Of a DNA stretch of 64,000 bases, positions 1 through 64,000 are shown piece by piece. The translations under genes were made by a program, and so were the position numbers. Each line of letters begins with the position of its first letter. The first letter of the stretch is position 1. Origin of the DNA: Lepidodermella squamata (taxonomy: Eukaryota; Animalia; Gastrotricha); contig JBLDXI010000007.1 in assembly GCA_047495785.1 (NCBI GenBank), positions 3,286,001-3,350,000 of the forward strand. Reading direction: 5' to 3'. Below the pieces are notes generated by a model, which saw nothing but the letters and a program-made list of their open reading frames with translations, was not told the origin of the DNA and ran no database searches.

Positions 1-31
1 AGCAAGCAAGAACATGAGCTTGCCATTGACA

Positions 32-181
32 CAGTGCGCGAAGTCGGATCCTCGAACTAGGGGGTATTTTCGGGCTCCAATTTTATGGGTCCCCCTGTGG
101 TTTTTGGGTGGGTTTTTTCCTCTTTTGCCTGCCGAACAGGGGGTACGATAACCCTCATTCCCCCGCGTACTTCGCGCCCTG
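32..181. mobile_element. hAT-type MITE (150 bp)
   Basis: Terminal inverted repeats CAGTGCGCGAAGT / ACTTCGCGCCCTG (12/13 match). Flanked by a near-perfect 8-bp duplication, CATTGACA (24-31) / CATTGACC (182-189). Confidence 0.7.
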
Positions 182-903
182 CATTGACCATTGATTAATA
201 ACAGGCCTGGCCTATTGGGAATCCAGCTAAAATGGATTAAAACATTCTTCAACTTCTTTTTGTGAGCCGTTCAGCGGAGTCCAATTGTCCAGCGGACCTC
301 AGTTCAATTGCCCAGAATGATTGGCCAATTATCATATTTCGTTCTTTCGTCTAGACCTTTGAAAAGAAGCGTTGAGCTAGCACATGCATTTATGGTTCTC
401 ACCCTGACATACCCAGTCAATGTTTGACGATACTGAGTGACATCGGTAGCTTCAAGATCCTATCGGAGAACCATTTGAAGGATATAAATTTAGCACTGCC
501 GAAGAGCAGCTAACATTCGAACATGCCAATTTCGAGCACAGGACATTTTTGAGACTCCATAAAATGCACGATCAGATCATGAAAATCTGTGCGTTACCGC
601 TGAAATTCCGTGGTAATCCCGTGAGCCAAATGTCTGCTCTGTCGATAATGACATTGATTATGTCTATTTCATACAGTCTGGTCTTGTTTTGGCCTAGAAA
701 CGGATAGATGAACGGCCTATGAACGACCCAAAAACTAAATTCATTGAAATATGTGACAGTTCACCCAGAAAATTAGTGCGCTCCAGTTTTTAGTGAAAGT
801 GAAGTGAAGTGAGATAAAGGCGCAAATCTTTCATTCAATGAAATAAATTCATGAAAATCAATAAGTAATTGTTAAACAAGCATTAGCATTATTATCTTTG
901 CAA

Positions 904-2541
904 TTATCTGAATTTGCCGCAAGAAGCGTAACAAGTCGAGCCATATTTGTCATAGCAAGTGCAGGTGTCAATGGCCGAAACGTAAAACTCCCGCCACTTC
1001 TCCGGCCCACCGCTAATAGGCTGTATGCCACATCCAAGCACGAAATTACCCGGCGAACACTTGACCTGCCACGTGCCCTTGCCGAAAGACTTCTGCACCT
1101 CGTAATTGTAGATATTCGCAGCACACGTCGCGTAACCAGTGCCGCCGTAAGTGTCTCGAAATTGGCAAGCGCTGCCGTCATCAGCCGGATACATCTGCCG
1201 CCATCCGTCGAACTTCGCTCCGTTCGGGAATAAATGGCAGCCGAGGACTTTAGACCCGCTGGGGCACCTGACTGAAAAGTATGACGCGCCTTGCGAGCCG
1301 ATGATTCGCTTACCAGTCGCAGCGTTCGAGCACCAAAGGGCACACTGCATGCCGTGACGATCGTTGCATTCGCAAGTTGCGTCATTCATAGGAATCGTCC
1401 TGCGGTTTGGATCGTTTGAAACGCCGTAGGACATATTCTTCGGTCCACAGAAGAGCAGAGAATAGCCAGGGCGGCAGGAAATAGTCGTAGTAGATTTTAT
1501 TGCTGATATCACTGAACTCATTCGAACTGGCAAGTTGTCAGCCATTGGGTCCTTACATACCGGATTGTATCTGCAATAGTTGAGGTAATAGTCCTCTAAA
1601 TTAGCTCTCTTCTGCGCTAGTTCAGCCGAATTCTCGTCTGGAAGATAGCTGGTCGTAAACAACTCTGACAACTCCCGAAGCACGTATGTTATTGGCATGG
1701 GTGAAACCTCCGACATAGCGGCCCACGTCTCCCATCGGCCGTCAGTCGAGGGCCTGCTGCCCAGGTAGTACTCTGAGTGGGAGGATCGTTTGCTATCAAA
1801 AGTTTGCGCGGCCTGTTTTTCCGTCGCAGTTGCAGTGGAGAGGCTGCCAGTGACGCCGAGAAACGACGACTCCGCCCCTACCTTCACATTGAAACTTTCC
1901 ATCTCCATGATCGCCCAAGCCATGTCGTCGATTTCACTTCGAACTACAGCCTTCGCGCCCATAGTCATGGAGGTTAGATAGTGAGTACCGAAAGTTCGAA
2001 CAAATTGGGAATACTGCGATTGGTCGCGTGCTGTTGGCAGAGATCGAACTGCGGCTGCGAAGTTTTGAGTGACTCGAAAGGGGACGTAGGCATCGATTGC
2101 GACTTTATAAGTCGTGCATTTCGCAACAGTCTCAACGAAAGCAGTTTTGAACTGAGATGTCCTTTCTTCGACGTGCTTGTAAGACGAGCTTGAGCTGAAC
2201 TTCTGGCCCCAGCCACTGCCTGATACGGACACATCTACAGACAGTGAGTTCATGTAGCTCTGAGTGCCATGGACTGTTGAGGCTTCAGCTCTGTAAGAAC
2301 AGGTCAATGCCGACAAGACCTGAGTTCCGTCGGGTACCAGCCATTTTCCGTCGGCTGATTGCTGCCGTCTGTCGTAGGTTAATTCGAAAATCTTTTGCCG
2401 GAAGCCTGGGTCGAGCACATTGCCGTGGGGGTCACCGTATATAACGTCGTACCCAAGTCCCAGGTAGTCAACGTTAGGTAACTTATTTTGAGCCTCGAGC
2501 AAAGTTGGGAGCAAGAGGCAGGTGAATAGTAAGCCAAGCAT
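904..2541 (-). CDS. Secreted MACPF (perforin-like) protein with three C-terminal Cys-rich repeats, 545 aa, single coding exon
   Basis: ATG at 2541 (the ORF track starts at an upstream TTG). Signal peptide MLGLLFTCLLLPTLLEA; YLGLGYDVIYGDP..DPGFR start of the MACPF domain; signature FVRTFGTHYLTSMTMGA; three C-x-(P/S)G-x-x-L-x-C...C repeats at the C-terminus. Confidence 0.9.
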   Translation of the reverse strand: MLGLLFTCLLLPTLLEAQNKLPNVDYLGLGYDVIYGDPHGNVLDPGFRQKIFELTYDRRQQSADGKWLVPDGTQVLSALTCSYRAEASTVHGTQSYMNSLSVDVSVSGSGWGQKFSSSSSYKHVEERTSQFKTAFVETVAKCTTYKVAIDAYVPFRVTQNFAAAVRSLPTARDQSQYSQFVRTFGTHYLTSMTMGAKAVVRSEIDDMAWAIMEMESFNVKVGAESSFLGVTGSLSTATATEKQAAQTFDSKRSSHSEYYLGSRPSTDGRWETWAAMSEVSPMPITYVLRELSELFTTSYLPDENSAELAQKRANLEDYYLNYCRYNPVCKDPMADNLPVRMSSVISAIKSTTTISCRPGYSLLFCGPKNMSYGVSNDPNRRTIPMNDATCECNDRHGMQCALWCSNAATGKRIIGSQGASYFSVRCPSGSKVLGCHLFPNGAKFDGWRQMYPADDGSACQFRDTYGGTGYATCAANIYNYEVQKSFGKGTWQVKCSPGNFVLGCGIQPISGGPEKWREFYVSAIDTCTCYDKYGSTCYASCGKFR

Positions 2542-2957
2542 CAATCCTTAGTTTTTGATTTATTAGCTGCAAGGTTAAAGTCTTGAAAGAATCTGGTGTG
2601 AGAAAATGGTGCCAACGGTCGGATAAAATGTAGAGATAACGAGTCCTTAGCCCCTTGCGTTCCATTTTTATCGTGGGAATAAGCTGGGCGAAACACGATA
2701 AAAATGTGAACCTCGTTTAGAATAACTGATCTGATAGTTGAACCAACTTGTACTCACAGGTCACAGGTCCATGAACTGGTTCGAGGAAGATGGAGCGAAG
2801 TTATTTCTCCCAATAGATGTTCCTGTGCCGCAGCCTCTGCTTTTATTCTTTATAACTCTGGCTAACCTCACAAAATAATCAATCATATTTCGATCGATTT
2901 ATTGCTACGGAAAAATTTACATGAATCATGGGCTAATACTTTTCATCACCAGCTTGC

Positions 2958-3806
2958 CTAAAGTTTTCCGCTCGGGTTCCTTGCTTTGAATCGAGCATCC
3001 CAAGCCATTTTGTCGCGATCCCTCTCAGCTGATAAACTCCCAGAGAGAGCGTTGAACAACGGCCCGCCTATTCCGAAACCGACACAGCAATAGACCAGAA
3101 TCCATCCATTATCGGGTCCTAAGAAGCTTTTCTCCGTCGAAAGGTTGAGGATCTTACCTAAGACAATCAGTAAGCTACAGGCGAAAAAGCCGAGGGACAT
3201 GCAGCCTGCAAATATATTGAACAAATTCTTGAGGAAACTCCGAAATCGCCGGTAGCAGAAGCGAGAACTACGTCTGGTGCAATCATCGGCGAAATCGCAG
3301 ACGCAATGCCGTGACAACGGTGTGTCACATCGATAGCAGACATCACAGCATTGATTCATCAAACAGCCAGGGTATTCGCAACATCGGCAGTGGGCGAAAC
3401 ACCGTCGACAGCCAGGGTTAGTACATCTCCAGGTCTTTTGATCGGCCTCAACGGGGCTGTCACTCGGAAAGGCCGTGCAGGCGAAACAGTTGAAAATCTG
3501 CCATTTGAGATCGTCGTCGATGCATCCGCAGGTTAAGCAGCGAAGACACTTCAAGCAAACACAACATCGCCAGTCTCGCTGCTCTTGCGACCAAGGCGTT
3601 GTGTCTTGGATGTCTTTACAGCGTTCGCATGTTAGAGATTTCCATCGCTTCTCTCTAGCGCAACAAGCGGTGCAGCAGAAAAAGATTCGAAGAGATTCGC
3701 GGAGAACAATGGCCGCACTTTCGCCTACAGATGTTGGCTTCTGAAGCCCTAATTTGCTCAGCACAGTCTGGACGCTATCCAAAATATTTTCCGGTAGTTT
3801 CAACAT
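2958..3806 (-). CDS. Cys-rich protein with two C-terminal TM helices, unknown function
   Basis: Long ORF (ATG at 3806, or 3866). Dense Cys clusters with an internal repeat; hydrophobic segments FNIFAGCMSLGFFACSLLIVLG and WILVYCCVGFGIGGPLF; no signal peptide. Confidence 0.65.
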   Translation of the reverse strand: MLKLPENILDSVQTVLSKLGLQKPTSVGESAAIVLRESLRIFFCCTACCAREKRWKSLTCERCKDIQDTTPWSQEQRDWRCCVCLKCLRCLTCGCIDDDLKWQIFNCFACTAFPSDSPVEADQKTWRCTNPGCRRCFAHCRCCEYPGCLMNQCCDVCYRCDTPLSRHCVCDFADDCTRRSSRFCYRRFRSFLKNLFNIFAGCMSLGFFACSLLIVLGKILNLSTEKSFLGPDNGWILVYCCVGFGIGGPLFNALSGSLSAERDRDKMAWDARFKARNPSGKL

Positions 3807-3890
3807 GTTTTTATTACAGTAAAATCGGGCTTTAATGACGAAATGACGCGCGCGAAAAATTAGCATGATTTCAGGGTTGTTTACGAAAGA

Positions 3891-6224
3891 CTATCGCATA
3901 TGAGATGCGAAATGCGGCATTCCGGCACGATGGCCGTCGTGCGTTGCAGATGGCCTATTTTGCGATGTAAAACCAGTATGTAAATGCTTAAGGAAAAAAG
4001 TGATCGTCCAGAGGAAAACAGACAGTAACCAGGCCATAATTGAAAGAGCCATCATTCTGCCTATCGGATGGCTTTCCAATACGAAATAAAGAAGAAGCGT
4101 ACCGTAGTAAATTGTTGTCAGAAAAACTGCTCCTAGTCTGATTGCGAAAAGTCTCTCGGCTTCAATATCTTTAATTTTCAGTCGCCTCAAATCATAAGAT
4201 AGCCACGAAGCGATGAGAAGACCTAAGCCAATGATTGCTATTAAAACTCCGAACCAGACCTCGGAATTGTCAGAATCAAACGCTTGAATTCGCCACGTGG
4301 TAAGCGTATCTGTTTCCGGATCATATGAATCGTGTAGTATCATCTTACTGTCAATCAATTTAGCGTTGTCTGCTGCAAACCATGTAACTAGATATGCCAC
4401 CGTGATTATCAAGCTACATGCTACGCAGCGATTTGTTTTATCACTATGCTGAGGCACAGACCCTGAACCGCTATTAGTTCTCAGTTGGCTACTAGTGTGA
4501 CAAAATCCTTCAGCAGCCCGAACGTTTTGTCTATGTTTCTGTTTGTAAGTAAGCAGCTGGCACAATATTGATGATACGCAAGCAACTAATGCTATAGAGG
4601 GAACTGTGATTTGAGAAATGAACAAGCTGAGAGATGATAGGAAAGTGCCAGGCACCGCCAAGAGAATGGCTGCGGAATTTAGTAGCATGCTGGAGATTAT
4701 TATGACCAGATTCGAGATTGAAATATCTCGCCTCCTCAATGAAAGAAACACAATTTGGGACACGGCTGTTGCGCTACAGATCGCTAGCATGCACCAGAAA
4801 AATTCATTTGATACTGACAATGTAGTAATGACCTCCTTCATCCTATCTCTTGGAGGCGAACTATCGCTGCTCGTCCAGTATGGGAGGAAAAGTGTTTTTA
4901 AGTTCGAGTAACTTGAAAGATTCATCGGTGAAGCCAGAGGGTCATTTCGTCGTATTGTATTCAAAACTCGCGGCCCAAATTGTTCCGTCCATTGAAAAGC
5001 CACGTAAATATCGTCATCTGGTTCTCCTCTTCCAGAGTACTGGAACTCGCCAATGCGGAGCCCGGCGTATCTAACGCTGAACATGGATTCGTTTGCCAGT
5101 TGCATAATCTCGCTCTGCTGAGCTCCGAAATCAGCAATCGACTTATTCATGAGCATTAACTTATTTTCCGTGTTGTTGAGAGCTACAAGAGCGGCTAGAG
5201 TTGCGTCATGGCAAAGGTTCCTGTTTAGGTAATCCGCGGGCATAACATCTCTAGACCCTCCCATGGCGACCCATTTATCACGAAAGATCAATTCGAACTC
5301 TGAGATATTGTAGCCAAGCGTTGTTTTCAGGCCGGGCATCAGAACGTTCTCCGTGGCCCAACCGACCCAAAAAGTCAGTTTATACTGCTCTAAGACCATT
5401 TTCTTGGTGCAGGTTTGACTTATTCTGTCAGGCATATTAGCAGGCTCGAAAAACAGCCCTGATACAGTAACGAAGGCGTATTTCGGTCCTCTCATTCCCA
5501 AGAGGTATGTTCGGCACATGAAGTTCATGAGATGGACTGCCATCGAAGTGAACAAGTTTACCACCCGTATGTCTTCCCTGATAAGACCTTGTATTGTCAG
5601 ATCGTCAATGTCGGAGACCAGATCAAAATAAGGTATCTCGAAATTATTACCATTTGCCTGAATCAGAATTTGAGATGCGGTCATATAGTCGGCAGGATTT
5701 TGAGTTGTCGTTAGTATTCCAAATCTATTCCATCCACCAACATCACGAGTGAATATCAATTGGGAATAGAGCAGCAAATCCTGACCAGCTCGAGCTCTGT
5801 ATAGGTTCTTGTATATTTTCCTTTGATTAGTCATTGCAGGGTGGTTGCAGCCGGTTGCTGATTGAACTAGGTTTAAATGGGACACAACAGGAGCTGCGGC
5901 CTTGCATCCACCAGAGAAAGTTGGACCGACGAAAATTGGGGAAAACACGCCATTTCTTTCCTTGAATTGAAGAAACCTTCGCGTAGTCATCGAAGCACCA
6001 GGTCCTTCGTCTTCAAATACCGGAGTCAAATGATACCCAGGCAATAGGTCCTTCTTCGCGTTGGCTGCTTCAATAGCAATTTGAGAAGCGATTATGCATG
6101 CCTCGGCTTTTCTTGGTTCATCACCCGTGATTGGGTACACGAAGAGTATTTGTAAGTCTTTGACCATCTTCGCGGTGATGCTGAAGTGTAATAGACATTG
6201 GATAATAAGCTTGAACAAATGCAT
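3891..6224 (-). CDS. Class C GPCR, GABA-B-receptor-like (Venus flytrap domain + 7TM), intronless, 777 aa
   Basis: Signal peptide. ANF-receptor-type motifs (IAIEAANAKKDLLPGYHL, VGPTFSGGC, YKNLYR, GWNRFGIL). W...PPRD stalk with no Cys-rich domain. Seven hydrophobic helices. Confidence 0.85.
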   Translation of the reverse strand: MHLFKLIIQCLLHFSITAKMVKDLQILFVYPITGDEPRKAEACIIASQIAIEAANAKKDLLPGYHLTPVFEDEGPGASMTTRRFLQFKERNGVFSPIFVGPTFSGGCKAAAPVVSHLNLVQSATGCNHPAMTNQRKIYKNLYRARAGQDLLLYSQLIFTRDVGGWNRFGILTTTQNPADYMTASQILIQANGNNFEIPYFDLVSDIDDLTIQGLIREDIRVVNLFTSMAVHLMNFMCRTYLLGMRGPKYAFVTVSGLFFEPANMPDRISQTCTKKMVLEQYKLTFWVGWATENVLMPGLKTTLGYNISEFELIFRDKWVAMGGSRDVMPADYLNRNLCHDATLAALVALNNTENKLMLMNKSIADFGAQQSEIMQLANESMFSVRYAGLRIGEFQYSGRGEPDDDIYVAFQWTEQFGPRVLNTIRRNDPLASPMNLSSYSNLKTLFLPYWTSSDSSPPRDRMKEVITTLSVSNEFFWCMLAICSATAVSQIVFLSLRRRDISISNLVIIISSMLLNSAAILLAVPGTFLSSLSLFISQITVPSIALVACVSSILCQLLTYKQKHRQNVRAAEGFCHTSSQLRTNSGSGSVPQHSDKTNRCVACSLIITVAYLVTWFAADNAKLIDSKMILHDSYDPETDTLTTWRIQAFDSDNSEVWFGVLIAIIGLGLLIASWLSYDLRRLKIKDIEAERLFAIRLGAVFLTTIYYGTLLLYFVLESHPIGRMMALSIMAWLLSVFLWTITFFLKHLHTGFTSQNRPSATHDGHRAGMPHFASHMR

Positions 6225-7168
6225 CGTAATTTAACGTGCAACAATAATGTTGAATAAAAGTAAAGGCATTGATCGCTGATATGGCTGTATCGTATGTGAT
6301 AGCTATAGTTTGAAACGGTCCGGTCATTGATTTCTTTTACTATTTTGACGTTGCTTGTTTCTTTAGTTGAATCGTCAAGATTTTCGTGATTAATTAGCTA
6401 CCGAGAAGATTAAGACCACGGAGGTAAAATCCCACTTAGCTTGCTACTAAAGTATATCTGTTAGTAAATGTCGCAGGTTATCAATAAATCATACATCAAT
6501 CACCAATGAGCGTCTTCGAATCCCAGTTTCTGAATAAATCAGTTTTTTGACTAAAATTTGTATGAAATTGAGCATCTTTGACTTATTGGTCTACAGTTTA
6601 AAGAGACTGTCGCCCCAGTTAAAGTGGCTATAGCTGTATACTGCTTAGGAATGACCTGGTGGGAAATCATAAGAAATTAATGCGTTGGCCCTTCTAATTA
6701 AATTTTTTCAGCCAGATTTAGCGCATCCTGATTCCGCCTTATGGAGGCGTCGTCGACTGGGACAGCCGACCCGCGCGTAATCAATAAATGAATAACAGTT
6801 TGTGACTAACATGTAATATTTAGGCAGCGCTAAAAACCGCAAAAAAAAGATGCGCATTGTTATTAAATGAAACGCACGCGCCCGCTGACCATTATATGAT
6901 TAGCTTTTTTCGCCGCCTCATCTTATAGCCACGACGCGTATTATTCTAATTCAAAATTTGACACTGTTGCCTATTCTACTGCAGAACGAGAGAAAATATT
7001 TTTAATCACGCACAATTTCAATCCCAAGGCGCGACAAAATGTAACATGTGCGAAAAACAGTCAGTTTGCCTATATGGCCTGATTTCAGCTTTCAGCTATT
7101 TCATCAGCCGCATATTTTTGAATCGAAGCCAAAGGAGATGCTTTTCTGGGGTGCCATGTTAACCTAAA

Positions 7169-10100
7169 ATGCTGACAAGCGTTTTCATTGCCTCATTCTT
7201 CCTATCTACTACTAGGGCTGCAGGCCTTGCTCAAGGCGGGGCGAAACCTCCGTCCGCTACAGGTAGGCGTTATGCTTCATCGGTAGCGAATTATTCAAAT
7301 TATGCTGTCTTAATCTTAGCACCTTCCAAGTCGATGCATACGATGGTGACGAACCGCCCCTCTGAACACGTTGATGAAGATGGTCAGCCGAAGGGCGGCA
7401 TGACGGGATCTGTCCCAGGTCAGTCTCTGAACGAGCTTCTTGGCGCTATTTTCGGTAATTACCACAAGGAATTAGTGCCGAAGCGGTAAGTATCGAAGTT
7501 AACATTTTTTGTTATGTTTGATTCAAAACCAATATTTAGCCCAACTACAGTGAAAATGGATTTACTTTTGCTCAAAGTGAAATCAACCGTTGAGAAGGAA
7601 GGCATTTTCGAATCTGTTGTAGCCTTATTCATCGTAAGTCTATAATTTATCCTCAGTCTGATAGCCTAAAAGTTTAAATTGGCTTTAGGAATGGCAGGAT
7701 GATCGGTTAGTCTGGAATCCTCGAGACTACGATAACGTCAGCATTTTGGCGTTTGATTCCGACAAAGTCTGGCTTCCGGATATCGCGGTATAGCATTCCC
7801 CAAAAATTGTTTTACGCAATTGAAATCAGTTCTTTCTTTAGATGACAAATTCAGCTGATCACTTGTACTCGATAAGCAAAGACACGCGCTTTGTGGTGCG
7901 AGTTTCTCATGACGGCCTCATGAAATTTGTTCCAACCGGAACAGCCCGCACCTGGTGCGACTTGAAGCTTTTAACCTTTCCTTTCGACATTCAAACTTGC
8001 TCACTCGAGTTCGAATCGTGGTCACTAGACTCTTCCACTATGACTTTCAACAAATCTTCAGATGCTCTTGTTGATGATGCATTTGCCAGGTAATTGGAAT
8101 TACCATGACCTTTTTTTATCTAATCAAGCAATTCGTCATGATTCTAGTCCTCAGTGGTCGCTATGCAAGCGGCAAGCTATTGTTTACGATCATTTTTACA
8201 ATTTTACTGGGGAAACATTCACTCGTGTTCGATTCGACTTCATCGTTCGACGAAAATCAACTTTTTATATCATAAACCTCATTTTTCCAGTAAGTTATCC
8301 ATAGTCTCATGACACCTACTTCATAATCGTTATCGTAATTCACAACAGTGTGCGACATTATCGCTAATTCAGGTAGGTTCGATGTTTTGAATGAGTATTC
8401 CAATTCAAATAGAGTTTATCGTCCAGCTTCTCGTATTCATTATTCCAAGTACAGACTCTACATCAGACCGCGTTGGCTTTGGAACAACTAACCTCTTGAC
8501 TCTGGTAGTTTTTCAGGTGGGTTCTGGTTCATTTATCTTATTCATCATGAATCATATTTGTTCCTAATTTTCAGACTATTGTAACAGAGGAAATGGTATG
8601 TACTTTTAGTGTGAAATTGACATATATTTTTGTTAAATATCTTTTTTGACAGCCGAAATCAAGTGATGCAGTGACTGCCCTTTCAAAATACATTATTGCA
8701 CTTGTAAGACTCATCTTCAAATCGCAACCCGTTTTATTTTATCTGCCTTTTTTCAGATTATAATTTCTGCGGTCGGAATTTTCGAGTCTGTAATTGCTGA
8801 GCGAATGCTCCGAACTACGTCATCGCCACCGCCTGTTTGGGCTTCGCGTATCATGCAGATTTTCCCGATGTTATGGTCGTCTCAACTACCAACCGGGATA
8901 ACTCAAATGATTTTAGATGGCGACCACGAAATCGATGAAACATTCGGCGCGAAAAAGGACCAAGAAAGTGAATCCTCATCGAGCGATGGCGACGATGTGG
9001 AACGCAGTCGCTCAGGTTCGAAACCAGCCGCGATTGAATCCAGCTCTGATAGGCCTAAGCGCCGGTTGGTCGTTAAAATCGACGAAAGTGGCCTATCAAC
9101 AAAGGCTGAGAAAATTGATTCCGTACAAAATGCAGAACTCCAGCCGCCTGGAAGTCCCAATAACTTAATCGATAGACCTAAAACTCTGAAATTGGCATCC
9201 GAGGTGGATGCGAAGAACGACCTGTATAGCAACGTTCGGCTACCAGCGGACCCGCTCAAAAAACAACCTGTGACTAGGGTGGTTAGCGATTCGGAGAAAT
9301 CGCAAGCTCAGTCGTCGCCTCAAACTACAACTACTACGAGTGTTAATGATGAAGACGAACAGGGACAATCCAAAATCAAGAGGGTAAGGTCTGAAATCGA
9401 ACTTCTTCCATAATTCTTCTAAAATTGCTTTTCAGGAAAAATCGTTCATTTTCACTTCACTGGCGCACCGCATCGATCGTTCAATCAATGCCCTCCGTGC
9501 GGAAGATTCTCTCCCTGACTACCCCGACTACCTCAAACTGCCTGCCTCAATCCGCCGCCACCGTTACAGCGTTCACGGCCGGCGAAATGTCAATAATCCT
9601 GCAAATTTAGCTCAAGCTCCGCCCCCTCTTCCGCACAAACCGAACTATGTGCCAGCGATTGACAACGCTACTTACTACTACCTCAAAGTGAATGGAGCGA
9701 GAACACTGCCACGCCTACCTCCGCCACCGCCACCCCGCTATGACTCGGCCAAGCTAATGCATAACAATTCTATTCAGTATTATGACGATTCAATCGATCA
9801 ACAGCTCTTATCGCAGGTAGTCAGACAGAAATCTAAAAATAGAAAATTACGAAACTAAGTTATCTTGAATTTTTAGGCCTATGCCCCTTCGAGCAGCCAA
9901 GCGCCAAATTTACTCGCCGAGATGTTTGCCAGCCCATCGTGCTCATCACTTCACAACGAAGTTAGCAACAGCGTTGTGACCGATAACACTGCCAATTTTA
10001 CTATGAATTGCGACTACTTCAATATTGACCAATTGCAAGGCGAAAACAATGCGAAAGGCCATATTCTTTCAAGTACGGCTGTTGCTGTGAACGAAACGAT

Positions 10101-10377
10101 CATCGAGGACAGCAAGGCTATCTCTAAAGCGAATGAAATCAGGCTAGCTAGATCTGACAGCGAAGATTCAGACTCCGAGGATGATGCTAGCGAAGCTCTA
10201 AGGCGTAGCGATCAGCTGATGCGCATCAAAAACGGCCGTCAATGGGGCATTCTCGTCACTCGGATTGATTCCTTTACCTTCACAACTTGCATCGTCCTTG
10301 CTATCGGCATACCTCTCGGACTATTTGTTCCGCTCATCCTAAGCGAGGACAAATGTCCAGTCATGTCTGAGTACTAG
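7169..10377 (+). CDS. Cys-loop ligand-gated ion channel subunit (nAChR-like, non-alpha), 13 exons, ~845 aa
   Basis: GT-AG exons 7169-7262, 7320-7485, 7540-7633, 7689-7787, 7842-8089, 8148-8289, 8349-8372, 8427-8516, 8575-8595, 8653-8703, 8757-9383, 9436-9816, 9877-10377 sum to 2538 nt in frame. Motifs WQDDRLVW, WLPDI, Cys-loop CDLKLLTFPFDIQTC, M2 DRVGFGTTNLLTLVVF, and M4. Confidence 0.88.
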
Positions 10378-10493
10378 ACAAATAGTTTATTTACTTTGAC
10401 GGTTTCGATTCAAATAAATTGTGTTTTTTGTTACTTGTTACTGTTATTTGGAACGCCGCAATAGGGTCGAGACTTTATGAGCTCGTTATCCCA

Positions 10494-13124
10494 TTAGGCG
10501 GCAAAAACTACGAAGTATGCGTAGAAATTGACAGCAAGGAACAAGTCCATCGTCATGAGAAATGCAGCTAAATCAAAGGCCGTGGCGATACTGAGAGGTT
10601 TCAGACAAGATGACAACTCGCGCCTTCGATACATCATCCAAGGATGGTGAATCGTCATAGCGTACATAACCGTCTCGTATAACGTAATAACACCGGTTAA
10701 CCCAGCTAGAATTAGAATATACTCAGCCATTAGGACAGATTCCGACGTTTCAGGTATTTGTTGCATGACATCAGACTGAATGACGATCAAACTCAGGAGA
10801 AGGGTAGCAGAAAAGGCAGCCCGATCCGGCTTATCTGGCTGGAAGAGTAAAGACCCAAACACCAGCAACAGAATGATCAAAGACGGTGAAAGGCTGTTAA
10901 CCAAATATGGAGCTGATTTTCGGGAAAATGTGACGGTAAATCGAGCGTAGCCAGATGTTACTTTCCTCCTTATCAGCGATTTCATTATTCCATACACTGC
11001 TCTAGATGAATCCAGCTTCCACAACTCGCTTTCGAACGAACCATCAAAAGCCAGCTGAGCGCCACTGACGTTCAAAAACAAGTCAGACTCCTCGAGGACA
11101 AATGTGAAATCACATTGCTGCGAGTCGAACGGGAATTTTCGAAGCTTCAAGAGACACTGCGCATTAAAGATACCGAAACGAAACCAGTGGAAAAACATTG
11201 TTCGATTTGGCTTTGTTGGGTAGAAAACAATCTGAATCTGTTCTCGAAACCCGCTCTCCATATAGATATCGGTGGACGTGTTGGCAAACCGGAGGAAAGG
11301 CGTCCATACATCGCTCCTATCTACAGTGTAGATGCGTTCTGGGTCTGAAACCCCAGGAGCGGTGATGTCAGCCGGACAGGATGTAACAGCCCATTGAACC
11401 AATAAACAACCGCCGACGGATATCTCACGGGCTTTGGCGTCAATATCGACCAACCGCTGCAATTCCAGAGTCACGTAGACTTTTGTTCCATATGATGGAG
11501 ATCTGAAAATAAAGAACTAGAGAATCGCATATTCTAATCGCAAAACTTACTTGACTTGTGAACTTATGGATTTACAAGGCTTCATATCATCCGTAGATAT
11601 TTTAGGCAGAATGTTGCCATCTATCATTTCTGGAATTGGGAAGTTGTAGTCGTTTGGGTCAAATTGATAGGAGGCGTTAGGCTTGGCAGTTGAGACAACT
11701 ATAGTTGAACTACTGGTCGCAGAGGATGTTGTCTCTGTTGTTGTTGTGGTCGACGAGCTCGTTGAAGGACTTGTTGTAGTTGTCGTGGGATTTGTCGTCG
11801 GTGGTGATGTTGAGGAACTGGGCGGAGCTGTACTGCTTGACTGGGTGGAGCTTGATGTCGAGCTGGTTGAAAGGGGCGTGGAAGTCGTCGACGCCGTTGT
11901 TGTGGTTGTTGTAGGCTTAGTAGTTGTAGTTGTCGTAGTACTAGTTGACGGGGCTGTGGAAGTCGTTGAGGCTGTTGTTGTCGTAGTTGTGGGCTTAGTA
12001 GTGGTAGTCGTTGAAGTACTGGTTGAAGGTGTCGTAGAAGTCGTAGAAGCCGTTGTGGTCGTTGTTGTAGGCATTGTAGAAGTAGTTGTTGTAGTTGTCG
12101 TAGTCGTCGTGCTCGATGTTGAAGGGCTTGAAGCAAGGGTCCAGAATCGGAAATTCTTCATTTTATAGTACCCGTGATTATAACTGCAGAAGGTCATTGC
12201 TCTCAGCTTCACGTTCCCCGTTGCCAATGTATTTTTGAATCCAGTAATGCTCACGTCGCTGAAACACGGCGAGACCTGAGAGGCAGTGGGATTCGCGATC
12301 CCAACAGACAGTTTATCACCGTAAACTTGAATTATCAATTTGTAATTCGCGTTTCCGGTCGAGTCGAGGATGCTCCCGCCACAGCCTGGCGATGACGTAG
12401 CCGCAAGAGGTGAGCATGGCAGGCTGCAAGTCGAGGATGATGATGTTGTATGCCAAGCATAGGCTTTTCCGTTGGGCATCAGCTCTTGAAATACGCTCAG
12501 TCCCTGAACGTATTGAATTTCGTCATAGCAGCTGCCAGACCCTCCTGTGATTCACTCATATATTGGAAAAATAAGTCACTCAGGTTTAACATTACTCACC
12601 GGGATAATTAGGTGAAACACTTGAGAAAACCATTGCGAGCCAACCTTTTGAAGACGCAGTATTGCTGGCACTGTAAACGGCTGTTATATCCATTTCAGCT
12701 CGCCAGTTTGCAATAGTCGAATCAATATACTGGTCGAAATAAATTACGTTATCAACTTGAGTGTTTCCGAGATTATTGAATGGTGCGGCTGACCACTTAC
12801 CTGATCTGAAGAGATTCTGCCGTAGTCTGAAGAATCTCCAATATCACCTATTTGATACGCGTTGCCCAAATCAGTGGCATAATCATACAAAGATAAGGTC
12901 ATTGACTGCGAAACGCTTGAGTTCGCTTGATCGAATGAAAACGCAGATTGGTAGGTCGCAGTTCCCGAATACAAGTAGGGCAAGGGGAAGCTTGCAACGT
13001 CCGGAGTTGGGGTAATCGACGAACCTAGACATTTAATTTCAACAAAAACCAAACTAAATTTTAGCTGCAACCTACCTACACCACGGATGTAACACGCTAT
13101 CGCCAGAGAAAAGACTATATACAT
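10494..13124 (-). CDS. Stalked Cys-loop channel copy A (signal peptide, lectin-like domain, Thr/Ser stalk, LGIC), 801 aa
   Basis: Exons 13124-13076, 13024-12801, 12729-12600, 12544-11551, 11502-10494 (2406 nt, in frame, GT-AG). Cys-loop CLLKLRKFPFDSQQC; 4 TM. Confidence 0.9.
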
Positions 13125-13280
13125 GGCGCGTGATGTTTAAACTTGAATTGCGAAAACTAGGATTTTATTTATGAAACTTTCCCGACTGCAACTAATTTCG
13201 AATTCTGTCCGGATGTTTTAATTTACTACCGCCACCATTAGTGCAAAAGGTCGTGGATTGTCGAAAAAATCGATAATTAC

Positions 13281-13294
13281 CTATTATTGGAGCG
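13281..13294 (-). promoter_or_regulatory. Conserved upstream CCAAT-containing motif CGCTCCAATAATAG
   Basis: Lies 144-164 nt upstream of the ATG in copies A (13281), B (21503) and C (27314). Partial copy in the orphan remnant (23101); mutated in E (51969). Confidence 0.5.
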
Positions 13295-14757
13295 GACGCG
13301 TTAGTTTAGGACATTCAGGGGCTTTGTTCTGGGATATATGGCTTCTAAAGCCGCAGTCCCGTCACGCACCCAGCTGAAAGCTTTTATGTAGCATTAAATG
13401 TAATCGAATTGGTTGAAGCTCTCAAAAGCCAAATTCGGGCATTTTTATTAGAGAAAAGTTTAATTGCGTAATATGTCAGACCGTGTGGGACAATTTCAAC
13501 CCGTTCGCTTCAACACGAAATTGCCAGACGCGATTTTTCACGTAAATGTTTATTTCATGTCGTCGACCGCTGCACAGCTACATGAACGACAGCCACAAAC
13601 CGTGCGACTTTACCCAACATGTTCTGCTTTGTGTTAGTTAATTCACCTTCGATTGCTGCTCATTAAATTATTTAAAGGTTCCATTCGAAATTGCGAATTT
13701 CAGGAGTTTAGCATGTTGTATGGTTCCAACGGCGCACTTTGCGCAGATGGTCGATTTAGCGGATTATGCATAGCGATCCGTAAATTATAAAAATTCAAAC
13801 CTCCTAATTGCCATTCGCTCGAAGTCAAACGGATTGTCGAAAAAGTCGAGCGAGTTTAATTAACAATAATTGAAAGGTATGGGGCGCTGGGATGACGCGG
13901 ATGTAGTGCGAATATGTGGAGCGTTCACAATAATTGGTGACTGCAAGGATGGACAACTCCTTTATTAAATTAAATAATAATTGATGCACCTCGCAAAGCA
14001 AAATATCGACTGTTCTAAATCCAGTAAACCAAACGTGCGTCCGCTGAACTATGTTGACGGCATTTTGTATTATGGTGACGGAGAAGACATAGGTTGTAAA
14101 ATCTATCCAAACGAGCGCCTAAATATTGAAATTACAGACACGTCTGCGTCCAGGAAGGCCATAAAGTCTATGACGCAGGCACAGCATATACGAGACTTAT
14201 TCTTCAAATTTATATGTTTATTGCTCATAATTTCCATTAGGAAGACAAAACTGGGTTGTTCACAAGAATTTCAAAGGTAAAGGTCACTCTTTCAATGCAA
14301 TGAATCTTCATGAAAATAGTTGCTATCAGTACATTTCACGGGCTGCTTGAATGGGAAGATTATGAAGAGCCATCGATACGGATATACCCGCAGCAGTACA
14401 AACGTAGCCTGCTGACGACCATCAATAATCTACAATCTTCCTCCTTCCCTGACACTGATAGAGCGGCGACGAAATTGTTCGGAGTGTCAAGTCGTAGCTA
14501 TCATGAGGTAGAAAGATGGCTAACGGTTCAACTTTCGACTGATCCAAAACGTACAATGGGCTTACAGACATGGGAATAGCCTGGTTGAATCAGCCTCAGC
14601 CGAGCAAAATAGTTGTAACCGTATCCGAAATCAACCTTCGAAATTGCGAAATCGTGCGAGAGCCCTCTGTGTCGCTCAACGAGTGCTTGAGCAAACACGC
14701 TATGCAACTATCCAATGCCATTTTTACACTATTTGAGCTTCGTAAATTTCCGCTGTA

Positions 14758-16692
14758 CAGTGCTCCCTCGATATCTGCAACCCCGCTATCTGCCCACCCC
14801 CGTTAGTAGTCATCGATTTGTGGACCCTGCTAAATAAATTAGTTGTAAATTTTTAATTAAACAAAAAATTATTATTTGATAAATTAAAAAAATTAAATGT
14901 GAAAATTTAGCGTTCCTGGAAACCTAGCGGTGCGTTGTCGTGGGTTTGAGAGATCCGTTTCGGATCCAGTTATTTCAAGTTCAGTTAAAACGAGTTGAAA
15001 GATCATCAGTGCATTAAGCTGTTCTTGTGGTTCTGAAATGACTTTGATTATGCAACAGAGTGTGTGGATTAGCTGCCACTCAAGTCGCGCTGTGAGTCGT
15101 CTTGCTTTTTTAGTTAAACTTTTCCATCAGAAATTACAGACAAAATCAGCAATTCATTTCAATAACTATAAAAATGCGTCAATCTTCTATCTCCTTGGTT
15201 TGCAGATTTTTCCTCAGGTGAATTGCTGATCATCTAAAAGACTTATCTGAATTGCCCTGATTTTTCATTTTTTAGCTTTTTCCCGGCCAGAAAATCTCTT
15301 GAAATTTACCAGCATTATTAGCATGATCAAATCAGGATATAATACGTGATTTTTTAAGGAAACTGAAACTTCAGTTTTTCCCAATTTTGTTCCCGGCTGT
15401 GTTGCGTAATCATGAATAATCACGTCTATATTTTAAGATTCATTTTAATTTCGATACTTGGATTTCTTCTCATAAAATTAGACCGATTTCATTCGTTCCA
15501 GTTGTCCTGAGTTATTGGAATTATTAGCCGATTTTCGATTGTCAATAGGCCTGATCTAACATGAAACTGGCTGCCCCTACTTTACGATTTACTTGCTCAA
15601 CGCCCTGGCAATTTTCCCGGTTTATTCACAACTTATTATAATTTAAACTTTGACTTTGAAAATTGCAACATCCCGAGGAGGGGCGGCGGGAGCTTCTGCC
15701 CGATTTTTTCAATTGCTCTGATCTCATTAGGCCATTTGAATGGGAACCAGACCATGCCTGGGAAGATAATAATTCATTCATTCAATCGATTTTCCTATCG
15801 AATTGGTGTTTCCTCTTGACGGTATTTTGACTTGAAATTACGAAGTTTGTGACCGCTCAATCCTATTAGTTCGATGAAATTCATAAAAGGCAGGAGCAGC
15901 TTCGTAAAAATTATCAAAAATATTACAAATTATTTTTTGAAACTCTTCGATACCCGAAGCTTTGTCACGAAAAATTCCTAGTCGGAATTTAATTTAATTT
16001 TGAAACATAGAATTATTTTAACGTATATGGATGGCATTCTCTCGATTTAATGGGATCATCCATCGACAAGGCTAGCAAGAAACTGGCTTCTACTAATTCA
16101 CCGTTGATTTGTTCAATATCGTGGCGATTACGTGCAATATTTTAACCATTTTTATCATTTTAATTTGACTTTGAAATCGTAACAACCCGAGGAGGGGCGG
16201 CGGGAGCTTCTGGCCGATTTTCCGACTAGGCCGGCCTTCACTCCGCTGATTTGCCAGTCGATGATTACTATTCTATCGAGATCCTACGCCTCTGCATATA
16301 AAATACTGTCGTTATTTCTGTTGATAGCTGGTAGCCTAGATCTTGAAATTTAACTCTGAAGGTTTTTTAAAAATTTAAAAATTTAAAATCAGAACTCAGG
16401 TGTCCCGCTGTTGCCGAGAAAGTTGATATTTATCGTGAATGCCTTAGTGCTAAAAATCACGAGGAAACGTGAACAATTTTCGTTGATGCGATTTTCCGCT
16501 CAGAATAAAAAGATTCAAGAGGCTAAATAAAAAATCAAGACGCGTTGTCATGTTTACTGTTTGTTCAGCGCCATCTGGCTAGCAACTCGCTCAAACTTAA
16601 TCCCTGACTCATGTACAGCCCCCGTTAGCTGTCTCCCTCGATAATTGCACGACCCTGGACCCGGCCCCCATGCAGATAGCGGGGGAGCACTG
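14758..16692. mobile_element. Non-autonomous Tc1/mariner-type (pogo/Tigger-like) DNA element
   Basis: TA-CAGTGCTCCC...GGGAGCACTG-TA termini. About 0.9 kb of interior is shared with the elements at 46623 and 54375. No transposase ORF. Confidence 0.8.
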
Positions 16693-16919
16693 TATTACTT
16701 TCTATGGTTATATTGAACACGTTTAGTGTCCATGCCGCGCCGGATATTGGAAATTGAAGCGGCTCGAACCATATAGCCAAAGTTATCAAGTTATTGCTTA
16801 GATTCCCGTGGTTCTACAGTAAAAAATGTTAATTTTTGATTTCATTGGGTTTTCGCGTACTTTCTGTTGGATTTCAATACAAGCCTAGAATACACTTTTT
16901 ATTTTTAAGCAGCAATAAA

Positions 16920-18102
16920 ATGAGAAACGTGATTATTGCAATAGTTGCTGCTACTCTGCTGAATTGTAGAGTCGCGGCCACACCGTTGAGCTATGAAACC
17001 GAAAACTATCTGAGAGAAAGATTCTTCGGCACTTGCCATGCTGACCTCGGATTCTACAACCATCAGATCAATTTAGACCTGCTCTTCTACGTATTTAACT
17101 TGGTCGAATTCGACGAACACGAAGAAACAATGACAATCTTCGCAACTCTCAACATTTGCTGGACTGATGACTGCGTCGCATGGGAAAAGGACCTGGCTAA
17201 AATTGCGCAAACAGCCTCGCCAAAAGTTGCGAAACAACTTGAAAGTTTGACTCACGTCGCTTTCCCAACGTCTTTGTTCTGGAAACCACCAATAATCCAT
17301 CGAAACAGTCCTTACAAGGTACAAAGCATTATTGAGAATGGCCAACAATTGACTACGAATGTTTTCAACTGGGCTGTACTCGACCTCGTGCACTCTGCAA
17401 CTAAAATGGTTCCCTTTCGACACCCAAACTTGCATGTTCGCCTTCGAGCTGTGGGACACGACCTACTACACGAACATCACCGCGGCTAATATTATGATTG
17501 ACGTCGAAAATCCCGAGGGTTTCACGAGTCCCATGGATGTGTGGCAACTGGAGAAGTACCACGGTGAGGTCGCAAAAACTTGCTACCCAATGGGCAGACC
17601 ATCTCAGCTAGTTTGCTCGGCTGAGGCTCATTACACGTTTGTAATCAGTCGAAAAGCTGCTCCATACGTCTTTGCTATCTTCCTGCCATCGATTTTACTT
17701 AATATCTTACAGTTAAGCCCTTTCGCAATGGAACCACACATGCCAGAGCGTTGCGAGTATTCAACGACGATTCTTCTAGCTTTCGCAGTTATCCATCAAA
17801 TGGTTGAGCAGGACATTCCGAAGACCGCTGAAACGATATATCTTGTTCTGTACATAAACGCTTGCCTTGTCGTCGGAGGTGTCTGCACGCTCTATTCTGC
17901 GTTAAGCATTGGACTGTGCAACTGGCTGGGAGATCGCAGAAAGAAGCCTAGAATTGTAACTATCCCGCTGCGTTGGAGCAACATCGCAAAAGAACCTTTT
18001 CAAATTCCTATTGTTCGCTTGATTGATCTGATTGTATTTTCAGTTTTAACCCTAACTGCTATTGCCATCAATGGCAGCTTTTTCTTAATGATTTGCGCTT
18101 GA
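16920..18102 (+). pseudogene. Intronless Cys-loop channel subunit with a frameshift near 17360 (pseudogene or assembly error)
   Basis: Frame 1 has the signal peptide MRNVIIAIVAATLL, WTDDCVAW and WKPPI. Frame 2 has CTLQLKWFPFDTQTC and 4 TM. There is no room for an intron at the junction, and the segment looks shortened. Confidence 0.75.
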
Positions 18103-18479
18103 TCTCTCATGATCTGAGGCGGGAACTTTTATATTCCTGGGATTTTCTAACAAAAAGTGCTTGATTTTCAAGTTAGTATCAGGTTTTGATACTCAGAACA
18201 CGAATTCTCTCATGTTTTCTAAAGAGATGGGCGACTACCAGCGCTATTGCTGGAACAAATACGGTAAATTTCTTGAACTGGCAGAGCTTTTATGCGGATT
18301 TCATGGAAGCGTCTATCGCAATGTCTAATTTAGTCGAATTGTTTGTTCTAAAGCCGCTCAGGCCTTTTCTCCGTTGTTTAGATTAATTGTGAATCTTGTA
18401 TCAGGTCGTCGCCAAATCCATTGACAAAAGCAGCAGCGATTGCTGAATGTCCACCTTCCACGTGCGCGGAATGAAAGAC

Positions 18480-18680
18480 AAATGAATTGAGGTCAACCTA
18501 GGTTCGGACAGACTCAGATTCAGACTCGGATGATGGCGATAGCGAAACTCTGGAAGAACGATCTGCGCATAGATACGCATAGAAACGGGCGAAAATAGGG
18601 CAACCTCGTCACTGGAATCTGTTCATTTTATCCTCCAAACTTTTCGTCCGCTAATCCAGTGAAAGGAAAAGTGTCCTGTC
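18480..18680 (+). pseudogene. Degenerate copy of the last exon of the 7169-10377 channel gene
   Basis: Aligns by eye with ~10130-10380 (GATTCAGACTC, AAACGG, CTCGTCACT, TGTCC), with stops and indels. Confidence 0.7.
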
Positions 18681-18774
18681 AGAGCATACAAGTTTTTTAT
18701 TCATATTTTGAAAGTTTTTTAAATGGATTTAAAACGTCGCTAATGTGCAGAAGAGGGGGCGAGACGATAAATGT

Positions 18775-21359
18775 TTAGTAGGCGGAAAAAGCAACGAGTG
18801 ACGCGTAAACATTGACTGCTAGGAAAGTGTCCATTGTAAAAAGGAAAGCAGCTAGATCAAAAGCTCGCGCGACACTAAGCGGTTTCAAGCAAGAATGCAA
18901 TTCTCGCTTCCGATGCATCATCCACGGATAGCGAATTGTCATCGCGTAAATAACCGTTTCGTACAGCGTAATCACCCCAGTGAGCCCAGCCATTATCAGA
19001 ATATACTCAGCCATGAGGACAGATTCTGAAGTTTCAGGAATCTGTTGCAAAACATCAGATTCAATCACGATCAAACTCAAGAGTAGGGTAGCTGAGAAGG
19101 CAGCCCGATCCGGGACATCTGGCTGGAATAGAAAAGACCCATATACCAGCAAGAGTAGGATAAGAGACGGTGCGAGACTGTTAACCAAATATGGACCAGA
19201 TTTTCGGGCAAATGTGACCGTAAATCGAGCGTATCCAGATGTCTGCTTCTTCCGCATGAGAGACCGTGTTGTTCCATACATCGAGCTTGCAGATTCAAGC
19301 TTCCACAGCTCACTTTCGAATGCGCCAACAAAAGCCAGCTGAGTGCCAGTCACGTTTAAGAATTGATCAGATTCCTCCAGGACAAATGTGAAATCGCATT
19401 GCTGCGAGTCGAACGGAAATTTACGAAGCTTCAAGAGACACTGAGCATTGAAGATACCGAAACGCAGCCAGTGAAAAAATAATGTACGATTTGGCGTGGT
19501 TGGATAGAAAACAATTTGAATCTGTTCGCGAAACCCGGTCTGCATGTAGATATCGGTGGACGTATTGGCAAATCGGAGGAAAGGAGTCCACACATCGCTC
19601 CTATCCACAGTGTAAATGCGCTCTGGATCTAAAACATCGGGTGCTGTGACGTCAGCTGGGCAAGATGTAACAGCCCATTGAACTAATAAGCAACCGCCGA
19701 CGGATATCTCACGGGCTTTGGCGTCAATATCGACCAAACGCTGCATTTCTAGAGTGACGTAGATTTGTGTTCCAAACGATGGAGATCTTCAATAATATAA
19801 AAATAGGTCGTGCAGGTTGCAAGTTTTCATTCAAAACTTACTTTGCCTGTGGACTTATGGTTTTGCATGGCTTTATATCCTCCACTGATAGCTTTGGCAG
19901 AATGTTACCGTCAATCATTTCAGGAATCGGGAAATTGTAGTCGTTTGATTCGAATTGATAGGTGGCATCAGCCAGAGTAGTTGATGCAACTTCAGTTGAA
20001 GTACTTGTCGCAGAGGATGTTGTCTCTGTAGTTGTTGCAGTCGAAGAGCTAGTAGAAGTTGTGGATGAGCTCGTTGTAGTTTTCGATGTTGAAGAACTAG
20101 ACGCAGCTGTACTGCTTGATTGTGTCGAGCTTGACGACGTTGATTGAGTTGTAGTACTGGTTGAAGGCGCTGTAGATGTCGCAGAGACGATTGTCGTTGT
20201 AGTCGTAGGCTTAGTTGTGGTTATTGTTGTAGAACTAGTTGATGGGGCTGTAGTCGAAGTCGACGGTGCCGTGGAAGTCGTCTCGCCTGTTGTTCTGGTA
20301 GTCATAGGATTTGTGGTTGTTGTTGTAGTCGTAGTAGTGCTCGATGTTGAAGGGCTTGAAGCAAGAGTCCAGAATCGGAAATTCTTGATATTATAGTAGC
20401 CGTGATCATCATAACTACAAAAAGAGATTGCCCTCAGCTTCACATTCCCTGTTGCTAAGGTAGTTTGGAATCCATTAATGCTCACGTCGCTGAAACACGT
20501 CGAGACCCGAGAGCCACTTGGAGACGCGATCCCAACAGACAGCTTATCGCCGTAAACTTGAATGATCAACTTGTAATCCACGTTTCCGGTCGAATCGAGG
20601 ATACCTCCGCCACAGCCTGGCGATGACGTTGCCGCAAGGGGTGAGCATGGCAAGCCGCAACTCGAGGATGTTGGTGAGGTTGTGTGCCACGCATAGGCCT
20701 TGCCGTCGGGCATCAGCTCTTGAAATACGCTGAGGCCCTGGACGTTTAAAATTCTGTCAAGGCAGTCATAACCGCCTGGAATCCACTCAAATAGGAAAAT
20801 GTCAGTTAATTACTCGCTTTCACTTACTAGGGTAAGTAGGCGAAGCACTCGAGAAAACCATTGCGAGCCAAGCTCTTGAGGACGCATTGTTGCTGGCGCT
20901 GTAAATCGCCGTGATATCCATTTCAGCTCGCCAGTTTAGAGCGGTCGAATCAATGTACTAATATTACATTTATGAGTTCTTTCATTGGAGACTAAGGAAC
21001 CCTTCCGCCCGACTGTTGGGCTTATACTTACCTGGTCCGAAGTGATTCTGCCGTAATCTGCCGCGTCCGCAATGTCTCCTATTTGATAAGCGTTGCCCAA
21101 ATCATCGGAGTAAGGATACAAAGATGGTGACATAGACTGCGAAACGCTTGAATTTTCTTTATCGAAAGATAACGCTGACTGGTAAGACGCGGTCCCTTCA
21201 TACAGGTAAGGTAAAGGAAAGCTCGCAACATCAGGAGTTGGGATGATCGTTGAACCTAGAAGCGTCGTTATCTAATATATAATCTATGAAGGGTGCTACA
21301 TGGAACCTACCAATGCTACTGAAGCAAGTGGTTATGGTCAGCAAAATGATCAGGTTCAT
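18775..21359 (-). CDS. Stalked Cys-loop channel copy B, 782 aa
   Basis: Exons 21359-21311, 21255-21032, 20957-20828, 20775-19842, 19786-18775 (2349 nt, in frame). Same architecture as copy A. Confidence 0.9.
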
Positions 21360-22939
21360 GGCTTGTGATACTTTCGTGAAAACAAAGATTCCTGTTATGA
21401 CAGTAATTCATTCATAACTGCGTCCTTTGCGCTGACTTTTTAAATTGTTAATCGCCATCAAAAGCATGAATGTCGTGGATCAACCAGACAATCAATAGTT
21501 AGCTATTATTGGAGCGACTCAGCTTGTTCTGCTGACTTCTATCGTCTGTGTTCAAGCGGAAGCACAGATCCACCGCATTTTCATCACGCACTTTCAGCTT
21601 TCAGCCCACGTTTTAAAAAACAAACGCCTTTGCAGACATTTGTCAAAAAAACAGGTCAAACCGCGTAACATGGAATGTCGCTGGGCATTTTCTTTTTCGA
21701 GACCTCGCTCAGGACAATAGGCTTAGAGATAAGTTTGAAAACAGAAATCGATTGATCGAGACATTTTTTTAGAATCAATGTGTCGCTGTACTAAAATTCG
21801 CGTTCCCAACAGAACACATCGGTGTGGGAACATTCGCCAGACCAAATTTACGGTTGCATATTCGCAGTTTTAGAAAAAGAGGCAATACGAGGACAATTTC
21901 ATTTCAGAATGAACACGGACGTAGTTGGTTTGTTACTACTAACTACTATATACAGTGCAACGGTCACTGGAACATCGATCATCCTTGTATCTCAAACGTC
22001 CTCATGTTCATGAACCTTTCACAAGAATTATCATGCAATGTCCAGAGATTGTCCTTGGCCGATCTGCCTGACCGCGACATAAGCAACGTCATTTTGGCCG
22101 TCTTACGTTTTGTCATTTATTTCAAGTGAAATTTCTGTTCCTCTAATTATTCACAAGTTCCATTTGGGAATCGTGAAATTCGGGGTTGGTACATTTTATA
22201 ATTCACGTTACACTTTATTCATGAATATTGATTTCGAACACAGTTAATGGAATTATGAACTACAAACACCGACAAAAAACTGCGAGAACGAAAGCCGAGG
22301 CATGAAGCTTCCAAAAACGCGTACATAATCTGAACTTTTTCCATTCTCAAAAGTCGGCTATTTTTTACTTTTACAGTTTATTAAGAGGGTAAATAAGGAA
22401 GATCGCATTTCAGGCGCAGCTACTCATAAAATGTCATGAATGACAATTCGAACACAGCTAACAAACGCTAATAAAAACTGAAACGCCTTTACTGATGTTG
22501 CTTGAATAACAATTCGTAAGCCAAGAAAATATATCAGACAATTCTCTATATCGATTGAATATGGTGTTCTCGCGTGAAAAATCAATTGGAAAATGGTTTC
22601 CGCGCACCTTAGATTTTGCGCGTAGGGTTAGAGTTGCGCTTTCGCTTCTGGAATCTCGAGAGGCGCGTAAAACCTTTTCCCATTACTTTTTTTCGAGAGA
22701 ACAATATTATTTCATAATATTCAATCGATATAGAATAGTTTGACCTATTTTGGTATAAAACCGCTTGAAAAGTCAAAACTGGCCTTTTGACATCAGCGCG
22801 CACGGCCGGGAAATTTACGAAAATTTTGACTTTCGGCGTTCGCGCATAAGTCCACCATTACCTTTTACGCAATGGGCCGCACGAAACTAAGAGGGTCCGG
22901 AATCGAGCAACTACCAACGCTGCGCGCTGCGGAATCATG

Positions 22940-23180
22940 TTGCTATCGTCAGCGAGATGAGCTCGTGAAACCTTTGAGCAAAGATTCATGAGACTGCTAT
23001 CATTCATAACTGTGTCTCTTGTCTCTTGCGCTGATTGTTAAATATTTAATTGCCGCCATTAGAGCGCAGGTCGTGGTTTAGCCGGACAATCAATAAATAG
23101 CTATTATTGGAGTTACTGAGCCTGTTTTCCGCCTGTTTTTTTTTGTTGTCACTTCATCCTCATCACGCACTCATCACGTC
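22940..23180 (-). pseudogene. Orphan upstream region/exon-1 remnant of a stalked-channel paralog, ATG deleted
   Basis: GCTATCGTCAGCGA..GCTCGTGA..CATAACTGTGTC..CTATTATTGGAG matches 51797-51980 and 27130-27330. The segment containing the start codon is missing. Confidence 0.7.
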
Positions 23181-24399
23181 AGCTAAATTCAGTCCGTTTT
23201 TACTCAGAACAGTGGAAACAGTTTGCTAAGACACATATTTCACCTCGGCTGAAAACATGAAAGCGCACAACAAACATGGCAGAACTCTTGTTAGCGGAAG
23301 TCACTTCTAGTGGAAATGTTCATTGCGTAACTCATACTCTCTGGAATCTTCATATTTCCATGGTTATGGGATGCACCTTATTAAAACAGGGAGCAGGGGC
23401 GTAAGCATTAGAATGGCCAGATGGTTTATTCTATGTCATTACCAATTAATTATAAAGTCTCTCATCAGACGGTTGAGTGTTGTTTTTCACGCAACCAAAA
23501 TTATTATCCACATTATTTCATTAGAATTTGAGAAAATCCAATGTTCCCTCTATGATATACATTTTCTAAATTTCAACTGTATTCCTTGAAATTCCTTGAA
23601 AATCCCTGAAAAATAATGGTGCAATTGCCCTAAAAAATGGCACTGTGCAGCACACACAGTGCATTGGAATTACTCCTCAGCAATTTTTCTCTTAAGGAGC
23701 ATTTAACCACAGCAATGATTCGAAAAGTCGAAAAATAGGTATTTACTCCTCGTAAAGCATTTAATCCTAAAACAAATTGAGTTCGGGTCATCCGAGAAAA
23801 TTAAACATTAGTTGTTTACAGTGTAGGGAACGAAATTACTGAACAGGGAAAATGTCGCGTGTCTAAAGCTTTTCACGAGGGACCGGCACTCGCCGATTTA
23901 ATTGAGGCGTCTCAAAGCAGGTCCGCTGGGGTGCTGGTGTGTCGCGACATCCCAGCTCCCGGATTCCAACCAGAAGGAGGCTGAAAAAACCACATGTAGG
24001 ATCACAGGTAGCCATTCTAGGTTCCTTCTATTTCAAAATGCAAAAACTAAATCAGAAAAATCGAGGGGGAACTGGCCATGTGGTTGATATCAAATTTGAC
24101 GACAGCGCAAAGGTGAGCGCTAAATAAATCTAGAAAAGTATCTAGCTCGGCAACCGTCTATCACATGTTTGTATTCAGTAAACCAAAATTGCTTGCTCTA
24201 TCCATTCATGTCTCTGCAACGTTACTTCTGTTTAGGATCTAATTCATATCTCGTGCCAGGTCCTCACCAAATTCGCTAACAAAAGCAGCAGCGATCGCAG
24301 GACGCAGGACTTTAGTCGTGCTAAACAGCTGAGTGTGGATAGAGATGAACGCAACTAAAGCTAAGTTAGCATGAAAGTGAACGTTTGAAGTTCCGGCCC

Positions 24400-24600
24400 G
24401 ATGATGGCGATAACCTGCGGGGGAGCATTGATCATTGATCTGCTTATTCGCATGAAAGCATGAAAATAGTGCGGCTCGTTACTGGAATCAATTCAATTTT
24501 ACCCCGCAGTTTTTTCATCCTGGGCGAAGAAAAATGTCCTGTTACGTTTGAGTACTCTAGTCAGTTTATTTTTGCTCATGATTTCAATTCGAATAAATGC
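24400..24600 (+). pseudogene. Second degenerate copy of the 3' end of the 7169-10377 channel gene
   Basis: ATGATGGCGAT..CTCGTTACTGGAATC..AAATGTCCTGTTACGTTTGAGTACT..AATAAAT parallels ~10180-10420. Confidence 0.65.
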
Positions 24601-24661
24601 TTTCAATTATATTTTAAACGTCGTTAATGGGTAGTAAGAGCGGGGGAGAGACGCTGAGAGT

Positions 24662-27150
24662 TTAGTAGGCGGAAAAAGCGACAAATGATGCATAAACATT
24701 GACTGCAAGGAATGTGTCCATTGTAATCATGAAAACAACTAGATCAAAGGCTCGGGCGATACTGAGCGGTTTCAAGCAAGAAGGCAATTCTCGCTTCCGA
24801 TGCATCATCCACGGATAGCGAATTGTCATAGCGTACATAACTGCTTCGTATAACGTGATGCCACCAGTTAATCCAGCCATGATCAGAATATACTCAGCCA
24901 TCAAGACAGATTCTGACGTTTCAGGAATCAGTTTCATAACATCAGATTCAATGACAATCAAACTCAAGAGTAGGGTAGCTGAGAAGGCAGCGCGATCCGG
25001 AACATTTGGCTGGAATAGCAACGACCCAAATACCAGCAAAAGTAGGATCAGAGACGGTGCGAGACTGTTAACCAAATACGGAGCCGATATTCGTGAAAAT
25101 GTTACCGTAAATCGAGCGTAGCCTGATGTAAGCTTCTTCCGCATAAGAGACCGTGTCGTTCCATACATCGAGCTTGCGGATTCAAGCTTCCACAGCTCAC
25201 TTTCGAATGAGCCATCAAAAGCCAGTTGAGTACCAACTACAGTTAAAAATTGATCAGATTCCTCGAGAACGAATGTGAAATCACATTGCTGCGAGTCGAA
25301 CGGAAATTTACGAAGCTTCAAGAGGCATTGCGCATTCAAGATACCGAAGCGGAACCAGTGGAAAAACAATGTACGATTGGGCGTTGTTGGGAAGTATACA
25401 ATTTGAACCTGTTCTCGAAACCCGGTTTCCATATAAATATCTGTAGACGTATTGGCAAATCGGAGGAAAGGGGTCCATACATCGCTCCTATCCACAGTGT
25501 AAATGCGTTCTGGGTCTGATACGCCGGGCGCTGTGATGTCAGCTGGGCAAGATGTAACAGTCCACTGAACTAATAAGCATCCGCCGACGGATATTTCGCG
25601 AGCCTTAGCATCGATATCGACCAAACGCTGCATTTCTAGAGTGACGTAGATTTGTGTTCCGAAAGATGGAGATCTGTAACAATTCAGATATTGGTCATAA
25701 CAGATTATCATCGCAATACTTACTTCGCCAGTGGGCTTAAAGATTTGCAAGGCTTGATGTCGTCCGTAGATATTTTAGGCAGGATGTTACCGTCTATCAT
25801 TTCAGGAATCGGGAAATTGTAGTCGTTCGACTCGAATTGATAAGTAGCTTCAGCTTTTGTTGTTGGCGCAACTTCGCTAGAAGTACTGGTCGCAGTAGAT
25901 GACGTCTCTGTTGTAGTCGAAGTGCTAGTGGAAGGACTTGTAGAGCTTGTGGATGGACTAGTTGTTGCTTGCGATGTTGATGAGCTGGACGCAGCTGTGC
26001 TGCTTGAACGTTTTGAGCTTGATACTGTTGATTGAGTTGTAGTGGGTTGCGTTGTAGTACTGGTTGAAGGCGCAGTTGATGTCGTAGAAGCCGTTGTTGT
26101 GGGAGTCGTAGGCTTAGTAGTCGTGGTTATCGTAGTAGTGGTAGTCGTAGTGCTCGATGTTGAAGGGCTTGAAGCAAGAGTCCAGAATCGGAAATTCTTC
26201 ATATTATAGTAGCCGTGATCATAACTACAAAAAGAGATTGCCCTCAGCTTCACATTTCCCGTTGCTAAGGTAGTCTGGAATCCATTAATGCTCACGTCGC
26301 TGAAACACGTTGAGACCTGAGAGCCACTTGGAGACGCGATCCCAACAGACAACTTATCGCCGTAAACTTGAATAATCAATTTGTAATTCACGTTTCCGGT
26401 CGAGTCGAGAATGGTCCCACCACATCCGGGTGATGACGTTGCCGCAAGGGGTGAGCATGGCAGGCTGCAAGTCGAGGATGTTGCTGAGGTTGTATGCCAA
26501 GCGTAGGCTTTTCCATTGGGCATCAGCTCTTGAAATACGCTCAGTCCCTGAACGTATTGAATTGTGTCAAAGCAGCTATCGTAGCTGCCTGAAATCCACT
26601 CACATTAATGACAAATTCACCTCATGAATCAACTTAACTCACTGGGGTAATTAGGCGAAACACTGGAGAAAACCATTGCGAGCCAAGCTCTTGAGGAAGC
26701 GTTGTTGCTCGCACTGTAAACAGCTGTTATATCCATTTCAGCTCGCCAGTTCAAAGCAGTCGCGTCAATATACTAAAAGTAAAAGGATGAGACGAATAAA
26801 GAACTCTTTCGAACGTCGGTTTGTTTTACCTGATCTGAAGAGATTCTGCCGTAGTCTGAAGAATCCCCAATGTCTCCTATTTGATACGCATTACCCAAAT
26901 CGTCGGCGTAAGTATACAAAGATAGGGTCATAGACTGCGAAACGCTCGAATTTGCTTTGTCGAACGAGAATGCTGATTGGTAAGACGCGGTTCCAGCATA
27001 CAGGTACGGTAACGGGAAGCTCGCAACGTCGGGAGTTGGTGTGATCATCGATTCTAGAAACTTCTATGATTTTAGGATTAAAAATGCCAGCAGTGACTTA
27101 CCAATGCAACTGATGCACGCCATTAATGTCAGCGAAATGAGTAGATTCAT
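24662..27150 (-). CDS. Stalked Cys-loop channel copy C, 759 aa
   Basis: Exons 27150-27102, 27053-26830, 26772-26643, 26588-25724, 25673-24662 (2280 nt, in frame). Confidence 0.9.
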
Positions 27151-27684
27151 TGTTCGTGATACTTTCGTGAAAACCAAGATTTATGGTATGACTGCTATTA
27201 TTCATAACTGTGTCGCTTGCGCCGATTTTTTCATTTTTATAGCTGCTATTAGTGTAACATAGATATATATGCGAATGTCGTGAATTGGACAAACGACAAA
27301 TCAATTGGATCAGCTATTATTGGAGCGTCTGAGCCTGTTTGTTTTACTTTTCGTGGCTGTGTTAAAGCAGACATTCGCTTTTTGTTACCACTCCATCACT
27401 TAGCACTTAGCGCTAAATGCTTTCAAAATTCACGCTCTGTTTTTAAGCAGCAAACGCCTCTGCAGACAGCGTGCAAAAAACAGGTGAAAACAGGTAAACT
27501 AAGGAAGACGCAGGGCATTTTTACTCCCTAGACTTTGGCCATAGCGATAGTTATCTGGATTTAACACTCTAAAGATATGACATGGGTATAAAGCAGAAAT
27601 CGGTTGATACATAATTTTGGACTTAAGACAAGTCTTTTTTAGGTATGAGTCATGAATAAATTAAATTATTACTGGATGTTTTCA

Positions 27685-28535
27685 ATTAAGCATGTGCGGA
27701 ACTAGGTTTGAAAATCAGCAGCATTAGTAAAACTCAATACATGGTCATCGGTGAGGATAAAAACTATCAACTTGAATTAGACGGCAAACCATTGGAAAAA
27801 GTGACGTCTTTCAAATATTTAGGAAGCATCACTACTTCCGATGGGAAAATGGACGAGGAGATCAAGGCACGCATAGCGAAAGCTGGCGGCTGCTTTGATG
27901 CCCTCAATAAACTTATGCGTGCAATAGAAAACACGTCAGCTTAGCTACGACATTGAAAATTCAAAAATGCGAAACCTGGAACTCGACCACCCAACAAGAG
28001 CAAAGGCCAAATGTCGCTTTTTTGCGCTGGCTTAGAACAATTATTGGTCTGTTTAGGACAGATCATATTCCCAATATTGATATTAGACTGATCTGTGACG
28101 TGATGGAATTGAGTGAATTGATTGTAACATTCCGTCTGAAATATTTTGGCCATAAACTTAATCGACAGGATGAATATGACCTGAAAGTCTCACGAGTATT
28201 ATGTATTACTGGGAAGCGGTCGACCTGAGTTGGTACTTGCCTCGTGGCAGGCCGCCAACCCGACGGTCTGACAGCCTCTGAAGAAGCCTTCTAAAAATTG
28301 AAATTTTTATACACAAGAAAAACGTATCAGGGATCCAAATGAACCTAAAAAACGAGGACGACCTCGTAAATCAGCCCTTTTGATGCGACGCACCGAAATT
28401 CATAAAATTGCGGATTTAGAGTTGGCGGAAATAACAGCTAGATACCGGGACGAATGACAGCTATTATGTAACAGCATAGAGAACGGCACAATTTATTCAA
28501 CAAGCAGTTGCAATCAGTAATCAGTTATTATTAAA
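27685..28535 (+). mobile_element. 5'-truncated, degenerate RTE-type LINE (RT C-terminus)
   Basis: KTQYM..LEKVTSFKYLGS..EIKARIAKA, CETW, RLKYFGH and RGRP motifs across broken frames; short TTA tail. Ends are approximate. Confidence 0.8.
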
Positions 28536-28947
28536 TCCAAATTGACAACATAGACCGCGAGAATGAAAGCGATGGAATGACGCTACCGAAAATCATACTT
28601 CATTGAAGCATCTTTCATATTCAACACTCTACAATTTACAGCACAGGGAAAAGACTGGTATTGGTAATACGTAAAGAGCATTCAAGTTTGCTGAGGCACA
28701 ACTAGACAGAGCCAAGAGTGTGCAAGGAAACGAGGGGGTTTGGTCGAATGAATTCGGGGCAAAAACCAACCTCGAGGATCCTGCTTCTACTGAAAACCAA
28801 ATTAGGATAGAAATAGGTTTACGCTTTGGTGGATGTTGTTTTGCGCGTCAATTGACGCCGTCCGCAAGAAAGGGCTGGTAATTCGGGGTGGGAGTGTAGC
28901 AAAATGATGAATGAGGCTTTTCATTTGCGATAGTTTCAATCCGAATA

Positions 28948-31693
28948 CTAACCGAACGCAACAACTACAGCGTAAACATTAAGTGTTAAAAAAATGTCAA
29001 TGGCTAGAAAGAAGGCTGCCACGTCCATAGCTCGAGCGCAGCTCATGCCAGTCTTTCTTGATAAAAACTCAGTTTTCTTGTTCATAACTACAGGAAAGTG
29101 ATAGATCAAAGCGACCAGGATTGCCTGATACATGGTTATCATTCCGGACAGCCCACACAGCCCTAGGATATACTCAGTAAGCAAGGCACGCTCCGACGTC
29201 TCAGGAATCTGATTCATAATGCCCGATTGAAGGACAATCATACTCAACAGCAAGCAAACAGAGAAAGAAGCTCGATCAGCATTATCAGGCTGAAAAATCA
29301 ATGAACCGACAGCTAGCGCCGCAAGGAGAAGACCTGGACTCAATAAGTTGATCAAATACGGCGTCGGCTTTCGTGAAAAATCGACAGTGAATCGAACAAA
29401 GCTCGACGTTTGATTCTTGCGAAGAAGAGATTTTGTTATTCCAAAACGAGATGCAGTAGAATCGAGCCGCCACATCTCGCTTTCGAATGATTCGCCAAAG
29501 TCAAGGTCAGACCCCGCAACTTCCAGGAATCGATCGGACTCCTCGAAGATGAACGTGAAATCACATCGCTGTGAGTCGAATGGGAATTTCCTCAATTTAA
29601 GTTGACACTGAGCAGTTAGGATGCCATATCTCAGCCAGTGGAAAAACAGCGTTCTATTCGGCGAAGTTGGGTAGTAGACAATTTGAACTTGCTCCCGTAA
29701 GCTTTCGTGCATATAGATGTCGGTTGAGGTGTTGGCGAAACGAACATAGGGCACCCAAACCTGAGCCCTATCGATTGTATACACACGCTCAGCTGCATCG
29801 ACATTCGGAGCTGTTATTTCCTGGGGACAATTTGAAACCATCCATTGTAAAGCTAAGCTTCCTCCCACTGAGATCTCCCTAGCTTTAGCGTCGATATCGA
29901 TCAGACGATAGAGCTCGAGCGTCGCATATATTTTTGTTCCAGCACTGGGAGATCTTCAACGTAATGATATGATGCACCATTTGGAAAAATTAGAAAGTTA
30001 CTAACCTGACATTTGGATTGATGTACATACAGGGCATGAGGTCTGAGACAGAAATGAGAGGGATGATATTGCCCTCTATGAGATCGGGAATCGGGAAATT
30101 TGTGCTGTTTGACTTGAACGTGAATGTTCTTTGCTCCGTTGGAGCTGTTGTAACCGGCCGTCTCGATGCATGAAAGCCGATTTTAGAACCTGAGGGAATA
30201 GTTGTACGAGTCGGCGATGTTCTAAGAGTTGAAGTTGAAGGCGAACTGGAAGTTGAAGTTGCCGATAAGCTTGCTGTTAATGTTGATGATGATGAACTTG
30301 ATGTGTCCGCTGATGACGTTTCTAGTGGTGATGTTCCAGCGGAGCTTTTCGAGGTCGTTGAAGTTACTGGGGATGCCATTGTTGTAGAAGTAGAGGATGA
30401 TATCGCTGAGGTCGAGGTTGATGTTTGCTTGTTTGTCGACGTCGTTGTTGCTGCTGAGGTTGTACTTGATGCTGGAACTGTCGTAGTGGAAGGAGAAGAT
30501 GAAGACGTCGAGGCTGAAGTTGGAGCAGCGGTCGACGTCTTTGTTGATGTCGTCGTTGAGCTCGAGGTTGAAGATGTGGTTGTAGACCGTGTTGTTGTGC
30601 TGGATGAGGTTGGGACAGTCGTGGTAGTAGAACTTGAAGACGGCTGAGTTGTTGTTGATGACGACGGCGTAGAGGTCGTAGTCGCGCTGCTGCTTGATAG
30701 TTTCCAAACGTAGAATTTCTTCATGATGTAATGTCCGTGATTATAAAAGCAATAAGCAAAAAAACGGAGTTTCATATTGCCGCTGGCTACCAAGGTTGAA
30801 AACCCAGAGATGTTAACGTAGTCGAAGCACGTGGACGCGGCTTGACCGTTAGCAACAGGAGCAATCGCTACCGTGAGGAGATCGCCGTAAACTTGCATTA
30901 TGAGCCGAAAATTCACTGAGCCCGAGGAGTCAAACATAGAACTGCCGCACCCCGGCGCGGAAGTAGCCACAATCGGGGAGCAGGGTAATTGGCATGTTGA
31001 ATTGACCGTCGTTGGACTGTAGAAGGCATGGAGCCTGCCGTTGGGCATCAATTCTTGCCAAAGGCCAAGGCCACTAGTATCACTAATAACGTCATAGCAG
31101 CCAACATTGTCGACTAGCGCAAAATTATTCATGAATATTGTTCTTACTTCAGGGAAATATTTCTGTTTTACCCGGATAAAATGGTGACGTACTGGAAAAC
31201 AACAAACCAAGCCAACCTTTGCTTGAGTTGGTGTTAGCCGCGTTGTAAATCGCCTTAATTTCCGTTTCTGCCCTCCAATTCACTAGCGTCGTAGTAAAAT
31301 ACTATGGGCAAAATTGAATAGGAATAGTAACTCATAACGTCACTGCCTCACGTTATCAGAGCTGATTCGTCCGTAGTCGTTGCTGTCATTCATGTCCCCG
31401 AGTTGATACGCCGTCGGGAGATCGTAACTAGTGTCGTATAGGACGAACGTACTCGAACCAGCAATGCTCAAATTCGATTTATCAAAAGAAAGCGACGCTT
31501 GGTATGTTGCGGTTCCGGCGTACAAATATGGCAGCGGTAAAGTGGCCGTGTCAGGAGTAGGAATAATTTGGCAAACTATGAATTTGAATGCTTCGTAGTA
31601 AGAATTTCAGAGACTGTGATACATACCGGTTGACATTATGAGATTTAACGTGAAAATATCTTGAAGATATTTTGATTTGCCTGAGTTAATCAT
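28948..31693 (-). CDS. Stalked Cys-loop channel copy D (subfamily 2), 844 aa
   Basis: Exons 31693-31627, 31575-31352, 31301-31172, 31113-30006, 29953-28948 (2535 nt, in frame). Cys-loop CQLKLRKFPFDSQRC. The signal peptide is weak, but exon 1 is conserved with copy F. Confidence 0.87.
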
Positions 31694-32122
31694 TGTACCA
31701 CTTGAAACGTTGTCTAGATTCGAACAAGAGGAAAAATCTGTGCTTTACTTTTGCTGCTTGCGCTGCGATTTCTAATTCATGAGCTCCTGCGAAAGCTCTC
31801 AGGCGCATTAATGCATGAGAAATATTCGAGTAGGGTTAGGCAGCAAAAGTATTGTTCGCCCATCGACCGTCGGCTAAATATCGTACAAAATCAAACACAA
31901 GCAAACATGACTGGTCTCCGTGTCCAGGACTTATCGAGTTTTTGTAGACATTCGTTCAGCGGAGTCACAATCCTGCGAATGTTCCATCAACAGACAAGTT
32001 ACAAGTTTATTGATTACTAGCTATGCCAAATAGCACATCGCACATCTCAGAATCACGTATTTCGGAGGAAATGGATTGAAAAATATGTAATCCTTGGTAT
32101 TTGTACCTTCGCTAGTTTTCAG

Positions 32123-32214
32123 CAAATACCAGCAAAAGGAGGATCAGAGACGGTGCAACGTTGTTCACTAAATATTGGCCGAATTTCGAGGAAATGTGAC
32201 TGTGAATCGAGCGT
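32123..32214 (-). pseudogene. Fragment of a stalked-channel last exon (pre-M1/M1)
   Basis: Closely matches copy E at ~49603-49695 (CAAATACCAGCA..TTGTTCACTAAATATTGGCC..GTGACTGTGAATCGAGCGT). Confidence 0.8.
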
Positions 32215-33172
32215 TTTTTATAGGATTTGCGATATCTCTCACTGTGTGAAGAATATCACTGTTAGATTTATCACGCGTTATGCAGTGTGAGGCGTTACAC
32301 AACGCGTTATAACGGACGGGGCGCGCACACCGACTGTTTCTCGCGGTATCATAACGCGTGTTCAAGTGTTCAAGTGCGCCCTTGTCGTCCGGGCGCACGC
32401 CGGTGCGTCGCCGCCTATAACAACACCATTTGCGCCGCAGCCGAAAAGCCGCGCTGCTGCGCCGCCAAACGCCGACTTTCGACTCCTGCCGGCTTCAGCC
32501 TTTTGACTGATATTATATTATCACATTCTTTTTCCGACTTTATTGCATGCCATACGGGTCAGTTCATTCACAACTTTGGTTTTTCCTTACAAGCCTCGAA
32601 ACTTGACCGCGAGAATAAAATGACACAACGACGACTCTTTGTTGAAAATAAAATGACAATCTAATGAAAATTTGTTCGGTGCCTAGTTTCCATTTCCAAG
32701 TGAGTAGCTACTTATTGCCGCTTCAAGTCAAGAGCTGTGCGGTACTTGAGGTGATTCAAAGACGCACGACTTAATAAGACACCGACCGCAGAGCAGGTGC
32801 GCGTCGGTGTCCAAGAGAGTGCGATGAGGCGAGAAAGACACCTGACGGACACCAGTCGCTGAGATAAACGGCTACACCACCTCATTTAATAATTATGAAA
32901 TTAAGGTGGCTTTTTGTTGGCCGTCTAATTACTCGCCGGAAATTTTTCTATAACGCCGCCGAATTTTTCCACGATTAAATCGCACAACAACATCCAATTT
33001 TATCAAATATTTCGCATCAATTTTCTGTCCGTTTCTCTACCACATGACCCATGACCTTCGGTGTTATTCTTTTTCGATTTTTTTTCGAATTTAATAAGCG
33101 CTATTTAAAATGTATACGTTATTTTTAGAAAGTCAAGAAAAACCGTTTACTGCAGTTTAGTCAGCTTCTGGC

Positions 33173-34525
33173 ATGGCTGAACCACCCGCGAAAAAGGCCA
33201 GGGTTGATACCGAGTTCAAGTGTTGCGCTTGCGATTCCATTTACTCGAATTGCCATAGGTTGATAAAACACACGTACGAAAAACACGCCAATTGGGCTTC
33301 TATTCCCAATTTTCGCTTTTCATGCCCGTCTTGTTTAGTCGCCTTTACTGGTATCCGCCGCTTTATTGTTCACGCTCCTTCATGCGAAAAAACGCCAGCT
33401 GTCGTAGTAGCTTCGGTTGATGAAAGTAGCACCGATCCGGCGGTGGAAATTGCGGACGCGTTTCCTTTTGCGGCCTCAGGTTCGTTGCCTCATGAGGCGC
33501 CGCATGACATCGACCCTCCAGTTTCGAAACCTAAATTCACTAATGCGCATTTTGAGAAATTCGTTGGCGAAGGCATCGATTGCTCGTTCAGCCCTCCCAC
33601 GCCGAAAACAGATGTCGAAAAAGCGTTCGACCTTGTTCTTATTCTATGCGCCGAACTTCGGCGCAAAGGTGTCGCCATGTCGTTGATCGACAAAATCGCG
33701 AGTAATTTCGTTGCTCTCGCTTCAATTTTAAGCAATGAGGAAGTTCGCCGCCAGCTTTCGTCATTATGCTCTCAAAAAAAGCGAGAAAAGTATTTAGCAT
33801 CTCGCGGCCTTTACATTGAACCCAGGGAAGTGGAACTTACCGGCGGTACTGGCTACTACATTCCATTCGAAACTTCGCTAGCTAATGTCCTTTCTCGGAA
33901 ATCGGTCCAAGATCAGATTCGAAATCCACCAGAATTTCGTGACAATTTTATGGCTGATTTTTCGCACGGTGCGTTCTATAAAAAGATTTTAGAGCAGCTA
34001 GATCAAGACCGTTGTCTAGTTATTCTATTGCACGTTGACGATTTCGGCCTAACCAACGCTATTGGCTCAGCTCGCGGCTTGCATTCCATGACCATTTTTC
34101 AGTGGCAATTAGCAAATTTACATCAGCACGTCCGCTCCACCCTTGAATCGCGCAATTTTCTCGCGGTTGCTAATTCGAAATGTTTCAAGTTGCTGTGAAT
34201 TGGCGAAAAATCCTCAAAAATTTCATCATGACATTGCTAGCTCTTGAGTTGACCGGCATTGAAGTCCCGAATGTTGGTGTGCTACCAGTTCGTTTCCTCG
34301 CCCTTCTAGCAGATTGTTTGGCTGCCAAACAAATTCTCCGCGTCTTCGTATGTTTCGGCGCAAAAATTCGGTCGATTTGTTGTCACTGTGGCGTGTCGGA
34401 AAAAAAATGGGCGATTTATGTGTTGTTGAGGTGAGCTGCTCGAAAACTCGCGAGGATATTCTCCGCCAACTTAAATTGATCGACATGGCTCCTGATCGCA
34501 AAACCCGGGCTTTCAGGAAGAAGGT
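33173..34525 (+). pseudogene. Frameshifted EnSpm-type transposase with N-terminal C2H2-like fingers
   Basis: CCACD..H..H finger; LLHVDDFGLTNAIGS..QWQLANLH; LLADCLAAKQI..CCHC follows a frameshift near 34190; a second shift occurs near 34405. Confidence 0.7.
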
Positions 34526-34792
34526 TTTCAGTCTACATTTCGTTCGTGTTGCGACGTAAGAAACCCACCGTATCCAGGTATATATATAATACAGCCGTGT
34601 AGAGGATTTAGTGATAGGATGTTCTCCAGGTATGCAAAATCATAGCATCGTAAAAGCGCAATAAAGATCCGGCGCTCTTGCACGTAATGACTATAATCAC
34701 GGTAATGAGTATCAGTGCGTTCTCTTGGACTGTTCTCAACTGAGAATTTTTGTATCAGACTAATAAAAGTTCACAATTGTTTCGATTTTGTC

Positions 34793-36604
34793 ATGTCTGC
34801 ATCGATCGAGTGGCTGAAGCCAACACCTGCCAGGCTGCTGGAGACGCGGAAACGAACGTCGTTCAATTCGATACAGCGAAAAATGGATCGAAACTCGGGA
34901 AAACCTTATCAACAAACCCAGAAACCGCAGCAATCTGTCAAAGGCAGAGAGCCTTTCTTCATCCGTTGTTTCTGCCCCAGAAATTGTTTTGAGAAATTCA
35001 CAGAAGTCACAGTTCGAGAATGCTTCAACAGCTATTGGTCTCGAGGATCTATCGATGCCAGACGCCAATTTATTAATTGCTACGTCACTCTGAATCGTGA
35101 TTCAGAAAATGGGCCGCGGCGGTTCGTTTATTCATTGCCCAGCATGTATTCCACAGCTGGATCAGCTTCAAGTCGTGATTCAACTGAAGTTTGTCGATCC
35201 TTCTTTTTGAACTGTCTCGATGAAACTCGAGCTTTTATCACCTACACGCTGGAACATAAAGTGAAAGATGGATTTTTCATCGCTCCGGATTTGCGAGGTA
35301 AAAATAATAAGCCGCCACATCGTATCAGCGACGATAGCTACAAGTTTGTTTACAATCATATCAAAAGCTACGAGGCAATAGATAACCATTACAATCGAAA
35401 GCGCTCGGACAGAAAATACCTAGCTGGATCATTGAATTTGCGTGAACTGTATCGATTTTATTGTCAAGAATACCTGAACTGGGCTTTTCGTGATAAAGTC
35501 AAGGCCGTAAAATTTTCAACTTACCGTTCGATCTTCAAACAGATGTTTCCAAAGCTGGCGTTTCATAAACCACGCAAGGTAATAACGAACTTTAATTCCT
35601 TGCTCTATCTAATATAGCTTTCATTTTGAAAGGACGCCTGTAGAAAATGCGAGCGATTTACAACGATTCCAGAAGATCTGTTCACGCACGAAATGCATGT
35701 AGAAAAGAGAGCTCACGAAAATGCAAGGGATGCTGCCAGAGAATCAAAAAATGACGATATATCTACAGCAAAACTTTCGAATGGATCAATTGCTTGTTTC
35801 GAATTCGACATGCAAGCTATTCTTGAAACCCCTTGCTGTTCAATAAAATACAAGAAAAAACTGCACACTTCAAATTTTACCATGTATGACGCTTCATCTA
35901 AGGATGCGATCTGTTTTCTCTGGGATCAAACTGAAAGCGGTCGCGGAACTGACGAAGTTGGGACGTGCCTGTTCAAGTTTATTACCGAAATGCTACAAAA
36001 AGAAGTTGAGCATCTTATTTTATGGAGTGATAGTACTGGCAGTCAGAACAAATCACAGTACATTGCGAATGCTCTTTTCGCTGCTCTTTCCATGTGTTCG
36101 GGAAAACTTCGGATAGTTGATCACAAGTTTTTCGAACCCGGTCATTCCCAAATGGAATGTGACAGCGTTCACGCTACGATAGAGCGCGAAGCCCGAAAAC
36201 GGAAGAACATCAGCTGGACGGCTGAATGGCGTGAAATAATTCTGGCATCACGAAAATCTCCGATTGACGCGGCTTTAAAACTTGCTGTTTTTGGAGCAGA
36301 AACAAAACAGCGAGATGTTGTCAGGCCATACAAAATCATCGAATTGACTTACGCCGATTTTTACAGCTTTGACAAATCTCCCAAATTTGCGCAATACTTG
36401 CAAGATGAACAGAAAAATGACGTCCGGTGGTCTGAGCCGTGCTGGTTTCGATATGAAAAAGTTCATTGGATGCGTTGTTCTACCGTTTCATTGGTTATCA
36501 ATTTCTATCAGGCTACATGGATCACAACTCCACATGCTATTCTGATTGGCTTGGGTATGCGAAGAATGACTGCGAAATACCTCTACCCCCGGAGAAAGCA
36601 GTAA
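34793..36604 (+). CDS. Sola-like DDD transposase with one intron (35579-35632); start and 3' end uncertain
   Basis: VCRSFFL, NHYNR..KYL, FHKPRK|DACRKC, FDMQ..L.TP, LWDQTESGRG, WSDSTGSQNK and GHSQMECDSVH..IE motifs. The intron joins the two ORFs in frame. Confidence 0.7.
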
Positions 36605-39600
36605 GCTTATTTTTCTAAATGGTGCGAAATCATAAATTCCGTAATTTCTAGCGATACCTTGCTAGCTTACTTCTACAATGCTTGGAAAAAGAGAAGGAAT
36701 TGCCGCCAAACAAATGCGCTCAGAAGTCGTTGGCTAACACTGGCTTTCGAGAATGCATAGGAAATCTGACGGATAATGACTTTGATAATTTCTGCGTGTT
36801 CTATTTTACTGTTACGCCGATTTGCCACTATCTATTAACAGGAAATATATCAGTGCCTGAGCAAGTCGCCATTCAATTCAGGGAAATGGTTATTCGGGCG
36901 GAATCAGCCCAGAAAAAAGCAGGCGAGTATCTGGAAGAATTGCTACGCTCTTCTGTGCCATTTCGAGCTGTAGCCGCCCATTTCTTGCCGTATCAAAGTT
37001 TATCGACTGATTTTAAGGTTTGTTTCACTTTCCAGTAAACCTTTACTCAATGATTTAAGCATACATCAGCAGGACTGGGAGTTTCTGCCTTACCTTATTC
37101 TGCTGCCAATTGTCCTCTTCAAGAAGGATCGATTTAGATTTTTTTTATTATGCCTATTAACGGAAACTGCCGAATATTTGATTTTCACCAGTTGGTACGG
37201 CTGGATTGTGGTAAATTTGAAAAGCTTAACATTGATTTAACAAGCTATCAAAACGTAATCCACAGGACAAATTTTGGATTCGACAAAACGTCGTAGTTAT
37301 TTCGACCCGCGTCTATTTCCTGTTATCTTACCTTAAGGAACAGGATTTGGTCGCATTCGCATACGAAATTATTTGGCGATCGATTGCATTGTTCAGCAGT
37401 TTCAAATTCAGTGGTAGAACTGGCACGGTGCATGTCATTCGTGCTGGTGTCTCAGAAGCAAAACAAACGGATGCCAGAGCTGCGAATTCGGATTTAAGTC
37501 TCAGCAATCGCTTCGTTAGCGGAATGTCCAACGGACCACGTGCTCCATCTGAGACTGCTATGCTTACCACTCCGACGAGTCAGGCTTTTTCGCCTCCATA
37601 CGTTATTTCAAATAACGAGGTCGCAATACCTGACAAACCAGCCGTCGCTTTGCGACAACCAGTTCAAGATGCTAGAGCTGTACCGCCCATCAACGCTCCA
37701 GCACTTCAAACATGATTTTCGCCCGCATTCGGAGCATTTTCGTTTTAAAGCAAAATATGAAATTATTTTTCCGCTTGGCCCCTCTTTCCGTTGTGTATTT
37801 ACCTGGCATTAATTCTTTCCGAGTCACTTGCGAGAATGTGAAGGATTGTTTTATGTATGAGACCAAGCAGGTCGACACTTCGATCCTGCACTCTCGAGAC
37901 ACCGCCCCGCCAAAATCTAAGGCCCGCCTCGTCTTATCGGTGCCGCGCAGTATTTTAACCCAAAAACAATAATTTGTCTTTTGTCTTTTCTTCTTTTTGA
38001 ATTTTCACTGTGTACTGTATTTCTGGTTTCAAGCTAATAAAAACGATGATGTTAATTGACCGCCCTTTTGTTTGTACGGCTTGAGTGACATGTGACTACT
38101 TCCGTTATTCACCGCCGCCGCTCACACCGGCACCCAGCCGGGCTGATTACGACCGCGCGCCTTTGTCACTCACGTCGGCCGGCTACGCCAGTCAATACGA
38201 CAAAGAGTGCGCTCATTGTGAGCAACTTTTATTTGCTTTTAAACAGCTTATAGACACTGAGGTTTCTGCAAATGGTGACAACATTTTCTTGTTTTGCAAA
38301 TGTCTCTATTATTTTCTCTATTTGAATTCAGGCACGCGACGAGGTGAGTTTAAAAAGAGGGCTTACATATTTCCGAAATGTCAAGTTTAATAATCAGACC
38401 GGTTAGCACATCATTTTGTCGTTTTTATAGACGCCGCGGCTGCGAAAACTCGGTAAGTTCACTCGAGGTGCGTTGGTAATAAGTAATAAAAAGTGTAATC
38501 AATTCTAAATATCTCTTTTCAGTGCACTTTTCTCCACAACAAATCACAGACTCATACATCTCTATTTTTCTATCAAATTTTCTCTATTTATCACCCATTT
38601 CTAAATATCTACGGTGACCAGTTTTAATAACGGTTCTATTTTTCTTGTTTTTGTTGAACAGCGGGCGAAACGCGAGGTGACAATGATAGGTTAGTTTACA
38701 GGTATAAACTAACTACGCTCGTAATAACCAAACTCATTATAACTGATCGGCTATTATCTGAAATAGTTATTTCCTCGACTACTTCTTTTCATACTTATTA
38801 CTAAGCAATTTTTAACTCTATTTTTGTTCCAGGCCGGCTAGTCGCGGGCGTTGAATAATCTCTCTATTGGTTATCGGATAAAATTCGTGCTGCCGAGGCA
38901 TCTTTATCGCGCTGATGCAAGGCCTTTCGTCTTGATATAAACAAAAATCTAATATTTAGCAAGCAGCAAAGTACATCGCGTTTATTTCGAGCCCAGTTAC
39001 AAACGGCTACATATCTCTTTGATAATACGTTGAAATTGATGATAATGATGTTAATTGATGACAATGATGAAATCAGAGCTTCCTGAATGCGGGGGCGGCG
39101 GCGGCGGCGGTTGGGAACCGCCCCGGATGCGCCGGGCAAAAGCGACGACGACGACGGCCGCGGCGGCGGCGCCCAGCGTGGCGCAGCGGCCGGTGCGCCT
39201 AATCGCTGTTCAGCGCATAACGCGTTCGCTTAGTGCGCGACGTAACGCGTGTTGCTACGCGTGATTCCTTATGAAGAAAGTAACGCGTGATGAAAGGGGG
39301 TGTAACGCGTGATAAATCTAACAGTGATGAGGAATCAGTTTTCTATTCTTACGAAGTCAGCTACGGGTACGTTTCTTTATCTCCAAAAGAGATGAAATTA
39401 TTAACAAAACAAGCCATAAACAGACCATTTCTTTATTTTTGTTGAAATTATTAGTTCAACAAGAACGCATTTCTTTACTCGGATTATTGTTAAAGCTACT
39501 AACACAATCAAGTGGCGTTTCATTCATTAAACATGTTTTTTGCCCGAAATTACCAACCACTCGCCGAGTCGTTTTTGGAGCGATTTTTTCTAAGTCCTAC

Positions 39601-41466
39601 GCATCAAGACCCAGCCCAGCGACGGCAAAAAAAAAGAAAATGACCTAATTTTTCGTTAATTTTCTCCAAGTCATGCTTGATGATTCATTATACCAAGCAG
39701 CAAACCTATTAATTCATGGGCGTGCGACATTTCAGCAGTGGACAAAACCGCAGGCATTTTTTTATATTATGCGATTATGTGACAAATTATGTGACTCGTA
39801 ATTGAGAATAGTACGAGTGCGAAATAGTGCGAAATCGGTATTCGGCGACATTTTCGCTGGCGACATATCCGCAAGGGACAGACCAGCCTTATTGACAGTC
39901 GAACTGCGAGCTCACTTTTAATACAAATTCGGATCAAATTCTGATGAAAATTTCGGCTAAATGGCTTCATTGTTGCCAGCTGAAATGTCCTCGAATGAAC
40001 GAAAACCTATCCAAGAGATTAATTAATTTTAGCGTCCAAAAATAATTTCCTCCTTAACATCGTGGACTTGATTTGAGTGATTTGGAGTGATTTGACGGAG
40101 CTGAAATAACGGGGAATCAGGTGGGATTAATGCAAGCGGGTGTGGCATCTCTTGCTGTGGCCCTAACGTTTTTACGCCTGCTGGGGCTCGTTGAGTTCAG
40201 AGATTCCGAGGGTACAGAAGAGCTACTGCTGACCGTTAACGATTCTAATGATCGGAATCAGATGAAACGATGCTCGTTCATGTAAGTGGAAACTCATAGT
40301 TCATTTGTGTGTCTCTATATTTGCCTTGACAGGGTCTGTGAAGAAAGTTCGAGAAAGCATTCGGTTCGAGATTCGAATTTTGGGGGCGGATTGTTCGGAC
40401 CTTTAGCCCCAGCCCATTGCTTATTATCATGGTAAGTATTACGCTTTATCGTGTTATTTTCGTTGACTTGGTATTTTTTACACAGATGCTTCGAATTATG
40501 ATAACTTTTCGAGCCGCCGAGGATGCGTCGTTTCGGGTTTGTGATGGAAACTACGAGATTGCACTAGTCGCGACAAGTGGAGCAGCCAAGAGCAATCGGG
40601 TAACCCGTTTCTAGATTTGTATCGTGATGCCAATAATATAGAGAAGAAGGCAACGGCGAGAAAGGTGGTCAAAGCAGCGACAAAGACGGTGAAGATTTGG
40701 CAAATATGAATGTTTTTAGTTTTTAGTGATATTACCCTCTATCTATTTCTTTGCTGAGTAATGCAGCGTGATTTTTATTATGATTTCTCAATACCTACTT
40801 ACACACTTTTTTTCGCTCTATCGATGATGCGCCTTCTACCTTTCACCTATGGCTAATTATGCGCCAACTCTGAATTTTCGCTAACTATTTCATAATCGCA
40901 TTTGACTTTGTTCATTTTTGATGTAATAAATAGTGAAAACTACAAGAAAAACGTTTCTAAAATGGTTACATCGCCGTCGCTTCGCGGTTAGTAGTAAGTG
41001 AGTAGTTAGTGACGTGGTAGTTCGGCTAACGTACGACCCATAACGGTGAGCTAACACAGGCCCCGTATTCGTTATTTCGATAATAGCTCACGGTGAGATG
41101 ACCGGCGTTCGACTGGGTGATTTCGAGACTATCGTTACTTCCGAATCTGCATGCCAGGGCTGCATGGCACGCGAAATGTGAAATAGACTTCCTCATGAGA
41201 AACATCCGATCAGTTAACCGATCGTGAATAGATTTCACTTCTGCTGTCTTAATTGAGCGTGTTCGCTGATTTTAAAATCAGACTCACTTCCGATGGCGTG
41301 GCTACTAGACTGGTGAACTTCCCGTAAGCGTGAGATATATATCCGCTTAGTGCCCTGATCGTTAATAATCCACACGATTATAGAAAGCTTCCGGCTTCCA
41401 ATCAGACTTTTCATGCAACACGCAATGTCTGAAATATGCATTCAACTATTTTTTCATTGCAGAAAG

Positions 41467-43911
41467 ATGTTACTTTATTCCTCAACATTGGTAACCTTGG
41501 CTTGTTTAGCCATTGTCACTATGGCTCAAGTGAGAAAGCCCTACAACATGACTGTGTTGGATTTAATCGCTTTCACTGGAAACTTTCCTTTTAATGGCGA
41601 GGCCTGTAAAGTCGCGTCTCAAATCGCAGTCGATGCAGCAAATTCCCAGGAAAATTTTCTGCCTGACTACCGAATCAACATCCAATTTGAAGACGAAATG
41701 GGCGGTCCAGCTGCTGCAAGGGCAACGATAGCATTTTCGCGAAGTTTTGAAGACAACGGCAGGTCGTGGGAGTATCAGTCTCCTGTCATAGTTGGACCCA
41801 TGTATTCGAATGCGTGTAAATCAATGGCCCCCGCTTTGCCTCATCTGTACTCAGCAGCCATCTCGATATCTTGCGCCGCCCCGTTTCTAACCGACCGAAC
41901 TATTTACCCGAATCTTTACCTAATGCGATCAACAGGTGGCGTGCTGACCTTTGCCCAAATGCAGTTCTTCAAGAAGGCTGGAAACTGGCAGCGTATTGGC
42001 ATCATCACTAATGCTGGGAGTGTTTTCGACTACGCCTCTGCCGCTGTGCTACAACGCTTGGCCCTGGACTATGCAAACGTGGCTGTTCCATACTTCGACA
42101 TTGTCTTGGAAATGGATAATGAGTACATAATTCTTCTAAAGCAAAGCGACGTAAGAATTATCGTCGTTTTCACATCGGTTGGTAGGCTTGTTTGGAGATT
42201 CTTATGTCAAGCTCACAGATTCGGGATAACTGGCTCGAGATACATATTCATCCTTCTCGGCATCGCTTACAGTGATCCTATGGAACTAAATGATCATGTG
42301 GTTCCAGGTTGTGCTCGAGCTACCGTCATCGAACAAATGAAGGTACCAATTTTACTTACCATTAAACCAACTCGACTTTGTCTTTTCTTATTTCAGTTCT
42401 CTTATTGGACCGCCCCTGTGATGTACACAGCTGAGCCAACCGTGAAATCGCATCTCAACTACAACCTGATTGAATTCGAAGAAATGTTTCTCCAGCGGAC
42501 TAATGGAGCGAAACCTTACGACTACGAACAGCGTGTATTGTGTCACGATACGATGATGCAGGGTCTCATAACCCTCGATATCGTGGAGAAGCGGCTGAAA
42601 GCTCAGAATATGTCTCTTCGGAACTTGAGGGATCATCCTAGACTAATCAGTCGCATTGTCAATGAATCAGCGATTTCTGTTGATTACATGGGGCTCAGGA
42701 TGGGTAGAATGCGCTATAACAGTCGAGGCGAGGTTGGTGCTGATGTTCAAATGATTGGCTACTGGACCCCAGAGCGAAGGCTTGAGTACATCTACACAGT
42801 CCATCAGTTTCTCAACTCGTCAGGTTACACCTATGACAGCTATTGGATGCGGAAGATTCGAGAGCCAGTTTGGATGACTTCGAATAGAAAGCCACCACGG
42901 GATAAAATTTTGGTTCAGCAAGTGTTCAATGAGGTTCCGGAGGCAGTTTTCTATGTTGTAGTTGTCATAGTCTCTATCTCGTCACTGATTCAAATCCTGA
43001 CCCTCGTAAAGCTCTTATTCTCACGAGGCAAGGAATCTGTTCAGAAAGGTCTAGTCCGTGTTAAGACTTTGGGCTTCCTCGGATCTTTAATAACAACTGC
43101 TGCGGCAGTAGTTTACTCCATGCAAACCGATAAGAATCCGCACCAACTTTGGATGTTGAGGATAGTCCTTCTATCTGTTGGTCTAGCCCTAACTCATGGA
43201 GCTATTTCACTCCGTGCTATCATTTTCTCATTCAAAGTCTTCAAATTCCAAGCGCCAAGCCACGTTTCGATTGCTAAGCCTAATAATAGAATTTCCGGAG
43301 CTCATAACCTTTCGAAAGGTGGAGCACAAAGTGAATCTGATTTGCCGAATATGGCTCAGTCACGACCTTCAAGCCAGTCCTTACATCACGATACTAGGCA
43401 ATCATCAGTCAATCGTGTCTTTCTCAAGATGGAGAATATTCTGTCAATCGATGAGCTGTGCTCTCTATGGATTCTGTTTTTCGGATTCGCAAATGGGGCT
43501 TTAGTTGGTTTCTGGTTGAATGGCGATCCCTTACAGTGCTATGTTGGTAAAATGCCCCCACGCCTGATAGAATCCGAGGATAAGGTCATTGAAACTTTGT
43601 ACACAACTTGCCAATCGGCTAAGAATCACACCTCATGGATTCTGGCTCTAATGGGCATTAACATTGCGATTCTAGTGGCTGGAGCTCTTGCTGCGTTCAA
43701 ACTGCGCATTGCCAATGGCGCTAAGATTGTTCCGGAGTTTCAGTTTGTAACTATGGGCATAATCAACGCGGCGACCATCTACCTAGGCTCGCTTTTGATT
43801 GCTGTAGTCTTGCGAGATGTTGTCAGCCAAACTATCGCAATTGCATTCACTTCATTGATTCTGTCGGCTACGTCAGCCGCGACGTGGGCGTATCCCCTGT
43901 ATCGTTCGTGA
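41467..43911 (+). CDS. Second GABA-B-like class C GPCR, one in-frame 54-nt intron (42343-42396)
   Basis: Signal peptide from ATG 41467. Paralog of 3891-6224 (EAC.ASQIA..AAN...LP.Y, VGP..S..C, LCHD, W.....PPRD); 7TM. Removing the GT-AG intron restores alignment (EQMK|FSYW vs EQYKLTFW). Confidence 0.85.
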   Translation: MLLYSSTLVTLACLAIVTMAQVRKPYNMTVLDLIAFTGNFPFNGEACKVASQIAVDAANSQENFLPDYRINIQFEDEMGGPAAARATIAFSRSFEDNGRSWEYQSPVIVGPMYSNACKSMAPALPHLYSAAISISCAAPFLTDRTIYPNLYLMRSTGGVLTFAQMQFFKKAGNWQRIGIITNAGSVFDYASAAVLQRLALDYANVAVPYFDIVLEMDNEYIILLKQSDVRIIVVFTSVGRLVWRFLCQAHRFGITGSRYIFILLGIAYSDPMELNDHVVPGCARATVIEQMKVPILLTIKPTRLCLFLFQFSYWTAPVMYTAEPTVKSHLNYNLIEFEEMFLQRTNGAKPYDYEQRVLCHDTMMQGLITLDIVEKRLKAQNMSLRNLRDHPRLISRIVNESAISVDYMGLRMGRMRYNSRGEVGADVQMIGYWTPERRLEYIYTVHQFLNSSGYTYDSYWMRKIREPVWMTSNRKPPRDKILVQQVFNEVPEAVFYVVVVIVSISSLIQILTLVKLLFSRGKESVQKGLVRVKTLGFLGSLITTAAAVVYSMQTDKNPHQLWMLRIVLLSVGLALTHGAISLRAIIFSFKVFKFQAPSHVSIAKPNNRISGAHNLSKGGAQSESDLPNMAQSRPSSQSLHHDTRQSSVNRVFLKMENILSIDELCSLWILFFGFANGALVGFWLNGDPLQCYVGKMPPRLIESEDKVIETLYTTCQSAKNHTSWILALMGINIAILVAGALAAFKLRIANGAKIVPEFQFVTMGIINAATIYLGSLLIAVVLRDVVSQTIAIAFTSLILSATSAATWAYPLYRS

Positions 43912-45434
43912 TTGTTTTACCTTACTTACCTTACATATAGTCGAAGTGTCCAACTTATTTGGTTGAAAATACAAAAATTGTTGCTCGAATTTTTAATAAC
44001 ATTTTAGCGGTGAAACAAAAATCGGCATTGTCACGGTTGCATAATCGAGCGATTAGGCTCAGTTACTGGTTATTGCAGTTTTTGGCTTTTCATCCTGCGT
44101 TGAAGCTGTTTGTGCTCCTGCCAGCGATTTCAGGCAAGTTGATGACTGTTTGCTTTGTATTCGACATTATTAAGCAGTAAAAACGCTGGCAGGAAATTAC
44201 AGGCTGTAACCTTGGCGAGCTCGCAGCTACTTTCGAATTTGATTGTCTGTCTGAATGACCTGTTTTTAAATGAACGGTTTCGCATTTCGCAACTCAGACT
44301 TCTCACTTCTCAGACATTTCTTCCCAGGAATTGCTGGCGGGAAATCTGATAAGCAGAAGTCTCCAGGGTGCATCTGTTATGCATTTTTTGGTTGAAATCG
44401 TAGTTCACACTAGCTTGGCATATCGAGATTTTATTTTTTTATTTTTTTTTCAGCCATACGCCTCGCAGCGCTTCTTCTATGCTGCTCGTAAACATCGTGG
44501 TCTTGGCCTTCCGAAAGCTACTTGGGAAGCCATACAATTAAAATATACATCGCTATACAAAATATATACAATTAGTTATTTGCGGTAGAAAAAATATTTG
44601 ACGGCAGTTTTAGGGGTTTTCGCAGGCCCTGATCGCACGATTTTAAAATCCGTTTGTCTTTATCTATCACCGTTAAGGCTGTACGAAAACTAGCCGAAAT
44701 CGTCCTATCCGCCCAGCTGATTTCAGGCGATTTTTCGAGCACCCTAATTTCTGTGTCAGGTGCCTTCAGTTTTGGAATTTTCGATTCTTAATTACTCCCA
44801 TGAATGTCCATAAGATCCTCCCTCACTTAATTCACCGAAAAATTCAGTTTGAAAGAGTTTCATAGGTTCAGCATTCAGATCTGAATTCAGCTTTGCCAGT
44901 TTTTGCTCGCGACAGTTTTTGCAGCACATAAATCACGCACTCCGCCTGTATAAGTCCTGGCGGATAGGACGAATTCGGCCGGTTTGATTGAAGTTCAACA
45001 GAAGTTCGTCATTTTTTATTTTAAAGTCGACAAAATTTACACAGAGGTTAATGAGACTATGGCGGACACGGTGGTACTTTATGTTTGATCAAAAAATGAT
45101 CAGAAACCTATGGAATTTCAAGTTGAAAATAAATCGAAATTTCAATCTCAGGTTGACTATTTTCAAATTGCCTGACCATGCAAGAAAACGGTGTCCTGGT
45201 ATCAAAACCTTGTAGGCAACATCGAAGATCAATATTCCTCAAAACTCAAAAGGGCGATCACGAATTCATCAAATTCAATTTTCTGCGATTTTTAAAAGTC
45301 GAAATTCCGAAATCGTCCTTCCCGCCGTGAAAGAGTTAAGAGAAAGTCCAATTTAAATAATAGATCTTGAGAGTTAGTAGCTGGAGATAAAGTTATTTGA
45401 AGTCTAGGTTATTTATGTGGATAGGAAAACCAAC

Positions 45435-45931
45435 CTGTAGCCGAAGTCATCGTTACATTACAATTTTCAGTCTGTGTCAAAGTTGGATCAATGTAACAGT
45501 AAGGTCCTGTTGATCGCGATTCCGGATTGCGGCAGTAGTTTCGAGACTCGCTAACCATGCCTCGGGGGAACAGGAAGTGTTTGTACAGATTGGTTGTAAA
45601 ATCTGATGATGTATTGGCCACGCTTGACATGTTTTGCCAGAAAGAGTCTTTGATACCGTGCCCTCGTAGTCGCAGCCACTCGAAGTCAACCGAAGTTCAG
45701 CCTTGTTATCGTTCGGGCAGTTGGATCGAGCGATCAACCTGAAACCCTTGCCTGGATTATTCGAAGTGGCCCTGATGTGCATGACCGCAACACTGCTGTT
45801 CGTTTCGTAGATTTTGCCAGAATTAACACCGTAGGAGCAAAAGCGAGGGTAAGTCAACGTGCCGTCTGTGGCATCCTTGAACTCGACGTAATCAGCGCAG
45901 TTGTCGTTGTAGAGTTGGAAGCCGTCAATCG
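45435..45931 (-). pseudogene. Isolated exon: C-terminal half of a CUB domain plus a kringle domain, 1-nt frameshift near 45618
   Basis: CUB-like DYVEFKD..RFC..GKGFRL. Kringle CDYEGTVSKTLSGKTCQAW / NYCRNP..GPYCY..C. Flanked by an AG acceptor and a GT donor. Confidence 0.75.
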
Positions 45932-46325
45932 CTGGCAAAAGAGTAAACAGCTAGCTATCAATAGCGATCTTAGTAATAGCCAGTCCTCCGATTATTTTCG
46001 TGACTCGACAGTGTCTGCCACTGGAAAAAAATGCGAAAAAGTGTACGCCAATTTGAAATTTTTGATTTTTCTTTCGTTTTTTTTCGCTAAGCTGCTGTAG
46101 ATTGGTTCGAAGTTCGCAAAATTCGCGAAACTAGTTAATCGCGATTTAAAATCACAGATGATATTTCCTGAAGCTTAAAGCCTGAAGCTTTCAATGCTGT
46201 TCTAGGGAGTAAGGAGTAAGGTCTTTTATATTGCCTTTTATAAAATCAGGGAAACAAACGAATATGACTGGAATGCGAGCGAAGCGAGCCGATTTTTCGG
46301 CGATTCGCCTCTGAAAATGGTTTTA

Positions 46326-46454
46326 GTTGTAGTCGTAGGCTTAGTTGTGGTTATTGTTGTAGTACTAGTTGATGGGGCTGTAGTCGAAGTCGACGGTGCC
46401 TTGGAAGTCGTCTCGGCTGTTGTTGTGGTAGTCATAGGATTTGTAGTAGTTGTT
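46326..46454 (-). pseudogene. Orphan mucin-stalk fragment of a stalked-channel paralog
   Basis: Near-identical to the copy B stalk at 20196-20324. Confidence 0.85.
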
Positions 46455-46622
46455 ATCGCAAGGTAGTCGAACAAGTGCCTGCGTGCCATGCTTAACGTAC
46501 GCCTCGCTGACCGTGTTCGTATAACCGAACTCGAGCGGCGCTGTCGCCTGCCTAGCCTTTCCGAGTTTTTCTCCCAAGTTCAAGTCCGCTACGCCGATAA
46601 TGATTGCAGACATGTCCTGCTA

Positions 46623-48621
46623 CAGTGCTCCCTCGTTAGTGGCACCCTCTTTAAAAGAACTCCCTCGTTTGTAGACCGTAATTTTGGACCCTGCTAAATA
46701 AATTAGTTGTAAATTTTTAATTTAACAAATAATACTTTTTTGATAGATTAAACAAATTAAGCGTGAAAAATTAAAATAATAAAGCGTTCCTAGAAACCTA
46801 GCGGGGCGTTGTCGTGGTTTTGAGAGATCCAGTTATTTCATGTTTAGTTCAAACGAGTTGAAAGATCATCAGTGCATTAAGCTGTTCTTGTGGCTTTGAA
46901 ATGGCTGTGATTATGCAACAGAGTGTGTGGATTAACTGCCACTGCGAGTCGGTAGATGGTGACATGCGCCCAGAATTTTGCGCCCAGCGTGTTTGCGCCC
47001 ACAAAAATGCGCCCTGACTTTTGCGCCCTGACTACTGCGCCCATAAATTTACGCCTTGACATTTGCGCCCCGACTTTTGCGCCCAGTGTTCTTTCCGCTT
47101 TGCCAATGGCAACTGTTTCATGATGCTCATATCTTCGAGATGTTAGTTAATTTCAAGTTACCGAGGAGGATACAATTTTCCCGGATTCGATTCCATTATT
47201 CACTGCTGATTTTTTGGAATCGAACCCTCGACAAAATCAGCAATTCATTTGAATAACTATAAAAATGCCCGTCAATGTTTCATCTGCTGATTTGCAGATT
47301 TTTCCTCAGGTCAATTGCTGATCAACTATGTAAAAGACTCATCTGAATTGCCCTGATTTTTTATTTTTTAGCGTTTTCCCGGCCTGAAAATCTCTTGAAA
47401 TTGACCAGCATTATTAGCATGATCAAATTAGGATATAAATCGTGTTCTATTAAGGAAACTGTAACTTCAGTTTTTCCCAATTTTGTTCCCGGCTGTGTTG
47501 CGTAATCATGAAGAATCGCGTCCTTGTTTTAAGATTTATTTTAATTTCGATACATGGATTTATTCTCATGAAATTAGTCCGATTTTATTCGTTCTAGTTG
47601 TCCTGAGTTATTGGAATTATTAGCCGATTTTCGATAGTCGATAGGCCTGATCTAACATGAAACTGGCTGCCACTACGATTTCATTGCTCAACGCTTTGGC
47701 AATTTTACGGGTTTTTTCACAACTTTTAATCATTCGATTTTGACTTTGAAAATCGCAACATCCCGAGGAGGGGCGGCGGGAGCTTCTGCCCGATTATTTA
47801 CCTTGCCCTGATCTTAATAGGCCAACCTTAATCTGAACCACACGTCTTATGCCTTGAAATGGGTCCGTGATTGCTCAATGCCAAATATTCGATGAATTTA
47901 AAAAAGTAAAAGCCAGGTTAACCGCGAAAAAATTATCGAAAATACATTTTCCATCCTAATTGTTTCACATTTCCACTGTGCCTATAGCGCCGCCCGGCGG
48001 AGGGCCTATTATAAATAAAACTAACACATGCTAATTGTTTCAAATTTCATATTATTTTTCAAATAATTCTGCGAATTTTAGGCGAAGCATGAGTTCGGAA
48101 TTGAACACTGCATTATCTTGAGAATGTTTGGCTGAATTTGCTGGTGATTTATTCAGAAGTATTCTGGTCAATCTTGCCCGAGGTGATTTATTTTTTAAGC
48201 TGTGATTTTCAAATGAAATTTGTTTGCGGGATCGGACGAGCTGAGCATTTTTGAAGTAAATTGAAATAATGAGATTCCAGGTTTTTTTTCGTTAAGTTAT
48301 CCCCAGGCAAAGACTTAAAACCAGAGTAAACAAGGCCAAACAGTCAAATCAAAACCGCCCTGGCAAATAAGAATAAAAGCTTGGCGAGGAACTTCTGATT
48401 CATAGTGTTGTTGTTTCACAGGCTTCAGCGAGCGAAATTTGTAATGACACGTAATCCGTAATCCGTGTCCGTCTCTTTCTGCGCGTTGGCATGGCAACTG
48501 TCTTAAGACGTAGAAACGGTCTATTTTCCTCCTGCATTCATTTACAGCCCTCGTTATAGCTTTCCCTTGTTTAAAGACCGGGTCTGGCTCCCGAACCAGT
48601 GCTTTTATCGAGGGAGCACTG
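46623..48621. mobile_element. Non-autonomous Tc1/mariner-type element (same family as 14758 and 54375)
   Basis: TA-CAGTGCTCCCTCG...CGAGGGAGCACTG-TA. Reverse-orientation near-copy of 54375-56160. Confidence 0.88.
46955..47090. repeat. Spaced TGCGCCC motif array inserted in the DNA element
   Basis: About 9 copies of (T)TGCGCCC at ~15-nt spacing. Absent from the sister elements. Confidence 0.7.
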
Positions 48622-49237
48622 TACTTCGCGAGCAGATCGAAAGCGTCCGCTTACGTCCGCCAACGACGATGAAGTCGCCAGTCGTTGTTCTCCATGACTG
48701 CCTGTCGTCGGACCCGCTCCTTCTCTTCGTGTCCTAATCTCCCTGTTTATGTTATATCCGTTTATAATTCATGTCCGCGGTCTCCTATTCCGCCGTGCTT
48801 CACGCTTATTTCTGTCTTCTCACCTTATCTACCACCAGCATTCCTCTTATCCTTCACCTTCTCCCTGATCGTAGCCTTCGCACCTAACGCAGCCGATTAT
48901 CTCGCTCATATAGTGTAGTCCGTAGCACTGTCTAAGACATGCGCGTCCCCGTTGTGCCGGCGCCTTATTTGTCATGTGTGTTTGTTGTTGTTGGTTTTAT
49001 TTTGCTTTTAAATTTATTAACTGTACATGTCGAATAAGGACAATAAAAAAGATTTTCGTTCGTTCGCTAAGTGTGGTTAAGTGTGGTAGAGATGAAAAGC
49101 AGATCAAATAAGTTAATCCATGATAGTCGTCCCTGGAAAGATTCCTTTCACCTCACAGATTTTTCATCCCGGGGGAAGAAACAGTTCCTACTATGAAATG
49201 GGTAGTCATTAATGGGTAGTAGCGAGACGCTTAGAGT

Positions 49238-51825
49238 TTAGTTGGCTGAGAAAGCGACAAATGATGCATAAGCATTCACTGCAAGGAATGTATCCATTGT
49301 GAACAGGAAAGCAGCTAGATCAAAGGCTCGGGCGATGCTGAGAGGTTTCAAACAAGAAGGCAACTGTCGCCGTCGATACATCATCCACGGATAGCGAATC
49401 GTCATAGCGTACATTACTGCTTCGTAAAACGCGACGCCACCAGTTAATCCAGCCATAATCAAAATATACTCAGCCATCAGGACAGATTCAGACGTTTCGG
49501 GGATCAGTTGCATAACATCAGATACAATAACGATCAAACTCAAGAGTAGGGTAGCTGAGAAGGCTGCTCGATCAGGCACATTCGGCTGGAATAGCAACGA
49601 CCCAAATACCAGCAATAGAAGGATCAGTGACGGTGCAAGGTTGTTCACTAAATATTGGCCGGATTTTCGAGAAAATGTGACTGTGAATCGAGCGTATCCG
49701 GATGTCTGCTTCTTCCGCATAAGAGACCTCGTTGTTCCATACATCGAGCTAGAGGATTCCAAGTTCCACATTTCGCTCTCGAACGAGCCATCAAAAGCCA
49801 GCTGAGTCCCACTGACATTCAAAAACAAATCAGATTCCTCGAGGACAAATGTGAAATCACATTGTTGCGAGTCGAACGGGAATTTACGAAGTTTCAAGAG
49901 ACACTGAGCATTCAAGATGCCGAAACGTAACCAGTGGAAAAACAAGGTACGATTGGGCGCTGTTGGGTAGAAAACAATCTGAATCTGTTCTCGAAACCCG
50001 GTCTGCATGTATATATCTGTGGACGTGTTGGCAAATCGGAGGAAAGGAGTCCATACATCGCTCCTATCCACGGTGTAGATGCGCTCTGGATCTGAAACTC
50101 CGGGCGCTGTAATGTCAGCTGGACAAGACGTAACAGCCCATTGAACCAGCAGGCAACCGCCAACGGATATCTCGCGAGCTTTGGCGTCAATATCGACCAA
50201 ACGCTGCATTTCCAGGGTGACGAAGACTTGTGTTCCAAAAGATGGAGATCTTCATTAAAACAGAAATAGTTCATTACATTTCATCATCGAAAACTTACTT
50301 AGCCAGGGGACTTATGGATTTGCAAGGCTTCATATCCTGCGTAGATATTTTAGGCAGAATATTGCCATCTATCATCTCCGGAATGGGAAATTTATAGTCG
50401 TTTGACTCGAAATCGTAGGTAGCTGCGGCCTTTGTAGTTGATACAACTTCAATTGAAGTACTGGTCGCAGAAGATGACGTCTCTGTGGTAGTCGAAGAGC
50501 TAGTGGGCATACTCGTTGAAGTTGTGGATGAACTCGTTGTTGATCTCAACGTTGAGAAACTAAACGCAGCTGTACTGCTTGATCGGCTCGGGCTTGATTG
50601 AGTTGTAGTCGGAAGCGTTGTAGTGGTGGTTGTAGTGGCTGTTGTTGAAGGCGATGTAGATGTCGTAGGGACGGTTGTGGTGGAAGTTGTAGGCTTAGTA
50701 GTCGTAGTTGTTGATGTACTGATTGAAGGTGTCGTAGAAGTCGTAGAAGCCGTTGTAGTCGTAGTTGTAGGCATAGTAGAAGTAGTTGTTGTTGTAGTCG
50801 TAATCGTAGTGCTCGATGTCGAAGGACTTGATGCGAGAGTCCAGAATCGAAAGTTCTTCATATTATAGTAGCCGTGATCGTAGCTGCAGAATGTCATCGC
50901 TCGCAGCTTAACATTCCCAGTGGCTAAGGTAGTTTGGAATCCAGTGATGCTCACGTCGCTAAAACACGTAGAGACCTGAGAGCTCGTAGGGGACGCGATC
51001 CCAACAGACAACTTATCACCGTAAACTTGAATGATCAATTTGTAATCCACGTTTCCGGTCGAATCGAGGATACCTCCGCCACAGCCAGGCGATGACGTTG
51101 CCGCAAGGGGTGAGCATGGCAGGTTGCAAGTAGTGGATGTTGGTGAGGTTGTATGCCAAGCATAGGCTATTCCGTTGGGCTTCAGCTCTTGAAATACGCT
51201 CAGTCCCTGAACGTTTTCAATTTGATCAAAGCAGCCGCTGTACGAGGCTGTGATCAACTTACATCATAAAAAACAGTTCGTGGTCAAATTTAACTAACCG
51301 GGGTAAGTAGGCGAAACACTCGAGAAAACCATTGCGAGCCAAGCTCTTGAAGAAGCATTGTTGCTTGCACTGTAAATTGCCGTTATATCCATTTCAGCCC
51401 GCCAGTTTAGAGTAGTCGAATCAATGTACTTTTATTAAAAAGGTGAACTCTTCAGTGATGTATAAAAAGCCCTTTCGCACATCGGTTGGGCTTACGCTTA
51501 CCTGGTCTGAAGAGATTCTGCCGTAGTCAGACGTATCGCCAATGTCTCCAATTTGATACGCGTTGCCCAAATCAGTGGCATAATCATACAACGACAGTGT
51601 CATAGACTGCGAAATGCTCAAATCCGATTGATCAAATGAAAATGCAGATTGGTAAGATGCGGTTCCCGCATACATGTAGGGCAAAGGGAAGCTCGTAACG
51701 TCGGGAGTTGGTGTAACCGCCTCACCTATAACCTTATTGAATATAAACTAAAACGCAAATCCTAGCTGTAACCTACCTATCCAAACGATGCAGGACGCTA
51801 TCGTCAGCGAAATGAGTAGATTCAT
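49238..51825 (-). CDS. Stalked Cys-loop channel copy E, 787 aa
   Basis: Exons 51825-51777, 51725-51502, 51428-51299, 51247-50299, 50249-49238 (2364 nt, in frame). Confidence 0.9.
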
Positions 51826-53347
51826 AGCTCGTGATACTTTCGTAAAACCCAAGCTTCATGTAATGACTGCTGTCATTCAGAACTGTGTCGCTTGCGCTTA
51901 TGGTTTAAATTTTTAATAGCCGCCATTAGTGCTGGGTTCTGGATTGGTCAGGCAATCAATTAAATTAGCTATTTTTTGAGCGTCTGATCCTGTTGTCTGG
52001 CTTTCATTGGCTGCGTTCCAACAGACATACGCTTTTTGTTATCGCCCCATCACGCACTTCGCTGAATGCTTTCAGCAATCAGCCTCTCCTATTAACTATT
52101 AATCAACAAACGTCTGTGCAGACAATTAAAAATAAAGCAGGTGAAGCCGAGTAAGCAATGGGATGGCAATTTCTCCCCTCCTGACTTCCATCCTGACTTC
52201 CAGACAAATGCATACCTTCGCGTTCTACAGGGCATGCGTTCTCTAAAACTCAATAGCCATCGGTGTGTATTCCGCCAAGAACGAAGCTTTCAAATGAGTA
52301 TGAGTAAGAGTAGGTATGGAATGGGTAAGAGTAGGTATGGAAACAGTCGCCACTCGTTAGATTGTTCGGACCATATATACACCACAGCATCTTCGCAGCT
52401 TTAGAAAAAAAAGGAAATCCAGCGAAAATTTCTTTTAATTACAGAATGAACACATACGCTGTTCGCTTGTTACAATGCAGTGCAACTCCGATCATTTTAG
52501 AATCTCAATCGTCATCATTTTCATGGGTATGGAATGCAGCTTTTTCTAGACTCACTGTGATATCATCTAGATTAATTTGTCTGATTAACGAGAAGCAACA
52601 TGAGCTTCAATGTCCTACGTTTTGTTGGTTAGTTCACTTTTACTTGACTTGACTTGACTTGACTGTTCCACTCGGGATTTGTAAAATTCGGGGTTGGTAA
52701 ATTTTAGAAATAACAGTACACTTTATTCAACAATATCGACGCGATTATGCAATTACTAACATCAAACACGGCAACCCAGACCTCACGAACGAAAAGTGAG
52801 AAATTTCTGAATAAAAAACTCTTTGCGACACAGGATACAGGATACAAGAGTTAAAGGCAATTCGCAAAATCATTACTTATGCTTGTTGACGCACAATTCC
52901 ATTAAAATGTGCATAAAAAGTCGTTAGCGACAAAGCAACCGCTTTACACTTGATATATTATTCATTGAAAGTACGTACGACACTTGAAGGTAACAGCTAA
53001 TAAAGATCAGTACGATTAGTGCTCAAAAATGCCGAGCGTACTAACTCATTACGTTGGGCTCCTTAAAATGCGATCGTATGAGTAATAAAATTGATTGCTT
53101 TGGCGCGTCGCGTGAAAGAAAAATTGGGTGAACTAAAAAAAACTACAGAATAAATGATAAATTTTAACGATAGTAAGACTAAAACAGGGGTGACGCTTTT
53201 ATGGATCTAGTCTGCGATCTTGGCATTTAGCATGAGTTGCACTGATTGACGCCGTCCGCAAGAAAGGGCTGCTGGTCATTAGCAAGATGTGATTAGTAAC
53301 AGTGGAACAAAGTGATGAGCTCTTTCTGTTTGAGACGGTTTCAATTA

Positions 53348-56300
53348 CTATCCGAATGCAACAACTACAGCGTAAACATTGAGTGTTAAAAAAATGTCTA
53401 CGGCTACGAAGAAGGCCACCAAGTCCATGGCTCGAACGCAGCTAATGCAAGCTTTTGTCGAAAACAATTCTGTCTTCTTTTTCATAGCTTCAGGGTAGTG
53501 ATAGATCAGGGCGACTAAAATTGCCTGGTACAGAGTTATCATCCCGGACAATCCACACAGAACTAATATATACTCGGCAAGCAAAACACGCTCAGACGTC
53601 TCGGGAATTTGATTCATAATGCCCGATTGAAGCACAATCATACTCAACAGCAAGCAAACAGAGAAAGATGCCCGATCAGAATTATCAGGCTGAAAAATCA
53701 GTGACGCGAAGGCTAAAGTTGCAAGTAGAAGACCTGGGCCCAGTAAGTTGATCAAATATGGCGTCGGCTTTCGTGAGAAATCAACCGTGAATCGAACAAA
53801 GCTCGACGTTTGATTCTTGCGAAGTAGCGATTTTGTTATTCCAAAACGAGATGCAGTAGAATCGAGCCGCCACATCTCGCTTTCGAATGACTCGCCAAAG
53901 TCAAGGTCAGACCCTGCAACTTCGAGGAATCGATCAGACTCCTCGAAGATGAACGTGAAATCACATCGCTGCGAGTCGAAGGGGAATTTCCTCAATTTCA
54001 GTTGACACTGAGCAGTTAGGATGCCAAATCGCAGCCAGTGGAAAAACAGCGTTCTATTCGGCGAAGTTGGGTAGTAGACGATTTGAACTTGCTCCCGGAA
54101 GCTTTCTTGCATATAGATGTCAGTTGAGGTGTTGGCGAAACGGAGATAGGGCACCCAGACCTGAGCCCTATCGATTGTATACACACGCTCAGCCGCATCG
54201 ACATTCGGAGCTGTCACTTCTTGTGGACAATTCGAAACCATCCATTGTAGCGTCAAGCTTCCTCCCACAGAGATCTCCCTAGCTTTAGCGTCGATATCGA
54301 TTAAACGATAGAACTCGAGCGTCACGTATATTTTTGTTCCAGGGTAGGGGGATCTTAAAAACAAAAAATGATTACAGTGCTCCCTCGATAAAAGCACTGG
54401 GTCGGGAGCCAGACCCGGTCTTTTAACAAGGGAAAGCTATAACGAGGGCTGTAATTGAATGCAGAAGCTAAAAATAGACCGTTTCTAAGCCTTAAGACAG
54501 TTGCCATGCCAACGCGCAGAAAGAGACGGACACGCATTACGTGTCATTACAAATTTCGCTCGCTGAAGGCTGTGAAACAATAACACTATGAATCATAAGT
54601 TCGTCGCCAAGTTTTTATTCTTATTTGCCAAGGCGGTTTTGATTTGACTAGCTGGCCTTGTGTTTTTACTCCGATTTTAAGTCCTGCCTGGGGTTAACGA
54701 ACTCAGAATTAAAAAAAACCTGGAATCTATTTATTTCAATTTACTTCAAAAATGTTCAGCTCGTCCGATTTCGCAAACAAATTTCATTTGAAATTACAGC
54801 TTAAAAAATCAATCACCTTGGTCAAGATTTACCAGAATACTTCTGAATTAATCAACAGCAAATTCTGCCAAGATCCAAGATAATGCAGTGTTCAATTCAG
54901 AACTCATGCTTCCCCTATAATTCGTGGAATTATTTAAAAAATAATATGAAAATTGAAACAATTAAGATGAAATATGTATTTTCGATAATTTTTTCGTGGT
55001 TAACCTGACTTTTTCTTTTTTAAATTCATCGAATTAATGTCATTGAGCAAACACGGACCGATTTCAAGGCATAAGACGTGTGGTTCCGTCGAGAGGGAAC
55101 TATTCGATAGGTGTTTCGATTGAATGGAATAAATTTGAATCTTCTCAGGCGTGATTTCGTTTTCATTCGACTGGCCTGTTAAGATCAGAGCAAGGTAAAA
55201 AATCGGGCAGAAGCTCCCGCCGCCCCTCCTCGGGATGTTGCGATTTTCAAAGTAAAAATCGAATGATTAAAAGTTGTGGAAAAACCCGTAAAATTGCCAA
55301 GGCGTTGAGCAATGAAATCGTAGAGTAGTGGCAGCCAGTTTCGTGTTAGATCAGGCCTATCGACTATCGAAAATCGACTTTTAATTCCGATAACTCAGGA
55401 CAACTGGAACGAATGAAATCGGTCTAATTTTATGAGAATAAATCCATGTATCGAAATTAAAATAAATCTTGAAACAAGGACGTGATTCTTCATGATCACG
55501 CAACACAGCCGGGAACAAAATTGGGAAAAACTGAAGTTTCAGTTTCCTTAAAAAACACGATTTATACCCTTATTTGATCATGCTAATAATGCTGGTAAAT
55601 TTCAAGAGATTTTCTGGCCGGGAATAAGCTAAAAAAATGAAAAATCAGGGCAATTCAGATGAGTCTTTCTGTTTTTTGTTGATCAGCAATTGACCTGAGG
55701 AAAAATCTGCAAATCAAGAAGAAGATTGATGGGCATTTTTAAAGTTATTGAAATGAATTGCTGATTTTGTCTGATAAACTGGCGTAATTTCTGATGGAAA
55801 AGTTTAACTAAAAAGCAAGACGAGTCGCAGCACGACTTGAGTGGCAGCTAATCCACACACTCTGTTGCATAATCGAAGTCATTTCAAAACCACAAGAACA
55901 TCCTAATGCACTGATGATCTTTCAACTCGTTTGAACTAAACTTGAAATAACTGGATCTCTCAAAACCACGACAACGCGCCGCTAGGTTTCTAGGAACGCT
56001 TTATTATTTTAATTTTTCACGCTTAATTTTTTTAATCTATCAAAAAATTATTATTTGTTTAATTAAAAAATTACAAGTAATTTATTTAGCAGGGTCCAAA
56101 ATTACGGTCTACAAACGAGGGAGTTCTTTTAAGGAGGGTGCCACTAACGAGGGAGCACTGTATCTGTAAATACTGTAGAAGCTACCAACCTGGCATTTGG
56201 GTTAATGAACATACAAGGCATTAGGTCCGAGACAGAAATGAGAGGGATGAAATTGCCCTCGATGAGATCGGGAATCGGGAAGCTTGAGCTGTTTGATGCA

Positions 56301-57893
56301 AAAGTGTATTTTCTTTGCTCTAATGGAGCTGTAGTGATGGATAGTGTCGATGAATGGGTGGCAATTTTCGATGTTGGGGGAATAGTAGTAGATGCAGGCA
56401 ATGTTCCAACAGCCGAAGTTGAAGGTAAACTTGAAGTTGAAGGGAGATTGGTCGATAAGCTCGTCGGTAATGTTGATGAGAGGGATGTACTTGAAGTGCC
56501 TGCTGCTGAAGTTCCAAGAGGTGATGTTCCAACTGGGTTTTTCGTGGTCATTGAAGTTGTCGACGTTGGAACTGTCGTTGTTGAAGAAGTGGAGGAAGTC
56601 GCCGTGGTCGAAGTTGAAGTTGGCTTAGTGGTCGACGTCGTAGTTGCTGTTGAAGTTGTACTTGATGCTGGAGTAGTCGTAGAAGAAGTAGATGATGACG
56701 TTGCCTCGGTCGATGTTAAAGTTGGCGAAGTGGTAGAAGTCGTTGTTGACGTTGAAGTTGAACTCGAAGTTGAAGTAGTCGTCGAACGTGTTGTTGTGCT
56801 TGATGAGGTTGGGACAGTCGTAGTGGAACTTGAAGAGGATTGACTTGTTGTTGAAGGTGTAGACGTTGATGTCGTAGTCGCGCTGCTGCTTGACAGTTTC
56901 CAAAAGTAAAGGTTTTTCATGAAGTAATGTCCACGATTGTAGAAGCAATAAGCAAAAAAACGGGATTTCAAACTGCCACTTGCCACCAAGGTTGATAAGC
57001 CAGTGATGTTAATGTAGTCGAAGCAAGTGGACGCTGCCTGACCTTTAGTAACAGGAGCAATCGCTACTGTGAGAAGATCGCCGTAAACTTGCATAATAAG
57101 CCGAAAATTCACTGAGCCCGAGGAGTCAAATATTGAACTACCGCATCCAGGTGCAGAAGTGGCCACAACTGGGGAGCAGGGAATTTGGCAATTTGAAGTG
57201 ACCGTCGTTGGACTATAGAAGGCATACAGCTTGCCGTTGGGCATCAATTCTTGCCACAGGCCAAGGCCACTGATATCACTAATAGCGTCGTAGCAACCAA
57301 TATTGTCGACTATAGTAAACAATTTTTAGTGATAATTGCTCTTTCTTGAGGGAAATATTGCAATCTTACACGGGTAATTTGGCGATGAACTGGAAAACGT
57401 TAAACCAATCCAACCTCTACTTGAGACAGTGTTAGCCGGGTTGTAAATCGCTTTGATTTCCGTTTCTGCCCTCCAATTCACTAGCGTCGTAGTAAAATAC
57501 TATGGACAAAATTAAATAGGAATAGTAACTCATAACGTGACTGCCTCACATTATCCGAGCTGATCCGTCCGAAGTCGCTGCTGTCATTCAGGTTACCGAT
57601 CTGATACGACGTCGTGAGATCGTAACTAGTCTCGTATAGTGTCTGCGTATTCGATCCGGCAATGCTTGAATTCGATTTATCGAAAGAAATCGACGAGTCG
57701 TATGTCGCGGTCCCGGCGTACAAGTACGGAAGCGGAAAAGTTGCCGTATCAGGGGTAGGAATTATTTGACAAACTGTAAATGCGAATAAATCGTATTTAA
57801 TGAAAAACGAAACAACAGCTAAGATATACCGGTGGACATAACGAGATTTAACGTAATAAGATTTTGAAGGTATTGTGATTTGCCTGTGTTCAT
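53348..57893 (-). CDS. Stalked Cys-loop channel copy F (subfamily 2), 847 aa; intron 4 holds a 1.8-kb transposon
   Basis: Exons 57893-57830, 57773-57550, 57499-57370, 57309-56190, 54353-53348 (2544 nt, in frame). Confidence 0.87.
54375..56160. mobile_element. Non-autonomous Tc1/mariner-type element in intron 4 of copy F
   Basis: TA-CAGTGCTCCCTCG...CGAGGGAGCACTG-TA. The homologous intron is ~50 nt in the other copies. Confidence 0.9.
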
Positions 57894-59168
57894 TGTGCGA
57901 CTTGGAAATTGCGTCCTGATTCAAATTAGAAACAAATGCTTTGCTTTACTGGTTGCACCGCAATTTCGAATTCACGAACTTCTGTGAAAGCTCTCAAGTG
58001 CATTATTGGACGGAAAATATTAGCAGAGTGTCAAGCAACAAACGCACGTCTGTTTCGCCCACCTGCCATCAGCTAAATATTGCGAAAAATCAAACGAAGC
58101 AATAAGGCCTGGTCTCTCGGTCCATGACTTTTCGATTTGAAAAACGCATTTGTTCATAAGAGACAGCATTCTGCATATGCTGCTGAATCATATGTCCCCA
58201 TGATTGGGAGAAATTGGATCAATTATGAATCAAAACAAAATGTTTCACGCATGCATTTTGATTTCTTCGCTTGTTTTCAGCGATTCGCAGTCGGTTACAC
58301 CTAATGCCCTAATGCATGTCTATGCATACATACGTTCAGATTTTAATTTTCAAAATGTATTTACAATTTGGATATATACTGTGGGTAACAAGAATACGCT
58401 AACAAACGATCAGAGCGACATTCATAAATCTATCGATCCTCTAGTCATCCGTTCACTTGTACGGGAATGTGAAATGGCAAAAGCTTCGTGCCTAAGTGAC
58501 GCTCAATAAATTCTTTAATTCTGGGCAGAACGTCATATAATCGATGGCTTGCCTAGCGATGTGTGGGCAGCAATGGGCAAAATTGACGTAGTAATTGTGC
58601 GTCATTGTTCAGGAGCGCGGCAACATTAGTTTAGGAGAAACGTCAGAACGCCGACCAGTCCAGGTAACAGTTGGATTTTGGATGTACTTGAAAAGTACGA
58701 ATTCTGATATTTTCCAGAGCAAATTGCCAATTCTTCTGATGTGAAGTGCCAATGAAGCGCGCAAAATGTAAAAACACTCCGAACTGATCAGGTCGGATAA
58801 GACCATTAGTGCATTTCTGCATTACTTTGACAAAGCAAGAGAGATACGCGCAATCAACATATCGATCTCATAGTAAATTAGGAACTAAAACTACCATCTT
58901 TTTATTTGTCATTTCTTTGCATCTTCTATTGACTACGATATATAGGAAAACTGATATTTGGATACTAAACAGCATTAGATAATTTCCCATTCCGAAACTA
59001 ATGCAAAGAAAAAGGGTTCGCTCAATATCTATTCTATAAATCCTTGGTTAATATCATATAAACTGGTCATTTGATCACTATTATAAACGAGACTCTTCCT
59101 TTTACAGCTTACGAAGTAGTCGGAGCTGGCGGTAGGTTTTTTAATCAAGCTATGGATTAAATTAGTGT

Positions 59169-62100
59169 TCAGAATGCTACCATAGCAGCATAAACATTGA
59201 CAACAAGGAAAATGTCGAAGTATAGGAAAAAGGCTGCCAGATCGAGTGCTCGAGCGTAGCAGAGCTTTGTTATCCCAACAGAAACCTTGACCTTCTTCGA
59301 CATCAAGTACGGAAACTTGACGGTGACAGCAAGCATCACGGCCTCATACAAAACGATAATTCCTGTGAGGCCAGATAGGATCAAAATATACTCAGCCATA
59401 AGAACTGACTCAGCTGTATCAGGAATCAGCCCTAGGACATCAGACTGGATCACAATCATGCTCAGTAGAAGAGTTCCAGCAAATGCTGGACGATCAGGAA
59501 CATCCGGCTGAAAGATGAGTGATGAAAAGCCCAACGTCATGAGGATTGAACATGGCGCAATGGAGTTGATGAGATACGGTATCGGCTTGCGAGCAAAGGC
59601 AACAGAAAATCGCGTGTAACCAGAAGTACCGTTCTTTCTTAGCAGGGAGTTTGTAGTTCCAAAAACCGAGGTCGACGACTTCAACTGCCACATTTCGCTC
59701 TCGAAAGAACTAGGTATATCAAGTCGAACCCCTCCGAACGATACTAATCTATCAGATTCATCAAGGGCAAATGTAAAATCACAGGTTTGCGAATCGAAAG
59801 GAAATTTCCGAAGCTTCAAGACACATTTCGAACGGAGTATACCAAACCTCATCCAATGGAAAAACAACGTGCGATTAGGCGTGGTTGGGTAGTAGGCTAC
59901 ATGAATTTGTTCTTTGAAGCCATTCTCCAAGTAAAGATCCGTGGTTGTATTGGTGAATCGCATGCTTGGGACCCACAACTGCTTCCTATCAACAGTGTAA
60001 ATGCGATCAGCATCATCAACATTTGGAGCTGTAGTCGCGCTGGGGCAGATCTTGACGACCCATTGAACAACCACACTGCCTGCTATCGAGATTTGCCGAT
60101 ACCGAGCATCGATATCGTTTAATCTATCCATTTCGAGAGTAAGGAATACTTTCGTCCCGGCAAGAGGGGATCTTGTAAAGGACAAGTCAATTTTTTTACA
60201 GTAGTTTCATACACAGTTACCTGTTCACAGGGTCGATGAACTTGCACGTTTTCAATTCGTCGATTTCAATTATTGGAACGCTGTCTCCATCGATCAAGTT
60301 AGGAATCAAGAATTCTGAGCTATTAGTCACGAAGTCGTAGGTTCGAGGTGCCAGAGTTGTTGGCACGCCAGTGGTTGAGGCAGAAGGCTCCAGCCTCCAT
60401 ATTCTGAAATTCGATACAGTCGCATCTCCACTGGCCCCGTTGATTCCGTAGAGTTGAATATTCGCGTTTCCACTGGCGATTTGATTAGCACCGAGGCCAG
60501 ATGCGTTGGCATTGGTAAAGACAATCGTACTGGATGTATCCCCATAACCGGGCAAAGGTACCAGAGCAACCTTATGAAAAAATATTGAAATTCAAGAGGA
60601 ATCAAGGATATGAAAGTGTTATCTAACAGAAACTTGATCGTTAACACTTTGAACGAGCCAGAGCTGTTGAAAATGTTCGTTATCGTAATAGATTCATAAT
60701 CATAGGACAGCGGAACAGTTTGGCTGATGTTCACCATATCGGCATCATAGGCCAGGAAAAGTTTACCATCTACGCCGATTTGAAGCGCGATATGGAGTCC
60801 ATCATAGTTGCTGAATGTGTCTGGACCTGTCATGGCTCTCTTTTTACGACCCAATGCAGATGTAGCTGAAAGGTATTTAAATTACGAAAATAGAACAATT
60901 TATAAACTAGTTTGAACTTACAGACTGTCGCAGGCGATTTCGTGATTGCGAAGACATGATACCCGTAAGAATTCGCAGTTGGGTCAAATTTCGAACTCAC
61001 ATCCATTTCTACTCGAAACGGCACCGAAGCCAGTTCAGTCGGTAGCGTTTGGTCTAGCTTTGCTGAGCCAAACTCGCGTACAGGATAGGAATTGAGAACG
61101 ATCCCAGTTTCATCATTCACAGCACTTGGCATGACATGGAAATCAGCAGTTGCATTGATCGTGTCATTCGTATCGTAAGACAAATGGCCTAGAAAGGTAG
61201 GCAGCCCAGACCAAAGGTAAGGCAACGGAAGGGACTGGACGTCAGGGTCTGGAATCAGATAGCCGGGCATTACGGTCGTGGTTGTAGTAGAGGTGGTTTT
61301 CGTTGTTGTGGTTGAAGATGTTGATGTGCTGGGCGTAGTCGTTGTAGTCGTGGGCTTAGTTGTCGTAGTCGTTGTTGTCGTAGTAGTGGGTGTGGTTGTG
61401 GATGTGGAGGAAGTCGAGGTTGTCGGTGTGGTTGTCGAGGTCAGCGTAGAAGTCGCGGTCGTAGTGGGCGTGGTCGAAGTTGTTGTTGTTGTTGTCGTCG
61501 AAGTCGTAGATGAAGTTGCGGTCGACGTAAGGCTTGTTGTTGGCGTGGTAGATGGCGTTGTAGTAGTCGTCGTTGAGCTAGTCGATGTAGTAGTAGAAGT
61601 AGTCGCTGGACTCGCTGCCAAATTCCAAAAGTAGAAATTTTTTATTCGGGCAACTCCAGTATTCATCCCACAGAATAGATTCAGCCGAAGCTTAGTATTG
61701 CCATTTGACGTAATAGCGTTCAACCCAACAACAGCTACGTCTTGAAAGCAAGTAAATGCCTGTGGACTGCCACTGATTGGAAGAGGAACCATCACAATCT
61801 GTTTCGACATGGCAATAAAATGATTTCAAGCATTATTGATACTACTCAAAGGTCGAAGGGTGGCTGAGCGAGCGTAGCAGAAAAGTGAGTTGCGCTGCAG
61901 AGTGAACGTAGCAGAAATCAAAACAGTGTAGCAACAACGCGTGTTTAGTAGCACTCAAACGCAATCCGTCGCGCATTCATCTAATCCGCTGCGTAAACGA
62001 GTGATATGACGCGGCAGGCGGTGCGACGGTCGCAAAAATAAGGGTGAACGTAGCAATTTGATCAAAACTGAATTTGGTAAAAAGTTGTTATATTATGGAC

Positions 62101-64000
62101 GAAGCCGACAGAAATTTCTTATCTGGCATAGACAACACTGTAACAGATAGGAAGCAAACGATCTTTGTATAGTGACTTTATATTCGAGCTGAATTCGCAA
62201 AGATGCGACACGCGACCACTTTATGCCGCCTAACGCCCGTTAAAAATTCAATTATTTAAAAAAAATCGACAGACGAAATAATCAATGTCAAATTTGTTGT
62301 GTTTTGGCGGATAAATACTAGATTTCTCGCGGTCTATCGAATGAGCCCAGCTAATCTTGCAGGCTCTCATAATTAATTTTCTAGCATTTTTGAAAACAGC
62401 TGTCTTTGCTGGTTTACGACAACTTTGCCACTCTTCTGCCGCGGTTGGCTTATCCGGAAATTTTCTGAAAATTTTCTGAAAATTAGTTTTTTCATGTTGA
62501 GAATCGTCTCTATCTGTCGATTTTATGGTCTATACCATGGAGGAATAGAAACTTTTACTGTTCTTCCATCGTTATAGTCATTCGATTGTGCGCGACGTGC
62601 GCGCTGGAGACTCAAGCGGGTATCAAAATCTCCTCATAGCGATTTTTCTCCGCAAGACTAGATACTTACGGTCTTGTAACATGTCTTGTCCAACAACAAT
62701 AAAAATCACACCGGTAAAGCGTGGCCAGGAGTGGATATCTAGGCAGGTAGCTATGACTTGGCGATGATTCACGTTTTGAGTTTTACAGGTGAGCGACTGC
62801 GTCGGATGAAAAGTCGCAACAGTATATAAATAATATTAATACTAATCTTTTCATTTAGTCAATGTCTATACCGATAAACGGTTTTGAAGAGGGCGAAGGC
62901 TGGCGAAAAGATAGAAATCACCCACCCCCTCAGTTGAAGATTCTACTTTTTCCGAGAAATTCATAATCATTAATTTTGTTAACAATCATGTGTTAACAAA
63001 AGTCGCAGGAGTATATAAAAATACCTAAAATATCTACTAAAAATACCTTAGTTTTTCGAGCTCTATCCGAAAAAAATGTTTCACGATGATCTGAAAACAT
63101 GGGTTGGGTAGTCGGTCAAATTGACATGGAATTGCCCCAATTCAATTTTGTTTGAATTATTCAAATAAATGTTTTAAATAATCTGTAATTATAACTTTTT
63201 CGACTTGCTACGTTCACTCAGATTTTTGCTACGGTACTTCAGATTTGCTACATAACACCGGGTGGTGCTACACTCGCACAGATTTTGAGCGCTCGTTGCG
63301 CTTCTCCTAATTCTGCTACACTCACTCAGGTTTTCGCAGCGCTCACCATTTAACTCAAGGTCGAATGGGAACGAAAGGAAAATTGTCTAATTTAACAATC
63401 CGATTTGAACTAAGGATACTGGGGTATAGAAATCGATAGGAAATGTTTCTATCAAAGCAGCTCGAAGGTGAGCTTACTGTCAATAGGTCGTTAGCAACTT
63501 GTAGTATCAGTCTGTACGTGCTTGTCCCACTGGAAGTGAATAACCCGGCACCTCCGCCTCCACAGGCTGCCGCCGATGTGTAATAGGGGATGCAGGGGAT
63601 AGTGCACGCAGTTGTGATTCCAGTTGGTTCGAAGTGCACCATGGTCCTTCCGTTGGTTTTCAACTCTTGAAGAATGTTGAGTCCATGAATGTTGTTGATC
63701 TTCTCGTAGGAACAACCAGAGGTAACTGAGCGAAATAGATGTCTTTAGCGAAGATATTATAATTATATTAAAGATTATTCCTTGCCATAAGTAAGAGAAG
63801 CAGCCGACAATAAGATGGATAGCCATCCTGGCTGGGCTGCTGCTGTGTTGTACGTTGCCGTTATATCCATTTCTGCCCGCCAGTTTTGAGCTGTGCCTGA
63901 GGCTAGGAACTTCAATTCGTAAACAAAGCCTGATTACAGACATTTTTAACGGGTATTTTTGCAGATAACCTGGCTGGATGATATTCGCCCAAAGTCTGCT
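59169..64000 (-). CDS. Stalked Cys-loop channel copy G with two lectin-like modules; 5' end lies outside the window
   Basis: Exons >64000-63970, 63909-63786 (GC donor), 63725-63478, 61798-60922, 60865-~60648, 60570-60221, 60171-59169. Cys-loop CVLKLRKFPFDSQTC. The junction near 60640 is uncertain. Confidence 0.75.
61858..63356. mobile_element. Mutator-like non-autonomous element in an intron of copy G
   Basis: Perfect 9-bp flanking duplication AAGGTCGAA (61849-61857 / 63357-63365). Inverted subterminal motifs GTGAACGTAGCA / TGCTACGTTCAC. Confidence 0.7.

Follow-up and report, generated by a model that had tools for sequence, protein, structure and literature searches.

Organization of the locus

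The stretch of DNA analyzed here (64 kb, hereafter the window) is eukaryotic, with short introns of the GT..AG type, and contains seven channel exons. A tblastn search within the window identified six genes, A to F, all on the minus strand, each of which combines an amino-terminal extracellular head with a channel, as well as gene G, which carries two diverged heads. Copy A is a predicted five-exon gene on the minus strand (13124..10494) with a product of ~801 aa. Its model rests on genomic DNA, namely on three-frame translation and on a DNA alignment of the six paralogs. The encoded order is a signal peptide, a head of ~255 aa, a Ser/Thr/Pro stalk and a complete Cys-loop channel subunit.

Exon 1 of copy A (13076..13124, minus strand, as for all the features of this copy) opens with the ATG at 13124 and consists of 16 codons and one base, up to the donor G|GTAGGT, the position of which is common to copy A and paralogs B, C and E. 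In translation, this exon yields a hydrophobic N-terminus that we take as the signal peptide. Exon 2 (12801..13024; acceptor tctag|GT, donor CAG|GTAAGT) encodes the N-terminal third of the head in 74 codons, and exon 3 (12600..12729; phase-0 acceptor ..CCAG|TAT) encodes the middle of the head. The junction between these two exons (..SSDQ|YIDST..) was fixed by the six-paralog DNA alignment, which places the start of exon 3 at 12729 and excludes the nearer AAG.

Exon 4 (12544-11551) is composite and encodes the C-terminal half of the head (12132..12544; 137 aa, including six invariant cysteines), the mucin-like stalk with its Ser/Thr/Pro composition and a tandem repeat (11679..12131), and a linker between the stalk and the channel (11551..11678). 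The linker contains ..YQFDPNDYNFPIPEMIDGNILPK.., is conserved in all copies and ends at a phase-2 donor, AA|GTAAGT. A 48-nt intron (11550-11503) separates exon 4 from exon 5 (10494..11502) and preserves the reading frame; exon 5 encodes the complete Cys-loop channel subunit and ends with the stop codon at 10496-10494. From the first to the last, the introns of copy A are 51, 71, 55 and 48 nt long.

The other copies follow the same plan. In paralog B, the head (exons 2-4) lies at 20360..21247 and the channel exon at 19782-18781; the respective positions are 26173..27045 and 25669-24668 in paralog C, 30695..31564 and 29949-28951 in paralog D (~50-62% identity to A), and 50832..51717 and 50245-49244 in paralog E. 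In paralog F, the head at 56891..57765 is separated by an intron of ~1.75 kb from the channel exon at 54349-53351. Gene G encodes two heads in tandem (60388..63909), with a channel exon at 60167-59172; all these features are on the minus strand. The first head of this gene, G1 (63909-61616), is cut by the end of the window, is split by an intron of ~1.6 kb and is followed by a stalk. In the second head, G2 (61258-60388), the equivalents of exons 2 and 3 are fused in one exon, and the C-terminal half is split by further introns. The junction between exons 4 and 5, with the same phase 2 and canonical sites, is kept in all seven copies, A to G.

Uninterrupted read-through of the head introns was considered and is excluded: on inspection by hand, every intron of every copy contains in-frame stops or frame shifts, and stops also occur in those introns of C, E and F that have a length divisible by three. 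There is no intron-less head in the 64-kb window. The single public run found to hold this stretch is DNA, and its contigs span the introns without joints.

The head is a real domain under constraint

The original prediction, that the head is an L-type lectin domain with an altered sugar site, was built on seven peptide strings of spliced copy A. All seven are present on the minus strand in the order given there, the first two in exon 3 (NWRAEMDITAV, 12708-12676; KGWLAMVF, 12648-12625) and the remainder in exon 4 (VQGLSVFQE, 12509-12483; PGCGG, 12389-12375; YKLIIQVYGDKLSVGI, 12344-12297; PCFSDVSI, 12269-12246; and YKMKNFRFWTL, 12167-12135). The span to which the domain had been assigned (12130-13024) opens with the first base of exon 2, closes with the final residue of the head and includes two short GT..AG introns, 12800-12730 and 12599-12545.

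These motifs are real coding sequence, and a chance pattern is excluded by the identity of the paralogs, the conservation of splice sites, the low dN/dS and the invariant cysteines. Among the six copies A to F, the mean column identity is 77-82% across the three head exons (82% for exon 2, alignment A2, and 81% for exon 3, alignment A3), and the splice sites are conserved among the paralogs. Summed over exons, the dN/dS of the head is 0.12-0.22, compared with 0.08-0.12 for the channel exon. The head domain is real and under constraint. A further alignment (A4), made from partial rows with the N-terminal half of head G2, was discarded because MAFFT had misplaced the latter half of exon 2, aligning it with the region of exon 3.

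The six cysteines of exon 4 are invariant in A to F and are retained in G1, whereas G2 has none of the six and is also missing much of the Cys-rich loop. Because G2 is devoid of all six cysteines, the conserved disulfide that had been proposed for the head is not a fixed feature of the head family. By comparison of these sequences, the disulfides would appear to decorate the fold rather than to be required for it.

The stalk and the channel subunit

The stalk of copy A comprises 152 aa (~150), of which 87.5% are Ser, Thr or Pro, and includes a tandem repeat (11866-12095) with a period of 78 bp and 2.9 copies. The stalks of B to F are 109-193 aa long, with 75-80% Ser/Thr/Pro.

In Pfam, exon 5 matches PF02931 above the cut-off of that family (E 3.2e-07) and PF02932 weakly (E 0.056). 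Its translation contains a C-x13-C loop with FPFD in the ligand-binding domain and hydrophobic membrane segments, the last of which is preceded by a very short loop. Judged by these sequence features, exon 5 encodes a complete subunit of a Cys-loop (pentameric ligand-gated) channel, and the head is the predicted distal tip of this subunit. The channel exon is highly diverged: a word search returned a single relative, with 24% identity.

Sequence searches with the head

Searches with the head were run exon by exon, at a sensitivity below that for a whole domain. At E<=10, no L-type lectin and no other relevant family was detected in Pfam with any exon piece of A to F, G1 or G2. A Pfam match to DUF7431 (E 0.081; cut-off 27 bits), which spans the last strands of the head and extends into the stalk, was dismissed. 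Neither the six-copy profile of exon 4 (alignment A1) nor the N-terminal half of head G2 matched any PDB chain at E<=10. An exhaustive phmmer search of 1.84e9 representative proteins with the 137-aa exon 4 part of the head yielded no matches at E<=0.001. No relative of the head was found in a word search covering proteins of 182-579 aa, or in a scan of metagenome contigs with conserved head peptides. Hence, as judged by sequence at HMMER sensitivity, the head is an orphan with no link to any family.

The fold of the head

Comparison of protein-language-model features (Atlas) places the exon 4 half of the head nearest to families of the Concanavalin-A (ConA)-like clan, with scores of 0.92-0.95; the neighbors are PelX_N, GH43_C2, DUF1961, 3keto-disac_hyd/LamG, GH59_C and DUF6250 (recognition 2562). 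Seven of the 10 best named matches of exon 4 belong to this one clan, and the matches share just 111-135 of 256 features, which is in the range of distant relatives or chance. The proximity by features to ConA-like families other than L-type lectins (LamG/LNS, pentraxin, 3keto-disac_hyd/DUF1080, GH43_C2, DUF1961) is not statistically significant; furthermore, LamG, pentraxin and DUF1080 domains are smaller than the head, and HMM searches gave no match to these families. The ending of the head, of the form G-x-hydrophobic-x-hydrophobic ... F-R-x-W-x-L, appears to resemble the last strands of ConA-like domains. For the N-terminal half of G2, the Atlas scores are all below 0.9 and the families are mixed (DUF6772, 0.87; DUF6645, 0.84; calreticulin, 0.78; and DUF4627).

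AlphaFold models of single exons are poor. The exon 4 half alone was modeled with seven strands and one 6-residue helix (pLDDT 44.6), and exon 2 alone with one beta hairpin and coil and no helix (pLDDT 47.9). Because of this poor quality, the fold searches are uninformative: with the single-exon model, Foldseek found no match at E<=0.001, and the TM values of the Atlas shape search were always below 0.5. Unrelated beta proteins head the lists from VIA and Foldseek. The ConA-like entries LG/LNS domains, pea lectin, pentraxin and GH16 recur in both structure lists, but only at noise level.

On the strength of these models, the head appears to be all-beta and possibly ConA-like. The ConA-like beta-sandwich of the original prediction is weakly favored by the language-model neighbors of exon 4 and by the strand-rich AlphaFold pieces, with no HMM or structural match to add to them, and we put the likelihood of a ConA-like jelly-roll somewhat above even.

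An alternative is an all-beta fold outside the ConA-like superfamily (galactose-binding-like, TNF/C1q-like, a pair of Ig-like domains or a new fold), in which case the motifs would be a generic strand pattern. Such a fold would be compatible with the lack of a significant sequence or structure match to anything, with the low counts of shared features in Atlas and the mixed matches of the N-terminal half, and with the unrelated beta proteins at the top of the VIA and Foldseek lists. It is harder to reconcile with the predominance of a single clan among the best named neighbors of exon 4 and with the recurrence of ConA-like entries, although at noise level, in both structure lists. We consider a fold of this kind possible but on the unlikely side.

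The L-type lectin reading

In L-type lectins, sugar is bound by a conserved Asp that belongs to the Asp-Gly strand and is partnered by Asn and His/Gly, and the binding depends on a metal, with a Ca2+ (or Mn2+) site made of Asp/Asn that follow the central strand. The assignment of the head to this fold, of the ERGIC-53/VIP36/legume type, implies the disulfide of that family together with a remodeled sugar and Ca2+ site. Like the L-type lectins (ERGIC-53/LMAN1, VIP36, legume; Lectin_leg-like, Lectin_legB), which span ~230-255 aa, the head is predicted to be all-beta and extracellular, where those domains are luminal or extracellular, and its ~255 aa fit them better than they fit LamG or pentraxin. 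We also take the motif order of the L-type lectins to be similar to that of the head, with a Cys pair that presumably flanks a long hairpin. In their order and spacing, the strand-like motifs of the head appear reminiscent of ERGIC-53, as does the pair of cysteines ~39 residues apart that flanks the YKLIIQVYGD-KLSVGI hairpin, and we count this likeness in favor of the L-type assignment.

Against this assignment, no sequence or profile match connects the head to L-type lectins. The original prediction had made its case dependent on a profile match to these lectins; exon by exon, at HMMER sensitivity, none was obtained, and the ERGIC-53/VIP36/legume identity is not borne out by the Pfam and PDB searches at E<=10 described above. 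The Atlas neighbors are other ConA-like families, with no L-type lectin family among them. The cysteine pattern differs as well, with six cysteines on a Cys-rich loop in the head (and none of the six in G2) against one pair in L-type lectins.

The proposed sugar-binding position likewise departs from the L-type pattern. At the place assigned to Asp-Gly, the sequence is S-K/R-G/A-W in A to F, P-G-W in G1 and Y-G-Y in G2, so that Asp occurs in none of the eight heads. To this extent, the notion of an altered sugar site agrees with the data; the position itself, however, depends on the motif alignment of the original prediction, for which we obtained no support, and the missing Asp matters only if that alignment of the head to L-type lectins is right. 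We found no evidence at the sequence level in support of the lectin label, and we regard the L-type lectin fold as doubtful.

A proposed role for the stalked head

We propose that copy A encodes a chimeric Cys-loop channel subunit, of which the region analyzed here specifies the outer head. In the predicted protein, a signal peptide is followed by the head, a conserved module of ~255 residues that is predicted to be almost wholly beta-strand and in which the six invariant cysteines could form up to three disulfides, then by a Ser/Thr/Pro-rich, mucin-like stalk of 110-190 residues, and finally by a pentameric ligand-gated channel subunit. Because each subunit carries a head, the receptor pentamer would display five of them. 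Its most likely fold is the jelly-roll beta-sandwich that characterizes the Concanavalin-A-like lectin/glucanase superfamily, within which the head would represent a lineage-specific family that is absent from the catalogues. We hypothesize that it is an extracellular binding module, with a glycan or another macromolecule as the probable ligand. As a whole, the combination of a stalked head on a Cys-loop channel with a ConA-like jelly-roll binding module in the head is the reading that we favor, with moderate confidence.

The stalk is probably O-glycosylated. Given that it is long and probably carries such glycans, direct allosteric coupling between the head and the channel is unlikely. It seems more plausible that the head serves to capture or tether the channel, or to position it, at a surface or matrix that bears the ligand, and that the channel keeps its own gating site. 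In a different scenario, the head would be a lineage-specific binder, either of a new fold or ConA-like but equipped with a new site, and its engagement with a glycan, a microbial surface or a matrix would control the channel by way of clustering, tether tension or relief of occlusion. We consider control of this type improbable; if it were to operate, the tandem family would be a class of ionotropic receptors that respond to macromolecules or surfaces rather than to small transmitters.

It is very improbable that the exons do not form a functional gene, be it that they belong to an array of pseudogenes, that the model joins them wrongly, or that head and stalk are made as a protein separate from the channel: although the splice model is genome-derived, the sole public run found being DNA, and an in-frame stop is located three bases past the proposed exon 4 donor, the seven copies have open frames, canonical splice sites and an identical phase-2 junction to the channel, strong purifying selection acts on both the head and the channel, and the channel exon, taken without the upstream exons, is devoid of a signal peptide.

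Relationship to known receptors with additional domains

The pentraxin domain has a ConA-like fold, and pentraxins are among the domains that have been encountered on Cys-loop receptors of animals. Specifically, the lobster genome is reported to encode 66 Cys-loop receptors to which C-type lectin, pentraxin and LDLa domains are attached, and which were described as the first such receptors (Polinski et al., 2021, PMC8221624). The lobster receptors and the genes described here are alike in being animal Cys-loop subunits with extra lectin-type (in the present case, putatively so) extracellular domains and in forming an expanded gene family (PMC8221624). They differ in that the lobster add-ons are recognizable Pfam/SMART families and a mucin stalk was not described for them (PMC8221624), whereas the head encoded in the window is uncatalogued and is carried by a long stalk of Ser/Thr/Pro. 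This lobster study is the one report that we found of lectin-type add-ons on animal Cys-loop receptors (PMC8221624). A text search of an evolutionary survey of the superfamily (PMC4795631) with terms for extra domains gave no match.

In papers on channel structure, accessory N-terminal domains are described for bacterial members only (PMC12664993). According to the DeCLIC papers, some prokaryotic members possess such domains, among which only the two jelly-roll lobes of DeCLIC have been characterized (PMC12664993, PMC9897478). The bacterial DeCLIC is similar to the present genes in that an accessory all-beta N-terminal module is attached to a channel of the same superfamily, and its N-terminal domain modulates gating (PMC12664993, PMC9897478). 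DeCLIC differs in that it is prokaryotic and its N-terminal domain packs directly on the extracellular domain without a stalk and binds Ca2+, and we found no sequence relationship between it and the head.

Thus, lectin-type add-ons to animal Cys-loop receptors were known before, from the lobster (PMC8221624), and what is new here is an uncatalogued head on a mucin stalk in a tandem family of animal Cys-loop genes. If the head is indeed a lectin-type binder, these genes would be candidates for ion channels by which surfaces, glycans or particles are sensed, and the head would define a new domain family.

Several smaller features of the head are also conserved or distinctive. Exon 2 contains an acidic loop, G-D-x-x-D-x-x-D-Y/F-G-R-I, which is mostly conserved in A to F, and, in copy A, the sole N-x-S/T sequon of the head. 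In exon 4, the sequence Q-E-L-x-P-x-G that follows the GLSVF strand is invariant in A to F.

A candidate metal site in the head

In the paralogous headed genes (copies A-F), the outer head module of ~255 aa carries an acidic loop encoded by exon 2 (window 12801-12860, minus strand, in copy A). The motif of this loop, G-D-x-x-D-x-x-D-Y/F-G-R-I-S/T-S-D, is largely conserved across A-F; the second and third aspartates are invariant, and the first is replaced by Asn in copy F. The loop could be a metal site. It is missing from G2, one of the heads of a seventh headed gene, G.

Channel exons and variant gene organizations

The channel exon of copy A (10494-11502, minus strand) is very diverged. When proteins of 184-585 aa were screened by word search, a single relative was detected, with 24% identity. 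Only ~20 residues separate the third membrane segment of this channel from the fourth, and the connecting loop is similarly short in bacterial members of the family. A further Cys-loop channel gene (16836-18102, plus strand; PF02931 and PF02932 matches) shows ~30% identity to the headed channels, and no head or stalk exons were seen adjoining it.

Gene G (60388-63909, minus strand, upstream of its channel exon) encodes two diverged heads in tandem, in the order G1, stalk, G2. G1 is split by an intron of ~1.6 kb and is cut by the end of the window. In G2, the equivalents of exons 2 and 3 are fused into one exon, and all six cysteines encoded by exon 4 in A-F are lost. The stalk-channel intron of copy F (54400-56160, minus strand) is ~1.75 kb long, compared with ~50 nt in the other copies, and may contain an insertion.

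Other genes in the window

The channel array consists of two halves, between which lie three successive plus-strand ORFs (33173-36604; 300-341 aa each) that have no match in Pfam and may represent a mobile element. In two long single-ORF genes (3891-6224, minus strand; 41413-43911, plus strand), hydrophobic segments come after an ANF_receptor ligand-binding region, and both genes look like class-C-type receptors. Finally, a minus-strand ORF of 546 aa (904-2544) encodes a MACPF (perforin-like) domain (PF01823, E 4.9e-26), and the C-terminal region after this domain is Cys-rich.
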